DNA of 61,350 bases, the filler included. It is 7 parts of 7 records of this genome, joined end to end, with 100 filler letters (N's around TTAATTAATTAA, not from the genome) between each part and the next. Parts side by side here need not be neighbours in the genome. Positions count along the whole stretch, not along the records: positions 6,239 to 13,055 come from SRR31147125_1323; 6 more parts are not named here. One strand, 5' to 3'. Each line of letters begins with the position of its first letter. The stretch's first letter is position 1. Below the pieces are notes generated by a model. The model was not told where the DNA came from, ran no database searches, and was given only the letters and a program-made list of their open reading frames with translations. A program made the translations under genes and the position numbers. Positions 1-61,350 of the stretch are shown here, piece after piece.

Positions 1-357
1 CGGCATATAACCCTCCAATTATATTGTAATTAAAAGAAGCCAACAAAGATGCCGGTGTCGACTTGCTATTATTCGAACTGCCAGCCAAAATACCAACCGA
101 TGTTTGCACAAACCACGGCTTTTCAATGATTGTTTCATGAGTTGTCAAGCGATTTGAAGTAATAGTGTCAATTTCGGAATTCTTAAATACAAAAATATTT
201 CGGGAGGAATGCACCACCACTTTTTCATCATCAACCCGAACAAGGTTTCCTTTTAAAACAGAACCATTTTTCAGGTATATAACTTCCTTTTTACTTTTTT
301 GTGCAAATAAGCTTACTGCAAAAAAACAGACAGGATTAAAAACGCAAATTTCTTCAT
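1..357 (-). CDS. Bacteroidota exported/outer-membrane protein, 3'-truncated by the window edge, with a 1-nt frameshift in the A7 run at about 320-326
   Basis: Read manually: ATG at 357, MKKFAFLILSVF(F)AVSLFAQKSKKEVIYLKNGSVLKG...; signal peptide plus VIYLKNGS motif; frame open to position 1 once one base is added. Confidence 0.6.
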
Positions 358-546
358 CAATAAGGTGTTTAAGGGTTAATTAACACAGGAAAGATGAAGC
401 AGCTTATCAAAGAGTTGCGTTAAAAATGGAAATTAATCAATATTGACTTTTTAATATTGAGCCAAGTAAAAATTGTTTAATCTGTAATAGCTAAGGTTCA
501 AAATATCATTCATAATTTTTTAGCTTTGTTTTCAAATTAGAGCTCA

Positions 547-1137
547 ATGTTAGAGAATGACGTGCAACTAGTAGATCAAATTAAGAATGACGATGAAATT
601 GCATACAAAGTTATTTTTAATAAATTTTATCCAAGATTGTATTACTTTATCCTTGAGTTTATCCCACTTCATGATATTGCAGAAAATATTGTTCAAGACA
701 CATTTATTGTGTTATGGAATAAAAGGTTTGAACTAAAAGAAGAAACTAACCTAAGTGCATTTCTCTTTACAGTAGCCAAAAAAAACTGCCTTTACAAACT
801 ACGAGATAAAAAGTACAGACAGAAACTAGTTTCGTCAGAAAACATCAATGACGAACTGCTGAATGTTAATGCCAATGCTTTAAATTCATTTGAAACTTCG
901 ATGTTTGTTTTTTATGAAATGAATGAAATAATTGAAAGAACATTAAATGAACTGCCCCCTCAGTGTAAAAGGGTCTTTTTTCTAAGTCGTTTTGAGAACA
1001 AAAAGCATCAGGAAATTGCTGATGAACTTAACATTTCTGTAAAGGCAGTAGAAGGGCACATTTCGAAAGCACTTAAACGATACAGGCTTGCTCTTAAGGA
1101 TTATTTGCCATTAGTCATGTATCTTTTTATCCCTTAA
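547..1137 (+). CDS. ECF sigma-70 factor (Bacteroidota expansion family)
   Basis: Region 2 (AENIVQDTFIVLW) and region 4 (LPPQCKRVFFLSRFENKKHQEIADELNISVKAVEGHI); upstream of fecR-susC. Confidence 0.95.
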   Translation: MLENDVQLVDQIKNDDEIAYKVIFNKFYPRLYYFILEFIPLHDIAENIVQDTFIVLWNKRFELKEETNLSAFLFTVAKKNCLYKLRDKKYRQKLVSSENINDELLNVNANALNSFETSMFVFYEMNEIIERTLNELPPQCKRVFFLSRFENKKHQEIADELNISVKAVEGHISKALKRYRLALKDYLPLVMYLFIP

Positions 1138-1237
1138 CTTTCAAGGCATTACCATTAAAAAACAATAACTTTCAGAAAAAATATTTTTGTGGAGCTAGGG
1201 TATTTGGCAACTCATGCTATATACTCTTGAATACAAT

Positions 1238-2248
1238 ATGGAAAAATCAACTAAAATATTAGATCTGGTTAGTGGCGATTTAAATTCGGATGAAAGCAAC
1301 GCTGTGTTATCTGAAATTAATACCAATTCAAAATCGCAACAAGAATATAACAAAGTAAAGCTCGCTTGGTCACTGCTAGCCTCAAACAAGAAGATGACAC
1401 CTTATCGGGTCGAAGAATCATATAGTTCTTTAATGAAGAAGGTTTCAAAACCAAAGAATTCTGCATTCGATAAGTTAAGTCCTTTTATAAAATATGCTGC
1501 TCTGGTAGTTGTGCTATTTAGTCTTTCCTTCTTTGTTTTCTATTTATCAAAAAGCACAAGTATCAGATTTTCAGATGATACTCGTTACTCAACCATTGTT
1601 GCGGAATATGGACAAACCTCAAAAATTATTTTACCAGACAGTTCATTGATCTGGTTAAACTCCGGAACCACTTTAAGCTACAACAACAATTATTCAGTTT
1701 CTAACCGTAAGATTAATCTTCAGGGAGAAGCCTATTTTGAAGTTGCACACGATGAGTCAATTCCATTAATAATAAATTCAAATGGAATTAACATCGAAGT
1801 TTTGGGTACCGAATTTAATGTAGAATCTTTCAGTGAAAATGATCAAATAAATATTGCATTAAAAGAAGGTAGCATTAAGTTATCCCATACTCAAAATACA
1901 TTTAAGGAAATCGTTTTAAAGCCAGGAGAGCTGGCACAATTCGATGAAAAAAACAACCATTTAAAAATTTCAGAAGCAGATATAAACAGAATTTCATCAT
2001 GGAGAGATGGCATCCTTGTCTTCATGAATGCACCAATGAGCGAAGTGATAACAAAATTAGAACGTAAATATAATATTCAAATTGATGTCGAGTCACAAGA
2101 AGTTTACAACCTTGTATTCTCCGGAACAATTAAAGATGAAAGCATTGAAAATGTGTTTGACATGATGAAATTTGCATCGGGCGTTAACTACAATATACAA
2201 TTTAGTCACTCAAAAGAAATTCAAACTAAAATAATTTTAAACTTATAA
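1238..2248 (+). CDS. fecR: FecR-family anti-sigma factor / transmembrane sensor
   Basis: Single TM, LPDSSLIWLNSGTTL, GEAYFEV, VLGTEFNV, WRDG motifs. The ORF track starts at 1214; the ATG at 1238 is the likelier start. Confidence 0.93.
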   Translation: MEKSTKILDLVSGDLNSDESNAVLSEINTNSKSQQEYNKVKLAWSLLASNKKMTPYRVEESYSSLMKKVSKPKNSAFDKLSPFIKYAALVVVLFSLSFFVFYLSKSTSIRFSDDTRYSTIVAEYGQTSKIILPDSSLIWLNSGTTLSYNNNYSVSNRKINLQGEAYFEVAHDESIPLIINSNGINIEVLGTEFNVESFSENDQINIALKEGSIKLSHTQNTFKEIVLKPGELAQFDEKNNHLKISEADINRISSWRDGILVFMNAPMSEVITKLERKYNIQIDVESQEVYNLVFSGTIKDESIENVFDMMKFASGVNYNIQFSHSKEIQTKIILNL

Positions 2249-2285
2249 AAACAATTATTTATGTAACAAACCTTACCTGAAACAA

Positions 2286-2343
2286 AAAGGAGATGCAGCA
2301 ACACCTCCTTTAATTGACGCCTCAAATGATTAAGGTCTGAGGC
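2286..2343 (+). promoter_or_regulatory. Two hairpins in the fecR-susC intergenic leader
   Basis: AAAGGAG..CTCCTTT (2286-2311) around a GCAGCAAC loop region, and GCCTCA..TGAGGC (2319-2343). Confidence 0.45.
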
Positions 2344-2383
2344 AAACAAATTTGAATACCAAATCCAAATTCAAAACAAATTT

Positions 2384-5300
2384 ATGAAAAATTTATTTTT
2401 TTCGATGATTTCTGGAAAAAGTAAAATCTGGAAATCTAAGCTTTGCATGATTATGAGAGCAACAATAATTGTATTATTCATATGTATTAGTCAGACTTTT
2501 GCAGCTAACACATATTCTCAAAGTACTCGCCTGGATCTTGATATGTCGAATGCTACAATCAAAAGCATTTTGTACGCTATAGAAGATCAAACAGAATTCT
2601 ATTTCATATTTGAAGCCAACAAAGTAGATGTAAACAAGAAAGTTTCTATTAAAGCTGAGAATAAATTGGTGACAGATATTCTTGATGAATTATTTCAAAC
2701 ATCAGGAATAACTTATAAGATAAACAATCGCATGATTGCTTTATCGTCATCAAAGTCAAAACAAAAGGGTATCCAACAACAAAAAACAATAAAAGGGAGA
2801 GTCTCCGATATTAATGAGCAACCGCTCCCAGGAGTAACAGTTGTTGTAAAAGGTACTACACATGGAACGATAACAGATTCGGATGGTGAGTTTACATTAG
2901 CTAACGTATCCGATGAATCGATTCTGTTATTTTCTTTCATCGGAATGAAAACACAGGAAATCCTTGTTGGAGTGAGTGCTGATTTTCAGATTACAATGGA
3001 AGAAGAAACCTTTGGGGTGAAAGAGGTAATTGTTACTGCTCTGGGTTTTAAGCGCGAACAAAAGGCTCTTGGTTATGCAGTGCAAAATGTAGATGGGGAA
3101 TCTTTATCAACAGTGAAAGGGATTGATGTTGGAACTTCGCTAACCGGGAAAGTTGCAGGACTTTTAGTGAAAAATACGACTGAATTTGCAAAAGAACCTG
3201 TAATTGAAATACGTGGTGAAAATCCACTTTTAGTAATTGATGGTGTTCCCTATGGCAATATGTCCTTAAGAGATATACCTTCAGACGATATAGAAAACAT
3301 TAGTGTATTAAAAGGCGCAACAGCCTCGGCACTTTATGGTTATCGCGGAGAAAGTGGTGCCATTATGATAACGACTAAGAAAAGTAGTAGAAACAAGGGA
3401 TTAACAGTTTCGGTAAATAGTGGTACCATGTTCACAGCGGGTTACGTTGCAATACCAGAAACACAATCAACTTACGGAAGAAAGGTTTCTGCTGCCACAA
3501 ACATTTACAATAAAGCCGGGCAGGGTTCTTGGGGACCACCAATGGAAGGGCAAGAGGTTATTCAGTGGGATCCTATTTCAAAATCATATCAACCGATGCC
3601 TTTTTCACCAATCGGGAAAGATAATTTTCAAAACTTTGTTGAACAAGGCTATATCTTAAATAACAACATTAGTGTTGTACAGCAAGGGAAAAATGGAAGC
3701 ATACGCTCTTCAGCAACATGGGTAAGAAATAAAGGTCAATACCCCAACTCTAAGTTTGATAAAATTACCTACTCCTTGGGTGGCGATATGAAATTAAACA
3801 AGTTTACACTTTCGTCATCAATTACCTACAACAAACAAACATCACCAAATGTAGGTTTTAATGGCTATACCGGGTACGACCCTATGTATAATATACTAAT
3901 TTGGGCATCTCCCGATTATGATATCAGGCAATATAAAGATTACTGGTTAATACCAAATGAATCTCAAAATAGCAGTTATGCATCAACCAACAACAACCCC
4001 TATTTCGACAGATACGAACGATTACATAGTTTAAACAGAGATATTTTCAATGGCTCACTTTCTGCCAGTTACGAACTTACACCATGGCTAAAAGCTACAT
4101 TTCGTTCAGGTTTTGATTCATACAGCGATCGACAGGATGTTAGAATCTCTAAAGGATCGTTTACCGGAGGTGGTAGCTCAACTGTAATTAAAAATGGGAA
4201 GCAAGTCTGGGGAGAATCCAAAAAAGGTTCTTTCAATTACGGACTTGGTCGTGGATATAGTATAAACAATGATTTCATTCTGTCTGGAAACAAGTCGGTT
4301 GGCGATTTTACCATTGATGCCTTAGCTGGGGGAACAGTATATTATACTCAAGACGAAGGAATAGAGGCCAGAACATACAAAGGTCTTTCAATTCCAGGAT
4401 ACTATTCATTAAAATCTTCGGTTGAACAGATTTGGGTAAATTCCAGAATATATAAACGACAAGTAAATAGTTTATTCGGACGAATGTCTCTTTCTTGGAA
4501 AAACTTGATATTTGTAGAAGGTACAGTGCGTAACGACTGGAGTTCGACTTTATCTGAATCAACTCGTTCATACCTCTATCCTTCAATTGCATCAAGTTTT
4601 ATTATTTCCGAAATACTTCCTAAAATGGACTGGCTTTCGTTATGGAAAATACGTGGCTCATGGACATCATCAAAAAGACCAGCAGGAGTCTATGCTATTA
4701 ATTCGGTATATACAATTAACACAAATGCATGGAACAATATGACATCAGCGACCAACCCAAGCACAATTAGGGGAACTGATGTAATGCCTGAATCTTCATC
4801 TACTTTTGAAATAGGAACAGTTGTAAATGTATATAAAAACAGAGCCTCTGTAGATGTTGCATATTATAATAAAAGGCTGTATGATTTCCTTAAATCAACA
4901 AGCATTAGCCCTGCATCAGGGTATTCTTCAAACTACATTAATATCGATGAAGAAATTACTCGAAGAGGGCTTGAGCTTACGGCTAAAGGAACACCTATAA
5001 AAACCAACGACTGGCAATGGGATCTTGCAATAAACTGGACAAAATATGCCCGGTATTACACCCAGTTAGATACTGTTTTCTCAAAAGACCAACCCTGGGT
5101 AAAAGTTGACGAAAGAGCCGACCATTATTTAATCAAAAATTTCCTTAAAGATCCGAATGGCAATATCATCCACACTGCTGGTAAACCGGTATATTCATCT
5201 TATTATTCACTGGCTGGATATAGTGATCCGGATTGGATTTGGGGATTAAGTTCATCGCTCAGGTACAACGAATTCACATTGAATATTTCAGTTGATGGAC

Positions 5301-5817
5301 GAGTTGGTGGATTGGCACAATCCTATACCGAAATGTATATGTGGAATTCGGGCAACCATCCTGATTCGAACACTGAAGAACGCTATTTAGATGCCACGCA
5401 GCCAGGAACTAAAAATTATTTATCTGAAGGAGTCCAGGTTATTTCAGGAACAGTTGCATATGATACATATGGCAACATTACCAGCGATACGCGAGAATTC
5501 GCTCCAAACGATGTGCCGATAACATACGAAAGCTACATTAAAAGAATACACAAAGGTACTGCATGGGGAGGTACTCCTTCTCCATATGATCTGTATTCCA
5601 CTACCTTCTTTAAAGTTAGAGAACTCTCCCTTACTTATGATCTACCTAAAAGTATTTGCTCAAAATTTTTCGCAAAAAGCGGTTCAGTATCAGCAGTTGG
5701 GCAAAATGTCTTTTCTGGGCAAAAGATTTTAAGTATTCCGACCCAGATGGTGGTACTGAAAACTTTGCCGACCCATCTCAACGCTATATTGGTTTCAACT
5801 TGAAAGTGAATTTCTAA
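2384..5817 (+). CDS. susC: SusC/RagA TonB-dependent transporter with N-terminal STN signalling domain; 1-nt frameshift near the 3' end
   Basis: STN, CarboxypepD-like (PLPGVTVVVKGT), plug (PLLVIDGVP; DIENISVLKGATASALYG..G.IMITTK). Adding one T at 5711-5714 gives the typical end FWAKDFKYSDPDGG...RYIGFNLKVNF* with TAA at 5815-5817. Confidence 0.95.
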
Positions 5818-5848
5818 AAAATGGGAGTAATTGTAAAATTTAGATAAA

Positions 5849-6138
5849 ATGAATAATAAAAATAAATATATCGGAATATTCCTCATTCTTACAGTGCTTT
5901 TTAGTTGCGATAACTTTGAGGAAATAAATACAAACCCAGACACGACAACACGGGTTAGTGCATCTATGCTGTGTACTCATGTTGTGTTGGCCGTTGCCAA
6001 GTTTAGCGGCAGAGATGCTAAGGTGATGATTTCAGGCAACGCATTGTCAAAGTATGTTGGGTATGCCAACGAGGGGCAAATGGCAACGCAATACAATAAA
6101 ATTGAACATTCTGGTTTTGGTGATTTAACCATACTCCC
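5849..6138 (+). CDS. susD: SusD/RagB-family lipoprotein, truncated by contig end
   Basis: Lipobox LFSC followed by DNFEEINTNP; directly after susC. Confidence 0.88.
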
Positions 6139-6238
6139 NNNNNNNNNNNNNNNNNNNNNNNNNNNNNNNNNNNNNNNNNNNNTTAATTAATTAANNNNNN
6201 NNNNNNNNNNNNNNNNNNNNNNNNNNNNNNNNNNNNNN
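6139..6238. other. Artificial contig spacer (N44-TTAATTAATTAA-N44)
   Basis: Same 100-nt spacer appears six times; the core has stops in all six frames. Confidence 0.99.
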
Positions 6239-7759
6239 TTTTGAAACATAACTAAGATGCGTTGATAAATCTTTATCAAGTTGTTTAGCATGTTGACGTT
6301 CAATTTTAGCTTTTTCTTCTAATTTTGCTCGTTTTGCTTCGTCGCGGATACGTTTTTTGTTTTCTTTAACAAGTTGTTTATTGAGTTGATCAATTTGTTT
6401 CATTAATCTTTTTTCTAAACGAATAGATTCATTAAAATCAACAGCTTTTGTTTCACGAATAATTTTAGCGATTTTCACTTTTTCTTTAACACTTTTAATT
6501 TTATCTTCTGTTGACTCTTGAACAAGTGATTGGAAAATAAAATCATCATTGTTTCTTTGATCTTCTAAATCAAAGTATGATTGATAGAGTGCATTTGATA
6601 TTTTAATGGTATCTCTTAGCGCTTTTTTTAATGCAACTTCATACGTTGATGAATCTTCTTGATGTTTTTTTATTGATTCATCAAATACTTTTTTGTTTTG
6701 ATCTAAAAAGTACTCATTTATCAGATTGTTTTCCATATCAATTTTAGTACCTGGTGTAACTAAAGACTCTAAATGTTTCTTAATCACTTTGGGTGATTTT
6801 TTTCGATATGTTCTATCATCTAAATACTGATAATGATCTTCTAAATCTTTTTGATTGCCATAAATCGCAGTAAATGATTGAAGTGCAAGTTGATAAATAT
6901 TTTTCATATAAGCATGATCAAATGATAAATTCTTTTCAGTAACTTCTGTATCAAAGTCAAGCGTATGATATTTATCTAAGTATAACCATAAAGTATAACA
7001 ATTTTTATAATCAATATTCTTTAATAAAATGGATGTTTGCATAATCGGTGCTTTTACCGGTTTTGCATTTTTTAAATTTTGCATAAATTCCGTTTTATTT
7101 AGATTGTTTATTTGTTTTAACAAATATTCAATTTTTTTAAGCATCACATTATTTTTTTGATTAATTGATTCATCATTAACATCTTCAGTAATTTTCAAAT
7201 TTAAATCAAGTTCAACTTTTGAATCTTCGATTTGATATGATGATTTCATATTAAAATGTTTTTTATTATAGGATTCAATATTGTTCTTAATCAAGCGATA
7301 TCTTCGATTAATAAAATCAAATAAACGATCGATTAATGTTTTAATAAAGCGATTTTCATAGATTGCATAATCAATTTCTGCATTTGTTACAAGTATACCT
7401 TTTGGAATCACTTGATTGCCACGCATTTCTTTGATTAAATGTGTATTTGCAGCTAAGTGTCTAACCGAATCACTATTAACTCTTTTTGCTTTTTCTATGG
7501 CTGTAACTTCTTGTTCATAACGAAGTCCAGACTTTGGATCATTTGCAATTTTATAAACACTTGGAAAAAATGATTCAATCGTTCCAATCCATTCTTCATG
7601 GAAAGTTTTAATTTCAGTAATACTTTTTTGATATAATTCATTTTCACCATCAAGTAATGCTTGATAAAAGTAATTAGGGAAATCTTGGTCTAATTCAATA
7701 TCATAATAAGCATCATTTAATGCACGATGAAATTTTCTTAAATCAGTAAGTTTTTTCAT
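6239..7759 (-). CDS. DUF2357 (McrC N-terminal-like) protein with long C-terminal coiled coil, 3'-truncated
   Basis: YENRFIKTLI and SILLKNIDYKNCYTLWLYL motifs; E/K-rich helical tail; starts 9 nt after the McrB-like ATPase. Confidence 0.75.
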
Positions 7760-7768
7760 TTTTCACCT

Positions 7769-9316
7769 TTAAAATTGCTTTTTAATTTCCGTTAGATAAG
7801 CTTGACATTCTGCAAATCCATTTTTACCAAATAATCGATCTAGCAATGCAGATAAATCAGTAATTTCATTTTGTAAGAACGGAAGATTTAATCCTTCAAA
7901 TTTTCTAAATATTTTTCTAGCAACCATATAATCAAGTGCTTCAGTTTCAGAACCACCACATGCAACATATACAGGCACAAATGCTCTAATTTGTTTCATA
8001 ATACGATTACCAAATGTTACTTTAAAGTTTTCAGTAATAAACTTATCAAGTCTTTCAAGATTTTTTAATGCTTTGAGTGAAATCGGATGATCTTTTGTTG
8101 CTGTTCTAAACAATTCTTCTAAGTAGTCATTTGAAATTGTTACACCATCAGTATCTGGAGCATCAATATACTCAGATTTCGTGTTAATGACAATAGGTGT
8201 TGCACGATCATAGACTTTATCGGTAATTGTAAATGTTGAATCATCTTTATTCGCAGTACCAACAAACCATACATTTTGTGGTAATAACAATTTACCTTTT
8301 ACAATATGTTCTGGATCACCAGGCTGTGTATCTGGAACAACATCAATTAGCCATCTGTCTTTATCAGGCATTTCTAATAACGAAAGAAATTCTGCAAAAT
8401 AATATTCGACACGTGCTAAGTTCATTTCATCTAAAACGACAAAATTAGGATCTGTTCGATACGTCGTTTCATAAATTGATTCTAAAAACTCTGTCTCATT
8501 AAATTTCTTTGTAAACTCATTTAAGTAACCCATCATCTCTGCACGATCACGCCATGAAGGTTGAACTGCAATAATGTGTGAATCATGTCCAAAGAATTTA
8601 CCCATTGCATAAGGTAGTGATGTTTTACCGGTACCTGAGATACCTTCTAAAATCATTGTTTTTGATGAAGCCATACCAGCAAAAAATGCTGAGATAATTT
8701 TTCTGTTATAAAACAAACCAAGTCTTGAAGCTGAGAAGTTAATAAATCTAGTGACTATTTCATTAAGATTTAGCATATCTTCTTCACGCATAAATATTTG
8801 AGTCACTCTATTTTCATACTCACGATCTACACGTTTAAGTTTAACAAATCTAGATGGTCCAAGATCTTTATCTTCATTTTTCTCATCTTCTGAATCATGC
8901 TCTAATTGACCAGCGCCTTGAACACCACCTACACCTAAGTTTGAAACTTTTAATGCAAGTATTTTATTTCGTTCATCAACGAGTTCAACTGTTTTTTGAT
9001 TAAGAAATGAAACTTCTTCTAATAATTCATCCTTTTCAATTTCTCTAGCAATAAATCTTACATATTTACTAAGCCATTGATAAAGTTTTAAAACCAAGAA
9101 TATAATAAGCGCGACGTTAATCACTAATATGATAAAACCGATGATCCAATCAATCACCGAAAATTGTTCTGATGCAATTGCGAAATTACTCAAATATTGT
9201 GATACATCAGTGATGAAAAATTGTACAATTGCTTCAAAAATATTTCTGAAGAATTCGCCAATATTCATAAATAGTTCTCTGAGTAACTCAATATAGAATC
9301 TTGCAAATTCTACCAT
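7769..9316 (-). CDS. McrB-like AAA+ NTPase with N-terminal membrane segments and coiled coil
   Basis: Walker A GISGTGKT, Walker B VVLDEMNLARVEYYFAEFLS, signature GTANKDD, VYDRA, FGNR; hydrophobic N-terminus (WIIGFIILVINVALIIFLVL). Confidence 0.88.
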   Translation of the reverse strand: MVEFARFYIELLRELFMNIGEFFRNIFEAIVQFFITDVSQYLSNFAIASEQFSVIDWIIGFIILVINVALIIFLVLKLYQWLSKYVRFIAREIEKDELLEEVSFLNQKTVELVDERNKILALKVSNLGVGGVQGAGQLEHDSEDEKNEDKDLGPSRFVKLKRVDREYENRVTQIFMREEDMLNLNEIVTRFINFSASRLGLFYNRKIISAFFAGMASSKTMILEGISGTGKTSLPYAMGKFFGHDSHIIAVQPSWRDRAEMMGYLNEFTKKFNETEFLESIYETTYRTDPNFVVLDEMNLARVEYYFAEFLSLLEMPDKDRWLIDVVPDTQPGDPEHIVKGKLLLPQNVWFVGTANKDDSTFTITDKVYDRATPIVINTKSEYIDAPDTDGVTISNDYLEELFRTATKDHPISLKALKNLERLDKFITENFKVTFGNRIMKQIRAFVPVYVACGGSETEALDYMVARKIFRKFEGLNLPFLQNEITDLSALLDRLFGKNGFAECQAYLTEIKKQF

Positions 9317-9340
9317 ATATTGCTCCTTCTAACGTTAAAC

Positions 9341-10051
9341 CTACTTATTTTTTTCTTTTTCTAATTCTGCAAGTATTTCCTTGCGCATTCTTTCTTTTTC
9401 TGCTTCTAAGTCTTTCATTGCATCTTCTTTTTCTTGTGCATATTGTGTCGCTATTTTTTCTTTGTTTGCACGCATGATAGTTCTTGTTAATATGACACCT
9501 TCAACAATGAGTAAGATGATGACAGGAATAATAATAAATATTGCAAACCCTGCAGATGTTTGAAGATAGTCAAGTGCACTACCAAATCCTGACACTTTAT
9601 GTTCTGTATATACTGATATGACATCTTCGATATTTACTGGTTGATCGGGTTCAGTATTATTATTTTCTGCAACATAATTATAATCAGCTTGTGTGATCAA
9701 ATATCCTTCAGATTTATTTATTTCGACGATTCTATGGGTATTAAATGCATAGATTGATAAATCAAAATATGTTACAATATCTCCTACTTCAAGTTCATCT
9801 CTAGAGTCTTCATCTAACATCTTAACAAAAAGCATATCACCTTTTTCAAATGAATCCTCTAAATCACCATACATCGAATTAGACTGAACGGATAATATAC
9901 CTGTACCAAAGATATTCGCAATATTATCATCTCTTTTTACTTTCATATTCGCAATAGAGAATACTAATAATAAAACGATAACTGTGTAAAATAAGACATT
10001 AAGCACGATTTTTGATATTTTCAATGATAAAGATTGTTCTGAATTTTCCAT
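9341..10051 (-). CDS. sipW: Signal peptidase I, SipW/ER-type (S26B)
   Basis: N-terminal TM, VQSNSM (catalytic Ser), GDMLFV, GDIVTY, THRIVEI (catalytic His), C-terminal TM. Confidence 0.88.
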   Translation of the reverse strand: MENSEQSLSLKISKIVLNVLFYTVIVLLLVFSIANMKVKRDDNIANIFGTGILSVQSNSMYGDLEDSFEKGDMLFVKMLDEDSRDELEVGDIVTYFDLSIYAFNTHRIVEINKSEGYLITQADYNYVAENNNTEPDQPVNIEDVISVYTEHKVSGFGSALDYLQTSAGFAIFIIIPVIILLIVEGVILTRTIMRANKEKIATQYAQEKEDAMKDLEAEKERMRKEILAELEKEKNK

Positions 10052-10071
10052 GCTTTCTCCTTTATGATAAC

Positions 10072-10134
10072 AATAAAACTAGTCATAATCCATAAGGATT
10101 GGTAAGTATGCAAATTGCATACTTACCAGACTAG
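10072..10134 (-). terminator. Strong stem-loop (terminator or mRNA-stabilising) after the 310-aa subunit gene
   Basis: TGGTAAGTATGCAA-A-TTGCATACTTACCA (10100-10128) inside an outer CTAGTC/GACTAG pair, followed by TTTTATT on the minus strand. Confidence 0.7.
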
Positions 10135-10146
10135 AATGTTAGTTAA

Positions 10147-11079
10147 TTATACTGTAACACCTTGGAATGTAAATGAAGTTGAAACGAATTGTGAAAGAAT
10201 TGAGTTATATGCGTTAGCATCCCAACCTTCTAACCAAATTCTAACAGTTACTTGACCATAGTAAGTTGCACCGAAATCACTCGCACTACCACTAACGTCT
10301 ACTAATGAAATAACAGGTTGTCCACCAGCTAAGTCAGTTATAGTTGATAGTGTAGTTACTGAAGATGCTCCAACAGGTAATTCATCATTTTTAGCATAGT
10401 AGTAATTCATTGCACCAGCATCACCTTCACCAGCAGCAACACCATCTGATAAATCTCCACCAGTACCTAATACAACGTTTGATCCACCAGCAGGTTTTTC
10501 ATATGCAACAGTGAAATCACCATAAGTTAAATCACTTACCATAGCAACACGCATAGCATCTGATGCATCAACGTTAATTGAAGCACCTGCGACTACTGCA
10601 GTACCATTTGCAGGTGTAAAATCAGCATCAACTGTCCATGTATTACCTGCAGCTGTTAATGAAACTGTTGTCCAATTTATTTGATTTGCACTATTTGATC
10701 TGAAATTAAGTGGTAATTCAATAAATCCTGTAGTTACAGTTGTCATTGAAGCAGAACCTAATGTTGAAAATGATTCACCATCCGCTGTAGTCACATGATT
10801 AAAGATTTGAGTATTACCATAAACATCTGCTAAGTATCCTTCAACATCATCAGTAGTAAGTGTAGTTACCCATTCTGCATCTTCTGGATTTGCAAATGTT
10901 GTACCATGTGCACCTAGAGAGATTTCAATCCCGCTATCACCGATAATTTGTGCTTCAAAAGCTTGAACTGTTGATGTATTTGTCAACGTAAACCACGCAA
11001 ATGTTGTAGAACCAAGTGCGAACACTGTTAATACAACCGCAATAATTGATAAAAATAATTTTCTTGTCATTTTACTCAT
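10147..11079 (-). CDS. Secreted protein with SipW-cognate signal peptide (TasA/camelysin-like fibre subunit, probable major subunit)
   Basis: ...ALGSTTFAWFT signal motif; Thr/Gly/Ala-rich beta-type sequence; C-terminal VRIWLEGWD; immediately upstream of sipW. Confidence 0.75.
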   Translation of the reverse strand: MSKMTRKLFLSIIAVVLTVFALGSTTFAWFTLTNTSTVQAFEAQIIGDSGIEISLGAHGTTFANPEDAEWVTTLTTDDVEGYLADVYGNTQIFNHVTTADGESFSTLGSASMTTVTTGFIELPLNFRSNSANQINWTTVSLTAAGNTWTVDADFTPANGTAVVAGASINVDASDAMRVAMVSDLTYGDFTVAYEKPAGGSNVVLGTGGDLSDGVAAGEGDAGAMNYYYAKNDELPVGASSVTTLSTITDLAGGQPVISLVDVSGSASDFGATYYGQVTVRIWLEGWDANAYNSILSQFVSTSFTFQGVTV

Positions 11080-11146
11080 TTTTTCTAGTCTCCTTTAATT
11101 TAATTTATAAAAATATGAGTTATATAATTAACTAACTTTTGTTAGA

Positions 11147-12121
11147 TTAATCCAAATTTGTTTCAGCTTCTTTTAATAGTTTAAATTGAAGTTGAATTTT
11201 TAAACGATCACCACTGATGGCATCAAATGCATCAGCATCCCAGCCTTCAATCCACAATGATATCTTTATTTTGCCTTGATAGATTGCATCACCATCATCA
11301 TTAATTTGACCTGTATCCTGTAATATTGCTACTTTTGATTGATTGTCTAGTGCTTGATAGGGGTTTCTAGGATCATATGTTGATAGTTCATATAATACTT
11401 CTTGTTCTTCTTCAGGTAAATTAATGTAATTTCTTGTTTTTTCAGTGAAATAACTATAATTACCGTATATTTTCCCATACCCTCTTGTTGGATCAGCTGA
11501 TGGATCAAATATCCAACTTATTAAATCACTTTCATTTCTTTGATCAAGTTCATTTAACGTATCTTGTAATTCCACAAATGAAACTCTTACAGCATCACTT
11601 GCATAGTATATACGTTCATCACCTTTTTCGATCACTTGACCGAGTTCATCATATATAAAACTTTGATCACTACGCCAATTGACACCTCTCGATACAACAT
11701 ATGTGCCACTAGCTGATGTGTCAAATGCTATTGATTGACTTACATTATTAACCACGTATACTGATTGATAATTTTCTGTTGTTTGAAACCATACATCAAA
11801 TTGCAAATAATCTCTTGCAGGATTAACATCATCTTCATCTCTTAGACCACCTGCTTTAAATGTTTGTCCATCTAAGCTAGTGACTTCATTAAGTGTAATA
11901 TCTGCAAACAATGTTTGTAATTGTTCTGGTGTTAAGTTGTTAGAAAAGTTTTGTCCATCTAATGAGATGAGTAATTCTTCTCCACTACTTGCTGATAAAG
12001 ATAGACCTTCTATATTATTAACAGTTGATAAACTGATCCAAGCAAATGTCACAGTACCAAATGTGATAACCAATAAAAATAAACTTATTAAAACTAAATG
12101 AAACTTTTTAATCACACCCAT
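11147..12121 (-). CDS. Secreted protein with SipW-cognate signal peptide, paralogue of 10147..11079
   Basis: FGTVTFAWIS signal motif; shares ISL-G, VT(S/T)xDG, ASDA(V/M)RV and WIEGWD blocks with the neighbour. Confidence 0.75.
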   Translation of the reverse strand: MGVIKKFHLVLISLFLLVITFGTVTFAWISLSTVNNIEGLSLSASSGEELLISLDGQNFSNNLTPEQLQTLFADITLNEVTSLDGQTFKAGGLRDEDDVNPARDYLQFDVWFQTTENYQSVYVVNNVSQSIAFDTSASGTYVVSRGVNWRSDQSFIYDELGQVIEKGDERIYYASDAVRVSFVELQDTLNELDQRNESDLISWIFDPSADPTRGYGKIYGNYSYFTEKTRNYINLPEEEQEVLYELSTYDPRNPYQALDNQSKVAILQDTGQINDDGDAIYQGKIKISLWIEGWDADAFDAISGDRLKIQLQFKLLKEAETNLD

Positions 12122-12133
12122 GATATCCCTCCA

Positions 12134-12838
12134 TTAGATAGAGAAACTCATTTGCATTTTAATCGATCCACCAGCAATCGCATCTGTTGTGTCAGGATCT
12201 TCTCCTTCTATCCATAAGAGTACTGAAAACTTAACAGTTTCTTGAGGGACAAAACGATTAATGGTTTGTCTTGTGATGGTGTAATCATCTAGAAATGATT
12301 CAGCCTCAGGTAGTTCAACTAAGTATTCTGGGAAATTACCTTCTTCATCTGCTTCATCAGGTCTTTGATAAATAGTTTCTTCATCATCAACAATAATCAT
12401 AAACCGAATGGCTTTATCTAAATCTTTGGTAATTTCAGTAATTCTTACACTATAAGTAACATCTACGGTTTCTAATCCATTATTTTGAAGATAGAATGTA
12501 TATGCCATATAATCAATATCAGGATCTACAAAATTGCCATCAGTTGCTTTGACTTGTTCAATTTGCAACCAATTATATGTAATATCTTGTGCATTTTCTA
12601 CTGGATTTGTCATTAATCTTGAAGTTGTCGTTTCAAAATCTTTAGTTTCAGATAAGACAATACCACGATTATAAGCATCATAATCAACACTCATCACAAA
12701 ATTACCAGTTTCTTGTCCATAAAATGTCACTACACCAAATGTGATGCTTAATAAGAATGTAATAATAAGTCCAATGGTATAAATTCTTTTTCTTCTTGCA
12801 TATTTAGTTGCAGCCATGACAGTCGATAATTTATTCAT
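12134..12838 (-). CDS. Membrane-anchored distant paralogue of the same putative fibre family
   Basis: Basic N-terminus plus TM; YTFYLQNNG, KAIRFMI and LLWIEGEDPD..DAIAGG motifs; RBS AGAGGTG. Confidence 0.65.
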   Translation of the reverse strand: MNKLSTVMAATKYARRKRIYTIGLIITFLLSITFGVVTFYGQETGNFVMSVDYDAYNRGIVLSETKDFETTTSRLMTNPVENAQDITYNWLQIEQVKATDGNFVDPDIDYMAYTFYLQNNGLETVDVTYSVRITEITKDLDKAIRFMIIVDDEETIYQRPDEADEEGNFPEYLVELPEAESFLDDYTITRQTINRFVPQETVKFSVLLWIEGEDPDTTDAIAGGSIKMQMSFSI

Positions 12839-12850
12839 TTCTACACCTCT

Positions 12851-12894
12851 AAAATAAAAACCAGTATCAAATAATTAAATTAAATGATAACTGG
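12851..12894 (-). terminator. Intrinsic terminator (expression platform of the proximal riboswitch)
   Basis: Minus strand CCAGTTATCA...TGATACTGG followed by TTTTTATTTT; the 5' arm overlaps the aptamer 3' end. Confidence 0.85.
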
Positions 12895-12958
12895 CTGCCA
12901 TGTGTAGGCCCTATAGCTTTGCGTCCTATTGTTTCCAATAGTTTGCCTTTTACATTGA
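12885..12958 (-). promoter_or_regulatory. Cyclic di-GMP-I (GEMM) riboswitch aptamer, proximal copy
   Basis: Minus strand AAAAGGCAAACTATTG-GAAA-CAATAGGACGCAAAGCTATAGGGCCTA-CACA-TGGCAGCCAG matches the GEMM consensus (GGCAAAC..GAAA..GACGCAAAGC..GGCCTA..GGYAGC). Confidence 0.93.
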
Positions 12959-12968
12959 TATAATTTTT

Positions 12969-13014
12969 AAAAATAAAAACCAGACATCATTAAAATCAAT
13001 TTAATGACAACTGG
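12969..13014 (-). terminator. Intrinsic terminator (expression platform of the distal riboswitch)
   Basis: Minus strand CCAG-TTG-TCATTAAA...TTTAATGA-TGT-CTGG followed by TTTTTATTTTT. Confidence 0.82.
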
Positions 13015-13055
13015 CTACCTTTTATATTTAGGCCCTATAGCTTTGCGTCCTATCG
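13005..13055 (-). promoter_or_regulatory. Cyclic di-GMP-I riboswitch aptamer, distal copy (5' half cut by contig end)
   Basis: Minus strand CGATAGGACGCAAAGCTATAGGGCCTAAATATAAAAGGTAGCCAG; 25 nt identical to the proximal copy (13029-13053 vs 12905-12929). Confidence 0.88.
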
Positions 13056-13155
13056 NNNNNNNNNNNNNNNNNNNNNNNNNNNNNNNNNNNNNNNNNNNNT
13101 TAATTAATTAANNNNNNNNNNNNNNNNNNNNNNNNNNNNNNNNNNNNNNNNNNNN
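13056..13155. other. Artificial contig spacer
   Basis: N44-TTAATTAATTAA-N44. Confidence 0.99.
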
Positions 13156-13208
13156 TTCAATAGAATGAATATGAAGAAAACATTATACTTTAAAGCAGAA
13201 TTTTTATT

Positions 13209-13604
13209 ATGAAAAAGATTAAGTTACTAACAGTTGCTCTAATAATAGTATTAATTTTGTCATACTCTAGTGTTGCGTTTGCAGGATCATACTATTTTAA
13301 TTTTTCAAATGGATATACCAAAAACAATGCGGCAATAGTAGTTAATACATTTGAAGATGTTAATAAGTATTGTCTTGAATGGTTTCCTGGCACATCGTCT
13401 ACATATCATCGTAGCTATGCTGGAAGCATATGTCAAAATGGATATCCGAATGGTAATTTATTAGGATCTGACGATATAAACTCAGGTGGTCGATTTATAT
13501 GTTGGAATCAAACAAGTTTTGGGCAAGGTTGGAGTGCTACATATAGATTTGATAATGACAACTATGCAGGGGCGTTGTTAAAGATGAAAGGTATAACTGG
13601 TTAG
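13209..13604 (+). CDS. Small Sec-secreted protein (131 aa), possibly a bacteriocin-like or signalling precursor
   Basis: Signal peptide ending VAFA; mature part rich in G/N/S/aromatics with 3 Cys; first gene of the cassette. Confidence 0.65.
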   Translation: MKKIKLLTVALIIVLILSYSSVAFAGSYYFNFSNGYTKNNAAIVVNTFEDVNKYCLEWFPGTSSTYHRSYAGSICQNGYPNGNLLGSDDINSGGRFICWNQTSFGQGWSATYRFDNDNYAGALLKMKGITG

Positions 13605-13618
13605 ACGTTTTTAACAAA

Positions 13619-13645
13619 TGTGCGGCTAAGAAATTTAGCCGTACA
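13619..13645 (+). terminator. Stem-loop after the small secreted protein gene
   Basis: TGTGCGGCTAA-GAAAT-TTAGCCGTACA; no strong U tract. Confidence 0.55.
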
Positions 13646-13672
13646 AAATCTTATCATGAAAGTTGAGAGGTT

Positions 13673-15082
13673 ATGAAACTTATAATAATTATTTTTGTTG
13701 TTCTATTAACATCTGCTTGTCAGCCGACACCAGATAGGAACATCGTACAGAATAAAAACGAGCTTGAAGATTTAGTTACAGTAAATAGAACAAATCAAGC
13801 AGAAGTGATTTCTGAATCAGCAAACAATTCATGGATTACGGATGAAAATATCCTCTATGAAGAAAGTAGAGATATTGAAAGCGAATATCAAACATACACA
13901 GTTACTTGTACAATAGATTCGAAGATTCCTGAAGTAAGTTTTGGTGTGCCAGTAATCTTAATAGAGCCAAGTGATTTTAGCTTGGATTTCGCATCTACAG
14001 CAGCTAATTATCTATTAGAGGATGACATTTACCAAAATAAAAGAACTAAAGATGATATTATATTGGAGAAAATCCATTTTGAAAAATCAATAAGCTCTTT
14101 AGACCATAATAATACTACAGTCCAAAACTTAATTGAAGGTTTTGAAGAATGGAATGAAACTATGCTAGCATCAGCTCCAACTGTTAATAGTATAGCTGAA
14201 ATTAAATACTTGAATGAGTATAACAATGGAGATCAGGTTGCGCTAAAGTCTTATCTTCCGAATAGCCGTATTGGAGAAATGCTAATAACTAATAATGGTA
14301 ATCTAACTTTTATGAGATATCACTCCAACGATATGGATAACTTTTTTGAAGTTGGAAAAAAACTTGATACCGAAAGCGAAAAACTTAATGGCTGCGAATT
14401 ATCATACAATGAAGCATTAGATATCTCGGATAGACTTGTTGACCAGGTTTATTCAAAAGTGTGTGCAAATGGTATGACTTTACAACAAGTTAAGATATTT
14501 AATAATAAAAATAGATATCAGCTTATGGCGGGGATGTACAGCGATAATAATGAGAATTCAAATCAACAAGGATATGTTTTTATATATAAACCGTCATATG
14601 ATACACAAATACCAGCTTTAGTAATTGAAGGAGCAACTACATTTGAACCAGAAGGTAGTAGGGTTTATAGAGAACCTTATGCTCAAGAATGTGCCGTTGT
14701 CTTGGTAGATGATTACGGAATTGTTATGTCTTTTTATTATAGTCCTTCTAAGATTGTAAATATAGTAAATGATAATGTTGAAATTATTTCATTTAATGAA
14801 GCATTAGATTTATTTAAAGATAAAGTATTTTACCAATACTTATGGAGCTCCGGTTATGATATAAATATCAACATTAAAAACATAGAATTTGGACTAATAA
14901 GGATTCCTGTTGAGGATAATTTAAACCAATATATGATGATTCCTGCATACAATTTTATAGGTGATATTATTCATGAAAACATCGATTATCCAGAGGTTGA
15001 ATCAAACAAGAGCATTATGTTAATCAATGCATTAGATGGCAGTGTTGTCATGGATATAAATGATGAAATAGTAATTAAATAG
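13673..15082 (+). CDS. DUF6034-like lipoprotein
   Basis: Lipobox TSAC followed by QPTP..IVQNK; C-terminal MIPAYNFIG...LINALDGSVV. Confidence 0.75.
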   Translation: MKLIIIIFVVLLTSACQPTPDRNIVQNKNELEDLVTVNRTNQAEVISESANNSWITDENILYEESRDIESEYQTYTVTCTIDSKIPEVSFGVPVILIEPSDFSLDFASTAANYLLEDDIYQNKRTKDDIILEKIHFEKSISSLDHNNTTVQNLIEGFEEWNETMLASAPTVNSIAEIKYLNEYNNGDQVALKSYLPNSRIGEMLITNNGNLTFMRYHSNDMDNFFEVGKKLDTESEKLNGCELSYNEALDISDRLVDQVYSKVCANGMTLQQVKIFNNKNRYQLMAGMYSDNNENSNQQGYVFIYKPSYDTQIPALVIEGATTFEPEGSRVYREPYAQECAVVLVDDYGIVMSFYYSPSKIVNIVNDNVEIISFNEALDLFKDKVFYQYLWSSGYDININIKNIEFGLIRIPVEDNLNQYMMIPAYNFIGDIIHENIDYPEVESNKSIMLINALDGSVVMDINDEIVIK

Positions 15083-15102
15083 AAGTATGGAGGAAGTAAA
15101 CT

Positions 15103-15805
15103 ATGATTAATATAAAATTCAATTTAAAAACCATAATAATCATGTGTGCAACCTTTATGATTTTTATTGGTTTGTCAGAATATTTTTCAGACTATTTGAG
15201 ATTTACGTATGATGTTAGCCCCAGTTTTTTTGAATTGATAGTAATGCAACTTAATGAAAAGCACATTGTCCTTTTCCTTCTCACTTTCTTGCTGCTTTTC
15301 TATTCTCTAACTATTTTCAATACAGGCGAAATCATAGGCAGCAAGTATGTTTACTATTGCATTCTTTTTACTAATTATATTTAGTTTTATCTTTTTTCCT
15401 CAGACAAATAGCAGTATTGATATCACAAGAAAACACTTTTATAGTATCTATTATAATATGCCTTTTATATTCTTTGTATTCTTTGTTGTACATACATCTT
15501 TATGCGCAATAGTATATTCGCTTTTTGGTTCTACAATAATGATTTTGACCAAAGACAAACTTTGTTCGTTATATATTCCTCTGATATATTACTCCTGCTT
15601 TATGCATTTTATATGTTTCTTAGGATCTTTAAGGGAAATAGTATTTTGGGTAACTCCAATATATACTTTTGATTTTCCAGAAGCAAGTTTGCCATTGTCA
15701 AAATATATTATAGAAATATCCTTTGTTTTTGTTCTATCAATAATTCTTTTGTTGATTTATTGGTTAGTTAATAAGTATAAAGACAATAGGGTAAATGTTA
15801 CCTGA
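15103..15805 (+). pseudogene. ABC-2-type permease-like membrane protein, split into two frames (15103..15384 and 15347..15805)
   Basis: Two overlapping hydrophobic ORFs; RBS GGAGG only before the first; frame break near 15340-15350. Confidence 0.55.
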
Positions 15806-15829
15806 TTGGTTAAACGTTTGATATGGAAT

Positions 15830-16129
15830 ATGAAATTAGATATTAAAAGAAGTATAAAGAATTCAAATTTTGGTATATCAGTTTCTATAATGATTATTGC
15901 AACTATATTAGGAGCTGGTTTTAAATTAGTAATACCAGAATATGCGCAAAATGGTATCGTGATGTATTATCACTGTAAAGTTGTACTCAGAGGAATTCAA
16001 TCAGATATTGTTTGACTAATAACTCCTATTGTATGTGCTTTGCCATATACATCTACATTCTTAGATGAGTATACGAGCGGATATATAAAAGTATATTTAA
16101 TGCGTTGTGATAAAGAAGAGTATATCTGA
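15830..16129 (+). pseudogene. Truncated ABC-2-type permease with an in-frame TGA
   Basis: MKLDIKRSI...SDIV*LITPIVCALPYTSTFLDEYTSGYIKVYLMRCDKEEYI*; the LPY..F.DE..SGYIK....R motif continues after the stop at 16013-16015. Confidence 0.65.
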
Positions 16130-16433
16130 TGAAAGGGGTGTATTACCATTCTTAGATATATTAGTGAAGGTGTGCATCTACTTTCTTACAGGTGGATTTT
16201 GGGCAATGGGTAGGTGGGGGTGTAATTATGCTTATGATGATGATAGGTATGATGTCGGTAATATATTTTAGAGTCACAGAAAAACAAAGTGTTGATAAGT
16301 ACAACGGTACAATTAAGATTGATTATAAAAATGTTTTTGAAGAGAGGAATTTATGTATAATCCGATATAAATCGACATTTTAATGTAAGCTATTCCCTCT
16401 ACAGTACTAATTATTTCCTTGAATCAATTAATC

Positions 16434-17744
16434 TCATATCTTTTGATTGTTGCCGCTATTTTTATTTTTCTTTAGCAATATAAAAATAACAATTGTTGTT
16501 ATAATCACGAGTATACAAAGTGCAATTAGTACAATTATCAGCCAGAAAATGTTTTTGGGCATCGTCATATTTTTATCTAAAGTGTTATTTGTATCTATAC
16601 TATTTTCTATTGCATCGACTGTTTCAACAGCGCCATCTGTATCAGTAGTTTCAACTGCTGATGGAGATGGTGAAGGTGTTGCTTGTTGGGTTGTTGATGG
16701 TATTGGCGAAGGCGTAACTTCTTCGGCTACAGTAATATGAATTGTGTTGGTTTGCTTATATACTTGAGTATCTCCAATAATTCCAGCTACGACAAAGCTG
16801 ACATCACATGATTCGTCAATATGCTGGGTAATTGGCAAGTGAACGATTGAACCAGTAGGGATGCCCTCGTAATTGCCTAATGACATAGCATCCATATCCG
16901 TTAAGCCGATTGAATGTAATGCATCGCCTGTGTTATGAACCTCTACATCAAAATTGACGTCCTCGCCGGCATTTACAGTTGTTTTGTCAGCGGAAAGAAA
17001 AATATTAAACTCGCAGTTTGGAGGTATTGGGTTAACAGTTATGGTCAATGGAGATGATGAAACTTGGTTAACCAATGTTCCAACACCATCTTGCGTATAC
17101 AGATAAATTGTATATATAAAAGTTGTTGTTTCGTGTAGTGTATGCTCTAAAATAGCTTGTGAAGGTCCGCCGGGAGACATGTCTTCAGATGATGAAATTA
17201 AATTACCGTTTTGATCGATAATCGATGTACGCACGTTTTCGTTCCCTGAGTACATTACACTCATAGAGATGTCTATACTCTCACCTTCTTGTATTACAGG
17301 CGTAGTGCAACCAACGCTGATAGATACCGTGTAATCTGGTGGCTCAAAAGTAACGCCGTTGATAAAGCCCCAGCCATCGACTCCTGTTGAACTGCTTTGG
17401 CTCATACCGACTTGAGCTTGAAATGAAGAACCAATATCACTTGGATCAATGTTAACATCAAATACGATCCTTTGTGGATGATTTGGCGGGATGTTAACAT
17501 CCTTAATGATGCTCTGCTGACTAGCTTTCCCTGGAGCAAAATCGATAGAAACGCGATTAATATGTTCGGTTGAGGATGTATTTCTTACAAGCAGATATAC
17601 TCTTGCAGAACCAGAAGAATCTCCAACTGCTGAAAGGTCTACTTCCCAATCGCCAAAGACAGGAACATTTTCAGCTAAAGCTGAGCAAGGCATAAATAGC
17701 ACAACAAAGAGAAATAAAATAGAGAGGAACCATAATTTTTTCAT
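16434..17744 (-). CDS. Cell-surface protein: signal peptide, about three Ig-like beta domains, P/T/S linker, C-terminal TM anchor
   Basis: Start reassigned to ATG 17744 (MKKLWFL..ALA) with GGAGG RBS; LSADKTTVNAGEDVNFDVEVHNTG is CARDB/DUF11-like; TPSP linker; TM plus KKNK. Confidence 0.75.
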   Translation of the reverse strand: MKKLWFLSILFLFVVLFMPCSALAENVPVFGDWEVDLSAVGDSSGSARVYLLVRNTSSTEHINRVSIDFAPGKASQQSIIKDVNIPPNHPQRIVFDVNIDPSDIGSSFQAQVGMSQSSSTGVDGWGFINGVTFEPPDYTVSISVGCTTPVIQEGESIDISMSVMYSGNENVRTSIIDQNGNLISSSEDMSPGGPSQAILEHTLHETTTFIYTIYLYTQDGVGTLVNQVSSSPLTITVNPIPPNCEFNIFLSADKTTVNAGEDVNFDVEVHNTGDALHSIGLTDMDAMSLGNYEGIPTGSIVHLPITQHIDESCDVSFVVAGIIGDTQVYKQTNTIHITVAEEVTPSPIPSTTQQATPSPSPSAVETTDTDGAVETVDAIENSIDTNNTLDKNMTMPKNIFWLIIVLIALCILVIITTIVIFILLKKNKNSGNNQKI

Positions 17745-18575
17745 AATAACCTCCAAAATAGGTTTGGAAAACAAAAAAATACACTTATATTTATAGTATA
17801 TTTTACTCATTAAATATTTACAACTAAATATTTTAAATTGGAATAGTGGGAACGCCTCAAAACGATTATTTAACAGATATAAGTTGATTTTACACCAGGA
17901 AATTAGTGTGCTTTGACGGACTTGATAATAGGCATATGAAGGAGAAAAACGTTTATTGAAAGTGAGCAAAGCCTTGTCGGTATCTTAATGTGCGTTATAT
18001 GATTTGAATGAAATAAGAGAGCGTGTCTTGATACTATGCGAATGACTTGTTGCTCTTTTTTGTCCTTCTAGGTTCACTTCTTTTATGGTGATTTGTAAAA
18101 GTTTTATTTTTTAATACATAATAACTTATTGTTTATTTGCGCACCTTTGCAATTAAAACAATAGAGTCATTTTCATCAAACTCTGTGTATTTAATAGTTT
18201 TAATAAGATCAAAATCATTACCTAAAATACTATTAAGCCTTTTATCGTTAATATAATTGCTATACCTTAATATGATAAATGCTCTTTTAATTTTATTTCT
18301 GATTGTTTTCATAGTTCTCCCCTAATTTAAGCATCATCATATTGTGTTGTTTATCAAGCTATACAAAACTACCATCTCCTACTGTTCACGTCAATTGCTA
18401 CAAAAGCCAATATTAAAATCAGCACAAATACAATCGGTAAAATTGACACTATTTTTCATTTTACCTCTTCTGATCAATTATACGTATTTAAAAGGATTAT
18501 GAATATTGTTGTAGCATAAGGTTCTTAACTATAAAAGCACATTCAGCAATCATAGAAGTTGCTTTTTAATCTTAT

Positions 18576-19973
18576 TTATGGCAAGTAAACACTTGCTAAT
18601 GAAATTACTTTCTTATCTTCGATTTTCACCATATATAGAGGCATATTTGAATGACTTTTGTAATAGTCTGAATTTTCTAGTTCATTTGCTTTTATCACAT
18701 AATATATGGTGAATCCATCTTCTGTAATGAAGCATGTTGCATCATTACTAAACTCATAAAAAATATATGCTTCACTATGATTTTGTATATTTAGAAATTC
18801 ATCATTTTGCGCTTGTCCATCATAATTATATATTACATCATCTACGTACAAACCGCCTTCTGTTGGTTTTATAGAAGCTGAAATATACCCATCTAAATTA
18901 AGACTATCGACATATCCATAATTATCAATGATTTTTGGGGTAATCTCATTTAAAGACTCGATGCTAATATATGGGTCTTCACTTGTAATCGCATTTAAAT
19001 AATGATTTCTGATTGTAGGAAAATTATAAACATCATAAATAAGCTCATAATACTTAATAATATTTGTTTTTAAAGGCTTTTCACATGGAGTGAATATCAC
19101 TTCTTCATCCTCAATTGATGGAACAAATATTTCGGAGAAATAATTACTCATCGTATCGCCATTGTTGTATGCATTATAGGCAAGGAATAGGGTACCATTA
19201 TATAATATGAAACGATAATTTGATATCGTTCTAAAGGGCAAATGAACAGATAATTCTTGAGATGATTGTTTATCGTAGCACATGATACTGTAATATCTAG
19301 ATTGGTTTCCATGTACAATATTATAATATATTTCATCAACTTTATCTTGATTCAGATCCGATATAAATATCTGATTAACCGAAAATGACCCGCTCGCAGA
19401 TTCCTCTTTTAGCAGTTTCTTATACTCGCTATAATCAGGTTCAGTGTCTTTAACTTCTACAGAAAAAATATTTTCTGCAATTGATTTTTCAGCAACTGTT
19501 ATCTCATCTGGTAAGTTTATGCCTTGAGTGATAAGCAAAATCTCTCGTTCAACTTCTAGCTCAATTTCTTCGTATGTTAATTTGCCATCAATAAGTTTTG
19601 GGCTATACACATGTGGATCATAAAGTGATGAAAGAAGATGATCCATAGATATAATATAAAGTCTGTCGTTATACTCGACGAATTTATAGTTCTTTTTTCC
19701 CCTGTCTTCGATATACGAATACGTATCAGTTGTAATGTCATAGCACTCAATAAACTCGTGGGCAATTCCTGACCCTGCCGATGTGTTATAGCAGATTTCG
19801 TTTGTACCATCATCGTTTAAATCCGTTTCAAAAACCTCCATAACAGCGCAAGGTAAGTCTCCAGGATATTCTCTATAATCTATTATAGTATCCTCTGTTT
19901 GGACATGAGGTTTTGTACATGAAGCGAATAACAATAGGATTATGATTGCTATTATCAAAAAAAATTTTTTCAT
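18576..19973 (-). CDS. Lipoprotein with an internal duplicated domain (D-L-N-x-D-x-x-x-E-I motif)
   Basis: Lipobox FASC; two repeats, DLNDDGTNEICYN..IECYD..NYKFVEYNDRLY and DLNQDKVDEIYYN..IMCYD..NYRFILYNGTLF. Confidence 0.7.
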   Translation of the reverse strand: MKKFFLIIAIIILLLFASCTKPHVQTEDTIIDYREYPGDLPCAVMEVFETDLNDDGTNEICYNTSAGSGIAHEFIECYDITTDTYSYIEDRGKKNYKFVEYNDRLYIISMDHLLSSLYDPHVYSPKLIDGKLTYEEIELEVEREILLITQGINLPDEITVAEKSIAENIFSVEVKDTEPDYSEYKKLLKEESASGSFSVNQIFISDLNQDKVDEIYYNIVHGNQSRYYSIMCYDKQSSQELSVHLPFRTISNYRFILYNGTLFLAYNAYNNGDTMSNYFSEIFVPSIEDEEVIFTPCEKPLKTNIIKYYELIYDVYNFPTIRNHYLNAITSEDPYISIESLNEITPKIIDNYGYVDSLNLDGYISASIKPTEGGLYVDDVIYNYDGQAQNDEFLNIQNHSEAYIFYEFSNDATCFITEDGFTIYYVIKANELENSDYYKSHSNMPLYMVKIEDKKVISLASVYLP

Positions 19974-20276
19974 ATTATATTTCTCCAATCATCTTTAGTA
20001 TAAACTATCTAATATTAATGGATAATTTATACGTAAAAAAGTTGCAGTAAATTCATATATATAAGGTGTTTAGTTTGTTGGTGTTGCAAATTGTAGATCT
20101 CTTGTATTATCTATATAATTCCTAAGCAGCCCATTAACCGCAGCAAGCAAGCTGTTTGGTATCGTTACTTTTTGATTTTTTCACGCCGAAAAATTGAGGT
20201 TTCGCGACAAACTACTGACTTTTAAAACAAAATATCGTACAATCCGACTAGAAAAACAAATTCTAGGAGGTTTTGT

Positions 20277-21740
20277 ATGAAAAAACTAGTTTTTATTATA
20301 ACTCTTGTACTTATGCTAACTTCATGTCAGTCTACACCAGAAGAGGCTATTGTTGTTCAAAAAAATGCTGAAAATAAAATTGAAAAAAACACTACAAAAA
20401 CAAGTGAAGAAAGTTCGGAATATTTAACAGATATATTAGATGCACCAAGTAATATCAAAAAGACTATGGAGTATCCTGAATATAACCTTGTAGTAAATAT
20501 TGATACAAATGTAGTGATTCCTAATGTTAAATCTATACCATTAATTGAAGTAGAAGCAAGTGAATTTTCGCAGGAGTTGGTAGATGGTTTCGTTAATTTT
20601 TTATTTGAAGATGAGCAAATTTATGATATTGATAGTGGAAAACAAGGTTTGATGACTAAAACAGACATAGAAAATGAAATAGTAAAGTTGGAGAGAATTA
20701 AACTAAACTATGAAGATAGTCCATCAGATCAGCAAGAGATTGAAGAAAAGATAGCTCTGCTTAAAAATGGATATAGTGTTGCACCAGACACAATACATAA
20801 TCATGAAAACATATCAAATGGCAAGCTTAAGATAATGAATGAACAAGACAACGGGTTAAACATAGAATACCAATATTATGGACTAAATATAGAGAACGAT
20901 GATGATTTAGACAAAAGGAAAATGCTAAATATAAATAATATAAAATATACTGATATTGAATCAGGGAACCTAAATAAGATAAACGCTTCTTTAATGTACA
21001 TCGACAATGAACAGTTTTTCAATAGTAACGCAAAAAAGCCTATAGTAGTGCATGATGGAATACAAATAGATTCTGATATTGAAGATAATTTAGGGATTTT
21101 ACCAAAAGAAGCAGAAGAATTAGTACTTGATATGTTAGCAAAGTCGGGTGTTGATTATATGAATTTGAAAAGAATTTATATTGTAGATGATGAGCAATTA
21201 GGAAATGTTGATGGAGTTATTTCAGAAGTAGAGAACTATGCGTATCAAATATGTTTTTCAAGAGTAGTTAATGAAATACCTTGTACATATGCACGGGGTA
21301 GTCAAATAAATATTGATGCAGGCGGATATGTACCTACTTGGAATTATGAAACTCTAGATATACGAATAAACAATAAAGGAATCTCTCATATTTTATGGAG
21401 AGCACCTATAAAAACAACAGGGATATTATCAGACAATGTGAAACTATTACCTTTTGAAGTTATTTTTGAAAAATTAGAGAATTATGTGGAGATGAAATAT
21501 TCCGAACTAAATAATGATGATAAAAAAATAACAATAGATATTGATCGCGTTGCACTTGAATATCAGCGTATGAAAATTGAGGATGGACAACATGGAACTG
21601 CAATGCTATCTCCAGTCTGGAATTTTTATGGGGTTGAAACTAAAGATTATAGCTGGACTGAATCGGAAAGTGATTTAAATTATTTAATATCAGTAAACGC
21701 CGTGGACGGAAGCATTTTTGATTCTGTAAAAGGATATTAA
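20277..21740 (+). CDS. DUF6034-like lipoprotein (second paralogue)
   Basis: LTSCQSTPEEAIVVQKN; C-terminal LSPVWNFYG...SVNAVDGSIFD; RBS AGGAGG. Confidence 0.78.
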   Translation: MKKLVFIITLVLMLTSCQSTPEEAIVVQKNAENKIEKNTTKTSEESSEYLTDILDAPSNIKKTMEYPEYNLVVNIDTNVVIPNVKSIPLIEVEASEFSQELVDGFVNFLFEDEQIYDIDSGKQGLMTKTDIENEIVKLERIKLNYEDSPSDQQEIEEKIALLKNGYSVAPDTIHNHENISNGKLKIMNEQDNGLNIEYQYYGLNIENDDDLDKRKMLNINNIKYTDIESGNLNKINASLMYIDNEQFFNSNAKKPIVVHDGIQIDSDIEDNLGILPKEAEELVLDMLAKSGVDYMNLKRIYIVDDEQLGNVDGVISEVENYAYQICFSRVVNEIPCTYARGSQINIDAGGYVPTWNYETLDIRINNKGISHILWRAPIKTTGILSDNVKLLPFEVIFEKLENYVEMKYSELNNDDKKITIDIDRVALEYQRMKIEDGQHGTAMLSPVWNFYGVETKDYSWTESESDLNYLISVNAVDGSIFDSVKGY

Positions 21741-21780
21741 AAAAAGTTTTTTCAACTATAAAATAGGAGGAAACAATATT

Positions 21781-21928
21781 ATGAGTATATTTAATAATAT
21801 TTTAAAAGCAGAAAGAAAGTTAGTGTTTATATTATGCGTAGCGCTAGTTTCGCTTTTTGTTTCTTGTCAGCATACACCTGAAGAAGAAGTTGTTTTTAGC
21901 AAAGGGAAAGAACAGCTTAAAGAAATGG
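21781..21928 (+). CDS. DUF6034-like lipoprotein (third paralogue), truncated by contig end
   Basis: FVSCQHTPEEEVVFSKG; RBS AGGAGG. Confidence 0.65.
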
Positions 21929-22028
21929 NNNNNNNNNNNNNNNNNNNNNNNNNNNNNNNNNNNNNNNNNNNNTTAATTAATTAANNNNNNNNNNNNNNNN
22001 NNNNNNNNNNNNNNNNNNNNNNNNNNNN
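21929..22028. other. Artificial contig spacer
   Basis: N44-TTAATTAATTAA-N44. Confidence 0.99.
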
Positions 22029-22298
22029 AAAAGAAATCCGACCATGCCCGGTCAAAAACACAAAAGGATAGGAAAAAAAGGATTCATCTCCTATCTCTAC
22101 CCGAACCTCATCCCTGGCAACATCCATATTCGTATTGGTCCGTAAAAAATCATGCATATTCGGTAAAATGGATGGATTGTTATACCAGTCTCCCCCGCCA
22201 CTGTATTTTAATCGTGCAATTTGAAACGGACCGGAAAAAGCCATTTCTGTAAACAACACCAGAAAACAAATAAAAAATTTTTTACGAAATTTGTTCAT
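22029..22298 (-). CDS. DUF4159 domain protein, truncated
   Basis: IARLKYSGGGDWYNNP...YPFVFLTGHG. Confidence 0.85.
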
Positions 22299-22330
22299 TT
22301 TCTAAAGGATCACATCACCTTTTTAAATTT

Positions 22331-22361
22331 AAAAAAAGCCGACCCGGAACGAGTCGACTTT
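22331..22361 (-). terminator. Intrinsic terminator after surA
   Basis: AAAGTCGACTCG-TTC-CGGGTCGGCTTTTTTT on the minus strand. Confidence 0.7.
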
Positions 22362-22385
22362 AGTAATCAAAGCGGTTTTATATAA

Positions 22386-23711
22386 TTACATTGTCAGATC
22401 ATTTACTTTAATATAAACATTTTGTCGCAGCTCATCCATCCACTTTTTATATTCTTTTTGCTTTTTATACTCAGTTGCCATCATTTCTATCCTGTCCCAG
22501 TCTTTTTCGATTGAGTATTCTCTGGCTTTATCTCTTGACAATAATTTAATAAGATGAAATCCAAATTTTGTTTTAACAGGTTCCGAGTACTCGCCCACAT
22601 CAATACCTTGAATGGCATATACCATTTCCTTTGCTGTTTCCCGAAGCCGGTCAATCTCATAATACCCCAGGTTGCCTTTAGCTTCTTTTGTGGATTCATC
22701 ATCTGAGTACTTTACGACGAGATCTTCAAATTTTGCTCCGTCTTGTAATTCCTGGTAAATAGCCTTAATTTTCTCTGCTGCAACAACTTCATCATCCGGT
22801 GACGGTTTGACAGAAATGAGGATATGTCGACAATGAACCTTCTCGCCTCGTCTCTCTTCAAGGCGTATGACATGATATCCATACTCGGTTAATACTATAT
22901 CAGAGACTTCCCCTGCTTCCAGATTAAACACAGCCTCTTCAAATTCTCTAACAAAATCGCCTCTGGACATGAATCCAAGATCTCCACCCTGAGCACCAGA
23001 TCCCGGATCTTCAGAATATTCTCTCGCCAGTTTTGCGAAATCCTCACCTTTTAATATTCTGTCTCGAATTGCGCTTATTTTTTCAAAAGCATCTTTTTTT
23101 GATGCCTCTCCGGGCTGTGCTTGAATAAGTATATGACTTATTTCAACACCTTCATTTCTGCTCCCAATGGAATCTTTCATTGTGCTAAAAAATTCGATGA
23201 CTTCTCGTCGTGTTACTTTGATATTCGCCATTTTATTATTTCGAACCGTTGTCGCTCTCAGATTTTTTTCTATCTGCTCTCGATTCGTTCGTCGAATTTT
23301 GGACATTGGCAATTTAAAATATTCTTCAACTTTATCCTGACCACCTAACTGTTGCGTTATATATTGCATCTGTTGCTGCAAGGACGCTTCCACCTGCTGT
23401 TCATTTGCTTCTATCGTATCTAACTCTGCCTGAATGAGTAAAATCTTTAAATCGATAAGATTGTCCAATGTGGTCTTTTGCAGTTTTTCGACTTCCTTTG
23501 GGTTCTTTTGCAGGTCTATACCCATTTGGATTGCAATTTGTTGCATTCCCTGTAACACTTCTGATTGCAGAATTATATCATCATCAACGACTGCTGCGAT
23601 TCTATCAATGACATTCTGGCTTAATCCTAAATTTACATTTATAAAGAATAAAAGAAAAAGGACCAGATTTACTCTTTTTATTCTACACATATTAGTAATC
23701 CTATTTTTCAT
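22386..23711 (-). CDS. surA: SurA-like chaperone with two parvulin PPIase domains
   Basis: IDRIAAVVDDDIILQS; SHILI, FAKLAREYSEDPGS..GGDLGF, TEYGYHVI; second rotamase domain. Confidence 0.88.
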   Translation of the reverse strand: MKNRITNMCRIKRVNLVLFLLFFINVNLGLSQNVIDRIAAVVDDDIILQSEVLQGMQQIAIQMGIDLQKNPKEVEKLQKTTLDNLIDLKILLIQAELDTIEANEQQVEASLQQQMQYITQQLGGQDKVEEYFKLPMSKIRRTNREQIEKNLRATTVRNNKMANIKVTRREVIEFFSTMKDSIGSRNEGVEISHILIQAQPGEASKKDAFEKISAIRDRILKGEDFAKLAREYSEDPGSGAQGGDLGFMSRGDFVREFEEAVFNLEAGEVSDIVLTEYGYHVIRLEERRGEKVHCRHILISVKPSPDDEVVAAEKIKAIYQELQDGAKFEDLVVKYSDDESTKEAKGNLGYYEIDRLRETAKEMVYAIQGIDVGEYSEPVKTKFGFHLIKLLSRDKAREYSIEKDWDRIEMMATEYKKQKEYKKWMDELRQNVYIKVNDLTM

Positions 23712-23746
23712 TTTTGGAATGTCTTTTTAATTCTTAGATTGTTTTT

Positions 23747-24607
23747 TTAAAATAATAATGAATCTGCTAAACTTTTTTGTATTGTAACCCAATCTGTCGT
23801 TATATCAACCTGTTTACTAAGAGTCGACACTAATTTATTATACTTTTGTTCTCTTTTCAAGGACATTAATCTCATCATAATAATATCCTGTACTTCTTCC
23901 AGAGTTTGAACTTCACCCTTCTTTCGCTTATCCATAACTTGTACAAGATGATAACCTACTTCTGATTTAATCGGGGATGAGACGGTTTCTATTCTCAAGG
24001 ATGGTATTTTTTTTGCCAATGTGGGAGATAAATTATTCAAGGATATCCATCCCAAATCCCCACCCTGTTCTTTGCTTGCATCCAGCGAATGAGCTTTGGC
24101 AATTTCTGAAAATTCTTCACCCGTTACAATTCGCGTTCTTAACTTGTTCGCTTCACTATAGGAATTAGCTAAAATGATGCGAACATAAAATAAATCTTCC
24201 GCTCTTATAAAATTATCAGAATTCTCTTTATAAAATTGATTTATTTCAGTGGTATCAACACGGACAGATCGATCTATTTTTATATCAAGGTACTTGGCAA
24301 TAAAAAATTCTCTTCTCATCTGTTGCAGCTGTTTTGTAAAATCTGGCTGCGATTTAAGATTGCTTTTTAATGCTTCCTGGTAAACAAGCTCATTTTCAAC
24401 CCATTGTCGAACAAGTTGTTCAATTTGCACCCGTGTTATTTTAACCATTGGACTGCCTGGAAGCTGAGCTTTCATGTCATTCAATGTTAATTTGGATTTA
24501 CCAACCTGAGCAATGACGGGTGAGGTATCCTTTCTTTCAGTACTACAAAAATTATTTAAAAAGAAAACAGGTATTAAACACAAAATTAATACTTTTTTAA
24601 TATACAT
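23747..24607 (-). CDS. PpiC-type peptidyl-prolyl isomerase (PrsA/foldase-like)
   Basis: FSEIAKAHSLD..GGDLGW...SEVGYHLV. Confidence 0.85.
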   Translation of the reverse strand: MYIKKVLILCLIPVFFLNNFCSTERKDTSPVIAQVGKSKLTLNDMKAQLPGSPMVKITRVQIEQLVRQWVENELVYQEALKSNLKSQPDFTKQLQQMRREFFIAKYLDIKIDRSVRVDTTEINQFYKENSDNFIRAEDLFYVRIILANSYSEANKLRTRIVTGEEFSEIAKAHSLDASKEQGGDLGWISLNNLSPTLAKKIPSLRIETVSSPIKSEVGYHLVQVMDKRKKGEVQTLEEVQDIIMMRLMSLKREQKYNKLVSTLSKQVDITTDWVTIQKSLADSLLF

Positions 24608-24793
24608 AGCAGCTAAAAACCTTTTTAACGAATATTAAATAAAGAGGATAAGGACGTGACGTCTTATATCTTTATATTTTACACATTAAATATAAACATT
24701 TAATATTATTATACTTAAGCAATTTTTACGTTATTTACAATATAATCACGCCTATCTATTTGATTTATATTAAATAATCTTAAATTTAATCAT

Positions 24794-27700
24794 TTAATTA
24801 ATACTTTGCAAGAACTTTTTAGCGCATTCCAGATGGTCACTTTTTTTGGGAACATTGAACTCAAATGCCAAATTTTCATCCTCTTGTAATAGTTCAATGG
24901 ATTCACTGGCTTTCTGAACAATTCTACCTATCCAGGGTCGAAATTGTTCCCCTTTTGGCATTAACACCTTGTCAAATTTGCAATGGATCTTACCGTTCTT
25001 AAATTTAATTTCATCTATAAAAATATGTTGTGATAATATTTTTAGAGAAACGTAATTAACAAGGTTCTCTGCCTGACCTGGTAACGGACCGAATCGGTCT
25101 ATTAATTCATTTTTCAATATATCTATTTTTTCATACTCTTTCGTCTCAATCAATCGCTTGTAAATATCGACTCTTTCTGATGGAGACGACACATAGTCTT
25201 TTGGCAGATAGGCGTCAACATTCAACTCTATTTTAGTATCGATTTTTTCTTTTTCAATCTTTTCAGAATCAGCGGTTAAAATATTCAATTCATTTTTCAA
25301 CTCGTGAATAGCTTCTTCAATTATTTTTGCATATAAATCATAGCCTAATGCATCTACAAATCCGCTCTGCTTGGCTCCAAAAACATTTCCCGCACCTCTG
25401 ATTTCCAGATCCCGCATAGCAATTTGGTACCCGGAACCGAGATGGGTATATTCCTGAATTGTTTGCAGACGCTTTATCGATTCCCTTTTAAGCTTTCGCA
25501 TTGGTGGAATAAGTAAATATGCAAAAGCCTGATGATTAGCCCTGCCGACTCTTCCTCGAAGTTGATATAGTTGCGATAATCCAAAACTCTCAGCTTTATT
25601 GACAATAAGAGTGTTTGCGTTTGGCAAATCCAATCCGGACTCAATAATCATTGTGCACACCAGACATTGAATATGACCCTTTGTAAAGTCCACCATAACG
25701 CGTTCAAGATCCTTTGGTTTCATTTGTCCGTGTGCTACTCCAAATGTCACTTCTGGTAAAATATCGCGCAAAAGTTTTAGAATCGCATATATTGTCTGTA
25801 CTCTGTTATGAACAAAGAACACCTGACCTCCCCGGTCAATTTCTTTTAGTATAATTTCTCTAATAAAATCCCGATCAAAACGACAGACCTCTGTTTTTAT
25901 GGGTAATCGATTCCCTGGTGGTGTATTAATTGTGGATATGTCCTTAGCCCCGATCAATGCCATATGCATTGTGCGTGGAATAGGCGTGGCAGACAAAGAC
26001 AGCGTATCAACGGTTTCCTTTAACAGTTTTAACTTTTCTTTGTGCAATACGCCAAATTTTTGTTCTTCATCTATAATAAGTAAACCAATATCTTTAAATT
26101 TCACGTCCTTTGATATCAGACGGTGCGTACCAACAATTAAATCAATCTGGCCTTTTGACAGCCTTTCCAATATTTCTTTTTGTTCTTTTGAGCTTTTAAA
26201 GCGGGATAACGTACTGACAGTAACAGGAAAAGACTTGAAGCGCTCACAAAATGTTTCATAATGTTGTTGTGCTAATACGGTTGTAGGGACAAGGACAGCC
26301 ACTTGTTTGCCATCATTAATGGCCTTGAATGAGGCACGAATAGCAACCTCTGTTTTTCCAAAACCAACATCCCCGCATACAAGACGATCCATAGGAATCG
26401 GCTTTTCCATATCCTTTTTAATCTCATTTGTAGCGGTTAATTGATCTGCTGTTTCTTCAAAAGCAAAGGACGCTTCTAATTCCTCCTGCCAAACCGTGTC
26501 TGGGGAAAAGCTGTGCCCTGTTCTTATCTTTCTTGTCGCGTAGAGCTTTATCAGTTGAGCAGCAATCTCCTTCACTCTTTTTTTCGTTTTTATTTTTAAC
26601 TTTTGCCAATCTGTAGAACCTAATTTAGTAAGAGTGGGGCTTGCGCCTTCCCTGGAAGAGTATTTTTGAATTCGATCCATTTTTTCAAGAGGAACATAGA
26701 GTGTATCCCTATCCTTATACTCTATGACCACACACTCTCTCTCTTTACCCAGCGCTTTTATGGATTTCAGTCCTTTATAAATACCAATACCATAATCCGC
26801 ATGAACGACAAAATCACCCCTTTTTAGAGCGGACAATTCTTTAAAAGCTATTTTTCTGGTTTCAATTCGACTTTGCTTAGGCAACCGAACCCGGCCAAAA
26901 AGTTCTTTATTTGTAAAAACAAAAACATTGTCATCAAAAGATTGAAAACCCTCAGCCATATTCAATGTATCTACCTTAACATTCAGGTAGATATTTTCCT
27001 GTTCGAATAAGTGCTGTATTCTTTTTGTCTGAGCTTCAGATTCACATAAAACAGCGATGAAAGGCTCTGAGGAATTATCAGAATTAATTTTTACAACTCT
27101 TTCAAGATGTTCAAAAAAGAGCTTAAAATTACCGCCAAAATGAGTATTTCTCTGATAATCAAATTCAATCAGATTGTTTTCGATTGTCTTTATGGATAAA
27201 AATTTCAGTTTATTAAAAGTATCCACTTTTTCTTGAAGCGAGGTGGTACCGAAATAGTAATCATTAAACAAAATATTCTCATTTAATTTATGCTCTTTTG
27301 AAAATGACTCTATTCTAATGGAAATATCTTTACAAAAATCTTCTATCGAATTTAAAAAAAGCGAATAATCAAAAAAACAAAGGGTGGAATCACTTTTTAC
27401 AAAATCCAGCAAGGAGCTTTCAAGTGACAGCATATTTTGCGGATGTTCATCAAAAGGGCCATACAATCCCACAGCACTGATCGGTAAAAGTTCTAATACA
27501 TTAATTCTTTTAATGGACTTTTGGTTTTCAACATCAAATTCTCTAATAGATTCGATTTCGTCACCAAAAAATTCGATCCGATATGGATTCACACCTTCGA
27601 ACAAATAGATATCAATAATGCCGCCGCGTACGCTAAATTCACCCGGTCGGTCTACATTTGATTCCCGAGTATAGCCATACTCCACAACCTTTTCTATCAG

Positions 27701-28162
27701 ATTTTTAAAATCGTATTCCAACCCCACTGACAGTTCAATTTTAATTGTCCTGACATTATCAGGAGAGGCAACTTTTTCACACAAGGCAGCCGCGCAGGTA
27801 ACGACAATCTGGTGATCGTCTTGCAACAGCCTTTTTAGAGTCGCTGTTTTTTTACCAACATCTACACCGGAAGGCCCCAATTCATTCCATGCTTTGCGAC
27901 CACTTGCCGGAAAATAAACAACTTTCTGCTCTCCAACCAGCTCTGTTAAATCTGTATAAAATTGAATAGCATCATTTTGATCAGGAAGGATATATACGGC
28001 ATCTTTTGAAAGATTTTTAAATAACAAGGAAGACAAAATAGCTCGCGAGCAACCCACAACACCTGAAACTGACACATCGGATTGATTCTCATTAATTGCC
28101 TTGACTAAGCTTAAATAAGACGAACTCAAGGACAACCTTTTTTCCAGCATACTAGTTATCAC
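24794..28162 (-). CDS. mfd: Transcription-repair coupling factor
   Basis: GEFSVRGGIIDI, CarD-like domain, DRLVCGDVGFGKTEVA, DEEQKFGV, QLRGRVGR, DLEIRGAGN, TRCF domain. Confidence 0.98.
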   Translation of the reverse strand: MITSMLEKRLSLSSSYLSLVKAINENQSDVSVSGVVGCSRAILSSLLFKNLSKDAVYILPDQNDAIQFYTDLTELVGEQKVVYFPASGRKAWNELGPSGVDVGKKTATLKRLLQDDHQIVVTCAAALCEKVASPDNVRTIKIELSVGLEYDFKNLIEKVVEYGYTRESNVDRPGEFSVRGGIIDIYLFEGVNPYRIEFFGDEIESIREFDVENQKSIKRINVLELLPISAVGLYGPFDEHPQNMLSLESSLLDFVKSDSTLCFFDYSLFLNSIEDFCKDISIRIESFSKEHKLNENILFNDYYFGTTSLQEKVDTFNKLKFLSIKTIENNLIEFDYQRNTHFGGNFKLFFEHLERVVKINSDNSSEPFIAVLCESEAQTKRIQHLFEQENIYLNVKVDTLNMAEGFQSFDDNVFVFTNKELFGRVRLPKQSRIETRKIAFKELSALKRGDFVVHADYGIGIYKGLKSIKALGKERECVVIEYKDRDTLYVPLEKMDRIQKYSSREGASPTLTKLGSTDWQKLKIKTKKRVKEIAAQLIKLYATRKIRTGHSFSPDTVWQEELEASFAFEETADQLTATNEIKKDMEKPIPMDRLVCGDVGFGKTEVAIRASFKAINDGKQVAVLVPTTVLAQQHYETFCERFKSFPVTVSTLSRFKSSKEQKEILERLSKGQIDLIVGTHRLISKDVKFKDIGLLIIDEEQKFGVLHKEKLKLLKETVDTLSLSATPIPRTMHMALIGAKDISTINTPPGNRLPIKTEVCRFDRDFIREIILKEIDRGGQVFFVHNRVQTIYAILKLLRDILPEVTFGVAHGQMKPKDLERVMVDFTKGHIQCLVCTMIIESGLDLPNANTLIVNKAESFGLSQLYQLRGRVGRANHQAFAYLLIPPMRKLKRESIKRLQTIQEYTHLGSGYQIAMRDLEIRGAGNVFGAKQSGFVDALGYDLYAKIIEEAIHELKNELNILTADSEKIEKEKIDTKIELNVDAYLPKDYVSSPSERVDIYKRLIETKEYEKIDILKNELIDRFGPLPGQAENLVNYVSLKILSQHIFIDEIKFKNGKIHCKFDKVLMPKGEQFRPWIGRIVQKASESIELLQEDENLAFEFNVPKKSDHLECAKKFLQSIN

Positions 28163-28218
28163 GCTCTATCACCTATACACAACATTATTTATTCTTGAAC
28201 AATTTATATCAGAACAAT

Positions 28219-28869
28219 TTACCTCTCTACGACAAGAATTTTTTTATCCTTTTCGTTGTCAAAACTATCACTATAAAGCGGCTTTACATGGACACGATGA
28301 TCAGGAAATTTCTTATATAACTCATCTAATTCATCATCAATATTTCCACCCTTAATTACTACGAGCTTGCCCTTTTCTGCTAACAAGGCCCTGCTCCACT
28401 GCCACAATGTGGCTAACCTGGCCACTGCCCGTGACATGACAATATCATAATCGGGTCTACTATCTTTAAGAGAATAATTTTCGACTCTATCGCAAACAAC
28501 ATTAACCTGAGTTAAATTTAATTGATCAATGACTTCTTGCAGGAAAAGAGTTTTAATCCTCTTTGAATCAAGTAAGGTAATAAATATAGAAGGATTTAAA
28601 ATCCTCACTGGAATGCCAGGCAAACCAGCACCGGTTCCCAGATCCAGAACCGTTTTATTTTCAAAAGAAAGGGCGTTCCTGCCAAAAGCCAGTGATTCTT
28701 TGATATGTCGTGTGGCTATCCTTTTCACATCCCCTTTTGATACCAAATTTGTACGTGTACTCCACTCTTCTATTAACTCTATATATCGTGAAAAAAGATC
28801 AATTTGTTCTTTTGTTAAATTCCATTCTGCGGCATTTTTTTTCAGGGACTCTCTGTTTTCTAAAAACAT
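28219..28869 (-). CDS. rsmG: 16S rRNA m7G527 methyltransferase
   Basis: NLVS, RHIKESL, LDLGTGAGLPGIP, LDSKRIK, SRAVA. Confidence 0.95.
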   Translation of the reverse strand: MFLENRESLKKNAAEWNLTKEQIDLFSRYIELIEEWSTRTNLVSKGDVKRIATRHIKESLAFGRNALSFENKTVLDLGTGAGLPGIPVRILNPSIFITLLDSKRIKTLFLQEVIDQLNLTQVNVVCDRVENYSLKDSRPDYDIVMSRAVARLATLWQWSRALLAEKGKLVVIKGGNIDDELDELYKKFPDHRVHVKPLYSDSFDNEKDKKILVVER

Positions 28870-28872
28870 TTT

Positions 28873-30777
28873 TTATTTATATGTTTCACGTGAAACATTC
28901 CTCTTCTTTGATTTGTGTAAATAGATCATTAAAATACTTATATCTGATGCAGAAACACCAAGAATTCTCGAGGCCTGGCCTAAGGTTCGTGGTTGAATTG
29001 TTTTCAACTTTTCTCTGCCTTCAAAAGACACAGAATTTAATACAGAATAATCAAATTGCTCAGGAATGGATAGATCTTCCAGTTCTTTCATTTTTTTGAT
29101 TTGTTCTTTCTGTCTGTCTATAAAACCACTATACTTTATTTCAATTTCAACCTGATTCTGAACGAGTGACCAAAAACGGTCTTTATTTGAGAAAAGCTCT
29201 TTATTATTCAAACTCTCAAAACCCATCAGCGACACTTCAGGCCTTTTTAATATATGTGCTAATGTTTCCGATTCCTTCAGCAAACTGGACCCCCGTTTCT
29301 CTAATATTGAATTTATCTCTGTAATGGGTGGTCTGTATTTATGTAAATCGGCAATGGATTGTTTTATGCACTCCCTCCTTTTTTCCATATCCTCATATGT
29401 CGGAGTATCAATCAATCCGTACTTGTGACCATAAGCCATGAGCCTCAGATCAGCATTATCTTGCCTTAATAAAAGTCGATATTCTGCCAGGGAGGTAAAC
29501 ATTCTATAAGGTTCATGCAATTCTTTTGTAACCAGATCATCTAACAATACACCAATATAAGCTTCTGATCGATCCAAAATAAAAGGTTCCTGATGGCGTA
29601 ATTTAAGAACCGCGTTTATGCCAGCCATTAAGCCTTGTGCAGCGGCCTCTTCATAACCGGATGTACCATTAATCTGACCAGCCGTATAAAGATGTTCTAT
29701 TATCTTTGTTTCCAGGGTAGGCTTTAACTGATGAGGCGGAAAATAATCATATTCTATTGCATAACCAAGACGGGTTATTTGCGCCTTTTCAAGTCCGGGA
29801 ATCGAGTGCAAAGCCTTTAGCTGAATATCTTCAGGCAAGCTGGTCGCAAAACCGTTCATATAATATTCATTGGTATCCTTGCCTTCCGGCTCCATAAATA
29901 TCTGATGAGATTCTTTATCAGAAAATCGATGAATTTTATCCTCTATGGAAGGACAATAACGTGGACCAATACCCTGAATAACTCCCGCATAAAGAGGAGA
30001 TCTGTCCAATCCGGATCTTAAAATATCATGGGTTTTTAGGTTAGTTTTTGTTAAATAACACGGTAAAGGATCAATATCAATCTTTTCATGTTTGTGAGAA
30101 AACGGTGTTGGATTCTCATCCCCATATTGAATTTGCATGGAATCAAAATCGACTGTTCTCCCGTCAATCCGTGGCGGTGTACCTGTTTTCAGTCGACCAA
30201 CTTTAAAACCGTAATTTTTCAACTGAGCGGACAAACCCGTAGAGGCGAGTTCACCAGACCTGCCGCCTGAATAATGAGTCAAACCAACATGAATCAATCC
30301 ATTCAAAAATGTACCGGAACAGATGATAACTGCTCCTGTCATTATGCGAGTACCAACGTCGGTGATGATCCCTGTTATCTTTGAATCTTGAATAATTAAT
30401 TCTTTTATGTCATGTTGCCGTATAAAAAGATTATCCTGATATTCCAGCACGTTTCGCATTTGCAGAGAGTATTGCATTCTATCATTTTGTGAGCGTGGCG
30501 ACCATACTGACGGTCCTTTTGACATATTTAACATTTTGAACTGTATTCCGGTGTTATCAGCAATAACGCCCATTTCTCCACCAAGCGCATCTATCTCTTT
30601 TACAAGGTGCCCTTTTGCCAGCCCACCAATGGCCGGGTTACAGGACATCTGCGCAATTGTAAAAATATTCATGGACATCAATAACGTTTTTGCACCCATC
30701 CTGGCACAGGCTAACGCCGCTTCACACCCAGCATGTCCACCTCCTATTACTATAATATCGTATTTATTCTCTTCCAT
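28873..30777 (-). CDS. mnmG: tRNA U34 carboxymethylaminomethyl modification enzyme MnmG/GidA
   Basis: [54 protein letters not shown]. Confidence 0.99.
28882..28897. other. parS: parS centromere-like site (perfect palindrome) inside the 3' end of mnmG
   Basis: TGTTTCACGTGAAACA, the canonical parS consensus. Confidence 0.9.
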
Positions 30778-30822
30778 AATCCTACCATGATTGTCATATT
30801 CTACATCAGCTTTAGGACCTGA

Positions 30823-30838
30823 TGTTCCACGTGAAACA
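30823..30838. other. parS: Second parS site, between mnmE and mnmG
   Basis: TGTTCCACGTGAAACA, a common one-position variant. Confidence 0.88.
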
Positions 30839-30840
30839 TT

Positions 30841-32262
30841 TTATTTGCCAATACAAAAGTGTGAAAAAATATCATTTAGAATTTCTTCACGGGAGACTTC
30901 CCCGGTTATTTCTCCAAGACAATCCAGAGCGCCACGTAAATCCAGAGCTATAAATTCAGACGACATTTCTTTATCCATAGAAGCTACAGCATTTTCTAGA
31001 TAAACGCCGGCACGTTCCAACGCATTTTTATGTCGCTCTTTTGAGATAAAGACAGAATCGTTTTGTACATTATTATCTAAAGACAATTCTACCATTTTTT
31101 CTTCCATTTTTCCAAAACCATCTCCTGTTTTGGCAGATATTGAAATAAGACTGTTAGTACTGACTTTTTTTGTAATTTTATCTATGCCTTTATCTATTCC
31201 AATATCACTTTTATTGGCCGCTATGATAATCTTTTTATTGGTATAATTTATATCATTTTCAATTTTATTAATGATAGCGTAATCCTCTTCTGAAAGAGAT
31301 TTACTGGCATCCAGAACCAATATAAGAAGGTCTGCGTTCTTTACCAGTCTTTCAGCTCTAACGACTCCTTCTCTTTCAATAATATCGCTGGTTTCTCTTA
31401 ACCCGGCGGTATCTGTTATCTTAAATAAAAGACCATCTATATCAATTGATTCTTCGAGACTATCTCTTGTTGTACCCGGTATTTCAGATACGATGGCCCT
31501 CTCCTCTTCAAGGAGCCTGTTAAGTATACTGGATTTTCCAACATTGGGTTTTCCCAGGATTACCGCGTGTATACCATCCTTCATGATTTTGCCATATTTG
31601 AATGATTTTACAAGCGTTTCAATTTCTGCCTGCAATTTGATTAAATTTTCAGCAAGTTCTGTCCGATCAGCAAACTCAACTTCATCTTCGGAAAAATCCA
31701 ATTCCAGTTCCAGTAAGGCACATTGATTCTTTAATTTCTTTTTAAAAACCTGTAACCGGTCTGATAACATCCCCTCTAACTGGGAAAAGGAAATACTTAA
31801 ACTTTTCTGTGTTTGAGCGTTAATGATATCTGCGACCGCTTCTGCCTGTAAAAGATCGAGCTTTCCATTTAAAAAAGCTCTTCGTGTAAATTCACCAGGT
31901 TCTGCGAGACGGGCACCATTAGCCAATAATAAGGATATTATTTTTTGAATAATAAAAGGTCCACCATGACAATCTATTTCAACAATATCCTCACCTGTAA
32001 ACGAATGTGGAGCTTTAAATTTTAATAAAAGAACGTGATCCAATTTATCATTATGCTTTTCAGGATAGCTCTTTTCGTTGTTCTCAATATAACCATGGAG
32101 TATACTATTGGCAGGAGAATTAAAAAGCATTTTTTTGTTTGTTAATATTTTTGATACGATATTATAACTGTCTGGTCCACTCACTCTTACAATACCAATC
32201 GCTCCAACACCTTTCGGTGTCGATACAGCTGCTATAGTATCAAAAGAACTTTTCACTTTCAT
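30841..32262 (-). CDS. mnmE: tRNA modification GTPase MnmE/TrmE
   Basis: DTIAAVSTP, GKPNVGKSS, GTTRD, DTAG, NKSD, FCIGK C-terminus. Confidence 0.99.
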   Translation of the reverse strand: MKVKSSFDTIAAVSTPKGVGAIGIVRVSGPDSYNIVSKILTNKKMLFNSPANSILHGYIENNEKSYPEKHNDKLDHVLLLKFKAPHSFTGEDIVEIDCHGGPFIIQKIISLLLANGARLAEPGEFTRRAFLNGKLDLLQAEAVADIINAQTQKSLSISFSQLEGMLSDRLQVFKKKLKNQCALLELELDFSEDEVEFADRTELAENLIKLQAEIETLVKSFKYGKIMKDGIHAVILGKPNVGKSSILNRLLEEERAIVSEIPGTTRDSLEESIDIDGLLFKITDTAGLRETSDIIEREGVVRAERLVKNADLLILVLDASKSLSEEDYAIINKIENDINYTNKKIIIAANKSDIGIDKGIDKITKKVSTNSLISISAKTGDGFGKMEEKMVELSLDNNVQNDSVFISKERHKNALERAGVYLENAVASMDKEMSSEFIALDLRGALDCLGEITGEVSREEILNDIFSHFCIGK

Positions 32263-32362
32263 TTTATTCTATCTCTTAATTGCTAAAACATTTAATTATA
32301 TAACCGCCACATCACGATTCTTATTTATCTTAAAATAGTGTTTTTTTTATTAGCTTAAATAT

Positions 32363-32390
32363 AAAACCCCACTTTAACAAAGCGGGGCAT
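32363..32390 (-). terminator. Intrinsic terminator after yidC
   Basis: CCCCGCTTT-GTT-AAAGTGGGG-TTTTAT on the minus strand. Confidence 0.65.
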
Positions 32391-32424
32391 TAAAATAACA
32401 TCTTTTATGTGAAGCATTTTTTGT

Positions 32425-34215
32425 TTATATCTTTTTTCTCTTTTTACTGATTGTCGCTACTGCCGGTTGTGGTTTTTTATGCAAATTCACAAGCCACTTT
32501 TGTTGAATAATACTTAAAAGATTAAACAACGCATAATACAAATTCAATCCCGATGGAAATTGGTTAAAAAGTAATGTTAAAAATAAAGGCATAAAGTAAA
32601 CCATCATTTTTTGTTTGGGATCTGTTACGCTTAATTTTTGTTGAATCAGCATAGTAGCACCCATGAACAAAGGCAATATATTAACCGTATCTCCATACAT
32701 TGGAAGTGCAAATGGTAGTGTAGCAACAGTATCGGGTATGGAAAGATCTTTAATCCACCAGATAAATCCCTGGCCTCTTAACTCTATCGTAGATCGAAAA
32801 ACGATAAAAAGACCCCAAAGTAATGGCATTTGCAGCAACATAGGTAAACATCCACCAGCCGGATTGACTCCGGTTTCTTTGTACATTTTCATGGTTTCTG
32901 CGTTCATTCGCTGCGGATCTTTACCGTATTTTTCTTTTATTTCAGCTAATTTTGGTTGTAATGCCTGCATCTTTTGCATCGACTCGTAACTTTTATGAGT
33001 CAATGGATAGACAATTACTTTTATTAAAATAGAAAATAAGATAAGTACGATACCATAATTTGAGATAACTGTATGGAGTTTTTTAAAGCTCCACAAAATA
33101 GCTTTGCTGAAAGGTTGGATAATAACGAAACCAAAATCCATTATGTTTTCCAGGCCGATATCATAGGACTTTACAATTTCATCATCCAATGGGCCCATAT
33201 AAATCATAAAATTATCTTTTTCCAAATCATCTTTTAAAAATGGCATGGTCAATCGAACAGCATATTTTTTCCATTTTGTTTTTTCATTAGGAATCGTTTG
33301 AATCTCATGCCCGACAACCTGCGCGTCTATTCCCTTTCGGCTTTTTGGTACAATAGCCAAAGCAAAGTATTTTGTTCTTACTCCAACCCAATCAATACTA
33401 CCGGTTTCCTTATTAATTTTACCATTGGGTTTAAATTTTTTACTCACTTCGCCACTACCTGCCACGGCTGCTTTTGCATAATACATATCATCGCTCAGGC
33501 GTTTTTCTACAGAAGCCAATCCATCTGGTGCATCAATAAAGTAAGACTTTTCAGATATGATATCACCCATATTTTCAAGAGTGACATTCATATCTATATG
33601 ATAATTATTCTGATAAAATGTAAATTCTTTTGTGATCTTTTTTCCATCTTTTAAATCACACTGAAAAACAATCTTTTGTGATTCTTTATTTGCCAGATTA
33701 ATTATTTCAAGGCTGTTTGAATTAAAGCTCCACTGAGCGGTATTAAGAGTATCTCCCTCTTTAGAAATAAAGCTCAATCCAAGCGTTCCGTTTGCTTCCT
33801 CTGGCAACAACTGAGCGGGATTCTCATCAGGACCAGGATAGTTTTTTAAATACCATTTTCTCAGTGTTGCACCTTTGGAACTTATTATTGCTTTAAAAAG
33901 ATTGTTCTCTATGGTATATAATTTTTCCGGACTATCAATCAATCCAAAATCATAACCACTAACAACGCTGATGGTATCTGCTTTTTGTTTTACAATAGGT
34001 TCCGTCTGAGTAACAGACTTTTCTGCTACTGATGGTTTACTTGCTTTTTCACTAATAATTCCATCAGTAAGATAATTCTGTTTTTCAAGTTTTTTTATTT
34101 GTTCCTGCTTGTATTGCTCCGGGAAAAAGGCTTTTTTATAAAAAGGGGTTTGAACAAATATTAAAACCAGACCTATCAGTATAAACGCAAAAATTGTTTT
34201 TCTGTCAAAATCCAT
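32425..34215 (-). CDS. yidC: Membrane protein insertase YidC
   Basis: Periplasmic domain, NYGIVLIL, GGCLPMLLQMP, WIKDLSIPD, FPSGLNLYY. Confidence 0.98.
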   Translation of the reverse strand: MDFDRKTIFAFILIGLVLIFVQTPFYKKAFFPEQYKQEQIKKLEKQNYLTDGIISEKASKPSVAEKSVTQTEPIVKQKADTISVVSGYDFGLIDSPEKLYTIENNLFKAIISSKGATLRKWYLKNYPGPDENPAQLLPEEANGTLGLSFISKEGDTLNTAQWSFNSNSLEIINLANKESQKIVFQCDLKDGKKITKEFTFYQNNYHIDMNVTLENMGDIISEKSYFIDAPDGLASVEKRLSDDMYYAKAAVAGSGEVSKKFKPNGKINKETGSIDWVGVRTKYFALAIVPKSRKGIDAQVVGHEIQTIPNEKTKWKKYAVRLTMPFLKDDLEKDNFMIYMGPLDDEIVKSYDIGLENIMDFGFVIIQPFSKAILWSFKKLHTVISNYGIVLILFSILIKVIVYPLTHKSYESMQKMQALQPKLAEIKEKYGKDPQRMNAETMKMYKETGVNPAGGCLPMLLQMPLLWGLFIVFRSTIELRGQGFIWWIKDLSIPDTVATLPFALPMYGDTVNILPLFMGATMLIQQKLSVTDPKQKMMVYFMPLFLTLLFNQFPSGLNLYYALFNLLSIIQQKWLVNLHKKPQPAVATISKKRKKI

Positions 34216-34247
34216 AATTTTCTCTAATTAATAAAGTATTCAATCTA

Positions 34248-34477
34248 TTATACCGGATCATATCCTCCCGGAAATAACGGATTACATTTTAATATTCTTA
34301 AAAATGCTTTTAAAACTCCCCTAATTACTCCATATTTTTTAAAGCTTGAATTGCATATTCTGAACAGGTTGGATAGTATCTACAGGAATTTGGAAATAGA
34401 GGAGATAAAAAGCGTTGATAAGAACGGATGAAAAAGGTAATTATTTTTCTGAAAAAAACTGAAATTTCTTTCATCAT
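34248..34477 (-). CDS. yidD: Membrane protein insertion efficiency factor YidD, 1-nt homopolymer frameshift at about 34335-34343
   Basis: Read manually: [27 protein letters not shown] / KYGVIRG...[16 protein letters not shown]; absent from the ORF track because of the frameshift. Confidence 0.92.
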
Positions 34478-34531
34478 TTTTTACTTAAATTTTGCAGTTT
34501 ATTATACTGTTTTTATAATATTTATATATTT

Positions 34532-34876
34532 TTAATTAACAGATTTTTCAATTTTACCTAATAAACTGCAAAAATCTTCTTGTAAGGTTTTATAATGCAA
34601 ATGGGAATTTTCCACATGCGCCAGGAAAACAAGATGAGCATTGATTTTGTAATCTTGATGATTCAATCTCCATAACTCCTTTGTTATCCTTTTTAACCTG
34701 TTTCTCTTTACGGAATTAATCCCACGTTTTGTTGCAAAACCAACTTTTAAATCATCTTTTTTTAATAAAATTACTTTAAAGTGCCTTGATTTTAGAGACG
34801 TGCCACAAGAAAATATTTCATTAAATTCATATTTCTTTAAAAGTTTTGTTTTTTTTGGGATTGAAAGCTTTTTCAC
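34532..34876 (-). CDS. rnpA: Ribonuclease P protein component
   Basis: VGFATKR..NSVKRNRLKR; position between rpmH and yidD; GTG start at 34876 inferred. Confidence 0.88.
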   Translation of the reverse strand: MKKLSIPKKTKLLKKYEFNEIFSCGTSLKSRHFKVILLKKDDLKVGFATKRGINSVKRNRLKRITKELWRLNHQDYKINAHLVFLAHVENSHLHYKTLQEDFCSLLGKIEKSVN

Positions 34877-34904
34877 AAAAAAATCTCGGCTACAGAAACA
34901 AAAT

Positions 34905-35048
34905 CTATTCGTCACTGACAGAAAGGCGCTTTCTTCCTTTTGCTCTTCTCCTTTTCAAAACGAGCCTTCCGCTGGCTGTCTTCATTCTTGATCTGAACCC
35001 GTGCTTGTTCACTCTTTTTCTATTACTGGGTTGAAACGTTCTTTTCAT
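34905..35048 (-). CDS. rpmH: 50S ribosomal protein L34
   Basis: Read manually: [47 protein letters not shown]. Confidence 0.98.
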
Positions 35049-35516
35049 TCATCCATCTCCATTTATTTTTGTGTAAAATTTTTCAAATACTTATTTAATA
35101 AATTTAACTGTAAAATGCAAGTTGTTTCTTTACAAGGTTCTTTGTTATACTGTTATTAAATAATAGTAAATTTATTATAATTCACCTTGACATTTCGGCT
35201 GCAATTACTAAATTTTGTAGGAAGATGATGTGTATAACAAATTGTGGATAACTCTATAAACGTACAAATAATTATAGTTACACAATTTTATTTATCTACA
35301 TTTAATGTTGATAAAATGTTTGTATTTTTTTCTATTTATCTAAGTTTCTTACATTTATAGTTAAATAACATTTTCAATTAATATGTGGATAACTTGTGGG
35401 GTGTGTGGATAACTTTTTTTAATTACTATTTAGGTTATCCTTTTTTTATATTATCCATATGTTGAAATCTTTTCTAATCCTTTTTTTCTTTTATTTTTAC
35501 AGCAAGGAACATCAAT
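35049..35516. other. oriC: Putative chromosomal origin (oriC) / dnaA promoter region with DnaA boxes
   Basis: AT-rich; TGTGGATAA at 35243, 35384, 35404; TGTGTATAA at 35229; near-consensus boxes at 35292, 35306, 35451. Confidence 0.8.
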
Positions 35517-35922
35517 ATGCAAGCTCAGACTACTGATATCTGGCATCAAATTCTTGATGTTATAAAAGGGAATATTAACCAGAATAGCTTTGTAACCTGG
35601 TTCAAACCAATCAAACCACTAAAGATTGAAGATCATTCTCTTACCGTTCAGGTGCCTAGTCAATTTTTTTATGAGTGGCTCGAACAACATTATAGTAATA
35701 CTATTAATAACGCTATAAAAGAAGTACTAGGTTCCGAACATAAACTTTTGTATTCGATTGTTATGGACTCTACAACACAATCGGTTCAGTTACCTTCTAT
35801 ACAAAAAACGGCCTCTAAAGGAGGACCCAGATCAAAAGACAATTTAAGTGACCGATATACTTTTGAAAGCTTTGTTGAAGGAGACAGTAATAAATTCGCA
35901 AAAGCAGCTGCTTTTGCCGTAG
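35517..35922 (+). CDS. dnaA: Chromosomal replication initiator DnaA, truncated
   Basis: SFVTWFKP..VPSQFFYEWLE; YTFESFVEGDSNKFAKAAA. Confidence 0.97.
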
Positions 35923-36022
35923 NNNNNNNNNNNNNNNNNNNNNNNNNNNNNNNNNNNNNNNNNNNNTTAATTAATTAANNNNNNNNNNNNNNNNNNNNNN
36001 NNNNNNNNNNNNNNNNNNNNNN
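35923..36022. other. Artificial contig spacer
   Basis: N44-TTAATTAATTAA-N44. Confidence 0.99.
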
Positions 36023-36117
36023 TTTTGTCAAAAAAATCATAAACACTCATGCTAGTTTAATGGATTAAGGTCTAACTTTGGATATAGACACACTCAATCC
36101 AACATAACTAAATACAT

Positions 36118-36144
36118 GGCGGGAACTTGTTTCCGCCTTTTTTT
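36118..36144 (+). terminator. Intrinsic terminator of an upstream (unseen) gene
   Basis: GGCGGGAAC-TT-GTTTCCGCC-TTTTTTT. Confidence 0.7.
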
Positions 36145-36299
36145 ATCCATATATATTACATCAGTTATCATCAAACCTGCCAATTTTCTTTATAACACAA
36201 AGAAAACAAATAAATTAACTAACATTAAATTAAAGTTGCATTTACCAACTAGAAAATTTATATTTGGTTTTATTCGTATTCACTAACATACTGAAAGAT

Positions 36300-37076
36300 A
36301 TGCAGACTCGTAAAATTGTATCCTGGAACGTCAATGGCATTCGCGCCGCTTTTCGTAAGGGATTTTCACACTGGCTGGAATCAGAATCACCTGATATCTT
36401 GTGTGTTCAGGAAACAAAAGCTCATCCGGATCAATTGACAATGTTACCGGACATACTGAAGAACTATCATTTGTTCTGGAATTCAGCTGAACGCAAGGGC
36501 TATAGCGGTGTGGGCACCTTTACAACCCAGGAGCCGGTTTCCTCAACAAATGGATTTGGCATCCTTCACTTTGACAAAGAAGGACGGATTATAACAACGG
36601 AATTTCCCGAATTTACTCTCCTTAATATCTATTTCCCTAATGGACAGCGTGATAAACAACGGTTGGACTATAAATTAGAATTCTATGATGCCACTTTGGA
36701 ATACTGTGAAAATTTACGCAAACAGGGTAAAAAACTGATCGTTTGTGGAGACTATAATACCGCACATACTGAAATTGATCTTAAAAATCCAAAAGAAAAT
36801 AAAGATACCTCTGGATTCTTCCCTATTGAAAGAGAATGGATTGATAAATTTATCAGTCACGGCTATAAAGATATTTTTCGTACATTTCATCCGGAGGAAT
36901 CAGGTCATTACACATGGTGGACTTTTCGGTATAACGCCAGAGCCAGAAATATCGGCTGGCGTATTGATTACTTTTTCATTACTGAGGATCTGGTAAAATC
37001 AGTTACAAAAGCCTCGATTCAGGCAGATGTCAACGGTTCAGATCATTGTCCCATCGTACTGGAGCTAACGTTTTAA
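36300..37076 (+). CDS. xth: Exodeoxyribonuclease III / AP endonuclease
   Basis: SWNVNGIRA, CVQETK, YFPNG, GDYNTAH, GWRIDY, SDHCP; ATG at 36300. Confidence 0.97.
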   Translation: MQTRKIVSWNVNGIRAAFRKGFSHWLESESPDILCVQETKAHPDQLTMLPDILKNYHLFWNSAERKGYSGVGTFTTQEPVSSTNGFGILHFDKEGRIITTEFPEFTLLNIYFPNGQRDKQRLDYKLEFYDATLEYCENLRKQGKKLIVCGDYNTAHTEIDLKNPKENKDTSGFFPIEREWIDKFISHGYKDIFRTFHPEESGHYTWWTFRYNARARNIGWRIDYFFITEDLVKSVTKASIQADVNGSDHCPIVLELTF

Positions 37077-37134
37077 CGACCTGATTTCCGGATTCTATAA
37101 ATAATCGAGTTTAATTTTACCAAAGAAATAAATA

Positions 37135-40100
37135 ATGAAATATATTTCAGATCTTCATATACACTCTTATTACTCCAGAGCCACAAGTAAGAAATTAAAT
37201 CTTGAACACCTGAACAAATGGGCCCAAATCAAAGGTTTAAATGTCATCGCAACCGGAGATTTGACTCACCCCAAATGGTTCGATGAAATACAGACAAAAT
37301 TAAAACCTTGTGGCAACGGACTTTATCAGCTTAAACCTGAATATGCCTCTGAGACACAAAAAGAGGTACCAGCCTCTTGTGCTTCTGATGTTTATTTTAT
37401 ATTTTCCGGCGAAATAAGCAATATTTACAAAAAAAATGACCGGGTTAGAAAAAACCATAATGTTGTCTTTTTACCGACATTTGACTCTGTCGCTAAAATT
37501 CAACAAACACTCGACCGTATAGGCAACATCCATTCGGATGGTCGTCCCATACTCGGGCTTGACTCTCACGATTTATTAGAGATCGTTTTAGATACAGATC
37601 CAAACGGGCATTTAATACCGGCACATATCTGGACTCCATGGTTCTCATTACTGGGATCTAAATCCGGCTTTGATACCATCGAGGAATGCTTTGAAGATTT
37701 AACCTCACACATTTTTGCCGTTGAAACAGGACTTTCTTCAGATCCTCCCATGAATTGGCGCCTCTCCATGTTGGATTCATACTCATTAGTATCCAATTCA
37801 GACGCTCACTCTCCCGAAAAACTTGCGCGCGAAGCCAATTTATTTAATACCGATCTGTCTTATTTTGCCATGTTTGAGGCTCTAAAAAACAAAAACAGCG
37901 ATGACTTTTGCGGAACTATTGAATTTTTTCCGGAAGAGGGCAAATATCATATGGACGGTCATCGTAACTGTAACTGTATGACCCACCCGCAGGAAACAAT
38001 TGCCAATAATGGTTTATGCCCCGTGTGTGGAAAACCTGCTGTACTCGGAGTAAGCTACCGGGTGGAAGAATTGTCAGATCGGCCCATTGGCGAAAAACCT
38101 GAAAAGACAAAACCTTTCAAAAGTCTGATCCCTTTGCCAGAGGTTTTGTCGGAAGTTTATAATGTGGGACCAAAATCCAAACGAATTCAAAATGTCTATT
38201 TTTCAATGTTGCAGGATTTAGGATCCGAACTTTCAATATTAATGGACATCTCAATTAATGACATTCAAAGTCACTCGGGCGATCTAACAGCTGAAGCTAT
38301 TAAACGAATGAGAGAAGGCCAGGTTCACCCCATCCCCGGATATGATGGTGAATTCGGTATTATTCGTATATTTGACGAGCAGGAAAAAGCAAAGATCCAG
38401 CAACAAGGATCACTGTTTTCTTTAAGCACGACTGTTTTACCTGAAAAAAAAACAGTTGCTCCTGATGCCTTTTCAAAATCCATCAAAAACTCCAGTCTAA
38501 CTACAAGCCATGCAGATTCCACAATTCAAAAAATAGCTGACGATAAAAATAATAAATACGGCTTAAATCAGGACCAATCAGATGCAGTGGAACATCGAGG
38601 ATCACCATTAATAATTCAGGCTGGTCCGGGAACAGGAAAAACACGAACACTTACGCACCGAATTGCTTCCATGCTGAAATCGGGCGACGTGGAATCACAG
38701 CACATTTTGGCTATTACCTTCACGAACAAGGCCGCGGAAGAGATGCGCCAAAGACTGAAGAAACTTGTTGGCCGAAAAACCTGTGAGGAAATGACGGTTT
38801 CTACCTTCCACGCCTTTGGAACCGAAATTTTACGCCAAACCGATTCCTTTGCCGGACGAAATAAAAGTTTCACCATCGTTGATACTGCAAACAATCTGAC
38901 TTTTCGAGATTTATTTAAAAACAAGTTCGGGAAAAAGATCACTTCGTCACTGCTTGAACATATCTCGTTTTTAAAAAATCACCTCTATGAACCAGATACC
39001 ATCCCTGAAAGTATACTGGAAATCCTGCCAGAAAACATTACTGACATTTATTCAACATATGAATCATGCCTTGTCGAGATAAATGCTGTGGATTATGATG
39101 ATCTTATAAAACGTCCTGTTTTTATCCTCAGAAAACAGCCTGAAATACGCAGGACGGTATTGACCCGCTATCAGGCGATTTTTGTCGATGAATTTCAGGA
39201 TATTAATAAAGCACAATATGAGTTTTTTCGTCTCTTTGCTATGACAACCAATAATGTATGTGTCATAGGAGACCCGGATCAGGCAATCTATGGTTTTCGG
39301 GGAGCAAGCCGCGATTTTTTCATTAATTTTACAAACGATTTTCCATTGGCTAAATCCATTCGTCTGAAACAAAATTATCGCTCGGCGCAAAACATCCTCG
39401 CTGCATCTGTGCAAATGTTAAAAAAAGATAAAGTGGGTAATTCAAAAAATCTATGGTCAAATATCGCACCGGATACAAAACTCTATATTCACCAGGCAGC
39501 AAATGAACGGGCAGAAGCCGAATTTATCGTTCATAAGATAGAACAGCTAGTCGGTGGCACAAGCAATTTTTCATTTAACAGCCAACGTGTTAAAGATCAA
39601 AAATGTCCCGATTATGGCTTTGCGGATTTCGCGATTTTACTTCGAACAAAAAGTCTGGCAGCACCCTTTATTGAAGCACTTACACGCTCAGGCATACCCT
39701 TTGAAACTATAGATCATGCCTCCATTTCTGGCATGAAAGCTATTCAGATATTATCCTCCTCCCTTTCTATATATTCTCAGGTTAATGAAAACATTGACTT
39801 TGGAGCCTTAATCACCCATTTTATCAAAGAGGATGAACAATTATTTAATCACATTAGCAATCTGTCATCGCTCACCCTTGAAATGCTGGAAAATAAAAAT
39901 AATAGCCTCAATTCGAATCCCCTTGACGCGTTGTTGACTTTTACAAAAAATCTGAAAAACCTGCCTGGTACGACCACGGCAGATCAGCTGGTCGATTTTG
40001 TATGGAAAAAAACAGATTTGGCAGCAACATTGGAAGAACAGGAAGCACAAAGACTGTTTAAAATGCTACTTTCTTTGGCACAACCTTTTGGTGATAATCT

Positions 40101-40491
40101 CCTGGCTTTTATTGATGCCCTTGCACTGCAGAAAAGCATCGATCATTACGACGAGCGGGGTGACAGAGTCCATCTCTTAACTCTTCACGCTTCAAAAGGA
40201 TTAGAATTTCCAGCTGTATTCATCCCCGCATGTGAAGAAGGAATAATTCCGTATTTACAAAAAGGGCAACACGCAGATATTGAAGAAGAACAACGATTGC
40301 TCTATGTCGGTATGACCCGGGCGCAACAACATTTGTACCTGACCCATGCTAAATCCAGATTACTATTCGGAAACCGGGACGATCAAAAACCAATGAGATT
40401 TTTGCAGCCCATTTCTGTAAATCTGATAAAACGTGAAAAAAAAGATATTCAAAAAAACACCAGAGCCGTACAACTAAAATTTTTCAATTGA
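37135..40491 (+). CDS. Fusion of an endonuclease Q-like (PHP, TIGR00375-type) domain and a UvrD/PcrA-like SF1A helicase
   Basis: DLHIHS.YSRATS, PAHIWTPWFS, ETGLSSD, SNSDAHS, GKYH.DGHR.C..CPVCG, PGYDGEFG; then AGPGTGKT, VDEFQD, GDPDQAIYGFRGA, NYRS, TLHASKGLEF, LYVGMTRA. Confidence 0.92.
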   Translation: MKYISDLHIHSYYSRATSKKLNLEHLNKWAQIKGLNVIATGDLTHPKWFDEIQTKLKPCGNGLYQLKPEYASETQKEVPASCASDVYFIFSGEISNIYKKNDRVRKNHNVVFLPTFDSVAKIQQTLDRIGNIHSDGRPILGLDSHDLLEIVLDTDPNGHLIPAHIWTPWFSLLGSKSGFDTIEECFEDLTSHIFAVETGLSSDPPMNWRLSMLDSYSLVSNSDAHSPEKLAREANLFNTDLSYFAMFEALKNKNSDDFCGTIEFFPEEGKYHMDGHRNCNCMTHPQETIANNGLCPVCGKPAVLGVSYRVEELSDRPIGEKPEKTKPFKSLIPLPEVLSEVYNVGPKSKRIQNVYFSMLQDLGSELSILMDISINDIQSHSGDLTAEAIKRMREGQVHPIPGYDGEFGIIRIFDEQEKAKIQQQGSLFSLSTTVLPEKKTVAPDAFSKSIKNSSLTTSHADSTIQKIADDKNNKYGLNQDQSDAVEHRGSPLIIQAGPGTGKTRTLTHRIASMLKSGDVESQHILAITFTNKAAEEMRQRLKKLVGRKTCEEMTVSTFHAFGTEILRQTDSFAGRNKSFTIVDTANNLTFRDLFKNKFGKKITSSLLEHISFLKNHLYEPDTIPESILEILPENITDIYSTYESCLVEINAVDYDDLIKRPVFILRKQPEIRRTVLTRYQAIFVDEFQDINKAQYEFFRLFAMTTNNVCVIGDPDQAIYGFRGASRDFFINFTNDFPLAKSIRLKQNYRSAQNILAASVQMLKKDKVGNSKNLWSNIAPDTKLYIHQAANERAEAEFIVHKIEQLVGGTSNFSFNSQRVKDQKCPDYGFADFAILLRTKSLAAPFIEALTRSGIPFETIDHASISGMKAIQILSSSLSIYSQVNENIDFGALITHFIKEDEQLFNHISNLSSLTLEMLENKNNSLNSNPLDALLTFTKNLKNLPGTTTADQLVDFVWKKTDLAATLEEQEAQRLFKMLLSLAQPFGDNLLAFIDALALQKSIDHYDERGDRVHLLTLHASKGLEFPAVFIPACEEGIIPYLQKGQHADIEEEQRLLYVGMTRAQQHLYLTHAKSRLLFGNRDDQKPMRFLQPISVNLIKREKKDIQKNTRAVQLKFFN

Positions 40492-40626
40492 TATATTATT
40501 ATATGCTATATTTTATTATAAATCCTGTGCTCTCAAACGAGATGTATTATTCAACAGATTCATGTTTGCACATTTGTTCATATCAATAACCAACTTTTTA
40601 TCTAAATTCTTACAGGAAGATATATA

Positions 40627-41662
40627 ATGGATTACATTGACCTCCGGAGTGACACAATAACCAAACCCACACCAGGCATGCGCAAAGCCATGTATGAAGC
40701 GAAAGTTGGTGACGATGTTTTTGGTGAAGATCCAATGGTTAATTTACTTCAGGATCGCATCTCAGACATGTTTGGCACAGAAGCGGCCTTATTCGTTCCC
40801 AGTGGAACCATGGGTAACCAAATAGCCATCAACTGTCATACAAATCCTGGAGACGAAGTGATTTGTGAAAATAATTGTCACTGTTTTAATTACGAGGGTG
40901 GTGGACCGGCACTCCTCTCAGGTGTACAATTGCATCCGCTTCCAGGTAATAGAGGTGTAATCACAGCCCTGCAAATTGAATCCGTACTTCGACCTCCGGA
41001 TCACCATTTTGCCAGATCACAACTCATTGTGCTTGAAAACACGCATAACCGGGCAGGCGGTACAATTTACCCCTTTGATGAAATCAAAAATATCTATCAA
41101 TTGGCACAAAAACACAATCTGAAAATGCACCTTGATGGAGCACGTCTTTGGAATGCTCATATTGCAACGGGAATTCCCTTGCACGATTATGCCCGTTATT
41201 TCGATTCCATATCAGTTTGTCTTTCAAAAGGACTCGGTGCACCGGTTGGCTCTGTATTGACAGGCTCTAAAAATTTTATAAATAAAGCACATCGTTATCG
41301 AAAAATTTATGGCGGTGGAATGCGACAGGCTGGCATATTAGCGGCAGCCGGACTCTACGCGCTGGACCATCACGTTGAACGACTGAAACAAGATCATCAG
41401 AAAGCTGGCAGGCTGGCAGAGTGTCTCAACTCTCTTCCAAACGTCTCTGTAGATTTGGCTGCAACAAAAACCAATATCGTTATAGCCGAAATCGATGCGG
41501 GCCTTTCAAGCACAGTCGACCTGACAAATTCCCTGAAAGAACAAAGAGTTCTGGCATTACCGTTTTCAACGAATAAAATCAGGTTTGTAACTCATTTGGA
41601 CCTTTCAGATGAAGAGATTGACTCGGCAATTAAAGTAATTATGAATGTTTTTAGTCAAGGGG
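40627..41662 (+). CDS. ltaE: Low-specificity L-threonine aldolase (end cut by contig edge)
   Basis: [54 protein letters not shown]. Confidence 0.96.
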
Positions 41663-41762
41663 NNNNNNNNNNNNNNNNNNNNNNNNNNNNNNNNNNNNNN
41701 NNNNNNTTAATTAATTAANNNNNNNNNNNNNNNNNNNNNNNNNNNNNNNNNNNNNNNNNNNN
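41663..41762. other. Artificial contig spacer
   Basis: N44-TTAATTAATTAA-N44. Confidence 0.99.
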
Positions 41763-41784
41763 TTTGTAAAAATAAACTCATTTT

Positions 41785-44726
41785 TTACTCTACGTCATCT
41801 ATTTCGTGAGAAATTCTATTAAAAACAGCTACTATTTTTGGGTCAAATTGAGTACCAGAACATTTTTTAAGCTCAGCGAGAGTTTTTTTTCTACCCAATT
41901 TTTTTCTATAGGTTCTCTCAGACATCATAGCGTCATAAGCATCGGCTACAGCAATTATTCTAGCTTCAATGGGAATCTCTTTTCCTTTTAACTGACTTCC
42001 ATAACCTTTTCCATCATACCTTTCATGATGATGTTCTGTGCCAGGAATAAATTTTTTAAGGATTCTTTGTCCAAAATGTGACTTCCTATCAGAGGGTGCT
42101 CTTTTATCTTGCTATACTCATCATCGGTTAAGCTACCCTTTTTCTTTAAGATAGAGTCATCAATTCCAATTTTACCTATATCATGTAAGAGAGCAGAGTA
42201 TTTTAAATCAGTTAACCTATCACCAGTAAATCCCAACTCAATAGCTATTTTTTCTGAGATTTCAGCAACTCTTTGAGAATGTCCCTTTGTATATGAATCT
42301 TTGGCATCAATAGCACTTGTAAGTGCTGTAATAGTGTCATCAAGCATTTTGGAAATTAACGCTCTTTTTTCATTTAACCTTATGATTCTAAGGGTGAAAA
42401 TCAAACTAACAATTAAAATTAAGCCTAGAATGATAGCTATTCTAAACCATGTAGTTTCATAAATGGCAGCTTTTCTGGTAAAACTGTACGCAAGAGCTTC
42501 TTTATTCCATATACCATCATTATTAGAGGCTTTTATATAAAAAGTATAATCTCCATAAGGAAGATTAGTGTAATTAGCTTCTCTTTCTGTTGTTGCTTGA
42601 GACCATTTGGAGTCAAAACCATCTAAAAAATACTTGTACATAACCTTATGAGGATTTCTATAGCTAAGAGCAGCATATTTGAATTTAATCCTTTTGGAAT
42701 CTGGCTGAATTATTTTGGCTTCCGCAGGAGAGAATTTCTCATCATCTACATCGATACTTTGTATAACTATTTTAGGATCTTTATTATTTATTTGCATATT
42801 TCTTCTATCCAGGATAGAGATACCTTTGAGTGTTGGGAACCAAATTTTTCCATCATTTGCTTTTATTCCCCAAGATGTCGCTGTACTACTGTCTAAGAAA
42901 CCATCTTCGAGTCCGAAACCTTTAACGTTAAGTTTTCTATCCTCTTTATTATGTTTCTCTAGCAATTCACGAGTCTCTACACTGAAAATACCTTTTGATG
43001 TTGTAAACCACATGTTTGAGAAATCATCCTCTATAATTTGATAGAGTGCATCTGCCATGAAACCATCTTTCATATTAAAATTATAGAAAGTATGATCTTT
43101 CCATAAGCTCAAGCCTTGATTTGTTGCAATCCAAATATTATCAGCACTATCTCTATAAATTTTAAATATTATATTCCCTGCTAAACCATCCTCTTTTTTT
43201 AAGTTGGTGATATTAAAATCTTTATCAATTACATATATACCGTTACCATCAGAACCAACTATAATGTCACCATTTGGACTTTCGGTAACGCACATAACAT
43301 ATTGAGGCGGCAAACCTTCGATATGATTGATTAACTCCATATCATCTTTTGAAGGATCTTTTATTAGATTAAGTCCAGCTGTAGTACCTATCCAGATATA
43401 ACCTTTGGAATCTTCAAAAACCAATCGCACCTTTTTTGAACTTAAACCCTGTTTTTCATTAATGCTCTGTATTTGATTATTACTGATTTTGACGAGACCT
43501 TTATCACTGTATGTACTAATCCATAGATTATTGTTGCTATCGTTAAGAATATGGCGAACTCTAATATTCTTAAAAAAATCCGTTAATTCAGTTTTAATTA
43601 TTTTTCCGTTCTTGATTGTACCTAAACCACTATTAGTTCCAACTAGATATTCGTTATTACTGTTAATCTCTATTGAATTTACAATTGGATAAGGTAGCCC
43701 GTGATTTACGGTGATATTTTTGAACTTTCCAACAGTTATTTTCTGCAAACCAGCCCGTTTAGAAGCAATCCAAATATTAAACTCTTTATCAACAAACATA
43801 GTTTCAATAGAGTTGTTAATCAAACCATCAATTTCTTTGAAAATATTGAACTTATTACCTGCCTCATCTAAAACTCCTAAACCGCCATCCGAGCAAAATA
43901 TGATCATGTCATTATATTGACTGTTTTTAATTTGCAGGATATTGTTAATTGAAAAAACATTTTCGTTTTTATATACTTTAATCTCTCCATTATTAGCTAT
44001 TCTCAGGATTTCACCACTAACTGTACCTAGCCAAATATGACCATCATTACTCTGCATCAAAGTTTGATATTTATATTTTGACAGAAATTTTTTATCTGGA
44101 AGGAAATCTTCGAATTTATTTCCATTATAGATATGTATTTTACCAGTATTATCAATGGCAACTAACTGTCCATTATTAATGAAGGTTATATCGCTGAAAT
44201 GATAATCTGAGATTTTATCCTCAATAAGCCATTTATTATTGCTGTAGCTGAATTTGGTTAAATTATTCGAACTTGCAACCCAAATATTGCCATTAGAATC
44301 CTCCTTAATCCTTCTAACTGCTGTGGCATTGAAACCCTGCTCAGATGAGAAAAATTTAAATTTTCCATTTTTGTACAATGCGATACCATTTTCATTTGTT
44401 CCTATCCACAGTTGCTTCTTGCTATCTTCATATAGAGCAGTAGCTGATGACGCGTTGAACGAGTCTTCTGAGTATTTGTTGTAAAGAGTAAACTCCTTAC
44501 CGTCAAAACGGATTAATCCATCGTATGTTGCTATCCAGATGTACTCTTCACTGTTTTGTAAAGTGTCGAGTGCATTATTTGTTGGAAAGCCATTATCAAA
44601 AGTCCAATTTGTAAAGATAAAGTTTTGTTTGATTTTTTCCACATAGGCATTTCCCATTGCCAAATTAGTGAGTAAACATTGAAGTAGAAGAATTAGAGTT
44701 AATTTAAATTTTTTCATATCCTTCAC
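41785..44726 (-). CDS. Membrane sensor: beta-propeller repeats + Y_Y_Y + TM + HD-GYP domain; 1-nt frameshift in the T6 run at 42052-42057
   Basis: Repeated ED..G.IWIGT..G; ANYTNLPYGDYTFYIKASNNDG; YTKGHSQRV, LHDIGKIG; the shifted frame gives HHHERYDGKGYG..ARIIAVADAYDAM..R.YR..GTQFDP, stop at 41785. Confidence 0.9.
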
Positions 44727-44958
44727 CTATTCCCTTAGATAAGTTATTTGTACTATTAAGATATTATAATATTTTAAGTTACTAGACAAATAAAAGTTGA
44801 ATTAATCACCTATATTGATTGACAGTACACATACGATATTTTAATATATTTATTGGAGATTTCCTTTAATTATGTTAAAATTATATGAGTTTTTTATTTG
44901 TTATTTATATTATAAAACAAATATGAAATTCTTAAATTATATTGTTTGGGAGTGAAAA

Positions 44959-45267
44959 ATGAATTTTAAAATTTTGGATTTAGTAATTATTTTTATTGCG
45001 TTTTTATTAGGAAAGTTTGGATCAGGTTTAGTAAGAAATTACCTTATGCACAAAAAAGGAAACCCTGTCGAAAAAAACATCTATGGAAAAATTTTAAATA
45101 AACTGGTTAAGGCAGAAATTGGAGAAAAAAAACGTGTCTATAAAGAAGCAGGCGATGTAAAAGTTACAAGAATGAAGTCAAATAGAAAAAAGAAAAAGAA
45201 GAAAAAAATAGAAAAAAATAAACAAAATCAGACTTTGAGAAAATCTCAAAGTCTGATTTTGTTTTAA
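44959..45267 (+). CDS. Small membrane protein with Lys-rich tail (true stop possibly earlier)
   Basis: N-terminal TM, GGAG RBS; the ORF runs through the terminator, suggesting an indel in the A runs near 45200. Confidence 0.5.
   Translation: MNFKILDLVIIFIAFLLGKFGSGLVRNYLMHKKGNPVEKNIYGKILNKLVKAEIGEKKRVYKEAGDVKVTRMKSNRKKKKKKKIEKNKQNQTLRKSQSLILF
45224..45260. terminator. Bidirectional terminator
   Basis: AAAATCAGACTTTGAGA-AAA-TCTCAAAGTCTGATTTT between convergent genes. Confidence 0.8.
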
Positions 45268-45270
45268 TAA

Positions 45271-46143
45271 TCAATCATGATTAAAAAAGTCTAAAGATTT
45301 GATAAATTCGATGAACTCTTTTCCAACATCTTGTTTTGGAAAATTATCAGAATAATATAACCTAGTTACCCTCTTCATTGCGTTATTATTTTTATCATAG
45401 ATTTTAATTTTATTTAGATAACTATCAACATCTAAATCCATAAGAGGTAAAATTGCGTAACCCAAACCTTGCGAGACCATTTTGATGCAGATATCTGATC
45501 TATCAACCTTCATCTTTTTCTTTGGCTGTGAACTATAGTGAGATTTCCACCAGTTATCCATAACCTTATCAAACTCCATATCTGTCTCAAATTCAAGCTT
45601 TGTTAGCTTTGGTAAATCATTAATATTAATCCTGTCGAGACTGATTATGTAGATATCTTCATCAAATAGAAGTATCGAGCCCTTATTCGATTTATGCTCT
45701 CCTCTGACTATTGCTACATCTACTTCCTCATTATCAACTTGCTTGATGATTCCACTACTCCAACCAGTAACTATTTCGAAGTCAACATCAGAATCTACAG
45801 CTCGAAATTCTGATAGGATTTTAGTAAGAAACCTTCTAGCAAAACCATTTGGAATTCCAATTTTTATAGTTTTGTTCTCTTTTTTACTCATCTTTATTAG
45901 TTTATTTTGAATCTCACCATAACTTTTTAGCATGTCTCGAGCATAGTCAACTAAAACCAGTCCCTCGTCAGTGAAAACAACTCCTTTGGGAGTTCTTTTA
46001 ACTATTGCCACGCCAAACTCTTCCTCTAGAGACTTTAACCTCTTGGTTACAGCTGGTTGTGATAGAAACAGCTTTCCAGCTGTTTTGGTTATGTTTTTTT
46101 CATCAAATAAAGTTATTAAAAGATTCCAATCCGATTGTATCAT
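45271..46143 (-). CDS. LysR-family transcriptional regulator
   Basis: NITKTAGKLFLSQPAVTKRLKSLEEEFG...RTPKGVVFTDEG. Confidence 0.95.
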   Translation of the reverse strand: MIQSDWNLLITLFDEKNITKTAGKLFLSQPAVTKRLKSLEEEFGVAIVKRTPKGVVFTDEGLVLVDYARDMLKSYGEIQNKLIKMSKKENKTIKIGIPNGFARRFLTKILSEFRAVDSDVDFEIVTGWSSGIIKQVDNEEVDVAIVRGEHKSNKGSILLFDEDIYIISLDRININDLPKLTKLEFETDMEFDKVMDNWWKSHYSSQPKKKMKVDRSDICIKMVSQGLGYAILPLMDLDVDSYLNKIKIYDKNNNAMKRVTRLYYSDNFPKQDVGKEFIEFIKSLDFFNHD

Positions 46144-46282
46144 ATTTATCTCCTATTTTAAGCCTTTTGCATAATTTTGTAATAATAATTTCGATTTATC
46201 TATCTATATTCGTGAGCTATATCATATGCCTTTATTCTATTTTATAACACATTCTAACATTAATCGCACATAAATATCAATC

Positions 46283-46299
46283 CATAACTTTTGGTTATG
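46283..46299. promoter_or_regulatory. LysR-type operator (T-N11-A palindrome) upstream of TSUP-1
   Basis: CATAAC-TTTTG-GTTATG. Confidence 0.7.
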
Positions 46300-46441
46300 T
46301 CTCGAATAAAGATAAATCATTTTATTTTTATGTTAAAAAGGCATATAATTAATCCAAGAAGTGAGAGAAGTTGACTAAAAAACTAAACAAACTGGTTTAG
46401 TTTAATTACAGAATTTTTTTATAAAATAGAGGTGAATTTGT

Positions 46442-47182
46442 ATGTTATATATAGCATTGGCAGTAGGGGCATTAATAGCGGGCTTAATTACATCAATAGC
46501 AGGTGGAGGTGGAATATTAATAGTAACATTTCTATTAATGTTAAACATTCCATTCAAAACAGTTATTGCGACAAATAGAGTAAGTGCAGTTCTTGATAAT
46601 GGAACAAGCGCATATAATTATCATAAAAATGGAAAAGTAAATGTTGAATTGCTAAAATTCTCGGCATTACCAATATTTTTAGGAACATTGCTTGGAGTAC
46701 AACTATTAAAAGTTATAAACACTAGAATACTTGAAATAATGCTTCCAGCAGTATTAGTTGTACTAATAGGATATTCTCTATTTAATAAAAAAGTAGGAAT
46801 GGAGAGTAAGTTCGAAGGTTTCAACAAAAAGAACATAATAATAGGAGTAATCTTTGCATTTATAATAGGAGTATATTTTGGTTTCTTTGGTATAGCGGCT
46901 GGAAATATAATTGCATTTGGCTTAGTACTTATCTATAAGTTTGATTTTTTAGAAGCTGTAGCAACTGCAAAACCATTATTATTTTTTTCAGGAATTGTAT
47001 CAGTGGTAGTCTATACTTTTTACGGAATGATTGACTATAAAATAGCCTTATTTATCGCTGTATTTAGAATAGTTGGAAGTAAGTTAGGTAGTAGTTATGC
47101 AAGCAAAAAAGGTTCTGGTTTCGTAAAACCTATATTCTTAGGTTTAGGAATGTTTACAGTTGCCAAAGAACTATTTCTTTAA
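46442..47182 (+). CDS. TSUP (TauE/SafE/YfcA) family transporter, copy 1
   Basis: AGLITSIAGGGGIL, ATNRV, GVYFGFFG.A.G, about 8 TMs. Confidence 0.9.
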   Translation: MLYIALAVGALIAGLITSIAGGGGILIVTFLLMLNIPFKTVIATNRVSAVLDNGTSAYNYHKNGKVNVELLKFSALPIFLGTLLGVQLLKVINTRILEIMLPAVLVVLIGYSLFNKKVGMESKFEGFNKKNIIIGVIFAFIIGVYFGFFGIAAGNIIAFGLVLIYKFDFLEAVATAKPLLFFSGIVSVVVYTFYGMIDYKIALFIAVFRIVGSKLGSSYASKKGSGFVKPIFLGLGMFTVAKELFL

Positions 47183-47335
47183 AATATAAGAGAAGCAGAC
47201 ACACATGAAACGACCTTTATATAGATAAATAATCAAACATCTTCGCTGCAACGGAGATGGGCAGTTTTAACTGTTGGAGTTTTGATTTATTAGATGTTTT
47301 ATTTACTTTTGGGATAGTAAATGAAGCTCATTCAT

Positions 47336-47382
47336 AATTAAAAAAACAGCTTATAGAAATTATATAAGCTGTTTTTTTAATT
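47336..47382 (+). terminator. Intrinsic terminator downstream of TSUP-1
   Basis: AATTAAAAAAACAGCTTATA...TATAAGCTGTTTTTTTAATT. Confidence 0.8.
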
Positions 47383-47385
47383 AAT

Positions 47386-47402
47386 CATAACTTTATGTTA
47401 TG
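47386..47402. promoter_or_regulatory. Second LysR-type operator upstream of TSUP-2
   Basis: CATAAC-TTTAT-GTTATG; same arms as 46283-46299. Confidence 0.7.
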
Positions 47403-47508
47403 AACTGTATAAGATTAAGTTATTTTATTTATTAGGAAATAAGAAATATAATTGTATTAAAGAATACAAAAAATATGTTAGATAACAAGAGGAGTAGAGG
47501 AGGTATGT

Positions 47509-48258
47509 ATGTTATATGTATTATTAGCGGTAGTATCACTGCTTGCAGGTGTAATAACATCGATAGCAGGTGGAGGTGGAATACTAACTGTCACTTTTTT
47601 ATTGATGCTAAATATTCCGTTTAAAACAGTAATAGCAACTAATAGAGTAAGTGCATTATTAGATAACGGAACAAGTGCATATAATTATCACAAAAATGGT
47701 AAAGTTAACACAACTTTTTTAAAAGTTGCCATTGCTCCTATGTTTGCTGGGACTCTTATTGGAATTAGACTACTTAAAATGATGAGTGGTGAAACATTAG
47801 AAAAGATGGTTCCATTTGTGCTTTTTGCTCTAATTACTTACTCTTTCTTTAATAAGAAAATGGGAATTGAGAGTAAATTTGAAGGTTTTAATAAGAAAAA
47901 TATGACTTATGGATTAATCTTTATGTTTATCGTTGGTATATACTTTGGATTTTTTGGCGCAGCATCAGGTAATATTATCGCATTTGGTTTAGTTTATATA
48001 TTCAAATTTGATTTTCTAGAAGCTGTGGCAACATCAAAACCAATTCTGTTTTTTACAGCGATACTTTCAGTGGTCATATACGCTTTTTATGGAATGATAG
48101 ATTATAAAATAGCTTTGTTTATTACAGTATTTAGAATAGTAGGAAGTAGATTTGGTAGCACATATGCTAGTAAAAAGGGAGCAGGTTTCGTAAAACCGAT
48201 GTTCCTGGCTCTAGGGGTAGTAACAGTAGTAAAAGAGATATTTTCATATATGAATTAA
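47509..48258 (+). CDS. TSUP family transporter, copy 2 (tandem paralogue)
   Basis: Shares LNIPFKTVIATNRVSA, LDNGTSAYNYHKNGKVN and KFDFLEAVAT with copy 1. Confidence 0.9.
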   Translation: MLYVLLAVVSLLAGVITSIAGGGGILTVTFLLMLNIPFKTVIATNRVSALLDNGTSAYNYHKNGKVNTTFLKVAIAPMFAGTLIGIRLLKMMSGETLEKMVPFVLFALITYSFFNKKMGIESKFEGFNKKNMTYGLIFMFIVGIYFGFFGAASGNIIAFGLVYIFKFDFLEAVATSKPILFFTAILSVVIYAFYGMIDYKIALFITVFRIVGSRFGSTYASKKGAGFVKPMFLALGVVTVVKEIFSYMN

Positions 48259-48263
48259 CAGAG

Positions 48264-48292
48264 AAAAATGGGCGAAATTTCGCCCATTTTTT
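48264..48292. terminator. Bidirectional terminator
   Basis: AAAAATGGGCGAAA-TTTCGCCCATTTTTT. Confidence 0.8.
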
Positions 48293-48314
48293 ATATAAAA
48301 TACCTATCTTTTAA

Positions 48315-49010
48315 TTATTCAAATAATGATTTTAAATCACTCATAAGATCTTTAACTTTTTCCTTATCTTCATCAGAAAAAGAGTCTAAACCTTTTTTCA
48401 AACTATCCATATCTATTGATTCGGCAATGTCAAATGTTACAGAGCCTTCGGTATAGTTAGCAGGAACTTCGAATACACTGTCCGGAATAGTTTTTATGTC
48501 AAAACTAACAGCAACACTTTCCATTGTAAAGCCCGTTTGAGCAGTTGCAATTATTTTTAGTGGAACCCCTTTCCATAACCATTGTTTAATGATAATATCT
48601 TCATCCTGAATCTCTCTAATTTCACAAAGTTTTCCTAAGATTTTTTCTTTTCCAAGTAATTTTCCTGAATCGCTCTTTTCATAAAAATTATATTCGTCAA
48701 CCTCCTCTTTAGTAAGAGTAGAATAGATTTTTTTGTGATGGTCAAGTAAAAAACTTTCATTATCATTGACTAAAACAGATGTATCAATCTTCATTTCAGT
48801 TACTCCTAAATTTTGCTTTCCACTTGTTCTGATAGATAACTTCTTTCCGTAATCTTTGAACTGTACTGACTGTTTTGATTTATTAACGAATCCGTTAAAA
48901 GTTGTAGAAGCAAGCATTTCAATTTGTCCTGACTTAATTTCAAAGTATTTATCTACACTTGCAAAGCTTATAGTTGAAATGATTAAGAATAGTAGTAATA
49001 ATTTTTTCAT
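48315..49010 (-). CDS. Secreted protein, DUF4412-like
   Basis: Signal peptide; LGKEKILGKLC and IPDSVFEVPANY motifs. Confidence 0.6.
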   Translation of the reverse strand: MKKLLLLFLIISTISFASVDKYFEIKSGQIEMLASTTFNGFVNKSKQSVQFKDYGKKLSIRTSGKQNLGVTEMKIDTSVLVNDNESFLLDHHKKIYSTLTKEEVDEYNFYEKSDSGKLLGKEKILGKLCEIREIQDEDIIIKQWLWKGVPLKIIATAQTGFTMESVAVSFDIKTIPDSVFEVPANYTEGSVTFDIAESIDMDSLKKGLDSFSDEDKEKVKDLMSDLKSLFE

Positions 49011-49291
49011 ATAAATCCTCCTTTAATTGCGATTGAGTTTAGATCCTGAGCTAAATTTTCATATTATTATATCATTAGTCGCGTTATTTTCCAAAACATC
49101 TGTTTCTTTACTCTGTACAATATAACTTTTAAATATTAAAATATGATAAAAATACTTTTCAAAATCACAAAATTATGCAATAATATCATAAAAGAATAGT
49201 ACAAAGATACTATTTTTATAAAACAAAGAAAATAAAGAAAGGATTATTTTCAAACTGCTAAATTAATTTGAAAATAACAGGGTTAAAAAAT

Positions 49292-49573
49292 ATGTTTAAA
49301 ACAAATGAATATTTCGATGGAAAAGTAATCTCAATGGCATTTAAATCTGAGAAAGGGCCTGCAACTGTAGGAGTTATGGCTGTTGGAGAGTATGAATTTG
49401 GGACTTCTCAAAAAGAATATATGACTGTAACAAGTGGGAAGTTAACAGTTAAACTACCTGGTTCAGAGGAGTGGGTAGACTACACTGCTGGGCAAACATT
49501 TGAAGTTGAAGCAAATGAAAAGTTTCAGCTAAAAGTAGATATTGAAACATCTTATCTATGTGTATATGAGTAA
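49292..49573 (+). CDS. ppnP: Pyrimidine/purine nucleoside phosphorylase
   Basis: [35 protein letters not shown]. Confidence 0.95.
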
Positions 49574-49584
49574 TAAAATAATTT

Positions 49585-49644
49585 AGCCACAGGGAACACA
49601 GAGATTTTAGAGTTTTCCTCTTTACCTCAGTGAGCTCTGTGGCT
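49585..49644. repeat. Imperfect inverted-repeat element (CCACAG..CACAGAG / CTC.GTG..CTCTGTGG)
   Basis: AGCCACAGGGAACACAGAG ... CTCAGTGAGCTCTGTGGCT between convergent genes. Confidence 0.6.
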
Positions 49645-49649
49645 TGTTT

Positions 49650-50732
49650 TTATTTCTGCTCTAACAACTCAAAAGTAGTATGATATTTTTCTACTCCGTT
49701 TATTATTATATAAAATCCGTGTGTTCCAGGATAATATTTTCTAGTAGTTATAGGTTTAAATGAGTGTTTTCTTTTAAAAGTTTTACTCTGTTCTGAGTAC
49801 TCACCCTCCGCTATTTTAAAAACTTTCTTTGATGTTTTTCCTTTTAATCTCACATACTCAACGATATACTCTATTCTTAATTTATCAATTTGACCCTCAA
49901 CTGAAGCTACTTCAAATGAAAACTCGAATTCGCCTGAGAATTCAACCTTTTCTGGCAGAATTAAATTTTTAACCTCAATAGATTCAGGGTTATGATAACC
50001 GAATATTTTCATCACATCTGGATTTCCTGCTTTTAATAGAGTTCTGCCTCCATGTTTAACAATCCAGTTAAGGTTTTTGTTTTTTCCATACCATTTTTTG
50101 ATTAACTCTATTACAAGTTCAGGATTATCTTTTGAGATATCGTTTAGATTATTTGCTACACTTTTTCGTACATACTCTTCAGGATCGTTTTTTAATTTCT
50201 CCAAAATTTCTATTACTTTACCAGGGTCTTTTTTAAAATTTTGTAGTGCGATTCCCCATGGTAGTCTAGTTCTGCATCCTTCACTTGCTAATCTCCTAAC
50301 ATGTACATTATCTGATTTAGTCCATTCTAACATCTGTTGCATCATCTGTTCTTCGTATTTGATAATAAATGGTCTAATGGCGAATTCTGAACTACAAAAC
50401 TTGGTAAAATGCTCCAATGCAGGAACAGATTTTTTGTAATTATCCAGTCCATAAACCTCGACAAAGTCCGAGAAGACTATATTTGTAAAACTAGTTCCCT
50501 CTATTGGAAGTTTCATTAAGATTGACAGTGCTTCCTCATAATCATCAGGTAGATATTTCCCCAGAGTTGTAGATATATGCCTCATTCTCTCCTTTAGTTC
50601 TAAACTTTCATAGTTATTGTTAAAAACACAGTTTTTAAAAGAGTCAACATCGAATGCAGGATACTCTTTTCTTATAAGATGTGATATTTTTGCTATAAAT
50701 TCTAAATTATACATATTCTTTAACGGTTCCAT
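49650..50732 (-). CDS. HEAT-repeat DNA alkylation repair protein (AlkC/YhaZ-like)
   Basis: SSEFAIRPFI, HVRRLASEGCR.RLPW, YVRKSVANNLNDISKDNP, TTRKYYPG.H. Confidence 0.9.
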   Translation of the reverse strand: MEPLKNMYNLEFIAKISHLIRKEYPAFDVDSFKNCVFNNNYESLELKERMRHISTTLGKYLPDDYEEALSILMKLPIEGTSFTNIVFSDFVEVYGLDNYKKSVPALEHFTKFCSSEFAIRPFIIKYEEQMMQQMLEWTKSDNVHVRRLASEGCRTRLPWGIALQNFKKDPGKVIEILEKLKNDPEEYVRKSVANNLNDISKDNPELVIELIKKWYGKNKNLNWIVKHGGRTLLKAGNPDVMKIFGYHNPESIEVKNLILPEKVEFSGEFEFSFEVASVEGQIDKLRIEYIVEYVRLKGKTSKKVFKIAEGEYSEQSKTFKRKHSFKPITTRKYYPGTHGFYIIINGVEKYHTTFELLEQK

Positions 50733-51153
50733 AAAATCTCCTTCATATATTTAATCGTGATGAATTTATTTCTTATTCTAGATAGTTGGGATCAGCGATG
50801 ATTTTCGCTATACCGTATTTCATCGGTAGTTGATTTGCCTTAAAATTTCTATATTTGACTCTATTCAAAAATCTATTTATTTTAGCTTCCAAAAATAATA
50901 TATCTATTCTTTTTCACTTATTAAAATTATACAATAATTTTAGCCATATTATAATAAATAATATTTAATAACTTAGTTTTCAAAGAAAAATTAAGAGAAT
51001 TAAGATTATAAAATTCATCAAAAAAATCAACCGAAAGCTTTAATCTATGATATAATTTATAAAGAAGTAGATTGTTAAATAGAAGGTGTTATTTAAAGAA
51101 TAATTATCTATATTTGTAGTAATTATACAAACATAGATAATTAGTACAAATAG

Positions 51154-54100
51154 ATGGAGGCTATTATGAATAAAGAAAATAAATTAATCATAAAATATAT
51201 ATCAATTTTTATATTATTATTTGTATCAACATTTGGAAATTCTACTGGAATCTTAAAGCAACAGAGTATTGACCTTACAATAAATGAAGCTCAATTTTTA
51301 AAAGAGCATCCTGTAATTAGAGTGTATAATGATGCATATTACCCTCCATTTGATTTTAACGTAAATGGAAAAGCCAAAGGCTACTCTGTAGAGCTATTGG
51401 AAATGATATCAGAATTAGCTGGATTTGATATAGAGTGGGTAAAATATGAGGATCGGGTAAAAGGTAAAAGTGATCTGAATGCAGGAAAAATTGACTTAAT
51501 TCACCTAGTTAGTAAAAATCAGGATAAGGCAAATCAATGGAATTTTAGTAAACCTTATCTAATTAATAATAGAGCGATGTACTCGCAAACGCAAAAAGAT
51601 ATTAGCAATCTAAACGATGTAGATATGAATAGTGTGGCTATATTACGGAATTCACCTGAAAGAGATGTATTGTTAGATTATTTCTATGATACAGAGATAG
51701 AAAAGATTGATACACCTCTAGATGTCTTAAAAGCGGTAAACTATAAACAAGTTGATTATACGGTTATAAATCCAACAGTGGCTAATTATATAATTAATGA
51801 CAAATTTTTAACTAATGTGGAACTCATTGCAGGTTTTGAACTTGGAAATGAAGTAGATGATAACTATTACATGGCAACGACCTCTGATAAAGAAGCGTTA
51901 ATATCGATAATTGATAAAGCACTAAACACACTTAATCAAATGGAAATATCTAAATTAAAATCAAAATGGATAACTGCAATTAACCTAAATAAGGGAGACT
52001 CACTTGTTAATTTTACAAAGGAGGAGCTTAACTATATAAGAAATTCTGAAGCTATACAGATAGGAATGTCCTCTAGTTTTCCACCTTTTTCACAAGCGAA
52101 AAATGGTAAAGTAGAAGGATTTTCAAATGATTTACTGCAATTAATTTCAATGAGGACAGGGCTTAAGTTTGAACCCCATTTAAATAATTGGAGTAGTATT
52201 CTTGACGAGTTTAAGCTTGGTAAATTAGATATGATAGCAAATATATCATACCTAGACGAACGATTAGAATTTACTAATTATACAGAATCATATTATGAGT
52301 TGCCATTAATGGTATATACAAGAAAAGCTGATGATTTTTTCGTAGAAAATAAATCTATATCAGGAAAGAGGGTAGGGATACAAAAATCACACTTTGTAAA
52401 TAATTATGTAATGGAAATACCGAACGTAGATATAACTGAGTATATAAATAGAGTAGATCTCTATCGAGATATATCGTTGGGAAAAATAGATGCAACAGTT
52501 GAAGGACTAGCTTCATACTATCAATTAATGGATTGGGGAATTTCAGGAGTAAAACTAGCTGGTGAAATACAGTTTAGAGGATTAAAAAATGAAGACTTAA
52601 GGTTTGGAATAAAAAAGAGCGATAAACTATTAACTTCAATTATTACAAAGGCTTTCTCTTCAATAACCTTTGCAGAAATGGAAAGAATAGAAAAAATGGA
52701 TAGTTGACCCGGTGATTGACACCAGAAAAAGAAATCTAAAATTAACAGAAAAAGAAAGAGCATATCTAAGTTCTCACCAAGTGATAAGAGTTAGTAATGA
52801 GACAGATTATCCTCCGTTTGACTTCGCAGTGGAGAATGAAGCCTTTGGTTATTCTATTGATTTGATTAACGTATTAGCAAGTAAGATTGGAATAAAAGTA
52901 GAATATGTAAACGGATATAGTTGGAAAGAATTAGTTGAGTTATTCAAAACTCACCAACTTGATATACTTCATTGTGCTTCAAAAACTGAAGAAAGAGAAA
53001 AATTTGCTACTTTCTCTGACCCTTACTTTAGTCTAAAAAATAGATTTGTCGTAAGGAATGAAAAGAAAGATGTAAATACTATTACAGAGCTATATGGTAA
53101 GAGAGTAGCTGTAGGAAGAGGTTGGTCATCTACAGAGTACATAAAGAATAACTATCCTCAGATAGAGTTGGTTTATTACAATAGCTCGTTAGAGATGCTA
53201 AAGGCAGTTTTTACTGGTGATGCATATGCTACTCTTGAGAATGAGTATGTAGCAAACTATTTAATAAATAAATCTGGATTTCATGATTTAAAGATAACTG
53301 GTTGGTTCAAGGAGTTTGATAATGGTAAGGGAAGAATGTTCTATTTTATGGGACAAAAAAACAATCCCGAACTTATCTCTATGTTTAATAAAGCATATGC
53401 CTCATTATCTGTCACGGAGATTGACGAGTTGCAGAAGAGATGGTTCTATGAGCCAGATGCAGCTAAAAAAATTAAGCTAACACCTGAAGAGCAGGAATAT
53501 CTGAACAATAAAGGGACATTAAAGATGAGTGGATTAGTAAACAGTCTACCCTACGGAGGTATTGATGAGTATGGTAATCACATAGGAGTCAGTGCAGAGA
53601 TTGCTAAATTGATGTCCGATCGATTAGGAATTGAGATTAAACTAATTACAACAGATAGTTGGGGGAAGTCTATTGAAAATATTAAACAAAGAAAAGTAGA
53701 TATTATACCAATGGCTATAAATGTGGAGAGTAGACGAAAGTATATGAATTTTACGAAACCATATTTAGTTGAACCTTTTGTTATAGCAACTAAGGATGAA
53801 GAGCTATTTATAAAAGACATAAAAGAAATTGTAGATAAAAAAATAGGAGTAGTAGCTGGTTATGCTCATAAAGAGATGTTCCTCAGTAGTTATCCTGATA
53901 TGCAGATAGTTGATGTGGAGAACCCGTATGAAGGATTGCTAAAAGTAAGAAACGGGGAGATATTTGGTTACGTCGACTCTCTACCGACTATAGCATATGA
54001 ATTACAAAATAATGCGATGGTTGATCTAAAGATTGCTGGTAAATTAGAGTTTGATATGCCTCTAGCAGTAGCTACGAGAAATGACGAAGCATTGTTATTA

Positions 54101-55690
54101 GGAATTATGCAAAAGGCTGTGAACGCCATTACTGACTCAGAAAAGAGCGCTATAGTAAAACAATGGGTGTCAGTAAAGTATGAAAAAGGTTTTAATTATA
54201 GTTTGATTTGGAAAATTTTAGCTGTAGCGAGTCTGATAATTGCAGTTTCTATTTATATTAATATAGCATCAATAAAGTATAATAAAAATTTATCAGCTTT
54301 GAATAATGAGATAAATATCAAAAATACTCAGTTAGAGAGAGTTAATTTTGAGCTATCTGAAACAAATGAAAAATTAAATCTAACAATTACAGGGGCAAAT
54401 ATAATTCCTATGGAGTGGAATATCAAATATAATATAATAGAATTTGGTGCTGAATTTGGATATCCTAAAGAGGTTGATAATACAATAAAAGGATTTTGTA
54501 GTTGTGTACATTTAGATGATGTGGAGAAAGTGGAGCTTTCATTAAAAAAGCATATACGGGGAGATTTGGATTATTTTAATGAGGAGTATAGATTTAGACT
54601 TGACTCAGGAAAGTATATCTGGATAAATACAATTGCAAAAATAATGGAGAGAGATAAAAATAATGAACCCATTATGTTAGTGGGAATAATGCAAAATATA
54701 GATGAAAGAAAAAAAGCTGAACATCAGATGCTAAGATCAGAGAAGTTAGCTGCTTTAGGAAAGCTGGTAGCAAGTGTGGCCCACGAAATTAATACTCCAT
54801 TAGGTGCGATTAACTCTTCGTCAGAAAATATTGAGATTAGTATAAACAAAGTCCTGGAAAATGTACCTCGATTAATACTTGAATTAGAGGAAAAAAATAT
54901 GGATAAGTTGTTCTTTGAGATGGTTGAAGAGGGACAGAAGAATCAAGAATTATTAAGCACAAGAGAATTAAGAAGTAAGAAAAAAATAGTAAAAGTAAGT
55001 TTAATTGAACATGGTTTTGAGAATGCAAGAGAGTTATCTGAGTTGTTCAGTGCAATAGGTATATTTGAGGGGGTTGAAAAATACTATGATTTTGCAAGGG
55101 ATGAAAGTAGTGACTTGATTTTCAGAACAGCATTTGACCTGGTAGTATCATTTAGAAGTATTAATGTAATAAAAAGATCTGTTAATAATGCTTCGAAAAT
55201 ACTATATGCTTTGAAAGCATATTCTAGAACTGATTCTAGTTTTGAGAAACAGGAGTTTGACCTAAAAGAGAGTGTTGACATGGCTCTGACACTTTATCAC
55301 AGTAAAATTAAACATGATATAAATTTAAACAAAGATTATGATGAAAATGTCGGAACTATGTTTGGTATAGTAGATGAGCTTAATCAAGTGTGGACAAACC
55401 TGATACACAACGCATTACAAGGGATGAACTATTCAGGAGAAATGGGTGTTGTAATAAAAAAAGAGGAAGATTCATATGTGGTTTCTATATCTGATAGTGG
55501 TTCGGGAATCCCTAAGGAAATTAGAAATAGAATATTTGAGCCATTTTTTACAACAAAACCTGTTGGAGAAGGAACAGGATTGGGACTTGACATTGTAAAG
55601 AAAATAGTGCAGAATCACAGGGGAGAGATATGGTTTGAAACAGAAGAGGGAGAGGGAACAACTTTTCATGTTAGATTACCAAGGGCGTAA
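51154..55690 (+). CDS. Sensor histidine kinase with four tandem periplasmic binding (SBP_bac_3) domains, TM, PAS, HisKA and HATPase; split by a 1-nt frameshift at 52691-52696
   Basis: YPPFDF/FPPFS/LPYG repeats; adding one A fuses the two ORFs (..EKKWIVDPVIDTR..); EKLAALGKLVASVAHEINTPL, NQVWTNL, FEPFFTTK, GTGLGL. Confidence 0.88.
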
Positions 55691-55778
55691 AAAGTAAAAT
55701 CATATATTGTTTAAAATGAATTGACTCTTATACTGAAATGTCTATTGAGTTAAAATAAAAAATTAAGCTAATAATCAG

Positions 55779-55812
55779 AACAGTCTAAATTTAATGTTTG
55801 GACTGTTTTTTT
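55779..55812 (+). terminator. Intrinsic terminator
   Basis: AACAGTCTAAA...TTTGGACTGTTTTTTT. Confidence 0.7.
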
Positions 55813-55929
55813 AATACTATAAAACATTATACAAAGCCCTTACTATATAAAATATAGATGCAACTATTAAAACCTCTTTGATTTATAAAGAGTTTTTGAC
55901 ATAATAATAAGGCAAAAATTCTAAAAAAA

Positions 55930-56029
55930 NNNNNNNNNNNNNNNNNNNNNNNNNNNNNNNNNNNNNNNNNNNNTTAATTAATTAANNNNNNNNNNNNNNN
56001 NNNNNNNNNNNNNNNNNNNNNNNNNNNNN
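55930..56029. other. Artificial contig spacer
   Basis: N44-TTAATTAATTAA-N44. Confidence 0.99.
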
Positions 56030-56250
56030 GTGCTTAAAGCACACTATATAAAGTAAACTCCATTTGTCCTGCAAAAGACATGCCAGACTTAAAATATTTA
56101 AGTTTTCAAAGAACTTATGTATCAAATATTACAGTTTTGGACTTGATACCAAACCTCGTAGGGGTTACAATGGATAAAAAGCTAGAAAGCAAAAAACAAA
56201 GCCTAATAGATAAATTAATTGAAAAAAGTGTAAGAGTTTTATTTGATTAA
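56030..56250 (+). CDS. C-terminal fragment of a leucine-rich-repeat protein
   Basis: Read manually: ..KDMPDLKYLSFQRTYVSNITVLDLIPNLVGVTMD...VLFD*; an in-frame stop at 56035 lowers confidence. Confidence 0.4.
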
Positions 56251-56359
56251 CAATTAGAACCACAAATTTAATTAAAATTTTATTATTTTTAGGCAGACAG
56301 TCTGATAAAAACTTTGATGGAAAGAATATGGATTACATTCAAGAAACGAGGATATAAAA

Positions 56360-57409
56360 ATGTTAAAATTAGTGTCCCCAGATGCTGAAAAACTGCTTGA
56401 AGATATGATGCAGGCTAAAAATGTAAAAAAACTAATTGATGATAGATTCAGATTCTTTGAATCTGATTCAGCCTCCGCTGAACATTTACATAATATTATT
56501 GATGAATTGGTAGAAAACCATCTTATGATGTGCACATGGTACGGTGATACTGTACACGAAGCTAAAATTCCAATTTCGGCGGAAAAATATTTTATTAAAA
56601 AAGAAGAAGTCAGATTAGAAAAGGAAGCTAAGAAAAAAGAAGCAGAGAGGCTTGAAGAAGAGGCCAGACTTTTGGAAGAAGCTAAAAAAGAGCGTGCCAG
56701 ACTCGAAGAGGAAGCCAGATTGCAGGAAAAAGAAAGGCTTGAAGAGGAAGCAAGGCTTTTAGAAGAAGCTAAGAAACAACGTGCCAGACTTGAAGCGGAA
56801 GCACAAATTGAAAAAGCCAGACTCGAAGAAGAAGCTAGACTGCAGGAAGAAGCTAGAAAAAAAGAAGAAGAAAGAATAAAAGAAGAGGCTAGATTAATAG
56901 TAGAAGCTAGGCTAAGAGATGAAGCGCGCCTAAAAGAGGAAGCTAGGCTTAAAGAAGAGGCTAGACTACAGAAAGAAGCCAGACTAAAAGAACAAGCAAA
57001 TCTGCAAGAGCAAACTAGGCTTCAAGAAATGACTAGATTACTAGAGCAAGCTAGACTTAAAGAAGAATACAGAATACAGGAAATCGCCAGACTTAATGAT
57101 GCATTGTTAAATGCAGAAAAAAACAATTCCACACTTTATAGTATTTTTGATTTGTCATCTAATATTGAAAATTCAATTGCACAAATCGAAAAAAGAGTAA
57201 ACGAACAAGGCGGAGAAGATAGGGACGCTTTAATAGATTTGCTGGAAGAAGCAAAAGAGATCATTGAAGAAGTAAGTTCTACAAGGCGTGTACCAAAGCG
57301 TAAGAGATTTTTCGCAGAGCTAATTAGACAATCAGAAAAAAACCTTTGGTTTTATAGCTCTGTTCTTTGCATAATGGGACGATCTGGATTAGATTTGCTA
57401 GGCGGGTAA
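56360..57409 (+). CDS. Hypothetical protein with a central charged helical repeat (xEEARL)n
   Basis: RBS GAGGA; repeats seen directly; globular N- and C-terminal parts. Confidence 0.8.
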   Translation: MLKLVSPDAEKLLEDMMQAKNVKKLIDDRFRFFESDSASAEHLHNIIDELVENHLMMCTWYGDTVHEAKIPISAEKYFIKKEEVRLEKEAKKKEAERLEEEARLLEEAKKERARLEEEARLQEKERLEEEARLLEEAKKQRARLEAEAQIEKARLEEEARLQEEARKKEEERIKEEARLIVEARLRDEARLKEEARLKEEARLQKEARLKEQANLQEQTRLQEMTRLLEQARLKEEYRIQEIARLNDALLNAEKNNSTLYSIFDLSSNIENSIAQIEKRVNEQGGEDRDALIDLLEEAKEIIEEVSSTRRVPKRKRFFAELIRQSEKNLWFYSSVLCIMGRSGLDLLGG

Positions 57410-57491
57410 GCAACCACATCAGTCATGTTAGTCCTGCCTTCGTTTACAGTAGTTTGTAGCACTTCATATTTGGAAAATCATTATTTATGTA

Positions 57492-57538
57492 GCCTCCCCT
57501 CATAGAGGAGGTGTCAGACGAAGTCTTACGGAATGGTT
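57492..57538. repeat. Degenerate REP-like double hairpin
   Basis: GCCTCCCCT-CAT-AGAGGAGGT then GTCAGAC-GAA-GTCTTAC; GC-rich island in AT-rich DNA. Confidence 0.45.
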
Positions 57539-57609
57539 AAAAACATAAAGGGAAGATGAATTGTAATAAAATAATATGCATTATTTGTATAATGTGAATA
57601 GGAAAAAGA

Positions 57610-58450
57610 ATGCAAAAGGTTCTGAACAGATATTTTCAAGGAGTATTCTACCCCGCGAAAACAAATAGTAAGGCAATGGTTATTGTAAGTGGAAGCGATG
57701 GCGGAATTAAATGGGCAAGTAAAATTGCTTCGGTGTATTCTGCCTATGGCATTTCATCGTTTGCTGTTGCATATTGGAATACAAAATATACGTCGAAAAC
57801 TCTTACATTAATTCCTATAGAGATTATTCAATCCGCTATACTTTGGTTAAAGAAAAATGGTTTTTCAAAAACTGGCATATATGGCTTTTCAAAAGGTGCG
57901 GAGCTTGCTTTAATTTCAGGAAGCTTAATCAATCAAATTGAGTTTGTTATTGCCGTTTCACCTTCTTGCTGTGTTTTTGAAGGAATTAGAAAGCCAGCCT
58001 ACAGTAATACTTCCAGTTGGACTTGGGGCGGTCAGCCATTGCCGTATGCCTCTTTTCATAATATTCCGGTAAGCATAATAAAGAATGTTTTAAAAAATCA
58101 TGAATATGGCTTTGTAAACCAATACAATGATGTTCTCAAGACTAAGAAAAATGAAGAAAACACTATTAAGGTTGAAAATATAAATTCATTCCATACTTTT
58201 GCTGTCGGCAAAAGAGGATGCACAGTGGCCTTCTGCTAAAATGGGAAAAATGATTTGTGATAGGCTCAACAAAAAGGAATTTACATTTCCATTTCATCAT
58301 GAGGTTTTTTATCCTGCGAGCCATATATTATGTCCTGTGGAAAGTAAAAAGGGGTTTGTTTATCGAATGGAAAGACAGTACAAAAAAGAATGTGAAGCGG
58401 CCAGAAGGCGAGCTCTAAAAATGTCGTTAGATTGGTTAGCAACATTATGA
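57610..58450 (+). CDS. Acyl-CoA thioesterase / BAAT C-terminal alpha/beta hydrolase, frameshifted near 58188
   Basis: SGSDGG, GFSKGAE nucleophile elbow, SSWTWGGQPLP, IKVENI; second frame LLSAKEDAQWPS...YPASH. Confidence 0.85.
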
Positions 58451-58733
58451 GCATAATCATCGATTTGTTTAGCATTACAGAACTAGCTATTATTTATATA
58501 ATTGAGATAAGCATTATAGCAATAATGTGCAGGTAAATCGGATATCTAGGAACAAGATATAATTTATAAGAAAAACGGAATCCCTTTATTAAAATAGATA
58601 GCTTTAGTTCCAATCAAAATGATCAACTATTTGATACCATGCTAAAAATTAATAACGAGGATTACAATGAAATAGTTAAGTTCTGTAAAGAAAGTATATT
58701 GTCTAATAGAATAACCAATATGGAGTAAACACA

Positions 58734-60977
58734 ATGAACATAGACCAACTACTACAAAAACTACGCAGCGATTTATCCTTTATGTCCAATGTTACTCATT
58801 GGCGTGAAATCCCTGCAAAAAAAGCACAATATGCAGACTTTGGCTTATACCTTGATCCGAGGCTTATTTCTGCATGCAAAAAACGTGGCATTCACCAATT
58901 GTACACTCATCAGCGCAGTGCAATGGATGCACTCAGCGATGGAAAAAATATCGTAGTAGTTACTCCTACTGCATCAGGCAAAACATTATGCTACAATTTG
59001 CCCATACTTAATGCAATACTTAAAGATAATGCATCAAGAGCATTGTATTTATTCCCTACTAAAGCATTATCAGCAGACCAAGTCAGCGAGCTTTATGAGT
59101 TTATCAACGAAGCTGAAATAGATATAAAAACATATACCTATGACGGTGACACCCCTGTAGCAGCACGTAAGGCTGTACGCCAAGCAGGGCATATCGTTGT
59201 AACCAATCCTGATATGCTGCATTCTGGAATTATGCCGCATCATACCAAATGGGTAAAGCTATTTGAAAACATAAAGTATATTGTAATTGATGAAATCCAT
59301 ACTTATAGAGGTGTGTTCGGCTCTCACGTTGCAAACGTTGTACGCAGACTAAAAAGAATATTAAGCTTTTACGGTGTAAAAGTGCAGTTTATATGCTGTA
59401 GTGCAACTATTGCTAACCCACAAGAATTAGCATCAAATATTATTGGTGAAGATGTAACATTGATAAATAATAACGGCTCACCATCTGGCGAAAAGCATTT
59501 TATATTCTATAATCCGCCTATTGTTAACAAACAGCTAGGCATTAGAAAGAGTTCTATTTTGGAAACAAAAAACTTGGCTCTTAAACTCCTTTACAATGAA
59601 ATTTCAACCATAGTTTTTGCTAAAGCCCGTTTGACTGTAGAGGTTTTGGTAAACTATTTAAAGGAAAGATGCAGAGATATTTTAGGCAACGACTCTATGG
59701 TTAGAGGCTACCGTGGAGGCTATCTGCCAACCCAGCGCAGAGAAATAGAGCATGGGCTTCGTAGCGGTTCAATCCGCACGGTTGTATCCACCAATGCATT
59801 AGAACTAGGTATAGATATCGGTTCTTTGCAATCCTGTATTATCTGCGGCTATCCAGGAACAATTGCCGCTACGTGGCAGGAAAGCGGACGTGCAGGAAGG
59901 CGCAATGAGACGGCTTTAACAATTATGGTTGCTAATTCATCACCCATAAGCCAGTTTATTGTCCGTCACCCTGAATACTTTTTCCAAAGCCCTCCTGAAC
60001 ACGGATTAATCAACCCTGATAATTTATACATTCTAATGGGGCATATTAAAGCCGCCGCATTTGAGCTGCCTTTTAAAGACGGCGAAACCTATGGTGGAAA
60101 TAATATTACAGAAATATTAGAATTTTTATCAGAAAATTCTATACTGCATCACGCTGGCGATACATGGCACTGGTCTGCTGATAATTTCCCATCAAATGAT
60201 ATTTCACTTCGTAGTGCAAGCGATGAAAACTTTGTAATAATAGATATCTCAAATCCTGCTAAACATAAAGTAATAGGCGAAATGGACAGGTTTGCAGCCC
60301 CTATGCTTCTGCATGATGAAGCAGTATATATGCACGAAGGCAAGCAGTTCCAAGTGGAAAAACTAGACTTTGAAAATAAGAAAGCTTACGTAAGATACGT
60401 TAATGTAGATTACTATACTGATGCAGATTTAGCAGTAACATTAAAGGTTTTGGATGAATTTGACGCAGATGAATGTAGAAACTATCACGGAGAAGTTATG
60501 GTATCTTCCCGGGTTACAATGTTTAAAAAGATAAAACTAAACACACACGAAAACCTAGGCTGGGGCAAAGTTCATCTGCCAGAGCTTGAAATGCATACAA
60601 CATCTTTCTGGATGTCTTTTGACGATGACATTGCGGAAGGTTTCAGCAAGGACGATTTGGAAAGTGCATTAATGGGGGTAAGCAACTTAATTGCTAATGT
60701 AGCACCAATGTTTTTGATGTGTGATCCAAGAGACGTGTCGGTTCTTTATCAGGTACGTTCACCATACACCCATAAGCCTACTATACATATCTATGACAAC
60801 CAGCCAGGAGGAATAGGTTTCAGCCAGAAACTTTTTACTTTCTCTAATGATTTGCTTACAAGTGCACAAAATATGCTTAATGATTGCGAATGTTTAGACG
60901 GCTGCCCTGCTTGTGTAGGAGTTGACGGAAGTTCCAAAATTGTAACCAGAGCATTGCTTAAAAAAATAATAAAATAA
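58734..60977 (+). CDS. mrfA: DEAD/DEAH helicase with DUF1998 (MrfA/YprA/Hrq1-like)
   Basis: TPTASGKT, TNPDMLH, DEIH, SATIANP, TNALELGIDIG, GRAGR, C-terminal PGGIG and C.C.DGCPAC. Confidence 0.9.
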   Translation: MNIDQLLQKLRSDLSFMSNVTHWREIPAKKAQYADFGLYLDPRLISACKKRGIHQLYTHQRSAMDALSDGKNIVVVTPTASGKTLCYNLPILNAILKDNASRALYLFPTKALSADQVSELYEFINEAEIDIKTYTYDGDTPVAARKAVRQAGHIVVTNPDMLHSGIMPHHTKWVKLFENIKYIVIDEIHTYRGVFGSHVANVVRRLKRILSFYGVKVQFICCSATIANPQELASNIIGEDVTLINNNGSPSGEKHFIFYNPPIVNKQLGIRKSSILETKNLALKLLYNEISTIVFAKARLTVEVLVNYLKERCRDILGNDSMVRGYRGGYLPTQRREIEHGLRSGSIRTVVSTNALELGIDIGSLQSCIICGYPGTIAATWQESGRAGRRNETALTIMVANSSPISQFIVRHPEYFFQSPPEHGLINPDNLYILMGHIKAAAFELPFKDGETYGGNNITEILEFLSENSILHHAGDTWHWSADNFPSNDISLRSASDENFVIIDISNPAKHKVIGEMDRFAAPMLLHDEAVYMHEGKQFQVEKLDFENKKAYVRYVNVDYYTDADLAVTLKVLDEFDADECRNYHGEVMVSSRVTMFKKIKLNTHENLGWGKVHLPELEMHTTSFWMSFDDDIAEGFSKDDLESALMGVSNLIANVAPMFLMCDPRDVSVLYQVRSPYTHKPTIHIYDNQPGGIGFSQKLFTFSNDLLTSAQNMLNDCECLDGCPACVGVDGSSKIVTRALLKKIIK

Positions 60978-60978
60978 T

Positions 60979-61350
60979 ATGATATCAAACCTACAGAAAA
61001 AATTAGCGCTTATTCAAAAACAGTCACAAAGCACAGCACCGGATACTAAACCAAAGCTAGAGCTTGATTTTGCATGCTCTATTTTTGAAAACAGCTATGA
61101 CGCAGGCTACTTAATCGGTGATATTGAGTTAGGCAATATATTTAACAAAGATATAAATACTTTGCTAGATGTATGTTTTTGCACTAGTGATGATAACATA
61201 AATTTAGATGATATAGTATTTTTTGATACCGAAACCACAGGATTAGGTACTGGTACATCAACTGCAGCATTTTTAATAGGTACAGGGTATTTTGAAAAAG
61301 ATAAGTTTATCACAAAGCAATTTTTGATGAATGATTATCATCAGGAAAGC
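60979..61350 (+). CDS. mrfB: RNase_H_2 / DnaQ-like exonuclease (MrfB/YprB-like), running off the window
   Basis: Read manually: open frame from ATG 60979 containing VFFDTETTGLGTG..AFLIG..QFLMNDY..E; starts 1 nt after the helicase stop. Confidence 0.82.
   Translation, partial: MISNLQKKLALIQKQSQSTAPDTKPKLELDFACSIFENSYDAGYLIGDIELGNIFNKDINTLLDVCFCTSDDNINLDDIVFFDTETTGLGTGTSTAAFLIGTGYFEKDKFITKQFLMNDYHQES

Follow-up and report, generated by a model that had tools for sequence, protein, structure and literature searches.

A putative c-di-GMP-switched surface-fiber operon of the CoCoPALM type, with a membrane-anchored McrB-family GTPase and a nuclease-free DUF2357 partner, in an Acholeplasmataceae-like bacterium

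The locus described here is best explained as a CoCoPALM-type operon on the chromosome of a bacterium that is Acholeplasmataceae-like and has no cell wall. It lies in a window of 61,350 nucleotides (the whole stretch of DNA that was analyzed), in which seven contigs are joined by artificial N44-TTAATTAATTAA-N44 linkers, and its extent (6239-13055) is exactly that of contig 2, one whole contig of 6,817 bp. Because the finding fills a whole contig, the second riboswitch copy and the DUF2357 reading frame are both cut by contig ends, and since linkers bound the contig, the adjacent sequence of the window is not genomic context. Six co-oriented ORFs on the minus strand encode, in this order, three paralogous secreted or anchored proteins (A, B and C), a SipW-type signal peptidase, a transmembrane (TM) McrB-family GTPase and a DUF2357 protein; intergenic gaps computed from the ORF coordinates (12, 67, 95, 24 and 9 nt) confirm the close spacing given in an earlier note on this DNA. 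The genes are preceded by two c-di-GMP-I riboswitches, of which one is complete and the other is truncated where the contig ends (Table 1). Taken as a whole, the locus would be a fiber operon, switched by c-di-GMP, that includes a nuclease-free platform of GTPase and DUF2357 protein, and we regard this reading as rather probable.

Table 1. Features of the locus, in positions of the window.
Feature	Position	Strand	Details
Aptamer 1 (upstream, first), c-di-GMP-I, 3' part only	13003..13055	-	5' half lost at contig end
Terminator-like hairpin 1, CCAG...CTGG + U-run	12969..13014	-	sequence; in MFE fold
Aptamer 2, complete c-di-GMP-I (GEMM-I)	12883..12957	-	Rfam RF01051 67 bits, E 5.7e-11
Terminator-like hairpin 2 + U-run	12851..12894	-	sequence and fold; overlaps aptamer 2 3' strand
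Ribosome-binding site AGAGGTG	12850-12844	-	3' of hairpin 2
Protein A ORF	12134..12838	-	234 aa
Protein B ORF	11147..12121	-	324 aa
Protein C ORF	10147..11079	-	310 aa
SipW ORF	9341..10051	-	236 aa
GTPase ORF	7769..9316	-	515 aa
DUF2357 ORF	6239..7759	-	at least 507 aa, open at contig end

This combination of genes was noted and named CoCoPALM by Bell et al. 2024 (PMC11090510), where it is covered by one paragraph and one row of a supplementary table, with an example from Bacillota and a peptidase called SipA-like. In CoCoPALM, as described there, and in the locus alike, an NxD-type McrB GTPase begins with a TM segment and a helical region, a gene of the signal peptidase family is adjacent, and the McrC homolog combines DUF2357 with a long coiled-coil-like helix and has no nuclease. 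The locus appears to belong to CoCoPALM, a clade placement resting on these shared defining features; the system, named in 2024, is not known to have been studied at the bench. The earlier statement that no characterized system with this combination was known is literally true, but the combination already had a name, so that "candidate new system" was an overstatement. As far as its CoCoPALM paragraph and table row go, the account makes no mention of the A, B and C subunit genes, c-di-GMP riboswitches, GGDEF-EAL neighbors, Acholeplasmataceae and a DUF2357-less paralog (PMC11090510). Compared with that account, three things are new: control by c-di-GMP, the genes for the subunits and the DUF2357-less paralogous cluster.

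Control by c-di-GMP-I, proposed in the earlier note, is borne out by Rfam, by a family-specific covariance model (R1, built from 18 riboswitch copies of the family), by tandem copies in the closest complete relative and by riboswitches across the family. Of the two riboswitches that had been claimed, one is complete, scoring 67 bits with Rfam (gathering score 35) and 90.1 bits with R1, and the other is real but incomplete at the contig end. The latter scores 24.6 bits with RF01051 (match 13060-13003), under the gathering score because its 5' half is missing, and 42.3 bits (E 3e-6) with R1; two complete tandem aptamers occupy the orthologous position in the closest complete relative (L078). The fold of the whole leader has a z of -3.6, and each terminator-like hairpin is, by its sequence, placed to compete for the 3' strand of its aptamer, that of aptamer 1 being overlapped by the 5' arm of hairpin 1. 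The arrangement of CCAG...C(T/C)GG and a T-run recurs in related loci, where it was found after 106 of 145 riboswitch copies; of 2000 random windows, 14 had it. All 146 nhmmer riboswitch matches across loci lie on the gene strand, and riboswitches in seven related loci were confirmed by Rfam. One to four tandem copies stand upstream of A in each of the 34 assessable DUF2357-bearing clusters, with up to four in series in L002. Enzymes of c-di-GMP metabolism are encoded nearby as well, a GGDEF-EAL gene pair standing at most 1.5 kb upstream in 19 of 29 and in 10 of 15 loci.

The loci compared were the best 80 of 386 related stretches found in genome contigs. Nearly all of these 80 are labeled Acholeplasmataceae, Mycoplasmatota or Bacillota, labels that support the Acholeplasma-like host suggested earlier. 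In 71 of the 72 loci that could be assessed (52/52 with a DUF2357 gene and 19/20 without), the gene immediately before that of the GTPase encodes SipW, and the GTPase/DUF2357 pair is not usually found without sipW and subunit genes, in agreement with the neighborhood pointed to in the earlier note. The order A-B-C-SipW is complete in 51 of 53 loci (34/35 DUF2357-bearing, 17/18 DUF2357-less); the family as a whole conserves this gene order and the control by riboswitches. A paralogous cluster, present in 21 loci, keeps A-B-C-SipW-GTPase with no DUF2357 gene alongside, and a riboswitch was found in none of the 18 assessable clusters of this kind, so neither the cis partner nor c-di-GMP control is obligatory for the core.

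Proteins B and C have N-terminal signal-like segments by hydropathy and resemble each other over their full length (E 1e-14). Protein B, a secreted paralog, carries the block WIEGWDAD and, at TFA↓W, a predicted signal junction of the SipW type; a regular expression matched 52 of its 59 orthologs and left 7 unmatched, and in 51 of those 52 the residue before W is Ala. Protein C, a secreted beta-rich paralog, has the junction TFA↓WFTLTN and a WLEGWDAN block. Protein A resembles B at E 1e-7, ends in a block common to B and C (here WIEGEDPD) and has one TM segment (18-42, hydropathy). Its orthologs carry TFYGQ in place of the T(F/Y)A↓W of B and C: of 56, the junction expression matched 21, every one of which has Tyr there, and gave no match in the remaining 35. 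Protein A is probably a paralog that stays uncleaved and anchored in the membrane. Membership of the TasA/TapA/camelysin families, which had been proposed for these subunits, is not demonstrable, as A, B and C gave no family match in Pfam or NCBIfam, Peptidase_M73 included, and fold matches are weak. By Foldseek, the AF2 monomer model of C (pLDDT 91.2, pTM 0.83) had no match in the PDB at E <= 1e-3; weak matches were to the TasA fiber (8aur_A, E 1.3e-2, prob 0.41), an archaeal thread, FaeG, FimA, EcpA and TLP-1a, and glycosidase beta-sandwich domains were among the top matches. The family of C comprises 317 relatives at E <= 1e-3; among 120 of them listed, none has a Pfam domain, and those named are all mycoplasma-type or Bacillota MAG except one protist-labeled record. 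TasA kinship and fiber formation are both putative for A, B and C. The missing sequence family and fold matches, together with the glycosidase-like domains, would also suit monomeric surface or adhesion proteins, or a surface-layer-like coat, merely sharing a SipW-type signal peptide. Such an arrangement is unlikely, since at least three paralogs accompany a dedicated SipW, as in tapA-sipW-tasA, and the weak fold matches include fiber and pilus-like names such as those above. Moreover, the sole low-confidence stretch in the model of C (25-36) is around the predicted cleavage site, with disorder only just after it, like the donor strands of BsaA, for which disorder just past the cleavage site is described (PMC11580942).

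The SipW identity claimed earlier is supported, the protein being an archaeal/ER-type signal peptidase I (TIGR02228, 60.3 bits, above the cutoff of 51.85); the SipW equivalog NF046067 gave 71 bits, under its cutoff of 190. S59, H106 and D123 are nearly invariant across 56 orthologs, and the peptidase appears catalytically intact. It has two TM segments (8-39 and 160-195, hydropathy) and a conserved charged C-terminal cytoplasmic tail of ~45 aa (47% charged). The McrB-like protein with a TM anchor was likewise recovered: a profile of 57 diverse relatives found E. coli McrB as its best PDB match (E 1.9e-6), N356 and D358 are invariant across 57 relatives at 29-54% identity, and hydropathy places a TM segment at ~50-83, between a ~50-aa N-terminal segment and a helical/charged linker, with the GTPase domain starting at ~residue 155. 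Pfam AAA_5 scored 18.7 bits, under the cutoff of 22. Among the 80 loci, Walker A (GISGTGKT) and LDE(M/L/I)NLA are present in 80 and GTANKDDS in 78. These features identify a predicted membrane-anchored McrB-family GTPase of the NxD clade with Walker A, Walker B and NxD intact. The N-terminal region had no FtsB/DivIC match in Pfam, even at E <= 10.

The DUF2357 protein matches PF09823 (46.7 bits, cutoff 23.3) and has no TM segment by hydropathy. Only its first 507 codons are present, the fragment stopping at ortholog position 507, and ~110 C-terminal residues of charged helix are missing. Complete orthologs are mostly of 607-630 aa; five Paracholeplasma-type loci encode longer forms of 681-688 aa, and the L069 form reaches 932 aa. 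Conservation across 44 aligned sequences ends at ~residue 450, beyond which the tail is rich in K and E; the L078 ortholog was modeled with a single helix over residues 442-617. Where a nuclease would be expected, full-length orthologs have a ~175-residue charged C-terminal helix with no detectable PD-(D/E)xK, in keeping with the nuclease-less partner first suspected: Pfam on two complete orthologs returned DUF2357 only and on the 932-aa form no domain, and a positive control, a Rhizobium plasmid relative, gave PDDEXK_7 at 53 bits. No McrC structure was matched by the DUF2357 model, either by Foldseek or by profile, so McrC kinship rests on Pfam and Atlas features. Canonical McrBC (E. coli McrB/McrC; PDB 6HZ4, 6UT6) and the locus both have an AAA+ GTPase core with Walker A, Walker B and an Asn-containing signature, and a DUF2357-domain partner encoded immediately downstream. 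However, the signature is NxD in the locus and NxxD in canonical McrB, whose DNA-binding N-domain is replaced by the TM anchor; the partner is without the nuclease of McrC, and the genes are chromosomal, vertically conserved and grouped in an operon with surface-protein genes.

Reading the direction of the switch from the sequence, we infer that high c-di-GMP would stabilize the aptamers, prevent termination and so turn the operon on. Proteins B and C would leave the cell through Sec, be processed by SipW and form a surface fiber, which is proposed to be held on the membrane by uncleaved A because there is no cell wall. The GTPase would assemble into a ring tethered to the membrane, with the GTPase domain on the cytoplasmic side. 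Residues ~80-127 of the DUF2357 protein, a conserved loop that is disordered in the model of the monomer, may plug into this ring and, like McrC acting on McrB, stimulate GTP hydrolysis. Together, the two proteins would be a GTP-driven, nuclease-free cytoplasmic platform rather than a nucleic-acid cutter, and could organize, anchor or regulate the site of SipW and fiber assembly. Any function as a motor, as a scaffold or in retraction is purely conjectural, and a physical link of the GTPase to SipW or the subunits is hypothetical. Alternatively, the GTPase could be a regulatory switch rather than a mechanical device: tethered to the membrane, a GTP-dependent ring would gate SipW processing or subunit release by nucleotide status, with DUF2357 as activator. 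The place of its gene directly downstream of sipW, the charged SipW tail, the keeping of the GTPase in clusters without a cis DUF2357 gene and the adjacent GGDEF-EAL genes all speak for such a switch. In addition, c-di-GMP itself is made from GTP. However, a contact between SipW and GTPase is hypothetical, and McrB-type rings are known as McrC-stimulated translocases (PMC11090510) and not as switches, which makes the switch improbable.

The preferred reading, a platform within a fiber operon, also agrees with the distribution of the GTPase. Its gene is the most conserved of the cluster (identity of 60-85%, where A, B and C have 28-78%), plasmid and phage relatives have only the GTPase domain in common with it (26-39% identity), and no full-length relative was found on plasmids or phages, a pattern more in keeping with cellular machinery passed on vertically than with a mobile defense gene. 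It is very doubtful that the pair is still a defense or conflict module, for example an abortive-infection or sensor device with its effector encoded elsewhere, which watches the fiber as a possible phage receptor and was fixed by chance inside the fiber operon: the GTPase matches the PADLOC defense candidate PDC-M26A (7e-42), the wider NxD McrB family on plasmids adjoins cytosine methyltransferase, Vsr and nuclease-bearing DUF2357 genes, and Bell et al. place the clade within Type IV restriction diversity (PMC11090510), but no nuclease or effector domain was found in the pair, a TM segment stands in place of the N-terminal target-recognition domain, and the gene is strictly syntenic rather than patchy in the best 80 of 386 loci and lies under c-di-GMP riboswitches together with surface proteins.

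Among matrix-fiber operons, tapA-sipW-tasA of Bacillus subtilis and sipW-bsaA-bsaB-bsaC of Clostridium perfringens have, like the locus, a dedicated SipW-type peptidase among paralogous secreted proteins sharing a signal junction, and one paralog may be an anchor or nucleator. Unlike the locus, they have no GTPase or DUF2357 genes; the locus differs further in its subunits without a Peptidase_M73 match, its host without a cell wall and its tandem c-di-GMP riboswitch control. Tandem c-di-GMP-I riboswitches occur upstream of adhesin genes in the Bacillus cereus group. There, as in the locus, surface-protein genes come after several complete aptamers arranged one behind the other, each having an expression platform of its own, whereas the host lineage and the controlled genes are different.

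Contig 2, which coincides exactly with window 6239-13055 (6,817 bp, 30.8% G+C), carries six ORFs on the minus strand, encoding three predicted exported proteins (A, B and C), a SipW-type signal peptidase, a GTPase and a DUF2357 protein (F). The earlier note had placed six genes at these positions, separated by gaps of 12, 67, 95, 24 and 9 nt; the positions were confirmed, and the same gaps were computed from the ORF coordinates. A sequence scan found no terminator-like sites in the intergenic gaps, and promoter and terminator scans within the operon stayed at or below shuffle expectation. The window consists of seven contigs joined by artificial linkers, so the neighbours of contig 2 in it are not genomic context. 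Contig 2 is of Acholeplasmataceae type, whereas contigs 1 and 4 carry Gram-negative markers, so that the window appears to derive from a mixed bin. The part of the cluster cut off at the contig end was sought on the remaining window contigs and not found there. Contig 3 is low-GC and unrelated, with unannotated ORFs of 470-511 aa between two DUF6034 proteins.

Positions of features in the window and at related loci (L-numbers)
Sequence	Feature	Position	Remark
Window	N44-TTAATTAATTAA-N44 linkers	6139-6238, 13056-13155, 21929-22028, 35923-36022, 41663-41762, 55930-56029	Artificial
Contig 1	SusC-like TonB-dependent receptor	2384-5803	Gram-negative marker
Contig 2	F, DUF2357 protein	6239-7759 (-)	Open at contig end
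Contig 2	GTPase	7769-9316 (-)	
Contig 2	SipW	9341-10051 (-)	
Contig 2	C	10147-11079 (-)	
Contig 2	B	11147-12121 (-)	
Contig 2	A	12134-12838 (-)	
Contig 2	c-di-GMP-I aptamer, complete	12957-12883 (-)	67 bits, gathering score 35 (Rfam RF01051)
Contig 2	c-di-GMP-I aptamer, upstream copy	13060-13003	24.6 bits (Rfam RF01051)
Contig 3	Two DUF6034 proteins	13673-15082, 20277-21740	95 and 264 bits
Contig 4	SurA	22386-23711	Gram-negative marker
Contig 4	YidC with periplasmic domain	32425-34215	Gram-negative marker
L002	Four complete c-di-GMP-I aptamers in series	6047-6484	About 120-nt spacing
L017	Exported paralogue, second SipW	13442-16413	
L023	Two GGDEF-EAL genes	2088-6148	EAL 186-210 bits (with L078)
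L023	A-B-C-SipW-GTPase without F or riboswitch, three more SipW-type substrates, 2,362-aa ORF	6469-20734	
L078	Two GGDEF-EAL genes	2153-6177	EAL 186-210 bits (with L023)
L078	Exported paralogue, second SipW	13425-16284	
L078	Further c-di-GMP-I riboswitch	14832-14906	Downstream of second SipW

The same arrangement recurs across a bacterial lineage. One genome scan found 386 stretches that encode relatives, and the counts reported here come from the best 80 of them (60-85% identity); some of these loci overlap or share a genome, and the counts are not fully independent. Nearly all of the 80 belong to Acholeplasmataceae, Mariniplasma, Peloplasma, Paracholeplasma or 'Tenericutes/Mycoplasmatota', and the cluster is present in the cultured strains Peloplasma aerotolerans M4Ah, Paracholeplasma vituli 92-19 and zrk7. 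Loci L070 and L080, from MAGs with a Bacteroidales label, and L073, from one with an Omnitrophota label, have the cluster in the same Acholeplasma-type form, and the GTPase of L073 is identical to that of the 'Tenericutes' MAG L072; these labels probably reflect bin contamination rather than gene transfer. The idea that the GTPase/DUF2357 pair keeps company with sipW and subunit genes, which the earlier note had proposed to check, held at least within this lineage, where the pair is usually found with them.

Gene arrangement at the best 80 of 386 loci, by cluster type
Arrangement	With F	Without F	Total
SipW directly before GTPase	52/52	19/20 (exception L071)	71/72 assessable
A-B-C-SipW complete	34/35 (exception L061)	17/18	
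At least one riboswitch upstream of A	34/34	0/18	
GGDEF-EAL genes at most 1.5 kb upstream	19/29	10/15	29/44

Two paralogous types of cluster were distinguished, one with F (58 loci and the window) and one without (21 loci), a single locus being too short to assign. They form the two sides of one branch in a quick IQ-TREE tree (SH-aLRT 87), and on contigs of sufficient length the two are found in one genome, 15-21 kb from each other. In L023 the F-less cluster lies about 10-20 kb upstream of the F-bearing one in the same genome; this type is also found in L034, L039, L049, L051, L053, L071 and L076. Downstream of F, a second SipW is present in 41 of 48 loci and another exported paralogue was detected in 22 of 48, while an extra riboswitch follows the cluster in 42 of 47, with further SipW-type substrates past it. 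In the region that would follow the end of contig 2, L078 and L017 encode another exported paralogue and a second SipW that also has the charged tail, and after these a further c-di-GMP-I riboswitch and more SipW-type substrates. A downstream SipW-type substrate or paralogue in L017 matches PF12389 at 17.2 bits, under the cutoff of 22.5. Directly upstream of the cluster, L078 and L023 each carry two GGDEF-EAL genes.

The aptamer nearest to A is complete and well above the gathering score. Its upstream copy falls under that threshold on its own because the contig end removes its 5' half; a covariance model built from 18 lineage copies detects the fragment at 42.3 bits (E 3e-6), and in the nearest complete genome, L078 (strain zrk7), the same position is taken by two complete aptamers in tandem. 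After each aptamer comes a CCAG...CTGG hairpin with a U-run, and since some nucleotides of the hairpin's 5' arm also form pairs within the aptamer, we infer that the leader would be an ON switch working by anti-termination. Among F-bearing loci, one aptamer lies upstream of A in 14, two in 10, three in 9 and four in 1; all 146 riboswitch matches are on the gene strand, and Rfam agrees for 7 loci. The array of L002, with four aptamers before one operon, is an unusually long tandem. Cyclic di-GMP signalling in Acholeplasma is already in print, in a passage that gives A. laidlawii 14 GGDEF/EAL proteins (PMC2408644).

Of all genes in the cluster, that of the GTPase is conserved best. In the protein, a single strong TM segment at about residues 50-83 is preceded by an acidic segment of about 50 aa and followed by basic residues, a distribution that points to a cytoplasmic GTPase domain. 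A charged helical stretch comes after the TM segment, which is kept in distant relatives. A single-sequence phmmer search returned 0 PDB matches and a narrow profile reached E 0.04 at best, while a profile of 57 relatives (29-54% identity) gave E. coli McrB as the top PDB match at E 1.9e-6, with the runner-up at 0.017. Within the best 80 of 386 loci, the Walker A motif GISGTGKT and the Walker B motif LDE[MLI]NLA are present in 80/80 and GTANKDDS in 78/80. Across the 57 relatives N356 and D358 are invariant and D359 varies to E, in keeping with the signature (NxD, usually with E or a second D after it) by which the passages of Bell et al. (2024; PMC11090510) define the NxD branch. Pfam found no family, and hence no FtsB/DivIC, on residues 1-155 at E <= 10, and no DNA-binding specificity domain was found at the N-terminus, where the TM anchor stands without a Pfam domain. 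An exhaustive representative search yielded 8,250 clusters of relatives at E <= 1e-3. Among the 150 clusters listed, about 10 full-length proteins align from the N-terminus and thus share the TM segment there; in most of the others the match starts near residue 150 and the N-terminus is different. Plasmid and phage relatives have the GTPase domain alone in common with it, which, together with the strong conservation of the gene, favours a machine of the cell over a mobile defence gene.

The partner protein F matches PF09823 (DUF2357) at 46.7 bits against a cutoff of 23.3. Its ORF is still open at codon 507, where the contig ends, and the window copy is therefore incomplete; complete orthologues are mostly of 607-630 aa, with 681-688 aa in five Paracholeplasma-type loci and 932 aa in L069. 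In Pfam, two complete orthologues matched DUF2357 alone and the 932-aa form had no match, and PF04411 was not found on three full-length orthologues. In an alignment of 44 sequences, F is strongly conserved to about residue 450 and then passes into a K/E-rich tail (40% K+E, 70/177 residues in an orthologue). No D...(D/E)xK motif is conserved in this alignment, D270 and E275 being followed by N277 and not by K. A degenerate PD-(D/E)xK fold was considered for residues 134-305 (helix, two long strands, insertion, strand, helix) and rejected, as the strands are not conserved and there is no catalytic motif. A relative of the GTPase on a Rhizobium plasmid served as positive control: the DUF2357 protein encoded after it has PDDEXK_7 (PF04411, 53 bits), and this pair adjoins a cytosine methyltransferase and Vsr. 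Since the nuclease was detected in the control and full-length orthologues of F lack it, its absence is real as far as the tools see, and not an artefact of truncation; the nuclease-less DUF2357 partner of the earlier note was thus borne out. An AF2 model of the zrk7 orthologue (pLDDT 74.8) begins with an alpha/beta part, is helical in the middle and forms one helix, a candidate coiled coil, over 442-617; loop 80-127 is highly conserved yet disordered. Foldseek with this model found nothing in the PDB at E <= 1e-3 and no nuclease, the top matches being noise (actin-capping protein etc.), and a PDB profile search with the F alignment gave only coiled-coil noise or nothing, so that neither method linked F to McrC structures. 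NCBIfam and PADLOC had no match. Kinship of F with McrC is suggested by Pfam and by the Atlas, in which all 30 nearest named clusters carry DUF2357.

SipW scores 60.3 bits with TIGR02228 (archaeal/ER-type signal peptidase I; cutoff 51.85), and across 56 orthologues Ser59, His106 and Asp123 hardly vary. With the Bacillus SipW equivalog model it reaches 71 against a cutoff of 190, and it is therefore called a SipW-type enzyme and not a SipW equivalog. Two TM segments are followed by a conserved cytoplasmic tail of about 45 residues, 47% of them charged. Whether this tail pairs with the TM segment and helix of the GTPase was asked by predicting a complex of full-length SipW and GTPase residues 1-135; the outcome (score 0.00, mark 0.34, no controls) speaks neither for nor against it.

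Proteins A, B and C are paralogues: B and C align over their full length at E 1e-14, and A and B have in common a C-terminal W(L/I)EG(W/E)D block. No Pfam, NCBIfam or PADLOC family matched any of the three, and PF12389 (Peptidase_M73) gave no match at E <= 0.1. In B and C a T(F/Y)A|W junction lies past the hydrophobic segment, with Ala before W in 51/52 B orthologues and 64/64 C orthologues matched by regular expression. A orthologues have TFYGQ at the junction (21/56 matched by regular expression, all with Tyr; the other 35 unmatched), and with this in place of T(F/Y)A|W, A may stay anchored in the membrane. The AF2 model of C is confident and beta-rich (pLDDT 91.2, pTM 0.83), its sole disordered or low-confidence stretch being residues 25-36 around the predicted cleavage site; this might be an indirect sign of donor-strand exchange after SipW cleavage. 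The earlier note had named TasA/TapA/camelysin-type fibre proteins as what SipW processes. Foldseek with C found nothing in the PDB at E <= 1e-3, the TasA fibre 8aur_A matching weakly (E 1.3e-2, prob 0.41, TM 0.22-0.27) alongside Sulfolobus thread 7pnb, FaeG, FimA, EcpA, TLP-1a and glycosidase domains, and a PDB profile search with the C alignment had no match beyond coiled-coil noise. In the Atlas, Peptidase_M73 comes nearest among named clusters, at only 0.86. With no Pfam family and weak folds only, kinship with TasA is a lead and not a result. C has 317 relatives at E <= 1e-3, of which the 120 listed have no Pfam domain; the named ones among the matches listed are from Acholeplasmataceae, Mycoplasmatota, Tenericutes and Bacillota MAGs, with one protist-labelled exception. 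Asn34 (in the predicted N-terminal strand) and Glu52 of C are nearly invariant, which recalls the Asn35/Glu56/Lys74 isopeptide triad described in a passage on C. perfringens BsaA (PMC11580942), but a conserved Lys is not seen in C.

Canonical McrBC has a PD-(D/E)xK nuclease on McrC, which F of this type lacks, and an N-terminal DNA-binding domain on McrB, in place of which the GTPase has a TM anchor. A closer counterpart is found in the passages of Bell et al. (2024), where an NxD GTPase fused to an FtsB-like TM/coiled-coil domain, associated with a signal-peptidase-family gene and with coiled coils on both the McrB and the McrC homologue, is named CoCoPALM and deferred to 'a separate, forthcoming publication' (PMC11090510). 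The supplement lists one Bacillota example with HHpred E 1.2 for FtsB and 8.1e-8 for SipA, and the corresponding wording of the preprint is that of the eLife version (PMC11090510). The window cluster shares the NxD signature, the adjacent signal-peptidase-family gene (TIGR02228 above cutoff) and a McrC homologue with DUF2357, with a long helix in the model of the F orthologue; where an FtsB-like domain would stand, its GTPase has a TM segment and a charged helix, with no Pfam match to FtsB at E <= 10. On the NxD GTPase, the TM and helical N-terminus, the adjacent signal peptidase and the DUF2357 protein with its long helix, the cluster files, by sequence, as a further member of this named, uncharacterised kind. 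As far as those passages and the table show, Bell et al. do not include the set of at least three paralogous subunit genes, the tandem c-di-GMP-I riboswitches with adjacent GGDEF-EAL genes, the Acholeplasmataceae distribution, or the paralogous cluster without F and riboswitches. Literature searches found no paper on the combination of DUF2357 with SipW, nothing relevant on CoCoPALM besides the eLife paper and its preprint, and nothing further from 2023 on McrB, pilus and signal peptidase together; among the matches listed, the TasA/camelysin/SipW literature made no mention of Acholeplasma.

From the parts, their order and conservation and the placement of the riboswitches, which are seen directly, a course of events can be proposed. 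Cyclic di-GMP would turn the operon on; B and C would be exported, trimmed by SipW and assembled on their membrane-held paralogue A. The GTPase would assemble into a ring tethered to the membrane, and the conserved loop of F would activate it in the way that McrC activates McrB; the nuclease-free pair might organise, anchor or regulate the assembly site. Fibre formation, and contact of the GTPase with SipW or the subunits, are part of this proposal. The F-less cluster shows that the core can do without the McrC-like partner in cis. It is possible, although in our view rather doubtful, that an McrBC motor which lost its nuclease and DNA-binding domain was turned into a membrane-anchored cytoplasmic engine or anchor, driven by GTP, for a SipW-dependent fibre in wall-less bacteria, with up to four tandem c-di-GMP riboswitches as a digital on-switch. 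If this holds, the cluster would represent a class of pilus machinery not studied before, whose cytoplasmic NTPase resembles the type IV pilus ATPases in logic and is unrelated to them in origin. Should the GTPase pair serve the fibre, a defence enzyme, McrBC, would clearly have been exapted for cell-surface biology, and there would be a first hint of how wall-less bacteria hold and build protein fibres on a bare membrane. The question can be tested in the Acholeplasmataceae loci, which are compact, conserved and under a simple, manipulable c-di-GMP signal, with the F-less cluster as a natural control.

A EukProt record of the protist Anaeramoba ignava contains a GTPase-like ORF, P0012 (p2), at 77% identity and a C-like ORF, P0389 (p4), at 58%. 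The record presumably stems from a bacterial associate; if it is a transcript, C and the GTPase would be transcribed together.
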